Of a stretch of DNA of 46,375 nt, positions 1-46,375 are shown in pieces. The DNA comes from Octopus bimaculoides (Eukaryota). Made by a program: the position numbers and the translations under genes. How positions within the stretch are numbered: the stretch's first letter is position 1; each line of letters begins with the position of its first letter. The notes beneath the pieces are model-generated. The model ran no database searches. It saw nothing but the letters and a program-made list of their open reading frames with translations, and was not told the DNA's origin. Location: assembly GCF_001194135.2 (NCBI RefSeq), contig NC_068981.1, positions 199,325,593 through 199,371,967 on the forward strand, read 5' to 3'.

Positions 1-412
1 TTGATCAATAATTGATCTTTACAGCCGTATGAGCCCTTGCAGCATCCCTTCTGCTCTTCTGGAAACAGGTTGTTATTTTCCAGGTGTTTACTCACTCTCT
101 GCGATATTATTGCAGTAAAGGCTTTGTAGATCGTAGGGAGACAGGTTATAGGTCTATAGTTTTGTGGTTTCTCCGTTTCCGTGGATTTGGGGATTAAGAT
201 GGTTTTCCCTTTTGTGAGCCATTCAGGCATTGTTTCTGGATCTGCTATTATGTTGTTAAAGTTTTCTGCCAGCTTTTTATGCATTGCTGGCAGGTGTTTT
301 AACCAGAAATTGGGGATCTTGTCGTGTCCAGGTGCTTTCCAGTTGCTTAGTCTTTGCAGTGTCTGGGTGACCTCTTCAGTTGTTATAGGGGCCCAGTTGT
401 TATAGGAGTATC
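1..412 (-). mobile_element. R4/Dong-type (RLE clade) LINE, N-terminal part of RT, runs off the left edge
   Basis: Minus strand reads open for about 135 codons: ITTEEVTQTLQRLSNWKAPGHDKIPNFWLK...PEWLTKGKTILIPK...PQNYRPITCLPTIYK...EQKGCCKGSYGCKDQLLI. These are typical R4/Dong RT motifs. The ORF track misses it because there is no Met. Confidence 0.9.
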
Positions 413-431
413 TAAGACACACTTAAATTCC

Positions 432-480
432 AATCCCACTGCTAATTGGGTCACTTAGGTAACAGAAGCTGCCAGCTACT
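432..480 (-). mobile_element. Short RTE LINE RT fragment
   Basis: Translates VAGSFCYLSDPISSG, homologous to VVNSFCYLGDQISKGG in the RTE copy near 19000 and to the copies near 23600 and 32170. Confidence 0.55.
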
Positions 481-494
481 AAGAAAGCCCCATC

Positions 495-525
<31 letters not shown>

Positions 526-2001
526 CTCCATGGTTATTAGAGAATATTTTTCCTACATGATCCCAGTCTTTATTCCTCCTCTCCATCCCCCACCCAAGTC
601 TAGCTTCTGTCATCACCGAGCCATGATCACACACACACAGCTCCTGCATATACAGAGTTTACACTGAGCACAGCTTATACAGTGGGCCCAGGGGGAAACC
701 ATTTCCTTCTCTGTATGCCATGTGTTGCCATTTCCCTGATACTAAGAATTTACTAAAACTTTACTCTTTGCTAACCTCAGCACTTGACTCTATCCCTGAC
801 TCACCTGGATTTTTATTGACCAGATTTTAACAAAACCTCCAATGGAACACCTGCTTTCTCTACCTTCAAATACTCCTCTATCTACCATCAATGACTGTTC
901 TGTTGAGTCTTTCTGGGGTCACTTCTCCCCTTCCAACTTTCTGCTGCCCCCCTCTCATTCTCATTGTACAGAAACCTCTTGTGGTTGCATTTCCATTCCT
1001 CTTTCATTCTGGTGTCACTGAGATCAAATGCTCCATTGTCCTACTGTACTCCGCCCCCCTCCCCCCAATTAATCTCTACCAAACTGCTTAGCAATCTGAA
1101 ACACTTCATGCCTTTGTCCTCATGCTTCACAACATGCACAGACCTTGCTTTCTGCCTCTCCTCACACACATGCATACATACATATACACATACACACACA
1201 CCTACCTTATATATACACACGTGTGTGTGGTTGTGTACACACACTGATATATACATAGATAAATAAATAATGCCAACCTATTTCTTTCATAGATTATACA
1301 TGCAGGTAGACATTTCTACACCAATCTATGTATTTGTCTACATATCTGCATGCATGTGTGTGTGTGTGGTATATATATGTATGTATGTATGTATGAATGA
1401 ATGGGTGCACACACACACACACACATTTATCATTAAACCACTGCAGGTTATCACTTAGTATGATTTCTGAAGAAACAGGGAGGGAAAAAAAAAGATGACT
1501 ACCATAAATAAAATTAGAAAAAAATCAAAGAAGCAAAAGGAACAAAAAAAAAAAGAACAAATTGAAGAATTGAAGAAAATGTTGCAGTGTTTCTGTCAAT
1601 ATGGCAATTGTAGAAGAGAAGTGAATAAGTATTGATGTTGTTGTTGTTGTATGAGAAGCAGGTTAAGTACATTGAACAGCATCACATTTTGCTGGCTCCA
1701 CTCTTCTTCTCTCTTCTTTTTTTTTACTTATCCAACCGATTCTTACTTCAAAGGAACCCTTTATTTCTCTGACTTGACATATTTATGATATCTCCTTCGT
1801 TCTCTCCCTCTTTCTTTCTTTCTTTTTTTGTTTCTCTTTATCTCCCTCTCTCTCTCTCTCCTTCTCCCTTTCTCATCTTCTGCAAGAGCAGAGAAAAAAA
1901 AAGTCACCACTCACCTATTTAGAAAGAAGAAATGAAAAATACCTTCCTTCCTACCTACTAACCTACCTACCTGCATATCTACTTACATACATACATACAT
2001 A

Positions 2002-2178
2002 CATCATCATCATCATCATTGTTTAACGCCTGTTGTCCATGCTGGCATGGATTGGACAGTTTGACCAGGGTTGCTAAGCTGGAAGGTTGCATCAGACTCC
2101 AGTCTGATTTGGCATGGCTTTCTACAGCTGGATGCCCTTCCTAATGCCAACCACTCTGAGAGTATAATGAGCACTTAT
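2002..2178 (-). mobile_element. RTE LINE 3' tail copy or tail-sharing SINE
   Basis: (CAT)n followed by gtttaacgcc...catgctggcatgg...tttctacagctggatgcccttcctaatgccaaccact. This is the same terminus as the longer RTE copies at 17505, 21833 and 30514. Confidence 0.8.
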
Positions 2179-2188
2179 ACATACATGC

Positions 2189-2221
<33 letters not shown>

Positions 2222-2591
2222 CACACATGTAGGCACATATATTTGTATGTATAATATGTCATATCGATATATGTATATATATATATATATCATCATCATC
2301 ATCATCATCATATATATATATATATATATATATANNNNNNNNNNNNNNNNNNNNNNNNNNNNNNNNNNNNNNNNNNNNNNNNNNNNNNNNNNNNNNNNNN
2401 NNNNNNNNNNNNNNNNNNNNNNNNNNNNNNNNNNNNNNNNNNNNNNNNNNNNNNNNNNNNNNNNNNNNNNNNNNNNNTATATATATGTCTGTGTGTGTGT
2501 GTGTAGAAGGTTGAAAAGGAACACATGAGTTGATATGCATAAGGAAAATAAGACAAAGTAGAAAATGCTAAAATAATTTTACCAAGAAGAA

Positions 2592-2638
2592 CATTTTAGT
2601 ACCGATTTCAGTCTTTGCAACTTTTTCAACTTAGAATG
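2592..2638 (-). ncRNA. Candidate variant hammerhead ribozyme (UUGAAAA core, U3-A8)
   Basis: Minus strand reads CATTCTAAG TTGAAAA AGTT-GCAAA-GACT GAAA TCGGTA CTAAAATG. Helix II is 4 bp, helix III is near-palindromic, the triplet is GUA, and helix I is imperfect. Confidence 0.4.
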
Positions 2639-2999
2639 AAGCATGAAAAACAATTAAATTGTGGGAAAATTAAATGAAATGTTTTTTCAAATATTTCCAT
2701 AGTTTTCAAATCCCAGGGTCATTTTCCTTTTTTCTGTCTGTCACTCTCTTTTTTTTACTCTTGTGAAGGCTTGGTAGCAGGTAGTAGGTAGTAGCTGTCC
2801 TAAAAGAATATTTGATATCAAAGCATGTTCAATGTGGTTGAATATTCTACAGACACATATAGCCTTAGCATAAAGCTTAGGTAGAAATAGTAAGACAATA
2901 CAACAAACTTGGACATTTAAATTACTGCCAGAATGTACTAAGAATGAATAGATAAGTTATTGCTTAGTTTTGTAGTTTTTGTGTGCGTGGTATGAAGAA

Positions 3000-5900
3000 A
3001 CATTCCATTAGGAAGGGTTCTTGAAGTATGACCAGTAAAAAATTCTTGCAGTTCCAAGCAATGCTGATTTTTGTTTGTGTTCACCCTTCACACTTGCACC
3101 AATCTTTTCCAGTCATGTTGGTAGTTGAATGCTGATACTTCCAAATGCACCAATTGCTATTGGTATCTCGTCTACTCTCTTCATTGACCACAACCTTCAT
3201 GTTCCCCTCTTCAGATCTTTATAGTTTTTTATTTTCTTTTTCTTCTTTCACATTGATCCTGTTGTCACCGGGTCATGCTATGTCGATTATCATGAATGTT
3301 CTTTCTTTTGTATTCACCACAACAATGTCCGGCTTCTGATGTCTGGTCAGGTGATCACACTGGATCATTGCACCCCACAGGATTTTGCAGCTCTTATTTT
3401 TGGTAACTCTTTCTGGAGTTTGTTCGTACCACATCTTTACTCTTTTTAGGCCGTGATTTCCAAAGAGCTCCCAGTGGATCATTCTTGCCACATTGTTGTG
3501 GCGTCTTTTGTATTCATGTTGTGCCAATTTTGGGCATTTGCTAACGATGTGCCATACCGTTTCACCCCTGTCACCAGCCATTCTACATTTGTTGCTTATT
3601 CGGCACTTCACATAGTTGGTCCTTAATGCTTGCTCTTGAGCTGTGCATATAAGTACTTCTGTCTGTATCTTCATGTTACTCCTCATCCATAGCCACCAGT
3701 CTTCTATATCTGTCTTGGCATTTATATTTCTTGCAAACTGTCCATACATCTTTTTTACTTCCTTGCTGTTTTCTTTTTTTTTTTTTTTNNNNNNNNNNTT
3801 TTTTTTTTTTTTTTTTGTGTGTGTGTTCTTTTCCTCTTTAAATTTTTCTTTCATTACACAATTCTCCTTTTTGATGACGCCTGCCTTTTTCAGATGCTTC
3901 AACAGTAGCTCCATGGCATTTTTTACACACCCCATTAAGCTGTTTCCCTCTGTTTCGATACAATCCAGTCAGCTGATCAAACTTCTCCCACCCTTTCTTC
4001 TGAACAAGTACAGACTTTTGATGTCACTCTTAGAGTGGAAGGCTCCATGTACTGTCAACATTTTTCTTGTCTTTGTTTCCATTTTCATCAATTCTTTCTT
4101 TTACCATTTTATAATTCCTGCTCCATATCAAAGTGATGCTATCGCCCATGTATTAACTGCTTGAATTTTATTCCATCCAGTCAATTTTGAGCACAACACC
4201 AACCTTAGTCTTCGGAAATATTCCATCCTCAGTTGCTCTTTCATTTCCTTCTCCATTATCTTGTTGAACTCTGGTACACCAAGGTATATGTATCCTTCCA
4301 TTTCAATTTACTTAATCAGTTCTCTATTTGGTAATTCTATCCCTACTAGGGACTGTACCTTGCCTCTTAGGTAGACTATTCCAAACTTCTTGAGTCCAAA
4401 TTCCATTCTAATATCAGTATAAAAACAATGGACTATATTCACCAATGAACTCACTTGTGTCTCCTCTTTGCCACACAGTTTCAAATCATCCACAAAGATG
4501 AAGTGGCTGATTGTTTGGGATTTTCCCTTTAGCTGATATCCCAGGTTCATTTTCTTAAATACCAAGGTCAGAGGGATCATGTAAGGAACAAAAAGCAACA
4601 GAGGTAAGCTATCACCCTGGAAAATCCCTCTTCTGATACCCAGGGTGCCCAAGCCTTTTCTGTAGGATGTTAACTTTTCTGTAGGAACGTCAACATTCCT
4701 CACAATTCCAAACAGATCCAAATACTCAATGATCCACAAATGTGGAATCATATAAGCTTTGTGATAGTCAATCCAAGCCATTCCCAAATTTGTTCTCCTT
4801 CTTTTACAATCTTGCATTACCATTTTATCTATCAATAGTTGACCTTTCGTATCTCTGCATCTCCTTCTGCAGCCTTTTTTTGTTCCATCCGTAATATATC
4901 GTTCTCATCAAGAAATTTGTACAGTTCTTCTGCAATTCCTCCTCACAGTTAAATTCCATGTTAATGAGAAGCAAGAAATTGGCCTGTAATTTGTCAGCAG
5001 CATTTCCTTTTGATGCATCCTTTTGATGCACATCAACCATTCTTCCTTTTGTCAACCAGCCTGGTATTTCTTCTCCATCATTCAATGCTCTGCAATCAAT
5101 TTATGGCAACTACTCAATTTTTTTTATCCAAAATCCCTGTACCCCATCAGTTACTTATCTTTTTTCTGATACTGTCTTCTGTGAAGTGGTTAGCCTCTTG
5201 CTGAGGATAAGAAGCTATTTGTTTCAGGCCCCAGAGTCATTCAGCTGCAGTATTATGTTGTTCTTGCTTACTCCATATCTTATCCCAGAACTGTCGGCTT
5301 TCTTCAGCATCAGGGACTAATCTTTCACGTTCTTTATCATCATTAATCTCTTGATGAAATCTTTTTGGGTCGGTTCTAAACAACTTGTTTTGCCAGTATT
5401 GCTTAATCTGTTTCTCATACTTAGCTTTGCTTTTTTTTGGCAAGTATGCGCTGCTTCGGTTCTTCACTTACAACATTCAGGCCTTTTGTATCTACGCCAT
5501 ACTTCTTCCTAACTTTTTCGAATTTCCATTCATTCTTAAGTTCTCCATTTCTTTTCCTGACAAGTATTGACACTGTTCAAGGAGTTTATATCTTCAGAAA
5601 TTCTCCTTTTCCACCACAGTTGTTTATTTCCTCTTCTGTCCATCGCTCTTCTCTTCTCATTCCTGTCCTTTCTACCACAATCCTACTTGACGAAATTATT
5701 TCTTTATGTGATGTTCTTTGTTTCAATGTGGCAGAATCGTTAGGATGCCGGGCAAAATGCTTAGCGGTATTTTGTCTGCCATTACATTCTGAGTTCAAAT
5801 TCCGCTGAGGTCGACTTTGCTTTTCATCCTTTCGGGGTTGATTAAATAAGTACCAGTTATGCACTGGGTCGATATAACCAACTTAATCCCTTTGTCTGTC

Positions 5901-6895
5901 CCCTCTATGTTTAGCCCCTTGTGGGCAATAAAGAAATAAAAATGTGTCTGAATACATTAACTTTATTAATCTCTTGATTTAGTCTCCATTAATTAGCCTT
6001 CTTAAAGGCAGACATAAATTCTGTCCCTTCTGTATTAGAAAGATCCAAAATCCTGTCTTCATTGCTTAGATAGTCACTGATCTCGATTCTCTCACAATTC
6101 TTGGTAGTATGTTCTTGTGAACAGATAATCATCTCTTCCACTTTACCACTTTCATTTCTCATATGCCCAGCATCACCTGATATCCATCAATTCTTTCATA
6201 TTGCTCCTGCTTGGTCACATAATCTCTTTTCAGTAATTTCAAACAGATTCATTGCCTTCCATTCACTGTGCTTTCGTTTTCTGTATCCTCTGACAAGGCT
6301 GCTCCAGTAGTAACACTCCATCACCATCATGTTTACCTGTTTACTCCACTTATGTCTCATAGCACTGGTTGCATTATGACAGGCCCACCCTGCTTCACAG
6401 TGCGACACCTGCCAGGTACAACACCTTCACCATTGGTTCCAGTCCTGTTCAAGCCGTCATCGTTAGTGAACTTTGCTTGGCATTTTCACTCATCAATGAG
6501 GTGTTTTTAGGTGACCACCAGCCAGTATTTTTATCAAGACAACGTCTCTATTAAGGTAGCCCACCAATGTGGCAGGGGCCTTGCTTCCCTGGTTTTGAAC
6601 TTAGAGTGGTCCTTCTCCGAAGCTGCTTGCCATCCAAGGCTAACGAGTACAGCCCAGCTGGAGCACCGGTCATTTGAAGGTGCCAGACACTTGCCTTTAT
6701 TCTCGCTTCTGTTAGTTTGGTGAAGGAGTCGGGCTTGACTGTCAGGGGCTGCCTTCTGCAGGCCATTGCGGAATTTTATAAGTGAAGAGTGCTCAACTCC
6801 CTTCACCACCTCAGCATCGACAGATACAAGCTTCCCCCTATCTCTCAATGTACCGGAATAACCTCAGCCCAATTCCTATTAAATAAGGAAAAGGC
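3000..6895 (-). mobile_element. Near full-length, decayed R4/Dong-type LINE (5' UTR, N-terminal domain, RT, CCHC, RLE endonuclease)
   Basis: N-terminal domain RHKWSKQVNMMVMECYY...RGYRKR...TEKRLCDQ (6196-6408). RT motifs [18 protein letters not shown] and FVDDLKL (4308-4835). Zinc knuckle CRM...ETVWHIVSKC and RLE motif KPDIVVV...IIDIA (3273-3935). C-terminus QKSALLGTARI near 3040. Many stops and frameshifts. Confidence 0.9.
5731..5940 (+). mobile_element. tRNA-derived SINE inserted in the Dong LINE, with 6-bp TSD
   Basis: A-box remnant gcagaatcgttag, B box GAGTTCAAATTCC and A-rich tail. AATGTG is duplicated at 5725-5730 and 5941-5946. Homologous to 21057-21281. Confidence 0.85.
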
Positions 6896-7084
6896 TTATT
6901 AAAGACTAGATGAATGCAAACCACACCATATTGAATTCAGGATGAACAAGAGAGAGAGAAAGACAAGGTAAGCAGAGGGGGGGGGGGAGAAGAAAGAAAG
7001 AAAGATGATCCGTGAGCAAGTGAGTGGGCAAAACAAGGAAGAAAGTGGGGACAACCGAATTGTAACCAAGATAGCAAAGCAAGA

Positions 7085-7308
7085 GGAATCTATCTAGAAA
7101 AAGCATCCCATTGTATTTAAGATATAGGAAGCGATCTATGAAGGAAACATCACATCGTAGCTAAGATACAGAAATCTATAATCATCTCAAAGTGTTAGCA
7201 GTCATAGAAATCGATATTTCAGAGTTTGATGTAATGGGGTTTAGACATTTTTGGCCATTAATTAGCCATCCTAGTGTTGTGACTGTTTGCAGCAGAACAG
7301 CAGATCGA

Positions 7309-7367
<59 letters not shown>

Positions 7368-7405
7368 NNNNNNNNNNNNNNNNNNNNNNNNNNNNNNNNN
7401 NNNNN

Positions 7406-7466
<61 letters not shown>

Positions 7467-7675
7467 AAGGGGAAGAAAGAAAGACTCATCGATATTTCCA
7501 TGTGGGGACTAATTTATATATTGAAATCTATGTTGGACAGAGCATGGCTAGGATATAGAAATCTATGAACATCTCAAAGTTTTAGCAAGTCTATACGATC
7601 TAACTATAAAGCAATCGCATCATATTTAAGATACAGGAAACTATCTATGAATGAAACATCACATCGTAGCTAAGA
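7085..7675. repeat. Two degenerate copies of an approximately 125-bp unit flanking a (GA)n tract
   Basis: tttaagatayagg...tctatgaa.gaaacatcacatcgtagctaagat occurs near 7115-7167 and 7625-7675. gaaatctat...catctcaaagt.ttagca occurs near 7171-7200 and 7558-7588. (GA)n spans about 7312-7461. Confidence 0.55.
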
Positions 7676-7818
7676 TTATTATTATTATGATTCAGTAGTC
7701 TTATTTTTATCATATACTTTTATTGCACTACTGAGTGCAACTCTGTGTGCCTTGGGTATGTGCTGTGGTTTGTTGTGGTGCTCTTATTTTCACTGTTTTA
7801 CATAGGATGTGTGCAGTG
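7675..7818 (-). mobile_element. 3'-terminal fragment of a Dong-type LINE with (AAT)n tail
   Basis: Close match to 44423-44580 (tcagtagt.ttatttt...gtatgtgctgtggtttg.tgtg.tgctctta...taggatgtgtgcagtg). (ATT)n lies on both sides. Confidence 0.8.
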
Positions 7819-7840
7819 TATTATTGTTATTATTATTATT

Positions 7841-8194
7841 GAGTGAGAGAGCAGGGCATGCCATCAAAGTGACACCGGGGTAAAATATACAAAGCCCAAT
7901 ATACCCATCATGACTACCTGTCTGATAAGGGTACACCAGGCACATGCATCACAACCATATGTGCACGACATGGTGATCTCATATCAAGATAAACAGTGCA
8001 TGACCTCGCAGGTGGGGCCCAGTTAGAATCTTCTTCAGGTCGAGTAGCCCATCCCGCTCAAAAGGTCCCTGAATAAGGTTTGTTAAGGATGTTGAGCAAA
8101 ACCCCCATGTTTCCAAAGGTGAATTATTCAAACCCCAAAGAACTCCTCTCAACACATGGCTATGATGCTTCCCCACTACTTCTGTTCGTGATCA
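7841..8194 (-). mobile_element. Non-coding dispersed repeat, partial (cut by gap), same family as 24110-24668
   Basis: Colinear with 24110-24470 (gagtgagagag...catgccatc.aagtgacac...cttctcaacacatggctatgatgct). It abuts (ATT)n. Strand inferred from the presumed (AAT)n tail. Confidence 0.75.
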
Positions 8195-9599
8195 NNNNNN
8201 NNNNNNNNNNNNNNNNNNNNNNNNNNNNNNNNNNNNNNNNNNNNNNNNNNNNNNNNNNNNNNNNNNNNNNNNNNNNNNNNNNNNNNNNNNNNNNNNNNNN
8301 NNNNNNNNNNNNNNNNNNNNNNNNNNNNNNNNNNNNNNNNNNNNNNNNNNNNNNNNNNNNNNNNNNNNNNNNNNNNNNNNNNNNNNNNNNNNNNNNNNNN
8401 NNNNNNNNNNNNNNNNNNNNNNNNNNNNNNNNNNNNNNNNNNNNNNNNNNNNNNNNNNNNNNNNNNNNNNNNNNNNNNNNNNNNNNNNNNNNNNNNNNNN
8501 NNNNNNNNNNNNNNNNNNNNNNNNNNNNNNNNNNNNNNNNNNNNNNNNNNNNNNNNNNNNNNNNNNNNNNNNNNNNNNNNNNNNNNNNNNNNNNNNNNNN
8601 NNNNNNNNNNNNNNNNNNNNNNNNNNNNNNNNNNNNNNNNNNNNNNNNNNNNNNNNNNNNNNNNNNNNNNNNNNNNNNNNNNNNNNNNNNNNNNNNNNNN
8701 NNNNNNNNNNNNNNNNNNNNNNNNNNNNNNNNNNNNNNNNNNNNNNNNNNNNNNNNNNNNNNNNNNNNNNNNNNNNNNNNNNNNNNNNNNNTATGTATGT
8801 ATATATGTATCGATATGTGTGTGTGTATGCATGTATAAATGTATGTGTGTGTACATTTGTCTATATATATGCAATTATGTATATTTGAATATAAGTCTAT
8901 AATCAATGGTGTTAGTAATAAATTATTTCCCTTGAGGTGACTCTTTAGTAAATGAAAGAAGCATCCTTATTGTTTTTGTTTGTGTTTTTGCTACCATGAA
9001 AATTTCTTTTTGTAATTAGATTGTGACAGATTAAAGGAATGTTGCGTGTGGGTGGAGCAGCAGGGGATGGGTGGGGAGGAGACATCGTTCCTATAGAACA
9101 TTCTGGCAAATATAGGACAACATAATATGCACACAACCATCACCACCATTACCACCACCACCACCATCACCGCCATTACCACCGTCACCACCACCGCCAC
9201 CACCAACAATAACAACAACAATGTTGCTGTTGGTGGTGGTGGTGGTAAGTGTTTTCATCCACACATACATACTCACACATACATACTCTCTCTCTCACAC
9301 ACACGCACACACGCACACACACACACACACTGAGGATGTCTGAGCTATATTTGATCATGTTTATGTTTCCTTTCTTTTTTCAAGAACAACTTGATTTATT
9401 GGTGAACAATCAATGGCACTGGAGAGCAGAAATGTTGAAGTTTTAGTTGCAAAAATGTTGGCTGACATGGAGGACAAGAAGCCATTTGAATATTGGGAAA
9501 GAGTTACTTGTATCATGAGGATTTGTGCCCGATGCCAAAAGGCCAGCATCATGGCTGCTGCTCACTGCTTTGTGAACATTCTAAAGAAGCACACACTCC

Positions 9600-9825
9600 T
9601 TCTCTCAGCTGAGAGTTACTTGGTGACCCGACAGGTGTTAGCATCACATAAAGAGCACCCAGTACACTCTGTAAAGTGGTTGGCATTTGGAAGGGCATCA
9701 GGTGTAGAAACCAGGCCAAAGCAGACACTAGAACCTGGCGCAGCTCTCTGGCTTGTCAGCTCCAGTCAAACTATTTGACCCATACGAACATGGGAAACGG
9801 ATGTTACATGATGATGATGATGATA
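9600..9825 (+). mobile_element. RTE 3' tail copy ending in (GAT)n
   Basis: aaagagcacccagtacactctgtaaagtggttggcatttggaagggcatc...ggatgttacatgatgatgat, the reverse complement of the family terminus. Confidence 0.7.
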
Positions 9826-9854
9826 TATATGTAGTGCTATAATATATACATTCA

Positions 9855-10205
9855 TTATTTACATTATTTACATTTGACGGATATCTTGTTTGTTAACACG
9901 TTTCGGCTGATATACCCTCCAGCCTTCATCAGGTGTCTTGGGAAATTTTGAACCTGGGTTCTCATTCCTAAGGTATTTTTCGATGTTGTTGTTGTTGTTA
10001 TCATTATTATTATTATTATTATTATTCAGGCCACTGCCTGAAATCGAACTCGGAATCTTGGGGTTAGTAGCCCGCTCTTTTAACCACTACACCATATGCC
10101 CACGAGCATCAAAAAATACCTTAGGAATGAGAACCCAGGTTCAAAATTTCCCTATGAATGCTGGAGGGTATATCAGTCGAAACGTTGTGCTAACACAAAC
10201 AAAAA
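9855..10205 (-). mobile_element. tRNA-headed SINE-like element with hammerhead tail (about 10101 to 9855), plus an inverted partial copy (about 10106-10205, +)
   Basis: Minus-strand head GGGCATATGGTGTAGTGGTTAAAAGAGCGGGCTACTAACCCCAAGATTCCGAGTTCGATTTC carries A and B boxes and a CT-ACT-AA anticodon loop. It is followed by (AAT)n, a body and a hammerhead core. 10106-10205 is the reverse complement of about 9885-9985. Confidence 0.8.
9895..9937 (-). ncRNA. Minimal type I hammerhead ribozyme, copy 1 (3-nt deletion at the cleavage site)
   Basis: GACAC CTGATGA A GGCTG-GAGGGTATAT-CAGCC GAAA CG TGTT. Intact core and 5-bp helix II. Confidence 0.65.
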
Positions 10206-11889
10206 GTTAAAACAATAACAACAAAAACTGGAGCAGTTGATTTGGGGACAAAATATGAACAACACAGAAACCAGATAATGGTTTCCAACTTTACACCATT
10301 CATAAATTAGTTCTGCTAGGCACAGCTTCTGTCCCCCAGGAGACAGGTCAAGTCAAATATGGGGCATACACCATTGCAGTGTGTTACTGCATTCACAGTT
10401 TGTCAGTATATTCTCGAATCGTCCTGGGTGACCCACAGAGCCGAGTCTCAGCCTTCCCCCATCTCCATGACATACCTCCTTATCTGCTGTGATTATGTGA
10501 CATGTGGTTGACCAACATGAGTGATTAGCCCAGCTGGATCTCCAGCGGAAAGAGCATGGTGAGTCCAGCTTGGAAAATTTAGTTACCTGGCCCAAACAAT
10601 GTGAGCTGGCAGACCCTGAGTCATACAAGTAACAAGGTGTGTCCCACTTATAAACTGTACACTTCTGAACACAACACATATAATGGAACTGACATTGCAA
10701 GTCCCCTTCAAAATAAACAGCTGATACCAAAGCATGTAACATATATTCTATGGAGTCACTACAAACAATGCAACACAACAAACACAATCACCAGCCAATA
10801 AGACCCTTCTTCCTCACATAACACTTTCCCCTTATTCTTCCTTCCTATCATCCTTCATACCTTGTTTTTTTCCCTCCTACCCTCCTTTTCTCCTACTCTC
10901 CTCTCCACCTACCTTCCCTACACGATCTCCTCCTACTCAATAAATCATAGATCAAACCTTAATCAAAATACAAAAACAATGTAAATATTTAATTTTTTAC
11001 ATTTTATTGAACAAAAATAAAAATAAACAAAATCAAACCAATTTGTGGAAGAAAAAGAAATAAAATTCAAGACATTTTTCTAGATATTCTTGTGAAAGCT
11101 TGAAACATTCTAGAATAAGGTGTCACAGTTTGGTTCCTTTATTTATTGTTTTGGTAATATCGATGGAGAAGCTGAGGTGTGCTCTGAATAATAAATGTCA
11201 CATTTAGCCCCTGTATCCTTCAATTTATTGCTGTCTATTGATGCCGACTGGAATTAAAACACCTACTTTATTGAGCAAGCATGTCCAGTTTCCATGGCTT
11301 TTGTCAGTGAAAAAAATTATTGGTTTGTACAAAGCACAGTGACACTTTGATGAATAGTTCCAATAACAGACAATCTTGAATTCAGAAGCCCAGCCGCACA
11401 CCCCCACCCCACAAATATAGACTAAAAGTATCACATCTCAATAGAATTCTTAAAATATATTTATTTCATTCTAAAAGAAAATTGGGTTTTTTTTTCCCTT
11501 ATTCAAAATTGTTTAATATTTGCTAGAGAAATATTTTTTCAGTGTGAAATATTTTTTCAGTGTGAAATGAAGTAAAAAAATATAGGTTTCGATCTGACTT
11601 TATTCTCAAAGTTAGATTTCATCCTAAATGAATACAAAAAACTGGTCGTTCAATTACATTTATGTTCTTCTGTAAGGAAAAAAAAAATTTAAGAACATCA
11701 AAACTTTTCTTTCTCATGGAACTTTTGCAACTTTTGGCAGAAATTCTGCTTCATTTTACATGGTAAGTGATAGGTTCATTATTTTTCGCATTGGCTCCAT
11801 ATGTGTGTGCGTGTGTGTGCGTGCATGTGTGTGGATTTGTATATATACAAACACACACACATATATATACCTTTGAAAATGTGCTGTGC

Positions 11890-12203
11890 GTGAGAAGACC
11901 CGGCAAGCCAAGTGAGATCGTTGCCAGTGCCCCTGGACTGGCTCTTGTGTGGGTGGCACATAAGATGTACCATCCTGAGCGTGACCGTTGCCAGTACCGC
12001 CTGACTGGCCTTGTAGGGTTTTCGAGCGAGATCGTTGCCAGTGCCCTTGGACTGGCTCTTGTGCGGGTGGCACATAAAAGACACCATTTCGAGCGTGGCC
12101 GTTTTCGTGCGGGTGACACGTAAAAGCACCCACTACACTCTCTGAGTGGTTGGCGTTAGGAAGGGCATCCAGCTGTAGAAACTCTGCCAAATTAGATTGG
12201 AGC
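11890..12203 (+). mobile_element. Young RTE-tail element with internal 114-bp tandem modules
   Basis: gagatcgttgccagtgccc.tggactggctcttgtg.gggtggcacataa starts at 11914 and again at 12028. It is followed by gtggttggcgttaggaagggcatccagctgtagaaac. CpGs are retained. Confidence 0.75.
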
Positions 12204-12743
12204 NNNNNNNNNNNNNNNNNNNNNNNNNNNNNNNNNNNNNNNNNNNNNNNNNNNNNNNNNNNNNNNNNNNNNNNNNNNNNNNNNNNNNNNNNNNNNNNNN
12301 NNNNNNNNNNNNNNNNNNNNNNNNNNNNNNNNNNNNNNNNNNNNNNNNNNNNNNNNNNNNNNNNNNNNNNNNNNNNNNNNNNNNNNNNNNNNNNNNNNNN
12401 NNNNNNNNNNNNNNNNNNNNNNNNNNNNNNNNNNNNNNNNNNNNNNNNNNNNNNNNNNNNNNNNNNNNNNNNNNNNNNNNNNNNNNNNNNNNNNNNNNNN
12501 NNNNNNNNNNNNNNNNNNNNNNNNNNNNNNNNNNNNNNNNNNNNNNNNNNNNNNNNNNNNNNNNNNNNNNNNNNNNNNNNNNNNNNNNNNNNNNNNNNNN
12601 NNNNNNNNNNNNNNNNNNNNNNNNNNNNNNNNNNNNNNNNNNNNNNNNNNNNNNNNNNNNNNNNNNNNNNNNNNNNNNNNNNNNNNNNNNNNNNNNNNNN
12701 NNNNNNNNNNNNNNNNNNNNNNNNNNNNNNNNNNNNNNNNNNN

Positions 12744-13132
12744 CTGACTTTGGTATTCCCTCTGCCAAGTATTCCCTCTTCTGCAGGTCACCTGTTTTCT
12801 GTCCCTCTATTTATACTTTAACCTCTCATCACCTGGCACAAAGTCACCTCCCTCAATATCACTTCCCCTCTCAGTTACGGGGGGGGGGGGACTTTGTCTT
12901 GCAAGTTACGGGGTGACCTCACTGGTGCCAGTATCGTGTAAGAAGCATTCAACACACTCTGAAAAGTGGTTGCTGATAGGAAGCGCATCCAGAAATAGAA
13001 ACCATACCAAAGCTGATAACAGAGCTCGGTAATAGTTCTCTGACTTGTCAGCTCCTGTCAAGCCATCCAATCCATGCCAGCATGGAAAACAGATTTCAAA
13101 TGATGACAATGATGATGATGATGACGACGATG
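12744..13132 (+). mobile_element. RTE LINE 3' UTR fragment with (GAT)n tail
   Basis: Pyrimidine-rich UTR followed by aagtggttgctgataggaagcgcatccag...catccaatccatgccagcatggaaaacag...gatgatgat. Confidence 0.7.
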
Positions 13133-13953
13133 ATATGTGTGTGTGTGTGTGTGTGTGTATATAAGTGCATGTATGTTTATATGTATGTATGCCTGTATAT
13201 GTGTGTAGTAACAAGATATAACTTGGTGTGTGGATATACAATACATGCAATTGTTGATGTGATGAGTCGTGGTGAGGGCTGAGGTGGGCAATGGAGGTGA
13301 GAAGCTGTGTGTAGGGGTCCTTCCTTTTCTCACTGGAAGCCAATGTCAGGAAGGAACCAGAAGGGAAAAACGACAAACAGAAGAGAATCCTAAAACGATC
13401 GGCCCATGGAGCAGACCTTCCTTCTGCTTCTTTCTTCTACCCTTTTCATTATTTACTGCTTCTTTTTCCTGTGGTTAAGGTAAGGACAGATTATTTTTTC
13501 CTTGGTTCACTTAATTCTTGATAGAACAACCTAACAAATCTATAATCTACCCCTCAGGTAAAATATTGCCTAACAATGAACAAAATACTTGGAATGCTTA
13601 ATCCACCACCACCACCACCACCACCACCATACCATTCCGTCCATGCTTCCTTTCTTTATTCATCTTTCATGCAATAATCTGGAGATCAATTTGTATCCAG
13701 TTATTCCAGCAACATTTATTTCATAAGGTTTCCAAATATCTGCAGAATATTTAGAAATTTTCTTTACAATCATTTTTCTTTGGATCAAAACAACTCTGGG
13801 AAATAAAACTTCAAAAAAGTGAAATAAGAAAGAAATAAAATCAAAATCTCAAGCCAAAAGAACCCCCCTTCCAACCATACCCTACCCCAGAAAACAATAA
13901 AAAATTGAAAATACTCAAAGGAGCAATGTAGTAGTTATGTTATTAACAAGAAT

Positions 13954-13990
<37 letters not shown>

Positions 13991-15301
13991 AAACAATATT
14001 GTAAATAATAATTGAACAACTTGTAAAACCAAAACTATTGTCAGAGAATCAATATAAAAGAATGCACATTATTCAAAAATGTAAATGTAGGAGTTGGAAA
14101 AGATTATTTTTAAAAAATCCAGAAGCTTCTATGAGAAATTTTTTGCACAGCACTAAAGGATTTTTTTTCAGATTTTGAGTTGGGAGAATGTGGTTTTGTT
14201 TTTTCATATTTTTCAACTAAAAGAGTTGTTTTATGGTAACTCTCTTCTTTTTACTGAAGGTAAACATTATTTTTGTGACTTGGCGAACAGAAATGGAACT
14301 GCTTGATGTATATTTTAAGAGAATTAGGAATAAGGTAAGACATGGTACAATGAAGCAGTTGAACTTAAGACATACATTGTGACTGTTTAGTTTGATGAAA
14401 GAAAATCGAAAGGTGATATGTTTGAAATAACATTGTCACTGAAGATGAAGAAGATAGACTTCATGTTCTAGTATTAGTTGATGCTGTTGTTTCTTCCCCA
14501 TTCAAGCTTAACGCAACAAACCAATGATGCAAGATGAGGTTACACTAATTTCTATCTCTTTTTTTTCTTCTTCCAGAAATGTCTATCGAAAGCTAATACT
14601 GGTAGCTTATGGTTTGAGAGAGAGATTATAGTGAAATATGTTAATGTGCTGGAAACTAAACAAGAAGCAACACCTGTTTCACGATTGGAGAGGAAAATAA
14701 TATTGATTCCCTCAAACTAAAATACCAAAGGAGCCCACATAATTATTGGACAAATAAACTCCAAAACCTCCAACTCTTATTTACTGGGATAAACAATAAT
14801 ATATTTGTCAGAAGAACAGAAATGAAGCATGATTGAATGTACGGCTGCAAAGGGTTAACTCTTAGTGAACCAAAGAATTATAGAAAGCAATAAATAAAGA
14901 CAAAACTGAAGCCTAGCTTGGATTAACTACAAAAAGGTATTTGATAGCATTCCACACTGCTAAATACTGGAGACTGTAAATTCTAAAGAAACTACATCAG
15001 CAATACCAGGACAAAACAGCAATAACATTAAAAGACAAAGAAATGATAAAAAAAAAACAACCTCAAAGTCTTTACATAGAAATGGAATCTTCCAGGGAAA
15101 CTGACAAAAAATATGTGCCATTGACAAACTATAAGTGCCACAGACATATATTGTATGGGTGATACTGACAAAGTATAAACTACTTTCTCTTCGCAGACAA
15201 ACTTTAAAATATTTACAACAGAAAATTCCCCAATTGGTAAACTTAGCCAAAATTGTTTCAAAATTCAGCAAAAGCATAAAATTAAGAATGGATTTAGACA
15301 G

Positions 15302-15329
15302 TACATACATACACACATACATGCATACA

Positions 15330-15385
<56 letters not shown>
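15302..15385. repeat. (ATAC)n microsatellite
   Basis: Direct reading of the sequence. Confidence 0.9.
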
Positions 15386-15386
<1 letters not shown>

Positions 15387-15734
15387 CTGGGAAATATTAC
15401 TTTGCTTGGAAACCTGTAGGATTTGTGAGAGGTGGGGCATCTGGCCATAAGATATTTTTTGCAGCAAATTCACTGTAATCCAGTGATGTACAGATGTCTC
15501 TTTCTGGTGCCCTCATTTGTCATTCCGTTTATTGAAAGTTCCTATGGCAATGGAAGAATGGTGACATATGCAGACATAACCAGTTGCAAGTTCATGGTAC
15601 ATTACAACTTTCATCTGTCACCTCTGCTCCAAAGCCTGCAGGTCTGCCATGGAACTGAATAGTCATCTGAGAGGTCAGGGATGGAGAGTCAGAAATGCCA
15701 TTGAGGAAGCACAAGGAGATTGCAATCACCATGT

Positions 15735-16085
15735 TATGTCGAGCAAAGAAACAGGCTTGGAATGCCTGGAAAAGTGGGGGTAGCTGAGAACGGTATCAGA
15801 TAGCCAAAAGGGAAGCTAAAAAACAGGTATATGAAGCCAGGGGAGAAGTAGGAAAGAAGTTTGCCTATGTTCAGTAAAGACCAAAGACTTGAAGTGTTTC
15901 GGATTGCTAGACTGTGCGAGAGAAAGTTGTGATGTCATAGGAGAGAAATGTGTCTGCATGGATGATAGTAGACTTCCCTTTAATGATTCTGCAAAGGAAG
16001 AAGCTTGGAGAAGCCATTATGAAAGTCTGCTGAATATGGAGAATGAATGGGAAGAGGAGAGTCTGCCAAATGTCGACACAACAAA
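15735..16085 (+). mobile_element. RTE LINE fragment (linker before RT)
   Basis: AKKQAWNAWKSGGS...AKREAKKQVYEARG...CDVIGEKCVCMDD...AKEEAWRSHYESLLNMENEWEEESLPNVD, homologous to 33103-33354. Confidence 0.8.
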
Positions 16086-17347
16086 ACCTGAAAGAAACAG
16101 AAAATATAAGTTTTATTAAAATGATTCTTGGCCAGTTTTTCATTTCGTTATCCTTTCATTTATTATCCTCCATCCTGCATTACCTTCAGATCTCTGTCTA
16201 TTTACTCATCTTATATAGATGAGGCAGGTGTTTAGCACATCTCTTTAAAACCAATGTTTTGAGACACAGAGATCTTTGCCAGAAAAGTTCTTACAATAAT
16301 GTGGAATATTTTTGAATCAGTTTAATCTTATTTTTGATTGTGTTCTTCAAAAAGGTGGTAATGAAAGAGTTTATCTAATGAAGAGAAAATATGATTCTTC
16401 GTAAGTTATTGAGCCAAGTGTATTGAGATCACAAAGCATTGTACTGGAAACATCTTCTGGTTGAGCTGTATACTTTGGAAATCTCTTTCGACTGGTGAAA
16501 TGATGTTCTACATAAAGAACTGTGACAGCTGACAACTGATCACCACTTACAGACGACAACAATAGAATCAACAACAACAAAAAAACCCCCAACAAAATGT
16601 ATCTATTGTTAGTTCAAAATGTTTCACTTTCCAACAGGTTGTGTGTTGTTTTTAACTTGTTTATTTTTATCCAATAATACCACAAAATATAATTGATAAT
16701 ATATTTTCACGAGTCATTAATTTCTGACAATAAATTATCTTCTCAGAAAATTTGAAAAGTGAAGAAAATAACCATGAAATATCGTCAGTATATTTTCCCA
16801 CGCATATTACACACTTCGTTTTCATTAGTTATTTTTGAATGAAATAGATTTACTTTCTTCCCAGATAATTATTACAAATGAACATTTAGAAATATGTACA
16901 ACAATCTTTATCAGAGAAGAGATTTTAATAAAATGTTCCTTATCATCTATTTTACCAAGTGAAACGTAAGTCCAGCGAAACAGAAGTGTATGCTTGAGCG
17001 CCATCTGGATACTTCTGCTGGAAACTGATCGACCATCGATTGGAAATAAGTTAATTTAGTGACGACCAGAAACGTTGCTCTTTTAATCAATATAAAAACA
17101 TAAACCCATCTCTTCGTTCTTTCCCAAATACTTCAAATGTCTTCTCTTTAGAAACAGTTCGATATTTTATTTTGTCTCCAACTGATTTCTTCTGCTCTGT
17201 CATCAAAACACTTCTCCATATTTTCTGTTATATTATTAGATTTTAATACTTTTTATACAGAAGAATATTTTAATATTCAATTCTATTTTACATACATGCA
17301 TACATACGCACATACATGCATGTATGCATCCATCCATACATACACAT

Positions 17348-17408
<61 letters not shown>

Positions 17409-17504
17409 TCTTCTCTAGCACAATGTTTATATTTCACATTCTATCTTACATGTTAAAACAATACTATTCTACATAACAATACATTCTACTGATATATAGA
17501 ATAA

Positions 17505-18372
17505 CATCGTCATCATCATCATCATCATCCTCATTTGATGTCTGTTGTCCATGCTGGCATGGGTTGGACGGTTTGGCAGGAGCTAGCAAGCTGAGAAGCT
17601 GCACCAGGCTCCAGTTGTCTGTTCTGGTATGGTTTCTAAAGCTGGATGCTCTTCCAAACACCTACCACTCTACAGAGTGTATTGAGTACTTTTTATGTGA
17701 TATCAGCAAAGGTAATTTTACATGGCACTGGCACAGGGGATCTTTACATGGCACTAGCACAGGTGCCTTTTGCATGGCACCAGCTCCAGCTGGGACAGCA
17801 AATAACTTGGAAGACGGAGACTAGTTTGTTGAGAGATTGAATGAGAATCAAGGGAAGTGGCTGTGTGTCAAGTGAGGGGTTAGAATATGAGAGAGGGACA
17901 GGGATGGTTGTCTTATGACAGAGGAGATACTCGGCCACCCTAGTGGGACAAGGAAAGGGAAGGAAGATGGGAGAGAGTTAGAAAGACAGAGAGACAGTCA
18001 GAGTGAGTGAGAGAGTGAGTGAGAGGGAGAGGGAAATAGATGGTGTTAGAGATGTACTGGGACCTATCCACAGGGAACATGACAGGGAGAGAGTATATAA
18101 GCAGTACAGAGGGGGTATGTTCTATGAGAGTGTGAGGGGGATGTGTTTAGAAATGGGGATAAAAGGGCATGGAGAGTGTTCAGATAGGCACAAGAAAGAG
18201 TGGAGGGGAGGAGCCTACAGCAGGTGTTGGGAAGGGGGGGGAGTTTATTATAATCATCATTTAACTTACTTTTTTTTCCTTGCTGGCATGGGTTGGATGA
18301 CTTATGCATATACATATACTTTAAATCCAAACATGCACCTCTCTCTCTCTCTCTCTCTCTCTNNNNNNNNNN

Positions 18373-18413
<41 letters not shown>

Positions 18414-20285
18414 CACACATATGCATGTGATGACAAAAAGGAACAGACTCCATACAGCATAACTACACATACAGACAGAGAGGGCTACTAATGGGAGTTG
18501 CAAGAGGAGCATTTCATGAAGATCTTTAATAGAAGTGGTTGGTGGGGGTGGGTAGGGTGGCAGAAAGAGGAGGAAAAGGTTCAGATTGCATTGCTATTTT
18601 TCATAAAAATAGTTCTGAAAATTACTTTAAAATTAGAGCATCATCATCACCACCAATAGATTCTCCTCTCCTGCATGCCACATTTAACCCCTCATATGCC
18701 TCACTTTTCTCTCAATACAGTTGTGCTTTGTCCTACATGTGCCCTGATATTGCAAATCCAACGGAGCATACTATGTTCATTCCTCTCCAGTCTATGCATG
18801 GCCTCTGCAGTCAGAGCCCATGTCCCACTATCATGTAATACAGCCGTTCTTACACAGGCATCATACAATCTACCTTTCACTCTGCGAGAGAGAGCCCTCT
18901 TGTGGCCAACAGAAGTAGTAGCTCTCTGAACTTCCTCCATCCTATTCTTATTCTAGAAACAATACTTTCAGAGCATCCACCCCCACCCCCTTTACTAATC
19001 TGGTCACCTAAATAGCAGAAACTATTTACTACCTCAAGAGAGCCTCCTGGGCATTTGAGAGAGTTTAAGTCCCTCGTGCCCTTCGTGCTTATTGTTCCTG
19101 TGCATCTGCCACACATGGAAGCGACCTTATCTGTTAATCTACCTCCAATTCTACTGCATCTCTTATGCATCCTTGACTTACCACCACCACCACCACCACC
19201 ACCACCACCATTATCATTTTCCATTTACCTGATGGAAGGAGAGTCTTGTCTGCTTTCTTGCTAGCAACAACTTTAGTCTTTGCTGAGTTAACTTTAAGGC
19301 CCTTTGATTCTAGGTTTTGCTTCTAGACCCAAAACTTTTTCTACAATTCTGCTTCAGATTCTGCAATAAGAGCAAGATCATCAGCATTTCGTAATTTCCA
19401 TGGGCATCCAGTTTTGAATTGCTCTGTTATGGCCTGGAGGACTATGAGTGAACTAAGAACTGATCCCTGGGGTACTCCAACTTGTACATTAAATTCATCA
19501 CTGTATTCAAGGCCAACAACTCTCACCTTCCTGACAGCCTCGCTGTACATGGCTTGAAAAGCTCTAACAAGCCACTCCTCTACTCCTAGCTTCCTTAGAG
19601 ACCACCAAATAAGAGAGCAGGGAACCTTGTCGAAAGCTTTCTCCAGGTCGACGAAGGCTAAGTACAATGGCTTACTTTTGACCAAATACATTTTTTGCAA
19701 CTGTCTCACTAGGAAGATGGCATCTGTGGTACTTCTGGGAACAAAACAAAACTGCATCTCATGTAGCTTAATTGTATCCCTAATCAGGGACAGAATGAAA
19801 TAAAACTCTTTCTGTAATTTCCATGTCCCGCTCCAGCGGCTTGATACCTCTGTAGTTGTTTCTTTCTAAAGCATCACCTTTATTCTTATGGCAGTTAACT
19901 ATAATGATACTATACTAGTCTTTGGGGGATGATGCCTTCTTGAATAACCTGATTGACTATGTGAGTGACTGGTGAGAATCCCACACAGCCTGATATTTTA
20001 ATCATCTTGGCAGTAATACCCAAAGGTCAGGGGGCTTTCTCTGTCTTCATATCCTTAACTGCTTCATCTTTTATACTTCTATCAACTCTGATGGCTGGTT
20101 CGATATTTGAAAGACTCTCCTTCTCCCAATCATTCTCCACATTTAATAAACTTTCATAATGGCATCTCTACTCATCTTTCTTCTGTGGGTCACCAAGTGC
20201 AAGCATACCATTAGCCATTCGCACACACCTACCACATCTCTATTCCCTCTGATACACTGCTTTGCTCAGATTTGTGCCTCAGAGG
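17505..20285 (-). mobile_element. 5'-truncated RTE-clade LINE (RT, long 3' UTR, (GAT)n tail), interrupted by microsatellites
   Basis: RT motifs STTDAIFLVRQLQ, LAFVDLEKAFDKVP, GVPQGSVLS and ADDLALIAES (19341-19757). FCYLGDQIS (18877-19224). KGRLYDACVRTAVLH (18701-18940). Tail at 17505. Confidence 0.85.
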
Positions 20286-21056
20286 GCAACTTTCAAGGTG
20301 CAATCCCATGACCCTCCATGACCAAATGGGGGTCTACTTTTTTTTTTTTATATCACCACCAATGCTACTACCATCACCACCACCACCACCACCACCACCA
20401 CCACCACCATCACTATTCTTTTCCAGTGAAATGCAGGCCATTAAATATTTCATTGACAACCACCATTCAGTGAATTATTGATTCAAACCAAGCCTGGTGA
20501 AAAGCTGTATTCACAGGAGAAGGTGAACTTGCCAGATCTGCTTTCCAACATTTTCCCAACTTTTATTAAGTAAGAGATTATGCCCAGCTAACACAGAAAT
20601 ATCGTTTCATTAATTACATCACATTAATAACTTCTTGACACTAAATACTGACAAAATATACTCAGAAAGACACATTTTAGTAACTCTAACAGATGTTACA
20701 AATCTCAGCAGTTTTAATATTTTATTTATATATTTAGGACGCTTTTACATTATTAAACTGAAATATAGGAAAACTATTCATGGCTGTGTGACCATTTGGT
20801 ATGAGAAAGTGGTTTAAACATGAAGCGTAATCAGAGATGCATCACTGTTATTTTAATATCTTTATGTGTTATTATAAAACTAATGAGACCTGTGAATATT
20901 TCATGGAATTAATGGTAAGCCTTTTGGGTTATTTCTGGAAACTTTATCCAAAAAAACCTGAAAGCGCAGTCTGTGTTGTGTCTGCTACTCATTGAAAGGA
21001 GAAAGGAATCGGAATATGATGATTACTTAATGCAATTTATATATAAACACCTTATA

Positions 21057-21281
21057 AGGTGTGGTGAGCTGGCAGAAACGTTAGCATGCTGGACGAAATA
21101 CTTAGTGGTATTTCATCTGTCTTAACGTTTTGAGTTCAAATGCAGCCAAGGTCGACTTTGACTTTCATCCTTTCAAAGTCGATAAAGTAAGTACCAGTTG
21201 CATACTGGGGCCGATCTTATCGACTGGCCCCCTCCCCCAAAATATCAGGCCTGTTGCCTAGAGTAGGAAAAAAAAAGAATA
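21057..21281 (+). mobile_element. tRNA-derived SINE
   Basis: A box in gagctggcagaaacgttag, B box GAGTTCAAATGC, central block ggtcgactttgactttcatcctttc...aagtaccagttg shared with 5731-5940, and an A-rich tail. Confidence 0.85.
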
Positions 21282-21329
21282 TATACAGTTTACATACTTC
21301 ATTTACCAGAAGTGTTGTTTCCCAGAAGA

Positions 21330-21750
21330 AAACTACACCCCCGCCCCACTTCCCTTCCCAAAATGCTTCTCTTCCTCACATTTCCTCTTCATACACTGTG
21401 ATTATCTCCCACTCCCCAATCCTGCCTTTGCAGCCCTGCTCACTGTATCAGTGCATCTCCCCCGTCCCCCCTCCCCTGCTACATACCCAGATTCTCACCA
21501 GTCGCAACATTCCCCACCCCCACTCCCCAGCCCAGTCCTCACTACATCGCTGCTTCCCCCTGTTCCCTCCCCCTCTATATACCCAGATTCTTTCCAGTCC
21601 CTGCATTCTCCTACTCCCTACTTGCGACTCCTTGGCAAATACCCTGCCAACACCTGCCACAATTCATCTCCCATCCATGCCTTGATCCCCCCCCCCCGTT
21701 CCTTGCAAATATAGCCTGGCACCTGCTACCATCTCCTCCTTCCTGTTCTT
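21330..21750 (+). mobile_element. RTE-family 3' UTR segment, inverted relative to the adjacent copy
   Basis: cctgcctttgcagccctgctcactgtatcagtgcatc matches the reverse complement of 31430-31470 and about 22610-22650. Contains an internal duplication of cccctcccct...atacccagattct..ccagtc. Confidence 0.55.
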
Positions 21751-21832
21751 CTTGTCTCCTACTCTCACTCTAGCTTTAGAGATATTTCCTAATGCACCTG
21801 TAACTACTGGGATACATTTTACCTGCACTTTT

Positions 21833-23860
21833 CATCATCATCATCATCATCATCATCATTTAACGCCCGTGTTCCATGCTGGCATGGGTAGGATGGTACC
21901 ACAAGAGCCAGCCAGGCTGATGCCTGCACCAGATATCTGTGACTGTTTTCGCAGGATTCTTACAGCTGGATGTCCTTTCCTAACACCAACCACTCAGCAG
22001 AGTGGACTTAGTGCTTTCTATGTGGCACAAGCACAGGCTATGAGGTCAGTTTTGGCCAGGTTTTTACAGCTGGATGCCCTTCCAAATGCCAACCACTTTA
22101 CAATGTGGACTGGATGCTTTTTAAGTGGCACCTTCTGTGACAGGGTCACCAAGTACTTGCAAGGCAAAACCTTTTAAGGGGGGAGGAGGTGATGATGAAA
22201 AGGTTATAGGGAGACAGATACAGGTGTGTAGCTGAAGAGGAAGTACAAAGTTAACTGGCCGGAGAGAGAGAGAGAGAGTTCAGGAATGAAGAGAGAAACA
22301 GGTGTGCTACCGCAAAGAAAATACACAGTTGCTCAAACTGAGGGAAGTGCAGGAGAAGGAAAGAGAGAGAGTGGGAGACAGCAGGATGGAGAGGGTGGCA
22401 AAGTGCTGGGCATGCTTACAAGGGACAGGGATCAGAGTATAAATGAGATGGATGAGTAAAGGAAGAAAGAGATATGGATGGCGGCATACCCTTGAGGTCC
22501 AAATGCCATAATATAAGTGACAGGATATTGTGAAGGGAGTGCAATTAAAGAGTGCAAGTAAGTGGTGAAAGGCCTGGGGATGTATAGAGTTGGGGGGGGG
22601 GGGCTACTGGATAGCAATGATACAGATGAACAGGGGTGTGGGGACAGGATTAGGGAGTGAGAGCTAGGCATAGTGAATGAAGGAAGAAATGTGAGAACGA
22701 GAAGAGATGTAAATTGGTTTGTTGGGGTCAGGTGAGGGAAAAGTTATCTTGTTATGTGTGGGTGGAACACCCAGGTCGGGGGCAGCAGATGGCAATAATA
22801 GAGTGAGACAAGACATGTGGATAGAACGCACAGGTCGGGAGCAAGCAGAGAGCAAGTGGCACCAGGCCAAGAGGACGAGATTGGGGAGTGGGAGGTAATC
22901 AAAGTACATGAATGTACTCTTGCAGAAATGTGAGGAAGAGAAGGGATGTAGGGATGTAATTTGGTTCATTGTGGTAGAATGTGTGAGAATGTGTGAGAAT
23001 GTGTGAGAAGACCCATCCACTGACATGGATGGGTCTTCTCAAGAACTTCATATCACCNNNNNNNNNNNNNNNNNNNNNNNNNNNNNNNNNNNNNNNNNNN
23101 NNNNNNNNNNNNNNNNNNNNNNNNNNNNNNNNNNNNNNNNNNNNNNNNNNNNNNNNNNNNNNNNNNNNNNNNNNNNNNNNNNNNNNNNNNNNNNNNNNNN
23201 NNNNNNNNNNNNNNNNNNNNNNNNNNNNNNNNNNNNNNNNNNNNNNNNNNNNNNNNNNNNNNNNNNNNNNNNNNNNNNNNNNNNNNNNNNNNNNNNNNNN
23301 NNNNNNNNNNNNNNNNNNNNNNNNNNNNNNNNNNNNNNNNNNNNNNNNNGTACATACACATCCAATGGAGCATATTGCCTTCATTTCTCTCCAGTCTACG
23401 CATGTCTTATGCATTCAGTGCCCATGTCTCACTACCATGGCATATAGCTGTTCACACACAGGCATCATATAGTCTACCTTTCACTCTGGGAGAAAGAATC
23501 CTTTTGTTGCCAACAGAGGTAATGGCTCTCTGAACTTCCTCCACCCAATTCTTATTCTAGAAATAATACTTCCAGAGCATCCTCCACCATGGCTAATTTG
23601 GTCACTTGGGAAACAGAAACTGCCTACAACCTCAAGAGAACCTCCTGGATATTTGAAAGAATCTAAGCCCTGTGTGCTCTGAGTGCTTATAGTTCCTGCA
23701 CATCTGCCACATATAAAGACGACTTTATCTGTTAATCTACCTGTGATTCCACTGCATCTCTTACATGTCCATAATCTACACTGGGTGCAGCAAATGGAAT
23801 TACTTCCAACTCCTTTCCTACATATTGAACAATTATTTTCCCTTTGCACTTTTGACTGCA
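21833..23860 (-). mobile_element. 5'-truncated RTE-clade LINE with PHD-type finger, long 3' UTR and (GAT)n tail
   Basis: CSICRKGVGSNSICCTQCRLWTCKRCSG...CGRC...GSFCFPSDQIS...RIRIGWRKFRE (23481-23861). UTR homologous to 30800-31640. Confidence 0.85.
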
Positions 23861-24109
23861 ATTTCAGTCCTGGTCAGTATCTTGATGACGACCTGTCAGA
23901 ACTCGGTCAGATGTTCCCTGCCTGTCATGTGCCACACCTTCACTGTTCACAGTTCCACTCTCTTTGATGCAGTTGTGGTTATTAATTAATTTTGACGTCA
24001 CTCATTCAGAGATAGCATTTGTAAGGTTGTGCAATCACCAAGTCTCCAAGAATCCACACTTGCCCTCTTAGTGCCAGTCGTATTCAGTCCATTGTTTTAT
24101 ATTATTATT

Positions 24110-24668
24110 GAGTGAGAGAGGGAGCAGTGCATGCCATCGAAGTGACACTGGGGTATAAATATACAAAACTTAATATACCCATCATATCTACCCATTTGAG
24201 GAGGGTACATGTGGCACATGCATCACAACCACGTGTGCACAATATGGTAATCTCATATCCAAATAAATGGTGCATGACCTTGCAGGCGGGGCTCAGTTAA
24301 GAAATTTCAACAGGCTAAGAAGTCCATCCTGTTCAAAAGGTCCTTGATTAGAGCTTGTTTAAGGGTGATGAGTAAAACACCCATGTTTTCAGAGGTGAGT
24401 TATTCAAACCCCAAAGAATCCTTCTCAACACATGGCTATGATGCTCCCCCACTACTTCTGCTCATCATCAGAGATGCACATATTGTCAGCCACCAAGGGA
24501 CATGCTCAACTGGTTAAGGTCAAACAACTGACAAGCAAATCTGTGGTATGGAGCAGAATATTTGCTGTAGGCCATCTTTTTATACCAAGACAAAACCTGC
24601 ACATATTAACACTTCCAATCAGTTAAGATCAGAAACCATGAGAGCAACTGCCTGGTACTGCACCAGGG
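24110..24668 (-). mobile_element. About 560-bp non-coding element embedded in an (ATT)n microsatellite
   Basis: Second copy at 7841-8194. (ATT)n on both sides (about 24099-24109 and 24674-24740). No ORF and no tRNA boxes recognised. Confidence 0.75.
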
Positions 24669-24690
24669 TATATCATTATTATTATTATTA

Positions 24691-24742
<52 letters not shown>

Positions 24743-25458
24743 AATCATAATATTATTATCAGACATTGTTTTCCTTGTTTTCTTTCTTTTCTACTAAATA
24801 ACAGTCTCATTAAAACATTGCTCCAGTTTATCTTTCTTTTCTTTGTTTAACAAAACTACAACCAAGAAATTATTATGAATTTAGTTCAATTAAAGCAATT
24901 TAGTTTAATTAAAACACCTGATATATTTAATAATATTACAATTCATTTGTCTTTTATCCTGGAGGATTATCTTCAATATATTCTGATTAAAACCTAGCTT
25001 GAATAATTTTAAAATCTTTCAAGTGAAATATTTTACAAAATAGTTTTAATTAATTTAATTATTGTTCTGCAATATAGAGTTGTGAATTTGAAACCAAATT
25101 ATAGCAGTTGATTACTGCTGCCAAACTAACGAGGAATAATTTGGGAAAAACTGACTCACAGCAAAGCAGCTTTTTTTATAAAGGTTTCGGCAGTTAAGAA
25201 AGTAAACTGTTTTCTTTGTTACCTTGGTAACAATTTTGTGGATCCATATATTGCTTAAAAAATCAAGGATGTTTATGGAGAGAAAAGAAACAGCAAAAAC
25301 TGAGGGAAGAACTGATTGGAAAAGAGGGGAAATATGTGAAGAATTCAGAAATTTATGTCTAATCTAAAACATTTGAAGATGAGAGGAAATCCTCATCATG
25401 ACCGTTTTCATACATTATTTACACTTGACGGATATTTGTCCTCATCTTGTTTGTTGTT

Positions 25459-25504
25459 AACACAAAGTTTCGGCTGATATACCCTCCAGCCTTCATCAGG
25501 TGTC
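25459..25504 (-). ncRNA. Minimal type I hammerhead ribozyme, copy 3 (one substitution from consensus)
   Basis: GACAC CTGATGA A GGCTG-GAGGGTATAT-CAGCC GAAA CTTT GTGTT. Helix I is GACAC/GTGTT and helix II is GGCTG/CAGCC. Confidence 0.7.
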
Positions 25505-25551
25505 TTGGGGAAATTTCAAACCTGGGTTCTCATTCCTAAGGTATTTTTCGA

Positions 25552-25622
<71 letters not shown>

Positions 25623-25732
25623 TTCAGGTCACTGCCTGGAATCAAATTTGGAATCTTGGGGTTAGTAGCCTGCGCTCTTAACCACGATTCGAAGATTAGC
25701 CAAGATTCCGAGTTTGATTTCCAGGTAGTGAT

Positions 25733-25815
<83 letters not shown>

Positions 25816-25876
25816 TAATAACAACAGCATCGAAAAATACTTTAGGAATGAGAACCCAAATTCAAAATTTCCCCAA

Positions 25877-25919
25877 GACACCTGATGAAGGCTGGAGAGT
25901 ATATCAACCAAAATGTGTT
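25877..25919 (+). ncRNA. Decayed hammerhead copy 4
   Basis: GACAC CTGATGA A GGCTG GAGAGTATAT CAACC AAAA TGTGTT. G12 has been lost by a CG to CA change. Confidence 0.5.
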
Positions 25920-25978
25920 AACAACAAACAAGATGAGGACAAATATCCATCAAAAATATAAATAATGTAAATATTGTA

Positions 25979-26109
<131 letters not shown>

Positions 26110-26881
26110 AAGTGTTTAAAGTTTACTGAAAACGTTTTCTCCAAGAATAATGTACCATAAGCATCAGAAGCCATTGTGATCATCCCTATCGTTTTTTTTT
26201 TTTTAGTTCTAACTTTCTCTTTAGATTTTAACAATCTAAAGAATTAGAAGAAACTGACTTTTAAGTCTTCAAAAGATTATTGTCGAAAGTGAAGATTTCA
26301 TTTTATTAAATAATTTTAGTTAGTTTTGTTAGAATCTCAAGATATTCAACTAGAACTCCATCTATTTAGTTTTTTAAACATATTTTGACACTCCTCCAAA
26401 GTTCCAAATAGATTTAATAGAATATTGAGATAAATATTTCTTCAAACCCTATCCAGAGTTAATAGTCTGGCATTCATTTCACATAATTTCAGAATGTTCC
26501 TCTCACCTTCATATAAAAACACTTGAAAACAGCTGTCAATTATGAAAACTTCCACCTTAGAAGAGAATCCGAAAAGTTCTGCAGTTTTTCCTGATAGAAC
26601 TACACTTTCACCATTTATGTTTTAATAAATATTTCTTTGTGAACCAACACAATAATTTATGTTCAAAGACAAACATAAACTTGGTCAGAAATCACATTTC
26701 TGTAGATTTAGGGAACGGGAAATGTCATAATATAACATTCAAAATTGGAAGATTCCATTTTGGGTTAAGAGGGACAGCAAGTAGTTCTCAGGAAATGAGA
26801 CAATAATAAAAATAAATATAATGACTGCAAATGACTGGGAGGGAAAATAGTGTTGAAATGTAAAAGAGATAGAGAGAAGGT

Positions 26882-27628
26882 AGGAATATGGTTTGGGAGA
26901 AAAGGAAGGTGAAGAGGGGTGGGCAGTAGGAATACGGTTTGGGAGAAAAGGAAGGTGATGAGGGGTGGGCAGTAGGAATATGNNNNNNNNNNNNNNNNNN
27001 NNNNNNNNNNNNNNNNNNNNNNNNNNNNNNNNNNNNNNNNNNNNNNNNNNNNNNNNNNNNNNNNNNNNNNNNNNNNNNNNNNNNNNNNNNNNNNNNNNNN
27101 NNNNNNNNNNNNNNNNNNNNNNNNNNNNNNNNNNNNNNNNNNNNNNNNNNNNNNNNNNNNNNNNNNNNNNNNNNNNNNNNNNNNNNNNNNNNNNNNNNNN
27201 NNNNNNNNNNNNNNNNNNNNNNNNNNNNNNNNNNNNNNNNNNNNNNNNNNNNNNNNNNNNNNNNNNNNNNNNNNNNNNNNNNNNNNNNNNNNNNNNNNNN
27301 NNNNNNNNNNNNNNNNNNNNNNNNNNNNNNNNNNNNNNNNNNNNNNNNNNNNNNNNNNNNNNNNNNNNNNNNNNNNNNNNNNNNNNNNNNNNNNNNNNNN
27401 NNNNNNNNNNNNNNNNNNNNNNNNNNNNNNNNNNNNNNNNNNNNNNNNNNNNNNNNNNNNNNNNNNNNNNNNNNNNNNNNNNNNNNNNNNNNNNNNNNNN
27501 NNNNNNNNNNNNNNNNNNNNNNNNNNNNNNNNNNNGGTAGGAATATGGTTTGGGAGAAAAGGAAGGTGAAGAGGGGTGGGCAGTAGGAATACGGTTTGGG
27601 AGAAAAGGAAGGTGAAGAGGGGTGGGCA
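26882..27628. repeat. 46-bp purine-rich minisatellite spanning an assembly gap
   Basis: Unit aggaatayggtttgggagaaaaggaaggtgaagaggggtgggcagt, with at least two copies on each side of gap 26983-27535. Confidence 0.85.
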
Positions 27629-27644
27629 AGCAGAATAGTAAAAT

Positions 27645-27790
27645 GTAGCAGCTATCCTCAATTCTAATAAGGTGTCCAGTCCAATGTAACTGATGCTTGT
27701 GCACCATTGCCTCAATACTCAAGATATCAGCTGTCCTCAGGACCTGTGTGTCTGGAGTTTTTAAGGTCCAGCCAACATTGAGAATGTGTC
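27645..27790 (-). mobile_element. BovB-like RTE LINE C-terminal fragment
   Basis: YLRHILNVGWTLKTPDTQVLRTADILSIEAMVHKHQLHWTGHLIRIED matches the RTE thumb pattern LR.IL.I.W...I.N..VL..A...SIEA.....QLRW.GH..RM.D. Confidence 0.7.
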
Positions 27791-27954
27791 TGAGATATCA
27801 CTGACGAAAGTGTTCAAGGACCCTTACATGACGTTTGTAAAGGGTCTATGTCTCACATGAGTAAAGAGGAACGGTGTCAGTACACATACATACATAGATA
27901 CACACACACACACAGACACACACACACAAACACATATATATATATATATATATA

Positions 27955-28219
27955 AAGCACCATTTGAGCATGGCCATTGCCAGTACTGCGTGACTGGCCC
28001 TCGTACCTGTGGCTGGTAAAAACACCCACTACACTCTCAGTGTGGTTGGCGTTAGGAAGGGCATCCAGCTGTAGAAACTCTGCCAGATCAGATTGGAGCC
28101 TGATGTAGCCATCTGGGTCACCAGTCCTCAGTCAAATCGTCCAACCCATGCTAGCATGGAAAACAGACACTAAACAATGATGATGATGTTGATGACGATG
28201 ATGATGATGATGATGACGA

Positions 28220-28220
<1 letters not shown>
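27955..28220 (+). mobile_element. RTE-tail element (same subfamily as 11890-12203)
   Basis: cccactacactctc...gtggttggcgttaggaagggcatccagctgtagaaactctgcca...ccaacccatgctagcatggaaaacag...(GAT)n. Confidence 0.75.
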
Positions 28221-28260
<40 letters not shown>

Positions 28261-28291
28261 CAAAATAAGCAACACGGATTTCAAAGATGAT

Positions 28292-28379
28292 TGCAGTACG
28301 CACGTTTCATGCTACTCCATTTATTTAAGTAATGCGAGCATTACATTAAATGCAATATGAAGAGCAATCTTCAGCTGCA
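28292..28379 (-). ncRNA. Candidate Penelope-type hammerhead ribozyme with long helix II
   Basis: TGCAG CTGAAGA TTGCTCTTCAT...ATGGAGTAGCAT GAAA CGTGCG TA CTGCA. Helix I is a perfect 5 bp, helix III is self-complementary ACGUGCGU, and the triplet is GUA. A U.U pair closes helix II. Confidence 0.55.
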
Positions 28380-28615
28380 CGAAAATGCAGAAAATTACAG
28401 TAGAATAGACATATTATAATTGTGGCAACATTTCAAATCCAAGTGGGAGAAAGAATACATAAAAATCCAAGTGGGAGGAAGAATACATAAATCCATCTTG
28501 ACATAGCCGAGTCTATCAGGCTAGTAATTGATTCTAGACAAAAGTTCTAACTGTCTATATATATATATATACACACATATATATACATACATATATATAT
28601 GCATACATATATATA

Positions 28616-28905
28616 ATCCAGGACCAGATACTGCAACAGCTTGGGTTTCAAGGGCTGACAGCTCTTCAATATCCTCCCAAAATGCCTGAGAGACCTGCAT
28701 GGTGTGGATGTAGGTGTCTTCAAAGCAAAACTGGATCTCCCCCTGTCAAGGGATCCAGATGAGCCTACCTCGCGGCAGGAAACACAGATGAGGGCAGCAG
28801 CATCAAACTCCCTCATTCACCAAATGCCACATATCAGAGGAGGTTCCAAATAATGGTGTAGCACAGTCAACGGTGGTGCCCCAGCATTACCACAGCTTTG
28901 AAGCT
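28616..28905 (+). mobile_element. CR1-group LINE 3' end fragment
   Basis: RTRYCNSLGFKG*QLFNILPKCLRDLHGVDVGVFKAKLDLPLSRDPDEP...RAAASNSLIHQ fits the CR1-group C-terminal pattern GP.LFN.LP..LR....V..FK..LD..L...PD.P. Confidence 0.6.
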
Positions 28906-28940
28906 GAAACAATTTAAAGTATTCAAAGAATTAAAGGATC

Positions 28941-28984
<44 letters not shown>

Positions 28985-29579
28985 TTGAAAAAATGAGTAG
29001 AGATAGCTTTTTTGAGGGGCTAATTTTTATTAAGTGAGGACCAACACTCGAAAGGAACTCAGCCACTTTGCCATATATGTATGGTGTGGCTGTGTGGTAA
29101 GAAGTTACCCAAGGACCAGGTGGTGGTGTTTAACTGGATGATCACCGAGTGGACTCCACTAAATGTGCCCAAGGTTGTTTGTAATGGAATGAAAATTTTG
29201 TTTGCAAGTTGGAATATCAACATTCTAAACAAATGTTTAATTAAAATGAAAGCCACATGTTTTGATCCAATGCTGTCTGATGCAACAAATAAATAAATAC
29301 ATTCTTCTCTAATTTTGAAATTGTCTTTGAATTTTTTTACCCTGATATTTCCAGATCAGTCTATTTTAGCTTTAAATCTAAATATTTGCATAAATTTCTG
29401 CAAAAAAAAAAAATGAAAATATATAAAATGAAAAATAAATAAAAGAAGTTTTCATGTAGCAGTATGGCTGATCTTTTTGGTTCTTGTCATTTTATTATAA
29501 AATGCAGATTAATGCTATTTTTAGTGAGAATATTTAGGCATAAATATGTGGCTATAAATTTTCACTGACATCTCATGTT

Positions 29580-29700
29580 CTTCATCCATCATCATCATCA
29601 TCATCCTCATCATTGTCATCACCATCGTCATCAGCATCGTCATCATCATCATCGTCAGTTATCATCGTCATCACCGTCATCACCATCATCAGCCTCACTG
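29580..29700. repeat. Degenerate (CAT)n microsatellite
   Basis: Direct reading of the sequence. Confidence 0.85.
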
Positions 29701-29831
29701 TCATCCTCTAGTGCTGGATTAAGAGGTAGATGGAAAACAGATTAAATTTATTCCAGGATCTTAAACAATATTTTGGTTGAGTGAGGATTTTAGCTGAACT
29801 CACTCAAACTTACACTTGTGAGTAGAATAAG

Positions 29832-29940
29832 ATAGAAGAAGAAGGAAGAAGAAGAAGAAGGAAGAAGAAGAAGAAGGAAGAAGAAGAAGGAAGAAGAAGG
29901 AAGATGAAGAAGGAAGAAGAAGGAAGAAGAAGGAAGAAGA
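29832..29940. repeat. (GAA)n / GAAGAAGGAA polypurine microsatellite
   Basis: Direct reading of the sequence. Confidence 0.9.
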
Positions 29941-30082
29941 GGGGTGTACATTCAAAATTAGGAATAAATTCAATGAGAATTTGGGAATTGGTCAACTAGC
30001 AATCTCCATAGAGATTTGGTCTTCATGGAGCAACCAAATATGTCTTCAAAATATGATGGAATATATATTGGTATGTACTCAT

Positions 30083-30113
<31 letters not shown>

Positions 30114-30123
30114 ACACACACAT

Positions 30124-30400
30124 ATCATCATCATCATCATTATTATCATCTTCATTTAACATCCATTTTCCATGCTGGCATGGGTGGGACGGTTTGACAA
30201 GAGCTGACCAGCTGAAGGGCTGTTCAGGCTCCATGTCTGTCCTGGCATGGTTTCTATGGCTGGATGCCCTTCCTAACGCCAACCACTTTGCAGACTGTAG
30301 TGGGTGCTCTTTACATGGCACCAGCAATTACAAGCCTGCAAGATTAGGGATGCTCAGCTGGAGAGGGTTGCAAGGGATGAGTCTGTAGTCCAAGGGCAAC
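30124..30400 (-). mobile_element. RTE 3' tail copy
   Basis: (CAT)n tttaacatccattttccatgctggcatggg...ctggatgcccttcctaacgccaaccact. Confidence 0.8.
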
Positions 30401-30513
30401 CACGTTTTTGCTTAGCTTGACGTGTCTTTTCAAGCATAACAAACAGTCAGGACTTCCAATCCCCTCTCATCCCCTTTGTGAATCCCAACATTTGTAGATC
30501 CTTTATACATAGG

Positions 30514-30983
30514 CATCATCATCATCGTCATCATCGTCATCATCATCATCATCATCATCCTCATCATCATCCACTTTCAATGTTGGTATGGGTTAGACAG
30601 TTTGACAGGAGCCGTTTTGGTAGCGTTTTTACAGCTGGATGCCCTTCCTAACACCAACAACCCCAGCAGAGTGGACCGAGTGCTTTTTATGTGACACACG
30701 CACAGGCGAGGTCAGTTTTGACAAGGTTTTTACAGCTGGATGCCCTTCCAAATGCCAACCAGTTTACAGTGTGGACTGGATGCTTTTAACATGGCACCAC
30801 ATGGGAAGGGTCAGCAAATAACCTGCAAGACAAAAAAATCATTGAGAGGGGAGGGGGCATTGGAGGAGGTGATCTTGTGTCAGATGAGGGAAGGTTATAG
30901 TGAGACAGAGAGACAGAGACAGGTGTCTTGCTGTAGGGGAGGTACAAGATTACCCGGCAAGTGAGAGAGAAGGAGAGGAAAAC

Positions 30984-31076
<93 letters not shown>

Positions 31077-33405
31077 GCAAACAGAAACAGGTGTACTGCT
31101 GTAAAAGAGATACATGGTTATCCAACCTGAGGGAGGAACAGGGGAAGAAGAGAAAGAGAGAGCGAGAGAGAGAGAGAGTGGGAAATAGCAGGAGAGAGAT
31201 GATGGAAAACTGCCGGGCATAATCACAAGGGATGGGGATCAGAATATAAATGGGATGGTCAAGCAAGAGAAGAGAGAGATGGATGGCAAGTAGCAGAGCA
31301 AGTACCCCTGAGGTACAGAGGTCACAATATAAGTGGCAGGACACTCTCTATCCAAAGAAGCATGAGTAGGGAGTGGGGGGATGGAAGTGGTGAAAACCTG
31401 GGTATATAGAGGCGGGGGTGGAGGGCTACTGGATATCAATGATACAGTGAACAGGGCCTTGAGGACAGGATTGGAGAGCGAGAGACAAGCAAAGTGTGTG
31501 GAAGAGGAGATTGAGGAAGAGAAGAGATGTAGAGGTGTATTTGGTTTGTTGGGGCCAGGATGTGTGAAAGGTTTTCTTGTAATGTTTGGGTGGAACACTT
31601 TGAGAACTCAGTTCCACTGGCATAGGTGAGTCTTCTCAAGAACCTCAAATTGCCAGACACCTCGGTCCATTGTCACTTCCTCCATGAACCCTAATATCCT
31701 GAGATTGGTCCTTACCACTTCATCCCACATCTTTCTGGGTCTACATTTTCTGCAGGTACCCTCCACTTTCAGTGATCAGACTTCTTTATACACTTGTCTT
31801 CATTCATATGCATCACATGTCCAAACCAACATTAGTCTTCTCTCTTGCATTCTACATTTGATTTCTCTTATGACCCACTTTTCTCTCGATACATTTGCAC
31901 TTTGTCCTACATGTGCCCTGATAATGCAAATCCAGTGGAGCATACTGCCTTCATTTCTTTCCAATCTATGCATGTCTTACGCATTCAAAGCCCATGTCCC
32001 ACTATCATGTAATACAGCCGTTCTTACATAAGCATCATAGAGTCTACCTTTCACTCTGAGAGAGAGTCCTTTTGTTGCCAACAGAGGTAATAGTTCTCTG
32101 AACTTTCTCCATCCTATTCTTATTCTAGAAATAATACTCTCAGAGCATCCACCACCATTGCTAATTTGGTCACCTAGGTAACAGAAACTTCCTTGTCATT
32201 TGAGAGAATCTAAGCCCCGTGTGCTCTTAATGCTTATTGTTCCTACACCTCTGCCACATAGGAAGACAACTTTATCTCTTAACCTATCTGTGATTCCACT
32301 ACACCTCTTATGTGTCCATGGTTTACACTGGATGCAGAAAATGGAATTACTTTCAACTCCTTTCCTACATATTGAGCAGGGCCATTTACCTGACAGAAAG
32401 AGAATCTTGTCTGCTTTCTTGTTCACAATAACTTTGGTCTTTCCAACGTTCATTTTAAGACTCTTTGATTCCAGGTTTTGCTTGCATACTTGGAATTTTT
32501 TCTCCAATTCTACTACAGATTCTGCAATAAGAGTGAAGTCACCAGCATAAAGTAGTTCCTGTGGGTGGGTATCCAATCTTGAGTTCCTCTGTTATGGCCT
32601 GGAGGACTATAATGGATAAGAGTGGGCTGAGAACTGAGCTTTGGTGAACCCCTACTTGTTCGCTAAACTCATCACTGTATTCGTGGATGCCTCTCACCTT
32701 ACTGACAGCACCATATTACATGGTTTGGATGGCTCTAACAAGCCACTCCACTACTCCTAGCTTCCTTGGAGACCACCACATAACAATGCAGGGAACTCTG
32801 TTGAAAGCTTTCTCCAGGTCAACAAAAGCTTAGTACAATGACTTACCTTTGGCCAAATACTTTTCCTCGCAGCTGTTTCACTTGGAAGATGGCATCTGTA
32901 GTGCTCTTCCCAAGTACAAAAACCAAACTGCATCTCATCTAGTTCAATTCTATTCCTAATCAATTGAACTTCTCAGTAATTTTCATGACTTGGTCCAGCA
33001 GCTTGATATCTCTGTAGTTGTTTCTTAGTGACTCCTCTACTCTACTAAGCTGTACCCTACAATGCCAGAAATTTTAATCATCTTAGCAGTGATTCCTGAT
33101 GGTCAAGGAGCTTTCCCTGTCTTCATGTCCTTAACTGCTTTATCTATAATGCTGCCATCACCTGTGATGGCTGGTCCCTCAACTGGTTCGATATTTGGTA
33201 GATTCTCCTTCTGCCTTTCATTTTCCACATTTAGTAACCTTTCACAGTGACACTTCCATGCATCTTTCTTCTCGGAGTCACTAAGTGCAAGCATACCATT
33301 ATCCATCCGCACACATTTCTCACCTACCACACATCTATTTTCTCTGCTTTGCAATCCTGAACACCTTGTGCCTCTGACCTCCGATCCTCATGCTGTAGGA
33401 CATTT
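30514..33405 (-). mobile_element. 5'-truncated RTE-clade LINE, longest copy (linker, RT with PHD finger, about 1.1-kb 3' UTR, (GAT)n tail)
   Basis: VVGEKCVRMDNG...KTGKAP (33103-33354); MQFGF and downstream motifs (32757-32963); YAGDFTLIAES...KTKV...CSICRKGVESNSIFCIQCKPWTHKRCSG (32196-32576). Frameshifted, with the catalytic YADD mutated. Confidence 0.9.
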
Positions 33406-34283
33406 GCATTTAGTGTGAAAATTCTTGAGGAGAGGGAAGGAAAAGAAAGATGAGAGGAAAAGGTAAAGAATTGAAACAAAATAAAATAAAACGAGAGATT
33501 GAAAAATCAGGTAGAGGCAAAACAAATTAGGGGTGGGGGATGGTCCGTGCACTGCCAAGAAAATGGTTTTGGATTACAAAACCTAAGCTAAAGATAATGT
33601 GCACTGTATAGTTGTAGTATAGGCAATAAACCATGTAAACTTAAAGCTATGCCCCCATCATTATTCAAATGAGGTTCAGTAAAGCAATGAAGTATCCAGT
33701 TACATGATCTTAAAATTGAGTTCAAAATACGATGTCACCGTATCACTAGTCCATAGTAACCACTTGTAAAATAAATTTCACTCAGAGACTCTTTGACACA
33801 AATACATACATAAATATCATCCAGTTACATGATAAAACGTAAAACTTTATGTATTCTACGTTTACAAGCCAAAGTCATTCGAGAATTCCTATTCAGAATC
33901 GTTTATCTAAAACGTTCAACAATACTTCAGTTGTGCATAAATCGTTTTATCTTTAATTGTTGTCTTCTATGACGTTTACCAAAATCTTCCATTGCATCGC
34001 TTAATGTTTCTTTCTTCCAAACACTATGTATAGACCGTAAGCAGAGTCGTACGCTTTCTAGCCAGGTTCTGAAATGAACGTTTATAATATCTGTTTTATA
34101 TCTTTTAGCTTTTAAACCTACTTAAACCCGTCTAGCGGCACGGGTCTTAGTCGTATATTCCACATTGTAAATTAAAGTTCATATTTAAAGTCAAAATGTT
34201 TATATTAATATGATTGCATAAATAGAAAAAAATTATTATTTCTAAATCTCTGAACGAGAAACATTCAGTAACAGTACTCTAGA

Positions 34284-34840
34284 GTAAAGATTATTTGCCA
34301 ACAGAATGTGGCAGTCCTAATTAGGACGAATATTTCAGTTATTTAGCCCCAGGAAACATCGTCTGCAGCTGGCTATCAAGGCACTAACTGCGTACGTATA
34401 TTTTCTAACAAGGAAGTTTACTGTCCCCACTCAGTTCGAAAGCAATATCTGTGTACCAATGGTTTCTGGGTTATTTCTCTTCATCAACACAGAATAACTG
34501 TTCGGCCAGAGATGGCGATACTGAATTCTTATTCGAAATATATACTTTTCAAAGTGACACACAGTTACTGATCTCATAAATAGAAAAATTATTATTTCTA
34601 AATCGTCGCCACCTCTAGCTGAGCAGTTATTCTGTGTTGATGAAGATAAATAACCTAGAAACCATTGGTACACAGATATTGATTCAGAGCTGAGTGGGGA
34701 CACGAAGCTCCCTTGTTCGAAAATATAAGGATGCAAATAGTGCGTCGATAGCCAGCTGCAGACGATGTTTCTTGGGGCTAAATAACAGAGATATTCGTCC
34801 TAATCAGGACTGTCACATTATGTTGGCAAATAATCTTTAC
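34284..34840. repeat. 557-bp fold-back (MITE-like) with about 235-bp inverted arms and an 87-bp spacer
   Basis: 34284-34518 is colinear with the reverse complement of 34606-34840, at roughly 85% identity by eye. Ends are gtaaagattatttgccaaca...tgttggcaaataatctttac. Confidence 0.9.
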
Positions 34841-35023
34841 AATATAATTGCAGTTTTGAAATAAATAAGGTTTGACTGTAGTATTAGAGACTGTTAACAT
34901 AACCTCATCCAAAAATTGGAAACGAGAAACTAAGATCAACGATTTATGTAGTTTACAGTTTCTAATAAAAACAAAATAAATATATTGAGTATTCATCTCT
35001 CTTCTCGTTCCTTCTTGTTCACA

Positions 35024-35070
<47 letters not shown>

Positions 35071-35589
35071 CGTGTGTGTTCAAGTATTTTGCTGCTGACT
35101 ACAGTTTGTTTTAATCCGTAGACAATACGAAGCAATGAATGATTTTTATATTTTACAAATAGGAAGAGGAAAGTCGAAAAATTACAAGGGTTAAGCACGT
35201 TGGTGTTTGTTTACGGTATAAATTCCTAATAAGATACTTAGATCGAATCAGTAACAGTTAAATTTCAAGCAAAAAGTTCCTTTAATTTGGTGGAAATTAA
35301 TGAGAAAGATAAACAAATAAATTAGGGACACGAAATGTAATGATTTATTGCTGTTTGGTTTTGTCTTTTGGGAGAACAGAATCGAAGAAATTAAGAAAAA
35401 AAGGGGAATAAATCAGAACGAAGGAAAGAGACTCTTATAATAAATTTTCCTTTCTTACTTTCTCTGTTATTTCTTTTTCTCTTTCTTTCTTCTGTTTTTG
35501 CTTTTCTATCAAGCTTCAATTTAGATTGAGATTTCACCTTGTCAAGCTGACTTTTATCTCACAACTTTGTTTATAAAATATTGAAGTGT

Positions 35590-35880
35590 GAAGGCACCAT
35601 GGACCAATAATTAGGACGTTGACCTCACCATCGTGAATTCTATTCCTGGACTGAGATGTGCATCATGTCCTTGAGCAAGAACACTTAATTTCATGTTGCT
35701 CCGTGAGTACTTACCGCCTGCTGGTGTTGCCCTGTCTCTCCTTCAGCTGTTACATCACCATCGATGTACCACTGGCCAATCGGATTTTTGTCTGTATTTA
35801 ACCAAACAGGCATCTAAAAAAGCGGAAGCTTGTCCCAAGCCACCAGGACTGACGCTTTGAGGTGGAATCTGTTTCTACTT
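35590..35880 (+). mobile_element. Old tRNA-derived SINE with CORE-like segment
   Basis: Degenerate A and B boxes (gaaggcaccatggaccaataattagg...gaattctattcc), followed by tgtccttgagcaagaacacttaa, which resembles the CORE-SINE TGTCCTTGGGCAAG.CACTT motif. Confidence 0.5.
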
Positions 35881-35999
35881 TATACCTTGACAAATGATGG
35901 TCGCTCCCGTCGGTTTCGACGAAAGAGTGTTTAAAAGAGAGGACTTAAAGTCAAAGAGAATAATAAAAACAAAAAGGAAAAAGAAAATACTAAGAAGCT

Positions 36000-36670
36000 G
36001 CTTCTATTTGCGATCGATGCGTGAATGTAATTTCAATGCCAGGGATGGACTTTGCAATGAAGTCGTAATGGGGACATTGATGATTGTGATTTTGCCTAGG
36101 ATTGGGCAAATGGGTCTGTTGGTGGCAGGATATAGTTCTTCTATTGTTCTTTCTTCTTCAACTCGGATTGTTTGGATGCATTGTGACACATTTTACGCCA
36201 TGCAGACCGATCTAGCAATAACATTCCCAAGATGTCAGATTAAGCGGTAGAGCTCTTAGTGATCGCTTCAGACCTGTCCTTATACATAAGGACAGGTCTT
36301 CCTTTGTTGCAATATCCCTCCGATTGCTGACCACACAGAAGAATTTTCGGAATGTAGTCATCTTTCATTTGAACATGTGTTGTTCAAGCACCACATGTGA
36401 AAGGTTTCAAATGTCTTTATATGTCTGTAGTAGGGAGTCCGTGCATCTGCCCCATACAAAAGTGTGCTCAAAATACAAGAGTTGTATCCACTTATTTTAG
36501 TTTTCAGATTCACATTGTGTTCATCCCACAAACGATGGGGAAGTTGTCCAAAAGCATTTGCTGCCTTCGATATGCTAATGTTGATTTCCTCATCAAGAGT
36601 ACTCTTAAAGTTTAGTGTACCCCCAAGATATTTAAATGACCTGACCTATTTGAGTGACAAATAGAACACC
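36000..36670 (-). mobile_element. BovB-like RTE LINE 3' fragment
   Basis: VRSFKYLGGTL..KSTLDEEINISISKAANAFGQL..RLW..HNVNLKTKI...ILSTLLYG...DYIPKILL.G...GRP...YKDR...DRSAWRK. Confidence 0.75.
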
Positions 36671-37297
36671 ATAGGACACCAGATATTCGCATTTTACTCT
36701 CTCTCTCACTCTCCGTCTCTCTCTCTCCGACTCTCTCTCACTCTCCGTCTCTCTCTCCGTCTCTCTTTCTCTCCTCAATCATTGGCCTTTCTTCTATCTT
36801 CTTTATCTTTCTTTTTCTCATACAGATACTCTTCTAAATAAACATGTTAAACAGTAATCAAATCTACTTTTACACCAATTCATTTGTTTATCTCTCTCTC
36901 AGTAATTGCCAACCTTATCCCATTCACCAATTTAAGGATTAGTTTTGCCTGAAATTTAGCCATTACAGAATAGGTTGAATACTTTTTTAATAATCTGAAC
37001 TGCGAAAATTCCAAACACCAGGATCTCACTAATGATATGTTCAAATCACTTTTCTTCGTGCAAGGACTTATAGTTCTCTATAAGTCCTTGCACGGATTAT
37101 CTCGAAAATGGAGCTAGCGAACCAGGATTTATCTCTATCGACCATCGCAGAAAAAAGTCAAACTATGGTAAATCTTAAACATGATGTGAAAAAGATACAA
37201 AGACTCTGCAAACATTCAAATGCGTCGTCCTGGGAAGTACAATCAAAAGTGTCAGGCCCGCAATCTGTTCTAGGGTTGTAGAGGCCTACTCTACAGA

Positions 37298-37739
37298 ATG
37301 GATTGTCCGTTTAAAAACAAAATGTGCTATAGTTGTCAGAAGCTGGGACACAAGAGTTCTTATTGGAGAACAAGACTACGAGGTTCGAACACAGAAAGTT
37401 CAGCGGTGAGTAATTGCGATGGAAAAACAAGAAAATTCGTGCATGTAAAAATTAATGATGTGAATACCAAATTACAGTTAGACACAGGTAGTGACATCTC
37501 GATTATAAATGCGGATACTTGGAAAAAAATTAGTAAACCGAGATTACGCAAAACAGCGAAAATAGCAAGTGGCGTAAGGGGTGATAAATTACATTTCATA
37601 GGTAAAACATGTATCGACGTTACATTTCGAGGAGAGACACACGAAGCAAAATTATTCATTGTGGATAACACAGTCAATCTGTTTGACACAGATTGGTTTG
37701 AACTATTCGATTTATGGCTCCTCTGTAGTGATGTCAGTA
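37298..37739 (+). pseudogene. gag: Gypsy gag zinc knuckle and aspartic protease remnant
   Basis: CYSCQKLGHKSSYW (CCHC with the last C lost); LQLDTGSDISII (DTG active site); NLFDTDWFELF. Confidence 0.85.
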
Positions 37740-38228
37740 TGTGACAACCTACAATTTTACAATTACATGCGACAAGGAAAATAAGAACTTGTGAGACGGT
37801 CATAATAAGTCATAACATATTTATTACTGGATGTAATGCGTTAACATATAAGAATGGTTTGAAAGAAAAGGCTTGTAACATACTACATGAACATACTTTG
37901 CAATCATGTCTCAAAGCAAATGAGGCGAATATGCGCGCATGTGGGTGTGATTGTGAGTGGGGTGGCTCAATGCGTACGACCAGGAACCGACAGGCAAAAG
38001 TAGTGCGAAGTTAGAAATGCGTCCGCTTTATATAAGGGACGAACTGGAAGTCCCTGGCTACCACGTCATCTGGAAGTTAAAGCTTCTAGAATATCCGAGA
38101 ATTTTCGAGAATGTCGAGGGAGATTACTCTCGTTAGATCCCTTTTTCGTTTTGCTTTCCTGCTTGATTGCCAGGGGTCATTACACTTCCCCATAAATCTT
38201 TACTGCAATAACATAAATGGTTGTCACG
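37740..38228 (-). mobile_element. 489-bp solo-LTR-like insertion between protease and RT
   Basis: Termini TGTGACAACC...GGTTGTCACG form a 10-bp inverted repeat with one terminal mismatch. On the minus strand there is TATATAAA (38034-38027) and AATAAA (37825-37820). Removing the insert rejoins the protease frame to the RT frame. Confidence 0.75.
38027..38112 (-). promoter_or_regulatory. Heat-shock element, UPRE/CRE-like site and TATA box
   Basis: 38083-38112 reads cTTCt aGAAt aTCCg aGAAt tTTCg aGAAt (six alternating pentamers, five perfect). TGACGTGG lies at 38068-38061 and TATATAAA at 38034-38027. Confidence 0.6.
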
Positions 38229-38272
38229 TTAAAAACAAGTCTTCGGAATAACTGAAAGAAATATTGAAATAA

Positions 38273-40600
38273 ATGTCCCCGCAGTTGTTATCAGAGGATT
38301 TAGGTCTATATAGAAAGACGGAAGCCTATTTCCTAATAAGTGAAAACGTTGTAACTGTATTTAAAGCAAGCAGAAAAGTACCGTTCGTGGCAATTGAAAC
38401 CATAAATGAAGAATTGGACAGACTCAGAAAGAGGAGAGTCATCAAAAAGGTGGATTACTCGAAGTGGGCGGCATCCACGGAATGTATTAAAGAAATAATA
38501 AGAGCAGACTGTGTGCCGATTTCGCTACAGGATTGAACGATTGCTTGAAAACATACCACCATCCACTCCCGACTGCAGAGGACATTTTTTCAAAGTTAAA
38601 TGGTGGAAAGATTTTTTCCAAATTAGATCTGTCTGAAGCCTATTTACAGATTAAAATAAATGACAAATGCTCAAATAATTTGACAATAAATACATACAGA
38701 GGATTGTATAGATACACGCTATTACCATTTGGATTAAAAGTTGCACCAGCAATATTCCAGCAAATCATGGATACTATGTTATCTGATTGTGAATTTACAA
38801 TCCTGTACTTGGACGATATTTTGAGTAATTCTTGTGAACAGCACGTGGAACACATAAAAGCTATGTTTAAGAAAAGTTTTCGGGTTCACTTTGAGTGAAG
38901 AAAAATGCGAATTCTTTCTAGCCCAAAATGAATACTTCGGGCAAATAGTTGATAAAAGTGGTAGACGTCCTGGCCCGTCGAGGTCAGACGCAATGAGGAA
39001 TATACCTTCGCCGACAAATATTCCAACTTTACAAGCATTTCTTGGCTTGGCAAACAATTAGCATTTCTTGGCTTGGCAAACAATTAGCATTTCTTGGCTT
39101 GGCAAACAATTATCAAAACTACATTCCTAATATGCACAAGTTAAGAACACCATTGAACGACTTACTAAAGAAAGGAGTAAAGTGGAATTGGTCCACAAAG
39201 GGCCAAAACACTTTTGAAGAAATAAAAGAAATTTCTAATCTCAGACCTGTTTTTAGCACATTACGATCCTAAAATGGACATCATTGTAGCGTCTGATGCT
39301 TCCAAGCACTGATTAGGTGCAGTTCTACTTCATAAATATGAAGACTGAAATACAAAACCAGTGGTTCATGTTTCGAGCTCGCTAATAGCAGCAGAGAAGA
39401 GATATAGTCAAATTGAAAAGGAGGCCCCTAGCAATTATTTTTGCAGTTAAAAGTTCCACAGGTTTCTGTATGGCAGAAGGTTTTTATTGCAATCAGATCA
39501 TAGACCTTTGCTGTCGATTTATGGGTTTAAAAGAGAGTTACTGGCTCATACTACGAACCGCTTGCAACATTGGGGTGTAATATTACTAAATTATAATTTC
39601 AAAATGCAATACATTCCACCGAAAATAAAAATCAGTCATGTGGACTGCCTTTCGAGATTAATTAAAAAAAAATATGGAACCACTAGAACTAGAAGAGACT
39701 GTTATAGCCACACTGCTGGCAGACAGTGAAATTAAAAGTGTTATGACGAACGTTATCCAAGAACTACCAGTGATAGCACAGGATACAAGAATGAAAGCTG
39801 TAGGTGATGAGTATATTACGTAAATGAAAGAAGCTTTAAAAAATAAACTGAATAAAAATTCAGATGCCAATAGTTTTTCAATTTGCAACGATATTCTGAT
39901 GTATTCCCATAGAGCGGTGGTTCCAGCTACATTACAAAAAGGTGTATGGCAACAATTTCACAGCGGACATCCAGGAATGGCAAGAATGAAGGGTCTGATA
40001 AGGAGTTATGTCTATTGACTGTCTATGGAACGAGATATCGTAAACTCATTGAGAACGTGCCGAGGTTGTGCACTTACGGCCAAAGCCCCACCAGTAAAAT
40101 ATCAATCGTGGCCAGAGGCGGAGAACCAATGGTCTAGGTTACACATTGACTATACCGACCCAGTAAACGGCACTTACTACCTAATCGTAGTAGATAGCCG
40201 TACAAGTGACCAGAGGTTTGCAGGATTTATAGACCAATCTGTAAAACAACTATAAAGTTCTTATACGAATTGTTTGCGCGATATGATGTCCCTGACACAT
40301 TAGTTTCAGACAATGGAACGCAGTTCTCTGGGTATGAATTCAAGAACTTCTGTAAAAGGCATGCGATAAAGTATATTTTCACTCTACCTTACCACCCGAG
40401 GTCAAACGGGTCAGGTAGAAAGATTTGTGGACACTTTTAAGAGAGCATTAAGAAAAGCAAGAAATAAATTAAGTAACAACGAAGTACTGACAAATTTCTG
40501 AAGAATATACAGATTGACCCCCAATTCAAGTACAAATTCAGGGAAGTCTCCCACAGAATTGATGTTCGCAAGAATAATATCTATTTTTGTTAAGCTATAA
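38273..40600 (+). pseudogene. pol: Gypsy pol remnant (RT, RNase H, integrase)
   Basis: RT: PLPTAEDIF, FSKLDLSEAYLQ, PFGLKVAPAIFQ, YLDD. RNase H: DAS, YSQIEKE, SDHRPL. Integrase: HSGHPGM...CRGC, LHIDY, SDNGTQF, PYHPRSNG...ERFV.TFK. Confidence 0.9.
39035..39112. repeat. Perfect 26-bp triplication inside pol
   Basis: gcatttcttggcttggcaaacaatta x3, at 39035, 39061 and 39087. Confidence 0.95.
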
Positions 40601-40683
40601 CCAGAGAAAAAAAGATGCAAAGGAAATACGAAAGAGCCAACGAAATTCTCCCCTCTCAAAAGATTTTTGTCCTGCAGATTACA

Positions 40684-40987
40684 TGGTGACCCTGTCCATG
40701 CAGGTGCCACTTAAAAAGCATCCAGTCCACACTGTAAAGTAGTTGGTGTTTGGAAGGGCACCCAGCGGTAAAAACCCTGCCAAAACTGACCTCTCCTGTA
40801 CTTGTGCCACGTAAAAAGCATTCAGTCCACTCTGCTGAGTGGTCGGTGTTAGGAAGGGTGTCCAGCTGTAAAAATCCTGCCAAAACAGTCACAGAAGTCT
40901 AGTGCAAGCTTCTGCCTGGCCGGCTCCTGTCAAACCATCCCACCCATGCCAGTATGGAAGGCAAGCATTAAACAATGATGATGATAA
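40684..40987 (+). mobile_element. RTE 3' tail copy truncating the gypsy element
   Basis: Two ggaagggy.yccagc.gtaaaaa modules, then ccatcccacccatgccagtatgg...(GAT)n. Confidence 0.75.
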
Positions 40988-41041
40988 TACTTATATATTT
41001 ATTGGGGTGGGGCAAATTTATTAACCGGAACAAAATGGAGT

Positions 41042-41385
41042 GAGTTTCAGTCATTAGAGTCTCAGTCATTAGAGTCTCAGTCATTAGAGTCTCAGTCATT
41101 AGAGTCACAGTTACCAGAATCTCATTCATTAGAGTCTCAGTCATTAGAGTCTCAGTCATTGGAGTCTCAGTCATTGGAGTCTCAGTCATTAGGGCCCCAG
41201 TCATTAGAGTCACAGTTACCAGAATCTCATTCATTAGAGTCTCATTCATTAGAGTCTCAGTCATTGGAGTCTCAGTCATTGGAGTCTCAGTTATTGGAGT
41301 CTCAGTTATTAGAATCTCAGTCATTAGAGTCTCATTCATTAGAGTCTCAGTCATTAGAGTCTTATTCATTAGAGTCTCAGTCATT
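41042..41385. repeat. 15-bp minisatellite, about 23 units
   Basis: Unit agagtctcagtcatt with variants. The diagnostic variant pair recurs 105 bp apart. Confidence 0.95.
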
Positions 41386-43379
41386 TCTCTCAGTGTATGG
41401 CCGAAAATGCTGGCACCACGTGACTATCCTGAATATCTTTATCCTTTCTTTCCCTTTCTTTTTCTGCCATTCTCTCAGGAGTGTTTTCAGAAAAGACTCC
41501 AAATGTTTTAGACTTTCTTCCAAATCTGATGTTTAGAAAGCAACTAAATACATCCTCCCCACCCCCTCCCGCCTCAACGAAATACTTAAGAGATCACACA
41601 TGAAGCAGACATCAGACAATTTCATTGTCTTCTTTCTCTTTTAATTTTCTTTTTCACTTCATGTTCATCAAAACACTGATCTAAATTAACATCATCACAA
41701 CTATTAGCGACGAACAAAGACGACAAAGGAATTCTTGTTAAAGTTGAATCATCAAAACATTTATTTTTCCTTTATCTGATGCTATTTGACAGTCTTATCT
41801 CTTTCTTATAATATCTGAACTTTGTGAATTCAATTCGAATCCAATCCTTCCAAATAACTCCTCCTTCATCTCTTTGGTTCTCCTAATCACAGACTTTTGC
41901 TAATGATTCTTGGTTGTGTCTCGTGGAATCTGTTTCTTTCAGGTGCAACCTTATCAAGTAAGTTGGCAAGTTTCTCTTTGAAATTTGTCAGAGGTTCAGT
42001 AGAAGTGGGTAGATTTTGTATTTGTTGTTTAGCTGTTTTTTTAATTGTCTTTTCTTTGTCTACTTGATGGGGTGGAAATAGCATTGGATCCATTGTCATG
42101 ATGTGATTGTAGAGTCATAAGTTGGATTGCTTTCTTCCTGTGAGATGCACATACATAAGAATTAATTCAATATAAAAAGAAACATCAAATATGGGATTGG
42201 ACAAGTTCTTTTGTGGTGGTAAAATCCCTTCGTGTAGTTACCAGTCTAATGAATTCCTTTTTAGGTTTCCTTTCTTGTTGGTCAATACTAAGTTACTAAT
42301 CAATCACTATGTGATAAATTTCTTTAACATTATTTTGTCAAAATAAACAAAAAACTAAAATCTAATCCAATGAAATCTAAAAAATTATGAAGCAATAAAA
42401 TGAAATTTAAATCATTCCACTCACATCTTGAAACATTCTTCGAAATGCTTAAAAGAATTACATAAAGTCCTTCCTTTCTAAAGCTTCAACTGCTAAAGCT
42501 GTGAGCCAAACACAGTCAAAAGCATAAAATACAAGAAATCTTTTTTCTTCTGCTGGAGGCAAAATGTTGTAAGATTTGAGGAGAAATCACATGAAATCAA
42601 TCAAAGTATATTGATAGTTAATAAGGAGTCACCTCGAATCCATAATCCTTATAAATAATTTATTGAATATTATCATCTGGATTCCTCTTGAATGTTCCAT
42701 TTTATCTTATAATCCTCCTCCTTATCATCATCATCATCGTCATCGTCGTCGTTGTTGTCGTCGTAATCATCACCACCATCATCATCATCTTCTTCATCAT
42801 CATTGTTTATTTACTAACTTATTAATTCTTTATAACATTTTATTTTTTCCCCATAAGATAATTAGCTGTAGAGAGTAATTCAACCAATCCTCCCTATGCT
42901 AATTAACTGTTAACAATGATTGTATTAATTAGTATTTTCAACTAATAAGAATTTGGAACAACGTTGAAGAGAAAAGCAATTCCATAAAATGAAAACAAAA
43001 TTAAACAAGAAGAAAATGGTGCAAAGACTTGAAGCAGGAAGATAAAGAATTATAAAGAAACTCCATCATTTTTGAAGAGTCCTCAAAAACTAGTGTCTGG
43101 AGTAACTAGAAATGGCTTGCAGAAGTAGATAAACAGCGTTCAGAGTAAGTAGAATTGGTATGTTGAGGTAAATAACTAATACCTGGGACAAAGAGTGATG
43201 GTAAGTGCCAGTGAAAAACTCAGATAATAGAATTTGTGAAAATAAGCATGTGTGCCATATTGGTGAAAGTGGTGGGGGTGGGGGTGAATCTGATATTTCT
43301 AACAGAGTTCTCGTTTGAAGACTAAGTGCAGGTTGTTGGTTATTTAATAATAATAATGAATTTATTGTATACGGCAGCC

Positions 43380-43623
43380 ATGTGTCCTACACCTGGCCGA
43401 AAAGGTGTAAAAGAAGGAACTGAACGCAAACCAACCTCGTTTGTACGAGTGCCACATAAAAAGCACTCAGCCCACTCTATGGAGTGGTCAGTGTTTGGAA
43501 GGGCACCCAGTTGTAAAAACCTTGCCAAAACACACCCAGGAGCATGGTTCAGGTTCCCATCTGGCCATCTGTCAAATCATCCAACCCCTACCAGCACGGA
43601 AATCAGACGTTAAATGATGATGA
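43380..43623 (+). mobile_element. RTE 3' tail copy, tail-to-tail with a Dong fragment
   Basis: gtgccacataaaaagcactcag...ggaagggcacccagttgtaaaaac...cagacgttaaatgatgatga, merging into (ATT)n. Confidence 0.7.
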
Positions 43624-44130
43624 TTATTATTATCATTCCTTCGTAACAGAGTGTAGGTAAAAATGCACCAAAGTCTTTAGTCATCTGTCAAGTCACAACA
43701 AGGACTTCAGACAGATAATACTTTCCTTAAGATGTGCGTTGTGCCCAATATGGCTGCTTTTTGAAAGACATCAATCTTGCATGGGATTTCCTGTTGTCTT
43801 AAAAAGTTTTAAAGTTTCAATGGGATTGAACCCAATGCTCCGATCACCACTGGTATCACTTTTACATTACCCTCTCGCATTCCATACAGTCTTGCCATTT
43901 CCACTTTCAATTCGGAGTACTTGGTGGGTTTTTTCAACCTCTTTACTCACAACATTCATGTCATTGGGTATGGCTACATCAATGATCTGACAGTATTTGT
44001 CTCTCTTATTCAATATGACGATATCCGGCCGACGGTGTTCGATTACATGATCCGTCTGAAAGTCATAGTCCCTGAGTATCGTTACTTTTCCATCCTCCTG
44101 CATAACTTTACTTGGTACATGCTCATAACA
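43623..44130 (-). mobile_element. Dong-type LINE 3' fragment 1 (RLE)
   Basis: FQTDHVIEHRRPDIVIL...IIDVAIP and FQKAAILGTTHILRKVLSV*. Confidence 0.85.
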
Positions 44131-44135
44131 GTTTT

Positions 44136-44422
44136 ATTATTATTATTATTATTATTATAGAAACAAAGTTCAGGCTTGGTCTTATTCCTGGTAGGATTTA
44201 TGTGGTAGCAGGTTACTACCTGTAACCTTAGGTATCCTTACATTTTCTATAGTCTTCCAAGTGCTTAGAACCCTCCTGATAATCCTTGCTGTCCCTAAGA
44301 GACAAACTTTCTGTAGGGGCTCTACCAAGCATTCTATTTCAAATCTCCTTTAGCCATTTGTCTATATCTTGGCTTACTGTTCCCAACGCAACAATTATTA
44401 TAGGCATGAACTTTACTGTTTG
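44136..44422 (-). mobile_element. Dong-type LINE 3' fragment 2
   Basis: VKFMPIIIVALGTVS...VEPLQKVCLLGTARIIRRVLST; (ATT)n at 44136-44158. Confidence 0.8.
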
Positions 44423-44789
44423 ATTATTATTATTATTATTATTATTCAGTAGTTTTATTTTTATAATGTGCTTTCACTTCACTACCGAGCGCAGCTCTGT
44501 GCGCCTTTGGTATGTGCTGTGGTTTGCTGTGATGCTCTTATGGTTACTGTAATGAAAGTGTTTTGCGTAGGATGTGTGCAGTGCCCAGTAGTGCAATTTT
44601 CTGTATGTTATATATATTTGTAAGTCCTGGTGTTTTTGTTATGTATTTGTCTGAATATTTTTTTATTATACCTAAGGCACCTACTATGATAGGAATTGTT
44701 TCTGTTTTTAGATTCCACGTTCGAGTTACCTCTATTTCCAGGTCTTTGTATTTTGAAAGTTTTTCCATTTCTTTTAGGGAAACGTTGTC
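44423..44789 (-). mobile_element. Dong-type LINE 3' fragment 3 (young, frame intact up to the gap)
   Basis: KEMEKLSKYKDLEIEV...IPIIVGALG...IQKIALLGTAHILRKTLSLQ*; (ATT)n at 44423-44446. Confidence 0.9.
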
Positions 44790-45099
44790 NNNNNNNNNNN
44801 NNNNNNNNNNNNNNNNNNNNNNNNNNNNNNNNNNNNNNNNNNNNNNNNNNNNNNNNNNNNNNNNNNNNNNNNNNNNNNNNNNNNNNNNNNNNNNNNNNNN
44901 NNNNNNNNNNNNNNNNNNNNNNNNNNNNNNNNNNNNNNNNNNNNNNNNNNNNNNNNNNNNNNNNNNNNNNNNNNNNNNNNNNNNNNNNNNNNNNNNNNNN
45001 NNNNNNNNNNNNNNNNNNNNNNNNNNNNNNNNNNNNNNNNNNNNNNNNNNNNNNNNNNNNNNNNNNNNNNNNNNNNNNNNNNNNNNNNNNNNNNNNNNN

Positions 45100-46090
45100 C
45101 ACCCCTTATTTTTCAAGCACCTTCCAGAGTATTCGAGCAGTTCCAAGCAGTGCAGTTTTCTGCAAGTGCTCTACTCTTATTGCAGTCCCTATTTGTTTCC
45201 CATATTTCTCGAGATTTTTGCTCAGTTTCCAGTGACTTTTGTTTATTGTTCTCTGACAATTATTGGCACTACTACTGCTACCTTTTTCATCGACCACAAC
45301 TACTTAACTTCCCAAGCTAACCTGTCATATCTCTCGACTTTTCTTTCTTCCTTATCACATACCTTGTTGTGAGCTGGAAATGCTATATCTATGATCCAGC
45401 ATAGTTTGTTTTCTTTCTCAATTAAGACTATGTCTGGCTTCCTATTCTCAATCTCATGGTCGCACTGAATCATAAAACCCCATACGATCTTTGCATTTCC
45501 ATTTTCGACGATGCCTTCAGGTTTGTGGTCGTACCAAATTTTTGCTCTGTCAAGTCCATACTTGTTGCAAAGTGTCCAATGGACAAGCCTGCTTATATTG
45601 CCATGGCTTCTCTTATATTCCTTCTGGGCTAGTGGCGTACATTGCCTGGTAATATGCCACACGGTTTCACCGTTTCGTCCACAAATTCTGCACTTATCAC
45701 TTTCTGATGTGTTGTCTATTCTTTATTTTTTGTAGTTTGTTCTTAGTGCTTGATCTTGGGCACCACAGATTAGAGCCTCCGTTTCCAGTTTTAAATCACT
45801 TTTAATCATTTATAGCCATCTTTTTTCTCTGTCTGTTTTATCTTCAACATCCCTATGAAATTGACCAGGCATTCTTTTCTTTACTCACCTATTTTCAGTT
45901 TAATTCGTTTTCAATTTCTTGTACAGTGCTTATCTTTGCAATCTTCCATCCTGCACAAGCCTGACCTTCTTCTAATAATAGTGGTTCTGTGGCATTTTTT
46001 ACATACCATTCTATGTTGACTTCTTTTTGTTGGTACATACAGTCTGTCTGTGTCACTTTTTTGGGTGGAGTATCCCATATCTAGTCAGTA
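45100..46090 (-). mobile_element. Dong-type LINE fragment 4 (CCHC and RLE)
   Basis: ETVWHITRQC, WGFMIQCDHEIENRKPDIVLI...IIDIA, KVERYDRL and LQKTALLGTARILWKVLEK. Confidence 0.9.
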
Positions 46091-46091
46091 A

Positions 46092-46375
46092 ATTATTATT
46101 ATTATTATTATTTTATGTTTGACTTTTGTTTTGCATTTGTACAAGTTGGATCTAAGTCTCACCCAGAGACCTCAAGAGACAACAAGTTAGAAGTTCATGT
46201 AGGTGTTATGCCTAGGGTACCATATATTTGGATTTGTACAGTTTTGTTCAAGTGAATGTTTAAGAAACCATAAGAAAATTATGTGTTTGCTTTAAAATTT
46301 GAGATCACATAGACAGTATTTTACGTAGGATATGGGCAGTTCCCATGAGCACTATCTTTTGAACTTCAGCCATTT
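46092..46375 (-). mobile_element. Dong-type LINE 3' end 5, runs off the right edge
   Basis: VQKIVLMGTAHILRKILSM*, then a 3' UTR and (ATT)n at 46092-46112. Confidence 0.85.

What the first reader, a model, noticed from the sequence alone, without database searches (positions are those of the whole stretch)
25410..25970. tRNA-headed SINE-like element ending in a minimal hammerhead ribozyme
Seen: four copies of one motif (9895-9937 -, about 10150-10191 +, 25459-25504 -, 25877-25919 +) give the consensus GACAC CUGAUGA A GGCUG-GAGGGUAUAU-CAGCC GAAA CGUU GUGUU. This has the full hammerhead core, helix I (GACAC/GUGUU), helix II (GGCUG/CAGCC), one extra A after A9, and a loopless palindromic helix III (AACGUU) ending in a GUU triplet. 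Upstream is a Pol III tRNA-like head (A and B boxes, CT-ACT-AA loop) and an internal (AAT)n. Each copy here carries a different lesion; only the consensus is intact. Established: minimal type I hammerheads with palindromic helix III are typical of Penelope-like elements and cleave as dimers. An extra nucleotide after A9 occurs in natural active hammerheads, and Schistosoma SM-alpha is a precedent for tRNA head plus hammerhead. Inference: this is a non-autonomous Pol III retroelement that defines its RNA end by self-cleavage and borrows a Penelope RT/GIY-YIG instead of a LINE. I am not aware of this being described in cephalopods but cannot check.
Basis: partly seen in the sequence, partly recalled or inferred. 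Interest (0 to 1): 0.9.

Follow-up and report, generated by a model that had tools for sequence, protein, structure and literature searches.

The report
tRNA-headed SINE carrying a Penelope-type hammerhead
A short octopus-type mobile element with a tRNA-derived front end carries, near its tail, the stripped-down hammerhead ribozyme motif typical of Penelope-like retrotransposons and sits in the head-to-head pairs those elements make, so it probably hitch-hikes on them, but only four decayed copies were available and cleavage is untested.

Summary
Four copies of one ~290-nt element lie at the stated coordinates. Each has a tRNA-derived head, an internal (AAT)n, a conserved 48-nt block, a hammerhead-like motif, then 35-85 more conserved bases ending in a short tandem-repeat tail.

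Copy C passes a strict hammerhead descriptor by itself. That descriptor found nothing in 300 shuffles or in 20 Mb of random sequence.

The "extra A" after A9 is not a lesion. A nucleotide between 9 and 10.1 is a published hallmark of Penelope-like-element (PLE) minimal hammerheads, as are a short helix I and paired motifs on opposite strands.

This is the published signature of PLE insertion and the best evidence for PLE mobilisation.

Weak points:
- The palindromic helix III rests on copy B alone; the copies split 2 vs 2 by a 3-nt indel there.
- There is no covariation and no Rfam hit.
- No partner PLE was seen.
- No further copies could be fetched.
- All copies continue past the predicted cleavage site, so self-cleavage does not define the retrotransposed RNA end.

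Verdict: a plausible new variant of a known kind, moderately interesting.

The parts
10027..10101 (-). Copy A: complete tRNA-derived head. A box TGGTGTAGTGG is at 10084-10094 and B box GAGTTCGATTT at 10041-10051. The 5' end lies 5 nt or less from the junction with copy B.
   Evidence: canonical tRNA positions read directly from the sequence
9986..10026 (-). Copy A: internal microsatellite, (AAT)8 followed by GAT(AAC)n
9938..9985 (-). Copy A: conserved central block, CATCGAAAAATACCTTAGGAATGAGAACCCAGGTTCAAAATTTCCCAA
9895..9937 (-). Copy A: hammerhead-like motif. Core, helix I and helix II are intact, but 3 nt are missing after GAAAC, so no U16.1-H17 cleavage triplet is in register.
9847..9894 (-). 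Copy A: post-motif region (with a 13-nt deletion relative to C and D) and the (TGTAAATAA)n-like 3' tail
10102..10106 (.). Head-to-head junction between copies A and B; 5 nt of unassigned origin
10107..10262 (+). Copy B: inverted, 5'-truncated copy consisting of the 3' module only. It begins within 3 nt of the boundary between the microsatellite and the module. Motif remnant at 10154-10191: a 10-nt deletion removes the helix I 5' strand and C3-G5, and G10.1 is changed to T. It is the only copy with GAAACGTTG. About 35 nt are inserted in the post-motif region.
25411..25458 (-). Copy C: post-motif region AACAACAAACAAGATGAGGACAAATATCCGTCAA plus the tail GTGTAAATAATGTA
25459..25504 (-). Copy C: best-preserved hammerhead motif, GACAC CUGAUGA A GGCUGG-AGGGUAUA-UCAGCC GAAA CU UU / GUGUU. 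It is the only window sequence that passes the strict descriptor. Its MFE fold is helix I plus a 6-bp helix II.
25505..25624 (-). Copy C: central block (25505-25553) and (AAT)n (25556-25621)
25625..25685 (-). Copy C: tRNA-derived head, 5'-truncated at about tRNA position 15. B box at 25639-25649.
25686..25699 (.). Head-to-head junction between copies C and D; 14 nt of filler (GATTCGAAGATTAG)
25700..25827 (+). Copy D: head truncated at about the variable loop (25700-25735), then (AAT)n (25736-25813) and a degenerate continuation
25828..25984 (+). Copy D: central block (25828-25876); decayed motif (25877-25919) with G12 changed to A, a C-A mismatch in helix II and the 3-nt-shorter form; post-motif region (25920-25953); and about three units of (TGTAAATAA)-like tail (25954-25984)
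25984..26063 (.). (TA)40 microsatellite directly abutting copy D's tail. It may be the insertion target or an expansion of the tail.

Best explanation
This is a non-autonomous, SINE-like retroelement of an octopod genome, about 290 nt plus a variable (AAT)n.

Proposed steps:
1. A tRNA-derived head with A and B boxes drives Pol III transcription (inferred).
2. The 3' part, about 150 nt, is a module of the kind found at the ends of Penelope-like elements. It includes a PLE-type minimal type I hammerhead (shown as a sequence match).
3. The PLE RT/GIY-YIG enzyme recognises this module and copies the RNA by target-primed reverse transcription (inferred).
4. This yields 5'-truncated copies and, as is characteristic for PLEs, an inverted 5'-truncated twin abutting the 5' end (arrangement shown, cause inferred).

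The hammerhead is most likely inherited as part of the borrowed PLE end. As a monomer it lacks helix III and should stay uncut, so the full RNA, including the 48-71 nt downstream of the cleavage site, is the template. Any cleavage would need two copies pairing through a short palindromic helix III. Its role, as in PLEs themselves, is unknown.
For: Element and copies:
- Four homologous copies share one architecture.

Head:
- It aligns end to end with tRNAs, with 51 identical positions and z = 8.5-9.0.
- Copy A starts 5 nt or less from tRNA position +1.
- No T4+ run occurs on the sense strand of any copy, against 1-6 on each antisense strand.

Motif:
- The strict descriptor hits copy C; 0 of 300 shuffles and 0 in 20 Mb of random sequence do.
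- Core plus helix II is expected 0.004 times per window.
- The MFE of A and C is exactly helix I plus helix II.

PLE-type features (PMC4209133):
- a nucleotide between A9 and G10.1
- G10.1-C11.1
- a 5-bp helix I
- a reduced or palindromic helix III
- dual motifs about 250 and 400 bp apart on opposite strands.

PLE insertion signature (PMC8557442):
- 5' truncation
- microsatellites next to the ends.

Host context:
- The window shares interspersed repeats with three Octopus genomes.
- O. vulgaris has 30 recently active Penelope families (PMC13282606).
- Non-autonomous PLE derivatives sharing the 3' end or pLTR with autonomous PLEs are documented (preprint 10.64898/2026.07.22.740005).
Against: - Only four decayed copies from two loci were available. 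They show no compensatory changes and no fold stability beyond shuffles (z = -0.5 to -0.8; 0.03 for the whole module).
- The helix III consensus is unresolved at 2 vs 2, and the palindrome occurs in one copy only.
- Rfam hammerhead and tRNA models and ARAGORN give no hit.
- No PLE ORF or PLE terminus is in the window, and no partner sequence was available for comparison.
- The 3' end is a short tandem-repeat tail, (TGTAAATAA)n, as in many LINE/SINE pairs.
- No partial direct tandem (pLTR) and no TSD were found.
- The element is absent from 3 x 24 kb of Octopus rhodopsin loci, so its copy number is unknown.
- Only copy A reaches the tRNA 5' end.
Confidence: 0.55

Rival explanations
1. It is an ordinary LINE-dependent tRNA-derived SINE. 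The 3' tail of short tandem repeats is recognised by a LINE reverse transcriptase. The hammerhead-like string is an inactive relic or an accident, and the inverted pairs arose by another route, such as insertion preference for existing copies or twin priming with two RNAs.
For: - The tail is a variable number of TGTAAATAA-like units, typical of stringent LINE/SINE partnerships.
- LINE RT fragments are abundant in the window and LINEs are the largest TE order in O. vulgaris.
- There is no covariation and no Rfam hit.
- Two of the four copies lack a cleavage triplet in register.
Against: - A full hammerhead descriptor match is expected about 1e-4 times per window.
- The motif also carries PLE-specific extras that the core does not require.
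- Head-to-head pairs at both of two loci are not a known outcome of LINE-driven SINE insertion, but they are the described PLE pattern.
- No LINE fragment in the window shares the 3' region.
Confidence: 0.2
2. The copies are 5'-truncated terminal fragments (pLTR ends) of a longer Penelope-like or other retroelement. The tRNA-like stretch is internal sequence, not a Pol III head, so there is no SINE.
For: - All four copies are 5'-truncated to different extents and abut another copy, so no free 5' end is seen.
- Most dispersed minimal hammerheads are thought to be truncated PLEs.
- Copy B is the 3' module alone.
Against: - The longest copy ends 5 nt or less from tRNA position +1, and none of four copies extends further. 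This is unlikely for random truncation of a 3-kb element.
- The tRNA-like part spans the whole tRNA in the sense orientation with correctly spaced A and B boxes.
- The sense strand has no T4+ run.
Confidence: 0.12
3. It is a DNA-level palindrome: a foldback or MITE-type DNA transposon with roughly 280-bp terminal inverted repeats, or a local inverted duplication.
For: There are long inverted repeats at both loci (183 nt at 86%, I2). Rfam hairpin-type miRNA models match weakly. A second, unrelated long inverted repeat lies at 34284-34840.
Against: - The arms are very unequal at locus 1 (255 vs 156 nt, with B lacking the head and the microsatellite).
- The arms end in variable numbers of tail repeats rather than sharp TIR termini.
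- No TSD was found.
- The centre is a tRNA-derived sequence in the orientation expected for a retroposon.
Confidence: 0.05

Closest known systems
Minimal type I hammerheads of Penelope-like elements (Cervera and de la Pena 2014, PMC4209133; Lunse, Weinberg and Breaker 2017, cited)
   Same: - Full core and G10.1-C11.1.
- An unpaired nucleotide between A9 and G10.1.
- A short (5-bp) helix I.
- Helix III reduced to a loopless ACGU/ACUU.
- Motifs in pairs a few hundred bp apart on opposite strands.
- Location near the 3' end of a retroelement.
   Different: - Helix II is 5-6 bp with an 8-10-nt loop, against 7-8 bp in the Schistosoma families.
- The motif sits behind a tRNA-derived head in a ~290-nt non-coding element, not in the pLTR of an RT/EN-encoding element.
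- No sequence comparison with an actual PLE terminus could be made.
Sm-alpha / Sj-alpha SINE-like retroposons of Schistosoma (Ferbeyre 1998 and Laha 2000, as cited in PMC2770079 and PMC6765202)
   Same: Both have a tRNA-derived, Pol III-type head followed by a hammerhead in a short non-coding repeat.
   Different: - Sm-alpha carries a canonical type I hammerhead with loop-loop contacts that cleaves efficiently, and multimeric transcripts are processed to units.
- Here the motif is the minimal PLE type.
- The copies are dispersed inverted pairs, not tandem arrays.
- A conserved 3' region follows the cleavage site.
Metazoan non-LTR retrozymes (PMC7229834; preprint 10.64898/2026.07.22.740005)
   Same: Both are short non-coding elements with type I hammerheads, proposed to be non-autonomous parasites of PLEs and related to pLTR sequence.
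   Different: - Retrozymes are defined by tandem repeats of 170-400 bp and abundant circRNAs.
- They have no tRNA head.
- Invertebrate ones have canonical hammerheads.
- No tandem copy is present here.
Non-autonomous Chlamys PLE derivatives such as MRC1 (PMC8557442)
   Same: Both are short non-coding elements presumed to use a PLE enzyme through a shared 3' end, with complex insertion structures.
   Different: Those form pLTRs and head-to-tail multicopy insertions, lack a tRNA head and mostly lack hammerheads.
Octopus tRNA-derived SINEs OR1, OR2 and OK (Ohshima and Okada 1994, cited)
   Same: They come from the same host group and have tRNA-derived heads. The head here is closest to Arg/Thr-type tRNAs, a comparison made from memory.
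   Different: One or other of OR1 and OR2 is listed as a CORE-SINE, depending on the source. No CORE domain is seen here.

Membership tests
Hammerhead ribozyme (type I, minimal PLE variant) | Conserved core: C3 U4 G5 A6 N7 G8 A9 and G12 A13 A14 | tested here: met
   The core is intact in copies A and C. D has G12 changed to A, and B has lost C3-G5.
Hammerhead ribozyme (type I, minimal PLE variant) | Helix II closed by G10.1-C11.1, and helix I formed by the flanking strands | tested here: met
   In A and C, GGCUG(G)/(U)CAGCC forms 5-6 bp and GACAC/GUGUU forms 5 bp including one G-U. The MFE fold is exactly these two helices.
Hammerhead ribozyme (type I, minimal PLE variant) | Cleavage site U16.1-H17 in register with helix I | tested here: inconclusive
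   It is present in C (U-U) and B (GUU) and absent in A and D, which are 3 nt shorter. The ancestral state is 2 vs 2.
Hammerhead ribozyme (type I, minimal PLE variant) | [quoted passage not shown] | tested here: met
   An A is present at this position in all four copies (hallmark quoted).
Hammerhead ribozyme (type I, minimal PLE variant) | Palindromic 15.2-16.2 or loop 3, allowing a dimeric helix III | tested here: inconclusive
   ACGU occurs in B only; C has ACUU. An explicit double-hammerhead structure evaluates to -22.7 kcal/mol, against -27.2 for two monomer MFEs.
Hammerhead ribozyme (type I, minimal PLE variant) | Covariation supporting helices I and II | tested here: inconclusive
   There are 0 compensatory pairs among four sequences, and 90.9% of cells are paired against 89.2% in shuffles.
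Hammerhead ribozyme (type I, minimal PLE variant) | Match to the Rfam hammerhead covariance models | tested here: not met
   No hit at gathering score or at E <= 10, even on a 76-nt slice. From my own knowledge, those models expect a helix III and no inserted nucleotide, so minimal variants may well be missed.
Hammerhead ribozyme (type I, minimal PLE variant) | Mg2+-dependent self-cleavage | not testable with these tools
   This needs in vitro transcription of monomer and dimer constructs.
tRNA-derived SINE | 5' head derived from a tRNA, with A and B boxes at tRNA spacing | tested here: met
The A box matches 10/11 and the B box 9/11, with T54-A58 at canonical positions. ARAGORN and the Rfam tRNA model do not call it, as expected for a decayed head with a broken acceptor stem.
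tRNA-derived SINE | Element 5' end coincides with the tRNA start; short and non-coding | tested here: inconclusive
   Copy A starts 5 nt or less from +1 but abuts copy B. C, D and B are truncated. Length is about 290 nt and there is no ORF longer than 90 aa.
tRNA-derived SINE | Dispersed in many copies, flanked by target-site duplications | tested here: inconclusive
   There are two loci in 46 kb, none in 3 x 24 kb of Octopus DNA, and no TSD of 7 bp or more.
tRNA-derived SINE | 3' end shared with an autonomous partner | not testable with these tools
   No octopus TE library or genome search was available, and nothing in the window matches.
Non-autonomous derivative of Penelope-like elements | 5' truncation with an inverted 5'-truncated copy abutting the 5' end | tested here: met
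   Both loci show it: A(-)/B(+) with a 5-nt junction and C(-)/D(+) with a 14-nt junction. The definition is quoted.
Non-autonomous derivative of Penelope-like elements | Partial direct tandem (pLTR) | tested here: not met
   No direct tandem copy was found in the window.
Non-autonomous derivative of Penelope-like elements | Sequence similarity to the terminus of an autonomous PLE in the same genome | not testable with these tools
No RT/GIY-YIG ORF was found among the 10 window ORFs scanned.
Non-autonomous derivative of Penelope-like elements | Insertion bias for microsatellites | tested here: inconclusive
   Copy D abuts (TA)40. Copy A's tail lies about 20 nt from the (GAT)5(AT)4 at the end of another SINE. 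With n = 2 and a tail that is itself repeat-prone, this is not decisive.
Non-LTR retrozyme | Tandem repeats of 170-400 bp, each with a hammerhead, giving circRNA | tested here: not met
   No tandem arrangement was found. circRNA is not testable here.
MITE / foldback DNA transposon | Equal terminal inverted repeats with sharp ends and constant TSDs | tested here: not met
   The arms are unequal, the terminal repeat numbers vary and there is no TSD.

The most novel reading that the evidence does not exclude
Octopods harbour a Pol III-transcribed, tRNA-headed SINE lineage that parasitises Penelope-like elements rather than LINEs. It would do so through a captured PLE end containing a dimer-dependent minimal hammerhead. 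That would make it the first SINE-PLE partnership with a defined small RNA handle. It would also explain part of the thousands of 'orphan' dispersed minimal hammerheads in animal genomes.
Probability: 0.4. Interest if true: 0.7.

Novelty: new variant of a known kind. Interest (0 to 1): 0.5.

Why it matters
The role of the minimal hammerhead in Penelope-like elements is still described as unknown. Most such motifs in animal genomes are unexplained dispersed singletons.

A ~290-nt Pol III element that carries only the PLE end module would be a very small natural substrate. It could be used to ask what the PLE enzyme recognises, whether the hammerhead fold or its cleavage is needed, and how the inverted twin copies arise.

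It would also add a second autonomous partner class for SINEs and would help annotate the many 'unclassified SINE' families of octopus genomes.

If the 3' end instead matches a LINE, the finding reduces to an ordinary SINE with a fossil motif.

Tried and rejected
Attempts to get more copies, all of which failed:
- A protein-space search with a spurious ORF spanning the element found nothing.
- Exact-pattern scans of metagenome, viral and prokaryote contigs with two patterns gave 0 hits.
- A full-text search for the sequence strings gave 0 hits.
- I fetched Octopus DNA through rhodopsin. The three orthologous 24-kb loci share other repeats with the window (81-89% identity) but lack the element.
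- Exact look-ups of two window ORFs were not on record.
- TE-protein routes led to a non-octopus contig.

Detectors that gave nothing useful:
- Rfam returned only sub-threshold plant miRNA hairpin hits. These are artefacts of the inverted pairs.
- ARAGORN found nothing even at relaxed thresholds.

Analyses that were not informative:
- Thermodynamic z-scores.
- The cofold of two motif copies prefers other pairings to the double hammerhead.
- The TSD search was negative.

Ideas considered and dropped:
- That one arm of each pair is much older than the other. Private substitutions are C 7 vs D 12 and A 2-3 vs B about 10, part of the latter being alignment artefact. This is not significant.
- That the (ATT)n-tailed repeat at 24400-24750 is related. 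It is a different family.
Full report
**1. Observation**

They are parts of four copies of one element that align over their whole length. Neither blastn nor nhmmer finds a fifth copy in the window.

**2. Anatomy, 5' to 3' (coordinates)**

- A 75-nt tRNA-derived head.
- A variable (AAT)n.
- A conserved 48-49-nt block (CATCGAAAAATACCTTAGGAATGAGAACCCAGGTTCAAAATTTCCCCAA).
- The 43-46-nt hammerhead-like motif.
- A conserved 34-nt stretch (AACAACAAACAAGATGAGGACAAATATCCGTCAA).
- A tail of 1.5-3 TGTAAATAA-like units.

**3. Is the motif more than chance?**

The strict descriptor requires a 5-bp helix I, CUGANGA, 0-1 extra nt, helix II of at least 4 bp closed by G10.1-C11.1, GAAA, then U16.1 and H17 (not G) in register with helix I.

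- It hits only copy C.
- It hits none of 300 dinucleotide shuffles of the window and nothing in 20 Mb of composition-matched random sequence.
- Core plus helix II alone hits A and C, and occurs about once per 10 Mb at random, or 0.004 per window.
- The minimum-free-energy fold of A and C is exactly helix I plus a 6-bp helix II with the core unpaired. The energies are not better than shuffles, however (z = -0.5 to -0.8).
- Four related sequences give no compensatory change.
- Rfam's hammerhead models do not match, even on a 76-nt slice at E <= 10. From my own knowledge, those models expect a helix III.

**4. What kind of hammerhead?**

Cervera and de la Pena (PMC4209133) list features that emerged for the minimal hammerheads of Penelope-like elements (PLEs) beyond what their search required. 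[quoted passage not shown] They also note pairs of motifs 100-700 bp apart on opposite strands.

The element shows the first three, and its motifs lie in opposite-strand pairs about 250 and 400 bp apart. The palindrome is in copy B only.

The weak point is helix III:
- B reads GAAACGUU|GUGCU, a loopless ACGU palindrome with a GUU triplet.
- C reads GAAACUUU|GUGUU.
- A (GAAACGUGUU) and D (AAAAUGUGUU) are 3 nt shorter and have no cleavage triplet in register.

The split is 2 vs 2, with one long and one short form in each pair. At least two indel events hit this spot, and the ancestral state cannot be called from the window. A microhomology (GT) deletion is mechanistically easy, so I lean about 65:35 to the long form. 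This is inference.

**5. The head**

There are 51 identical positions with Arg-ACG or Thr-AGT types, with z = 9.0 and 8.5 against shuffles.

- Read directly, U8, A14, U33, a purine at 37 and T54-T55-C56-G57-A58 fall at canonical positions.
- The A box matches 10/11 and the B box 9/11.
- The acceptor and part of the T stem are broken, which explains why ARAGORN and the Rfam tRNA model are silent.
- No copy has a T4+ run on the sense strand, while each antisense strand has 1-6. This is compatible with Pol III transcription but weak, because the copies are related and the sense strand is A-rich.

**6.

The region 25410-25970 is two copies joined head to head: C on the minus strand and D on the plus strand, with 14 nt of filler between them. 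The copies at 9847-10262 are the same: A on the minus strand and B on the plus strand, with a 5-nt junction ([I2], 83).

- In each pair one copy is long. A is complete to 5 nt or less from tRNA +1. C is truncated at about position 15.
- The other copy is more 5'-truncated. D is truncated at the variable loop. B lacks the head and the microsatellite and starts within 3 nt of the 3' module.

Craig et al. (PMC8557442) describe PLE insertions as follows:
- They are highly 5'-truncated.
- They are biased to microsatellites.

Copy D abuts a (TA)40 tract. Copy A's tail lies next to the (GAT)n(AT)n end of another SINE. Two of two loci showing this architecture is the strongest argument here for a PLE enzyme.

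**7. What speaks against, or remains open**

- Every copy continues 48-71 nt past the predicted cleavage site. In A, C and D this stretch is conserved and ends in the same kind of tail, so the reverse-transcribed RNA was uncut. The claim that the element 'defines its RNA end by self-cleavage' is not supported.
- The tandem-repeat tail resembles those of LINE/SINE pairs.
- There is no partial direct tandem and no TSD of 7 bp or more.
- No PLE ORF or terminus is in the window.
- Because A's 5' end abuts B, a free full-length 5' end has not been seen.

**8. Organism and more copies**

The window shares interspersed repeats (81-89% identity) with the rhodopsin loci of O. vulgaris, O. bimaculoides and O. 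sinensis, which I fetched for this purpose. The source is therefore an octopod or a close relative. The element is absent from those 3 x 24 kb.

All other routes to further copies failed. O. vulgaris is reported to have 11.6% SINEs, 893 unclassified recently active SINE families and 30 recently active Penelope families (PMC13282606). Candidate partners therefore exist in the genus.

**9. Mechanism (best reading, confidence 0.55)**

- Pol III transcribes from the tRNA head through the module to a flanking T-run (inferred).
- The 3' module mimics a PLE RNA end and recruits the PLE RT/GIY-YIG enzyme (inferred).
- Target-primed synthesis gives a truncated copy and an inverted twin (arrangement shown, cause inferred).
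- The hammerhead came along as part of the borrowed end. As a monomer it has no helix III and stays intact. Cleavage, if any, needs two RNAs or tandem copies. I put the chance that master copies cleave at about 0.4.

Rivals:
- A LINE-dependent SINE with a fossil motif (0.2).
- Truncated ends of a longer PLE without a true SINE head (0.12).
- A foldback or MITE DNA element (0.05).

**10. Comparison and novelty**

Each ingredient is known:
- tRNA-headed, hammerhead-bearing SINE-like elements (Sm-alpha and Sj-alpha in schistosomes).
- Minimal hammerheads in PLE ends.
- Non-autonomous PLE parasites: retrozymes and Chlamys derivatives.

The combination of a tRNA head and a PLE-type minimal hammerhead, dispersed as inverted twins in a cephalopod, was not found in the searchable literature.

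I rate it a new variant of a known kind, with interest 0.5. The claim rests on four decayed copies and makes no demonstrated functional point yet.

Noticed in passing
34217-34840: A second long inverted repeat has arms at 34284-34518 and 34606-34840 (235 nt, 88% complementary). Each arm is preceded by a direct copy of a ~30-nt AT-rich string (cataaatagaaaaattattatttctaaatc). It has no hammerhead core. It may be another complex or inverted insertion, or a foldback element.
   Followed up: partly
9641-9830, 12931-13134, 28131-28217, 40704-41006, 43449-43648: A different and commoner SINE family ends in (TGA)n/(GAT)n. Copy A of the studied element sits about 20 nt from the tail of one of them. 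The family is also absent from the three Octopus rhodopsin loci.
   Followed up: partly
25828-25984 (copy D): Of copy D's 12 private substitutions, 7 are G>A and 2 are C>T on the sense strand. Some are at CpG sites. The rest would fit deamination of the first cDNA strand, but there are too few sites to judge.
   Followed up: partly
10107 (copy B 5' end): Copy B begins within 3 nt of the boundary between (AAT)n and the 3' module. Either the microsatellite stops the reverse transcriptase, or the 150-nt module is a mobile unit in its own right.
   Followed up: no
25587-25773 and 9936-10157: Rfam plant miRNA precursor models (MIR7533, E = 5e-13; MIR2630, E = 1.6e-9) match far below their gathering scores. 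This is an artefact of the long hairpin formed by the inverted pairs, not evidence of miRNA genes.
   Followed up: yes
18753-19233, 23357-23831, 31927-32378; 37298-38898; 3273-4835; 45300-45662: The window holds three diverged copies of a LINE fragment (RT end plus PHD finger), a Ty3/gypsy-type protease-RT fragment and other RT-related ORFs. None of the 10 ORFs scanned showed a GIY-YIG or PLE signature.
   Followed up: partly
40982-41445: A 15-bp minisatellite of about 30 units lies directly after a SINE dimer.
   Followed up: no
24400-24751: Another short repeat ends in a long (ATT)n. It is unrelated to the studied element despite a shared GGGTATATCA string.
   Followed up: yes

What the first reader, a model, noticed from the sequence alone, without database searches (positions are those of the whole stretch)
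38027..38112. Solo LTR with a heat-shock element, UPRE and TATA in series: a candidate proteotoxic-stress promoter
Seen, on the LTR sense (minus) strand: six contiguous alternating nGAAn/nTTCn pentamers (38112-38083, five perfect), then GATGACGTGG (38070-38061), then TATATAAA (38034-38027), and AATAAA about 200 bp further on. Established: three or more alternating nGAAn units bind HSF1 trimers; TGACGTGG is the UPRE bound by XBP1s/ATF6; heat-activated LTRs are known, e.g. ONSEN in Arabidopsis. Inference: this LTR family responds to both cytosolic and ER stress, and its solo copies may scatter heat-inducible promoters. Here it would transcribe antisense into the host gypsy gag.
Basis: partly seen in the sequence, partly recalled or inferred. 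Interest (0 to 1): 0.75.

Follow-up and report, generated by a model that had tools for sequence, protein, structure and literature searches.

The report
Octopus solo LTR carrying a heat-shock element
A 461-bp leftover end (solo LTR) of a retrotransposon in an octopus genome carries a textbook heat-shock-factor binding site just upstream of its own TATA box, so it is a credible but untested heat-inducible promoter of a kind already shown in a plant and a flatworm; the added "ER-stress" reading rests on one 8-base match that is no rarer than chance.

Summary
All four motifs are at the stated coordinates on the minus strand. The element is a 461-bp solo LTR (38184→37724) with TG…CA ends and a 4-bp target duplication (CCTC/CTTC). 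Removing it restores the host frame and the residue spacing seen in homologues. It lies between the protease and RT of a degenerate Ty3/gypsy-type pol, not in gag, in an Octopus-lineage genome.

The six-unit HSE (one perfect trimer site plus an extension) is expected about 0.005 times per window and is the only HSE-grade site in 46 kb. It ends 48 bp upstream of the TATA. TGACGTGG is not significant alone (1 observed, 0.43 expected), is a generic ACGT-core bZIP site, and has no ERSE partner.

The HSF-responsive reading is plausible. Heat-activated, HSE-bearing LTR families are proven in Arabidopsis (ONSEN) and the flatworm Macrostomum lignano.

The two decisive tests could not be run. No other copy of the LTR could be retrieved from any collection.

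Verdict: real observation, partly supported interpretation, probable new member of a known kind.

The parts
37724..38184 (-). Solo LTR, 461 bp, sense on the minus strand (5' TGTAATGA ... TCACTACA 3')
   Evidence: TG..CA ends with a 7/8 terminal inverted repeat, a flanking 4-bp duplication, and TATA followed by AATAAA on the same strand. Removal restores the host ORF and the homologue spacing.
37720..37723 (.). Target-site duplication, left copy (CCTC on + strand)
   Evidence: Together with 38185-38188 (CTTC) it matches 3/4. Removing LTR plus 4 bp takes out 465 bp and keeps host frame 2.
38185..38188 (.). Target-site duplication, right copy (CTTC on + strand)
38083..38112 (-). Heat-shock element: six alternating nTTCn/nGAAn units, five perfect. 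It reads as three 10-bp units ATTCTCGAAA/ATTCTCGGAT/ATTCTAGAAG. LTR positions 73-102.
   Evidence: Expected 0.005 per window.
38098..38112 (-). Perfect trimeric HSE core nTTCnnGAAnnTTCn (ATTCTCGAAAATTCT)
   Evidence: The only perfect 3-unit HSE in the window. It meets the regular-expression definition used in PMC6927752 and PMC12801592.
38061..38070 (-). GATGACGTGG: ACGT-core bZIP site with the sequence of the mammalian UPRE (TGACGTGG). LTR positions 115-124.
   Evidence: Not above chance on its own.
38044..38051 (-). ACTTCCAG, second of two identical 8-mers flanking the bZIP site. It overlaps a kappaB-like GGGACTTCC.
   Evidence: Meaning untested.
38070..38077 (-). ACTTCCAG, first copy
38027..38034 (-). 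TATA box TATATAAA (LTR 151-158), 48 bp downstream of the HSE's 3' edge
37999..38009 (-). Predicted transcription start zone (A at 38004 is 30 nt from the first T of the TATA), the U3/R border. Inferred, not observed.
   Evidence: Spacing rule only. No RNA data available.
37820..37825 (-). AATAAA polyadenylation signal (LTR 360-365). The R/U5 border is expected about 15-25 nt further on.
   Evidence: No AATAAA or ATTAAA on the opposite strand of the LTR.
37298..37723 (+). Host element, upstream part: CCHC zinc knuckle and aspartic protease (DTGS) of a degenerate Ty3/gypsy-type pol
   Evidence: Asp_protease_2, gag-asp_proteas
38189..40500 (+). Host element, downstream part: RT, RNase H and integrase core, with several stops and frameshifts
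   Evidence: RVT_1 1.7e-15, RT_RNaseH 5e-17, rve 1.8e-7. Relatives in Octopus.

Best explanation
This is a solo LTR left by an unidentified LTR retrotransposon family. A 4-bp target duplication is typical of Ty3/gypsy- or Bel-like integrases. It inserted, in antisense orientation, between the protease and reverse transcriptase of an older, now degenerate, gypsy-type element in an Octopus-lineage genome. Its layout is U3 (about 180 bp), R (about 200 bp) and U5 (about 80 bp). U3 carries, 48-77 bp upstream of the TATA box, one perfect HSF-trimer site extended by three more in-phase units, two of them perfect, which is room for a second, cooperatively bound trimer. The most likely mechanism has four steps. 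On proteotoxic or heat stress, HSF1 trimers bind this array. They recruit the transcription machinery to the TATA-directed core promoter. Transcription starts near 38004 and runs on the minus strand. RNAs either end at the LTR's own AATAAA (about 200-nt R-U5 transcripts) or read through antisense into the host protease and gag. In the parent element the same module would give heat-boosted genomic RNA, as in ONSEN and the M. lignano Ty3 families. Shown here: the insertion limits, the orientation signals, the HSE and its rarity, the host identity and the taxon. Inferred: HSF binding, the start site, inducibility, and that the HSE is a family trait and not a private feature of this copy. The GATGACGTGG site is best read as a generic CRE/ATF-type bZIP site of unknown partner.
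For: The motifs and coordinates were read directly. HSE rarity: 0.27 expected for the 4-unit pattern, 0.005 for the 6-unit array with at least 5 perfect units, and it is the only perfect 3-unit site in 46 kb. The LTR limits are verified by frame restoration and homologue spacing FDLW-xx-P(I/L)N. TATA and AATAAA lie on the same strand, with none of the latter on the other strand. The host is PR-RT-RNaseH-IN. The Octopus lineage follows from the best named relatives and shared repeats. CpG observed/expected is 1.01 in the LTR against 0.35 in the window, and four of its CpGs lie inside the HSE and the bZIP site, so the motifs have not decayed. Precedent and base rate: in M. lignano, 6 of 137 LTR families have canonical HSEs, 4 of those 6 are induced more than 250-fold, and HSE mutation abolishes induction (PMC12801592). 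ONSEN is a further precedent (PMC13602373).
Against: Only one copy is known. No family alignment could be made, so conservation of the HSE is untested. The three 10-bp units are 7-8/10 identical, including non-core positions, so the array may be a local triplication private to this copy. In M. lignano, 2 of 6 HSE-bearing families were not heat-induced (PMC12801592). The copy is nested in dead transposon sequence and may be silenced. At genome scale (Gb), a few hundred arrays of this quality are expected by chance.
Confidence: 0.5

Rival explanations
1. Inert relic with an accidental HSE. The LTR is real, but the pentamer array arose in this copy, or a small subfamily, by slippage or triplication of a 10-bp unit that happened to contain TTCnnGAA. 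It is not a selected family feature, and the nested copy is transcriptionally silent.
For: The three 10-bp units share 7-8/10 positions, including the 'n' positions 1 and 5. Only one copy is seen. The copy sits inside degenerate transposon sequence. Many such arrays are expected by chance across a Gb-sized genome (extrapolated).
Against: The array sits exactly where LTR enhancers sit, 48-77 bp upstream of the TATA in U3, on a 461-bp target. That gives a probability of roughly 5e-5 for an array of this quality by the rate. Its CpGs are intact. Duplication of enhancer motifs in U3 is itself a common route by which LTR promoters evolve (general knowledge), so a duplication origin does not argue against function.
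Confidence: 0.3
2. Dual-stress promoter. The HSE (HSF1) and UPRE (XBP1s/ATF6) together make the LTR family respond to both cytosolic and ER proteotoxic stress.
For: The exact TGACGTGG octamer lies 13 bp after the HSE and 26 bp before the TATA. The literature calls this octamer the UPRE, preferentially bound by XBP1s (PMC8301375).
Against: The octamer is not rarer than chance in the window. XBP1 is a CREB/ATF bZIP that binds CRE-like ACGT-core sites, so many bZIPs could use it (PMC8301375). There is no CCAAT or ATTGG partner for an ERSE or ERSE-II. The UPRE definition is mammalian and untested in cephalopods. No family or expression data exist.
Confidence: 0.1
3. Ordinary LTR promoter driven mainly by other factors (bZIP/CRE, ETS- or Rel-like sites at the duplicated ACTTCCAG / GGGACTTCC). 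The HSE contributes little, and expression is tissue-specific or constitutive, not stress-induced.
For: U3 holds two identical ACTTCCAG words flanking the bZIP site and a 9/10 kappaB-like GGGACTTCCA. In M. lignano, two HSE-bearing families were not heat-induced (PMC12801592).
Against: These extra motifs are short, were matched from memory and were not tested statistically. The HSE is by far the strongest and rarest signal in the LTR.
Confidence: 0.07
4. Not an LTR at all, but a short non-autonomous DNA transposon with TGT...ACA ends and a 4-bp duplication (Ginger-like), so the TATA and AATAAA are incidental.
For: Ginger-type transposons also make 4-bp duplications and have TGT termini (general knowledge). 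No paired-LTR parent was found.
Against: The terminal inverted repeat is only 8 bp (7/8), far shorter than in such transposons. The TATA-to-AATAAA arrangement on one strand, with U3/R/U5 proportions, is what an LTR needs.
Confidence: 0.03

Closest known systems
HSE-bearing Ty3/Mdg4 LTR retrotransposon families of the flatworm Macrostomum lignano (Mlig-id115|Mag, id36/id55|CsRN1, id38|Gmr1/Osvaldo; PMC12801592)
   Same: A spiralian animal host. Canonical nTTCnnGAAnnTTCn motifs lie inside the LTR upstream of the start site and TATA, with one to four HSEs per LTR. The 4-bp duplication here fits the Ty3-type superfamily. Those authors explicitly predict more such cases across the tree of life.
   Different: There, the HSEs are present in family consensuses, induction above 250-fold was measured, and HSE mutation abolished it in transgenic animals. 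Here there is one solo copy, the superfamily of the parent is unknown, and there is no expression or family evidence. The host is a cephalopod mollusc.
ONSEN (ATCOPIA78), heat-activated Ty1/copia element of Arabidopsis (PMC13602373)
   Same: A cluster of nTTCn/nGAAn units in the LTR acts as the HSF entry point. The ONSEN 49-mer has five HSE-like cores. This LTR has five perfect cores plus one imperfect core, all in phase.
   Different: ONSEN is in a plant, belongs to the copia superfamily, binds HSFA2 and shows demonstrated transposition after heat. None of this was tested here.
Helitron-borne HSEs in Caenorhabditis (PMC6927752)
   Different: Helitrons are rolling-circle DNA transposons and supply enhancer-like HSEs to nearby genes. 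Here the HSE comes with its own TATA promoter in an LTR, and dispersal is unproven.
Mammalian UPRE (TGACGTGG/A; XBP1s target; PMC8301375)
   Same: Identical octamer.
   Different: The UPRE is defined functionally in mammals. Here there is only a sequence match that is not above chance, with no ERSE partner and an unknown binding factor in cephalopods.
HSF1 acting on the HIV-1 LTR (PMC3152347)
   Same: A retroviral-type LTR promoter positively regulated by cellular HSF1.
   Different: That is an exogenous vertebrate retrovirus with a different site architecture. It is cited only as a mechanistic precedent.

Membership tests
Solo LTR of an LTR retrotransposon | 5' TG ... CA 3' termini forming a short inverted repeat | tested here: met
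   TGTAATGA ... TCACTACA, 7/8 inverted
Solo LTR of an LTR retrotransposon | Short (4-6 bp) target-site duplication directly flanking the element, with a precise empty site | tested here: met
   CCTC/CTTC (3/4). Removing 461+4 bp restores host frame 2 and gives FDLWLLPINLY, matching FDLW-xx-P(I/L)N in P0001, P0002, P0005 and P0037.
Solo LTR of an LTR retrotransposon | U3-R-U5 signals: promoter (TATA) followed by a poly(A) signal on the same strand | tested here: met
   TATATAAA at LTR 151-158 and AATAAA at 360-365. There is no poly(A) signal on the other strand.
Solo LTR of an LTR retrotransposon | Other copies exist, including full-length elements with two such LTRs flanking PBS, gag-pol and PPT | tested here: inconclusive
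   No second copy in the window. No hits in the metagenome, viral or prokaryote-genome DNA scans, nor among proteins called over any frame. No cephalopod genome can be searched by DNA with these tools.
Heat-shock element (HSF binding site) | At least three contiguous, alternately inverted nGAAn units (NGAANNTTCNNGAAN or its complement; PMC6927752, PMC12801592) | tested here: met
   ATTCTCGAAAATTCT is perfect (38112-38098), extended in phase by CGGAT-ATTCT-AGAAG.
Heat-shock element (HSF binding site) | Occurrence beyond chance and promoter-proximal position | tested here: met
   0.005 expected per window for the 6-unit array and 0.27 for the 4-unit pattern. It lies 48-77 bp upstream of the TATA.
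Heat-shock element (HSF binding site) | Bound by HSF1 trimers; confers heat-inducible transcription | not testable with these tools
There are no binding data.
HSE-bearing heat-activated LTR retrotransposon families (ONSEN, M. lignano Ty3 families) | HSE present in the family consensus LTR, not just one copy | tested here: inconclusive
   Family members could not be collected.
HSE-bearing heat-activated LTR retrotransposon families (ONSEN, M. lignano Ty3 families) | Strong transcriptional induction by heat that depends on intact HSEs | not testable with these tools
   No RNA data were accessible. A reporter experiment is required.
UPRE / ER-stress response elements | Sequence TGACGTGG/A (PMC8301375) | tested here: met
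   TGACGTGG at 38068-38061
UPRE / ER-stress response elements | Match exceeds chance, or is backed by companion elements (ERSE CCAAT-N9-CCACG, ERSE-II ATTGG-N-CCACG) | tested here: not met
   1 observed against 0.43 expected, and 36% of shuffles have at least one. For TGACGTGR, 1 against 1.13. No CCAAT or ATTGG anywhere in the LTR.
UPRE / ER-stress response elements | XBP1s/ATF6 binding and induction by ER stress | not testable with these tools
   No expression or binding data. The factor specificity of ACGT-core sites in cephalopods is unknown.

The most novel reading that the evidence does not exclude
The HSE, and with it the adjacent ACGT-core bZIP site, is conserved across a young, recently active octopus LTR family. 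That would make it the first cephalopod or mollusc lineage, and a further independent case after ONSEN and the M. lignano Ty3 families, of LTR retrotransposons hijacking the heat-shock response. It would add a second stress input (UPR/ATF-type), and its solo LTRs would have seeded heat-inducible promoters across the octopus genome.
Probability: 0.08. Interest if true: 0.65.

Novelty: new member of a known kind. Interest (0 to 1): 0.35.

Why it matters
If the HSE is a family trait and is functional, octopus would join Arabidopsis and a flatworm as a host in which LTR retrotransposons independently captured the heat-shock response. That would support the view that this is a recurrent strategy of mobile elements. 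It would also be relevant to how ocean warming might mobilise transposons, or switch on scattered LTR promoters, in a transposon-rich cephalopod genome. Practically, a compact 180-bp U3 with HSE and TATA could serve as a native heat-inducible promoter for cephalopod transgenesis. If it is a private accident of one dead copy, it has no consequence.

Tried and rejected
No run ids were obtained. I did not pass it a raw accession seen elsewhere.
2. Exact-product look-ups of window ORFs spanning the LTR junctions, 37298-37744(+) and 37360-37803(-): not on record.
3. Protein-handle fishing for other LTR copies, using a 59-aa stop-free frame over the TATA-UPRE-HSE region and five of the six LTR reading frames concatenated (the sixth frame's only long stop-free stretch was the query): no hits.
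4. DNA pattern scans: HSE plus UPRE architecture in metagenome, viral and prokaryote-genome collections; TATA-core anchor; LTR 5' end; R-region anchor. All returned zero.
5. BLAST of the LTR against about 65 kb of fetched octopod or other loci (L001-L004): only chance matches.
6. Sensitive self-search of the window with blastn word size 7 and nhmmer: only the copy itself.
7. Rfam scan of the window: nothing.
8. Considered and rejected: a plant ABRE/Hex reading of TGACGTGG, because the genome is a cephalopod's; a STAT/GAS reading of the TTC..GAA units, because the spacing is 2 nt and not 3-4; the opposite orientation of the LTR, because there is no poly(A) signal on that strand; Inr/DPE calls around the predicted start, because the matches are too weak to report.
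9. The host element's own LTRs were looked for and not found in the window.

Full report
OBSERVATION. On the minus strand the window reads ...CTCGAC ATTCT CGAAA ATTCT CGGAT ATTCT AGAAG CTTTAACTTCCA GATGACGTGG TAGCCAGGGACTTCCAGTTCGTCCCT TATATAAA GCGG.... The six in-phase pentamers occupy 38112-38083. Five are perfect nTTCn/nGAAn and the fourth is nGGAn. GATGACGTGG is at 38070-38061, TATATAAA at 38034-38027 and AATAAA at 37825-37820.

IS IT MORE THAN CHANCE? A four-unit HSE pattern with at most one mismatch occurs only here in the 46-kb window, against 0.27 expected. In 1,000 first-order Markov sequences of window size, a six-unit array with at least five perfect units appeared 0.005 times per sequence. 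The perfect three-unit site at 38112-38098 is the only one in the real window, against 0.69 expected. So the HSE is a real outlier. At the scale of a multi-Gb genome, however, a few hundred such arrays are still expected by chance. TGACGTGG is different: one hit against 0.43 expected, and 36 of 100 shuffles have at least one. With the TGACGTGR consensus the figures are 1 against 1.13. Its only claim to attention is its position between the HSE and the TATA.

WHAT THE ELEMENT IS. The + strand on both sides encodes one degenerate retroelement polyprotein in a single frame. Up to 37723 it has a CCHC knuckle and a DTGS aspartic protease. From about 38190 onward it has RT, RNase H and an integrase core. 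Between them lie 461 bp that begin TGTAATGA and end TCACTACA on the minus strand (7/8 inverted), flanked by CCTC and CTTC. Removing 461+4 bp, which is 155 codons, restores the frame and gives ...DWFELFDLWLLPINLYCNN... Four homologues read FDLW-(D/E)(L/K)-P-(I/L)N at that point, with exactly two residues between W and P. The limits of the insertion are therefore verified to the base. A TATA at LTR position 151 followed by AATAAA at 360 gives a plausible U3 of about 180 bp, R of about 200 bp and U5 of about 80 bp, and the other strand has no poly(A) signal. TG..CA ends, a 4-bp duplication and this layout identify a solo LTR. The gag nucleocapsid knuckle lies about 400 bp downstream in the LTR's transcriptional direction.

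TAXON. The best named relatives of the host element are from Octopus sinensis, O. bimaculoides (72% identity over half the query) and Argonauta. The window's short interspersed repeats match an O. sinensis chromosome locus at 75-88% identity. The window is an Octopus-lineage genome assembly with N gaps and abundant microsatellites.

ANATOMY OF U3. The HSE (LTR 73-102) reads as three 10-bp units, ATTCTCGAAA / ATTCTCGGAT / ATTCTAGAAG. They are 7-8/10 identical to each other, including the non-core positions 1 and 5. This suggests an origin by tandem triplication, a common way for LTR enhancers to grow (general knowledge). It also means the array could be private to this copy. Two identical ACTTCCAG words (LTR 108-115 and 134-141) flank the bZIP site (117-124), and the second overlaps a kappaB-like GGGACTTCC. 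The HSE's 3' edge is 48 bp, and its centre 63.5 bp, upstream of the TATA. That places it roughly at -80 to -110 from the predicted start, a normal position for heat-shock promoters (general knowledge). The LTR has a CpG observed/expected ratio of 1.01, against 0.35 for the window and 0.75-0.89 for the host element, which puts it in the top 5% of 461-bp tiles. Three CpGs lie in the HSE and one in the bZIP site. The motifs have therefore not been eroded, which fits a comparatively recent insertion or an absence of germline methylation.

MECHANISM PROPOSED. The best-supported reading is that HSF1 trimers bind the perfect trimer site, and cooperatively its extension, on proteotoxic or heat stress. 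They would then drive the TATA-directed promoter, with a start near 38004. Transcripts would run on the minus strand, end after the LTR's AATAAA, or read through antisense into the host protease and gag. Insertion limits, orientation signals, motif quality and rarity are shown. Binding, start site, inducibility and family conservation are inferred.

The inference rests on strong precedent. In Macrostomum lignano, 6 of 137 LTR families carry canonical HSEs in their consensus LTRs. Four of those six are induced more than 250-fold at 37 °C, and mutating the HSEs abolishes induction in vivo. Two single-HSE families were not induced (PMC12801592). ONSEN in Arabidopsis is the classical case, and its 49-bp HSE region has five HSE-like cores (PMC13602373). 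Helitrons spread HSEs in Caenorhabditis (PMC6927752). HSF1 also acts on the HIV-1 LTR (PMC3152347).

THE UPRE CLAIM. The literature does call TGACGTGG/A the UPRE and says it is preferentially bound by XBP1s, while ATF6 uses ERSE and ERSE-II with NF-Y. XBP1 is a CREB/ATF-family bZIP that binds CRE-like ACGT-core sites (PMC8301375). The LTR has no CCAAT or ATTGG for an ERSE, and the octamer is not above chance. I therefore read it as a generic bZIP site. The 'dual cytosolic plus ER stress' idea is possible but weakly founded, at about 0.1.

WHAT COULD NOT BE DONE. (a) Family conservation: no second copy exists in the window. No protein was called over any tested frame of any copy in the 5.8-billion-protein collection. 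Seven DNA pattern scans with four different anchors returned zero hits, and about 65 kb of fetched loci contained nothing. None of the DNA collections holds cephalopod genomes. Because read laying takes ids issued by that tool, I did not use it. Exact look-ups of junction-spanning ORFs found nothing.

COMPARISON AND NOVELTY. In the library searched, nothing links octopus or mollusc LTR elements with HSEs. The flatworm paper states that more such acquisitions are to be expected across the tree of life. This is therefore at most a new member of a known kind, a candidate cephalopod example, and not a new mechanism.

My estimates are: solo LTR about 0.9; the sequence is able to bind HSF1 about 0.7; the HSE is a family feature giving heat induction in vivo about 0.4-0.5; this nested copy is itself active about 0.2; a functional UPR input about 0.1.

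VERDICT. Interest is moderate to low (0.35) until the family alignment and heat-stress RNA data are in.

Noticed in passing
window 37709-37717 and 38190-38198: The insertion site is a near-perfect palindrome: GATTTATGG ... CCATAAATC, with 9/9 inverted arms and a 7-nt spacer (CTCCTCC) in the reconstructed empty site. The 4-bp duplication sits almost exactly at its centre. Both arms are coding (D-L-W and I-N-L) in the host. This fits the weakly palindromic target preference of retroviral-type integrases, but it is a single case.
   Followed up: partly
window 38044-38055 and 38070-38077 (minus strand): Two identical ACTTCCAG words, 26 bp apart, flank the bZIP site in U3. The proximal one is part of AGGGACTTCCAG, a 9/10 match to the kappaB consensus GGGRNWYYCC (recalled from memory) and also ETS-like (GGAAGT). 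Not tested statistically.
   Followed up: no
window 39034-39112: A perfect threefold tandem repeat of a 26-bp unit (AGCATTTCTTGGCTTGGCAAACAATT, 100% matches) inside the host element's RT-RNase H linker, repeating the conserved 'FLGLANNY' motif region. It is either a very recent duplication or an assembly artefact.
   Followed up: no
window 41042-41385: A 15-bp minisatellite (GAGTCTCAGTCATTA, about 23 copies) with a 105-bp higher-order period, just downstream of the host element's integrase.
   Followed up: no
window 12105-12203, 21945-22131, 28001-28099, 40704-40891, 43449-43536 and others: Many copies of a SINE-like unit of about 100 bp (…GGCGTTAGGAAGGGCATCCAGCTGTAGAAAC…), 75-90% alike and also present in the O. 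sinensis locus L001. This was the main evidence for the Octopus lineage.
   Followed up: partly
window 18660-20230 vs 31836-33315; 7675-8194 vs 24157-24470: Paralogous LINE-like segments (with RT ORF fragments) in direct orientation at 78-86% identity, about 13 kb and 16 kb apart. They are several copies of the same non-LTR families within one window.
   Followed up: no
window 33700-35100: A stretch with CpG observed/expected of 1.2-1.67, the highest in the window (window mean 0.35), next to a LINE RT fragment. Possibly another young insertion. Not examined.
   Followed up: no
window 37360-37803 (minus strand): A 147-codon ORF starts at an ATG in the LTR's U5 and runs antisense through the host protease. 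It is almost certainly spurious, but it would be the first ORF on any read-through transcript from this LTR. It is not on record in the protein collection.
   Followed up: partly
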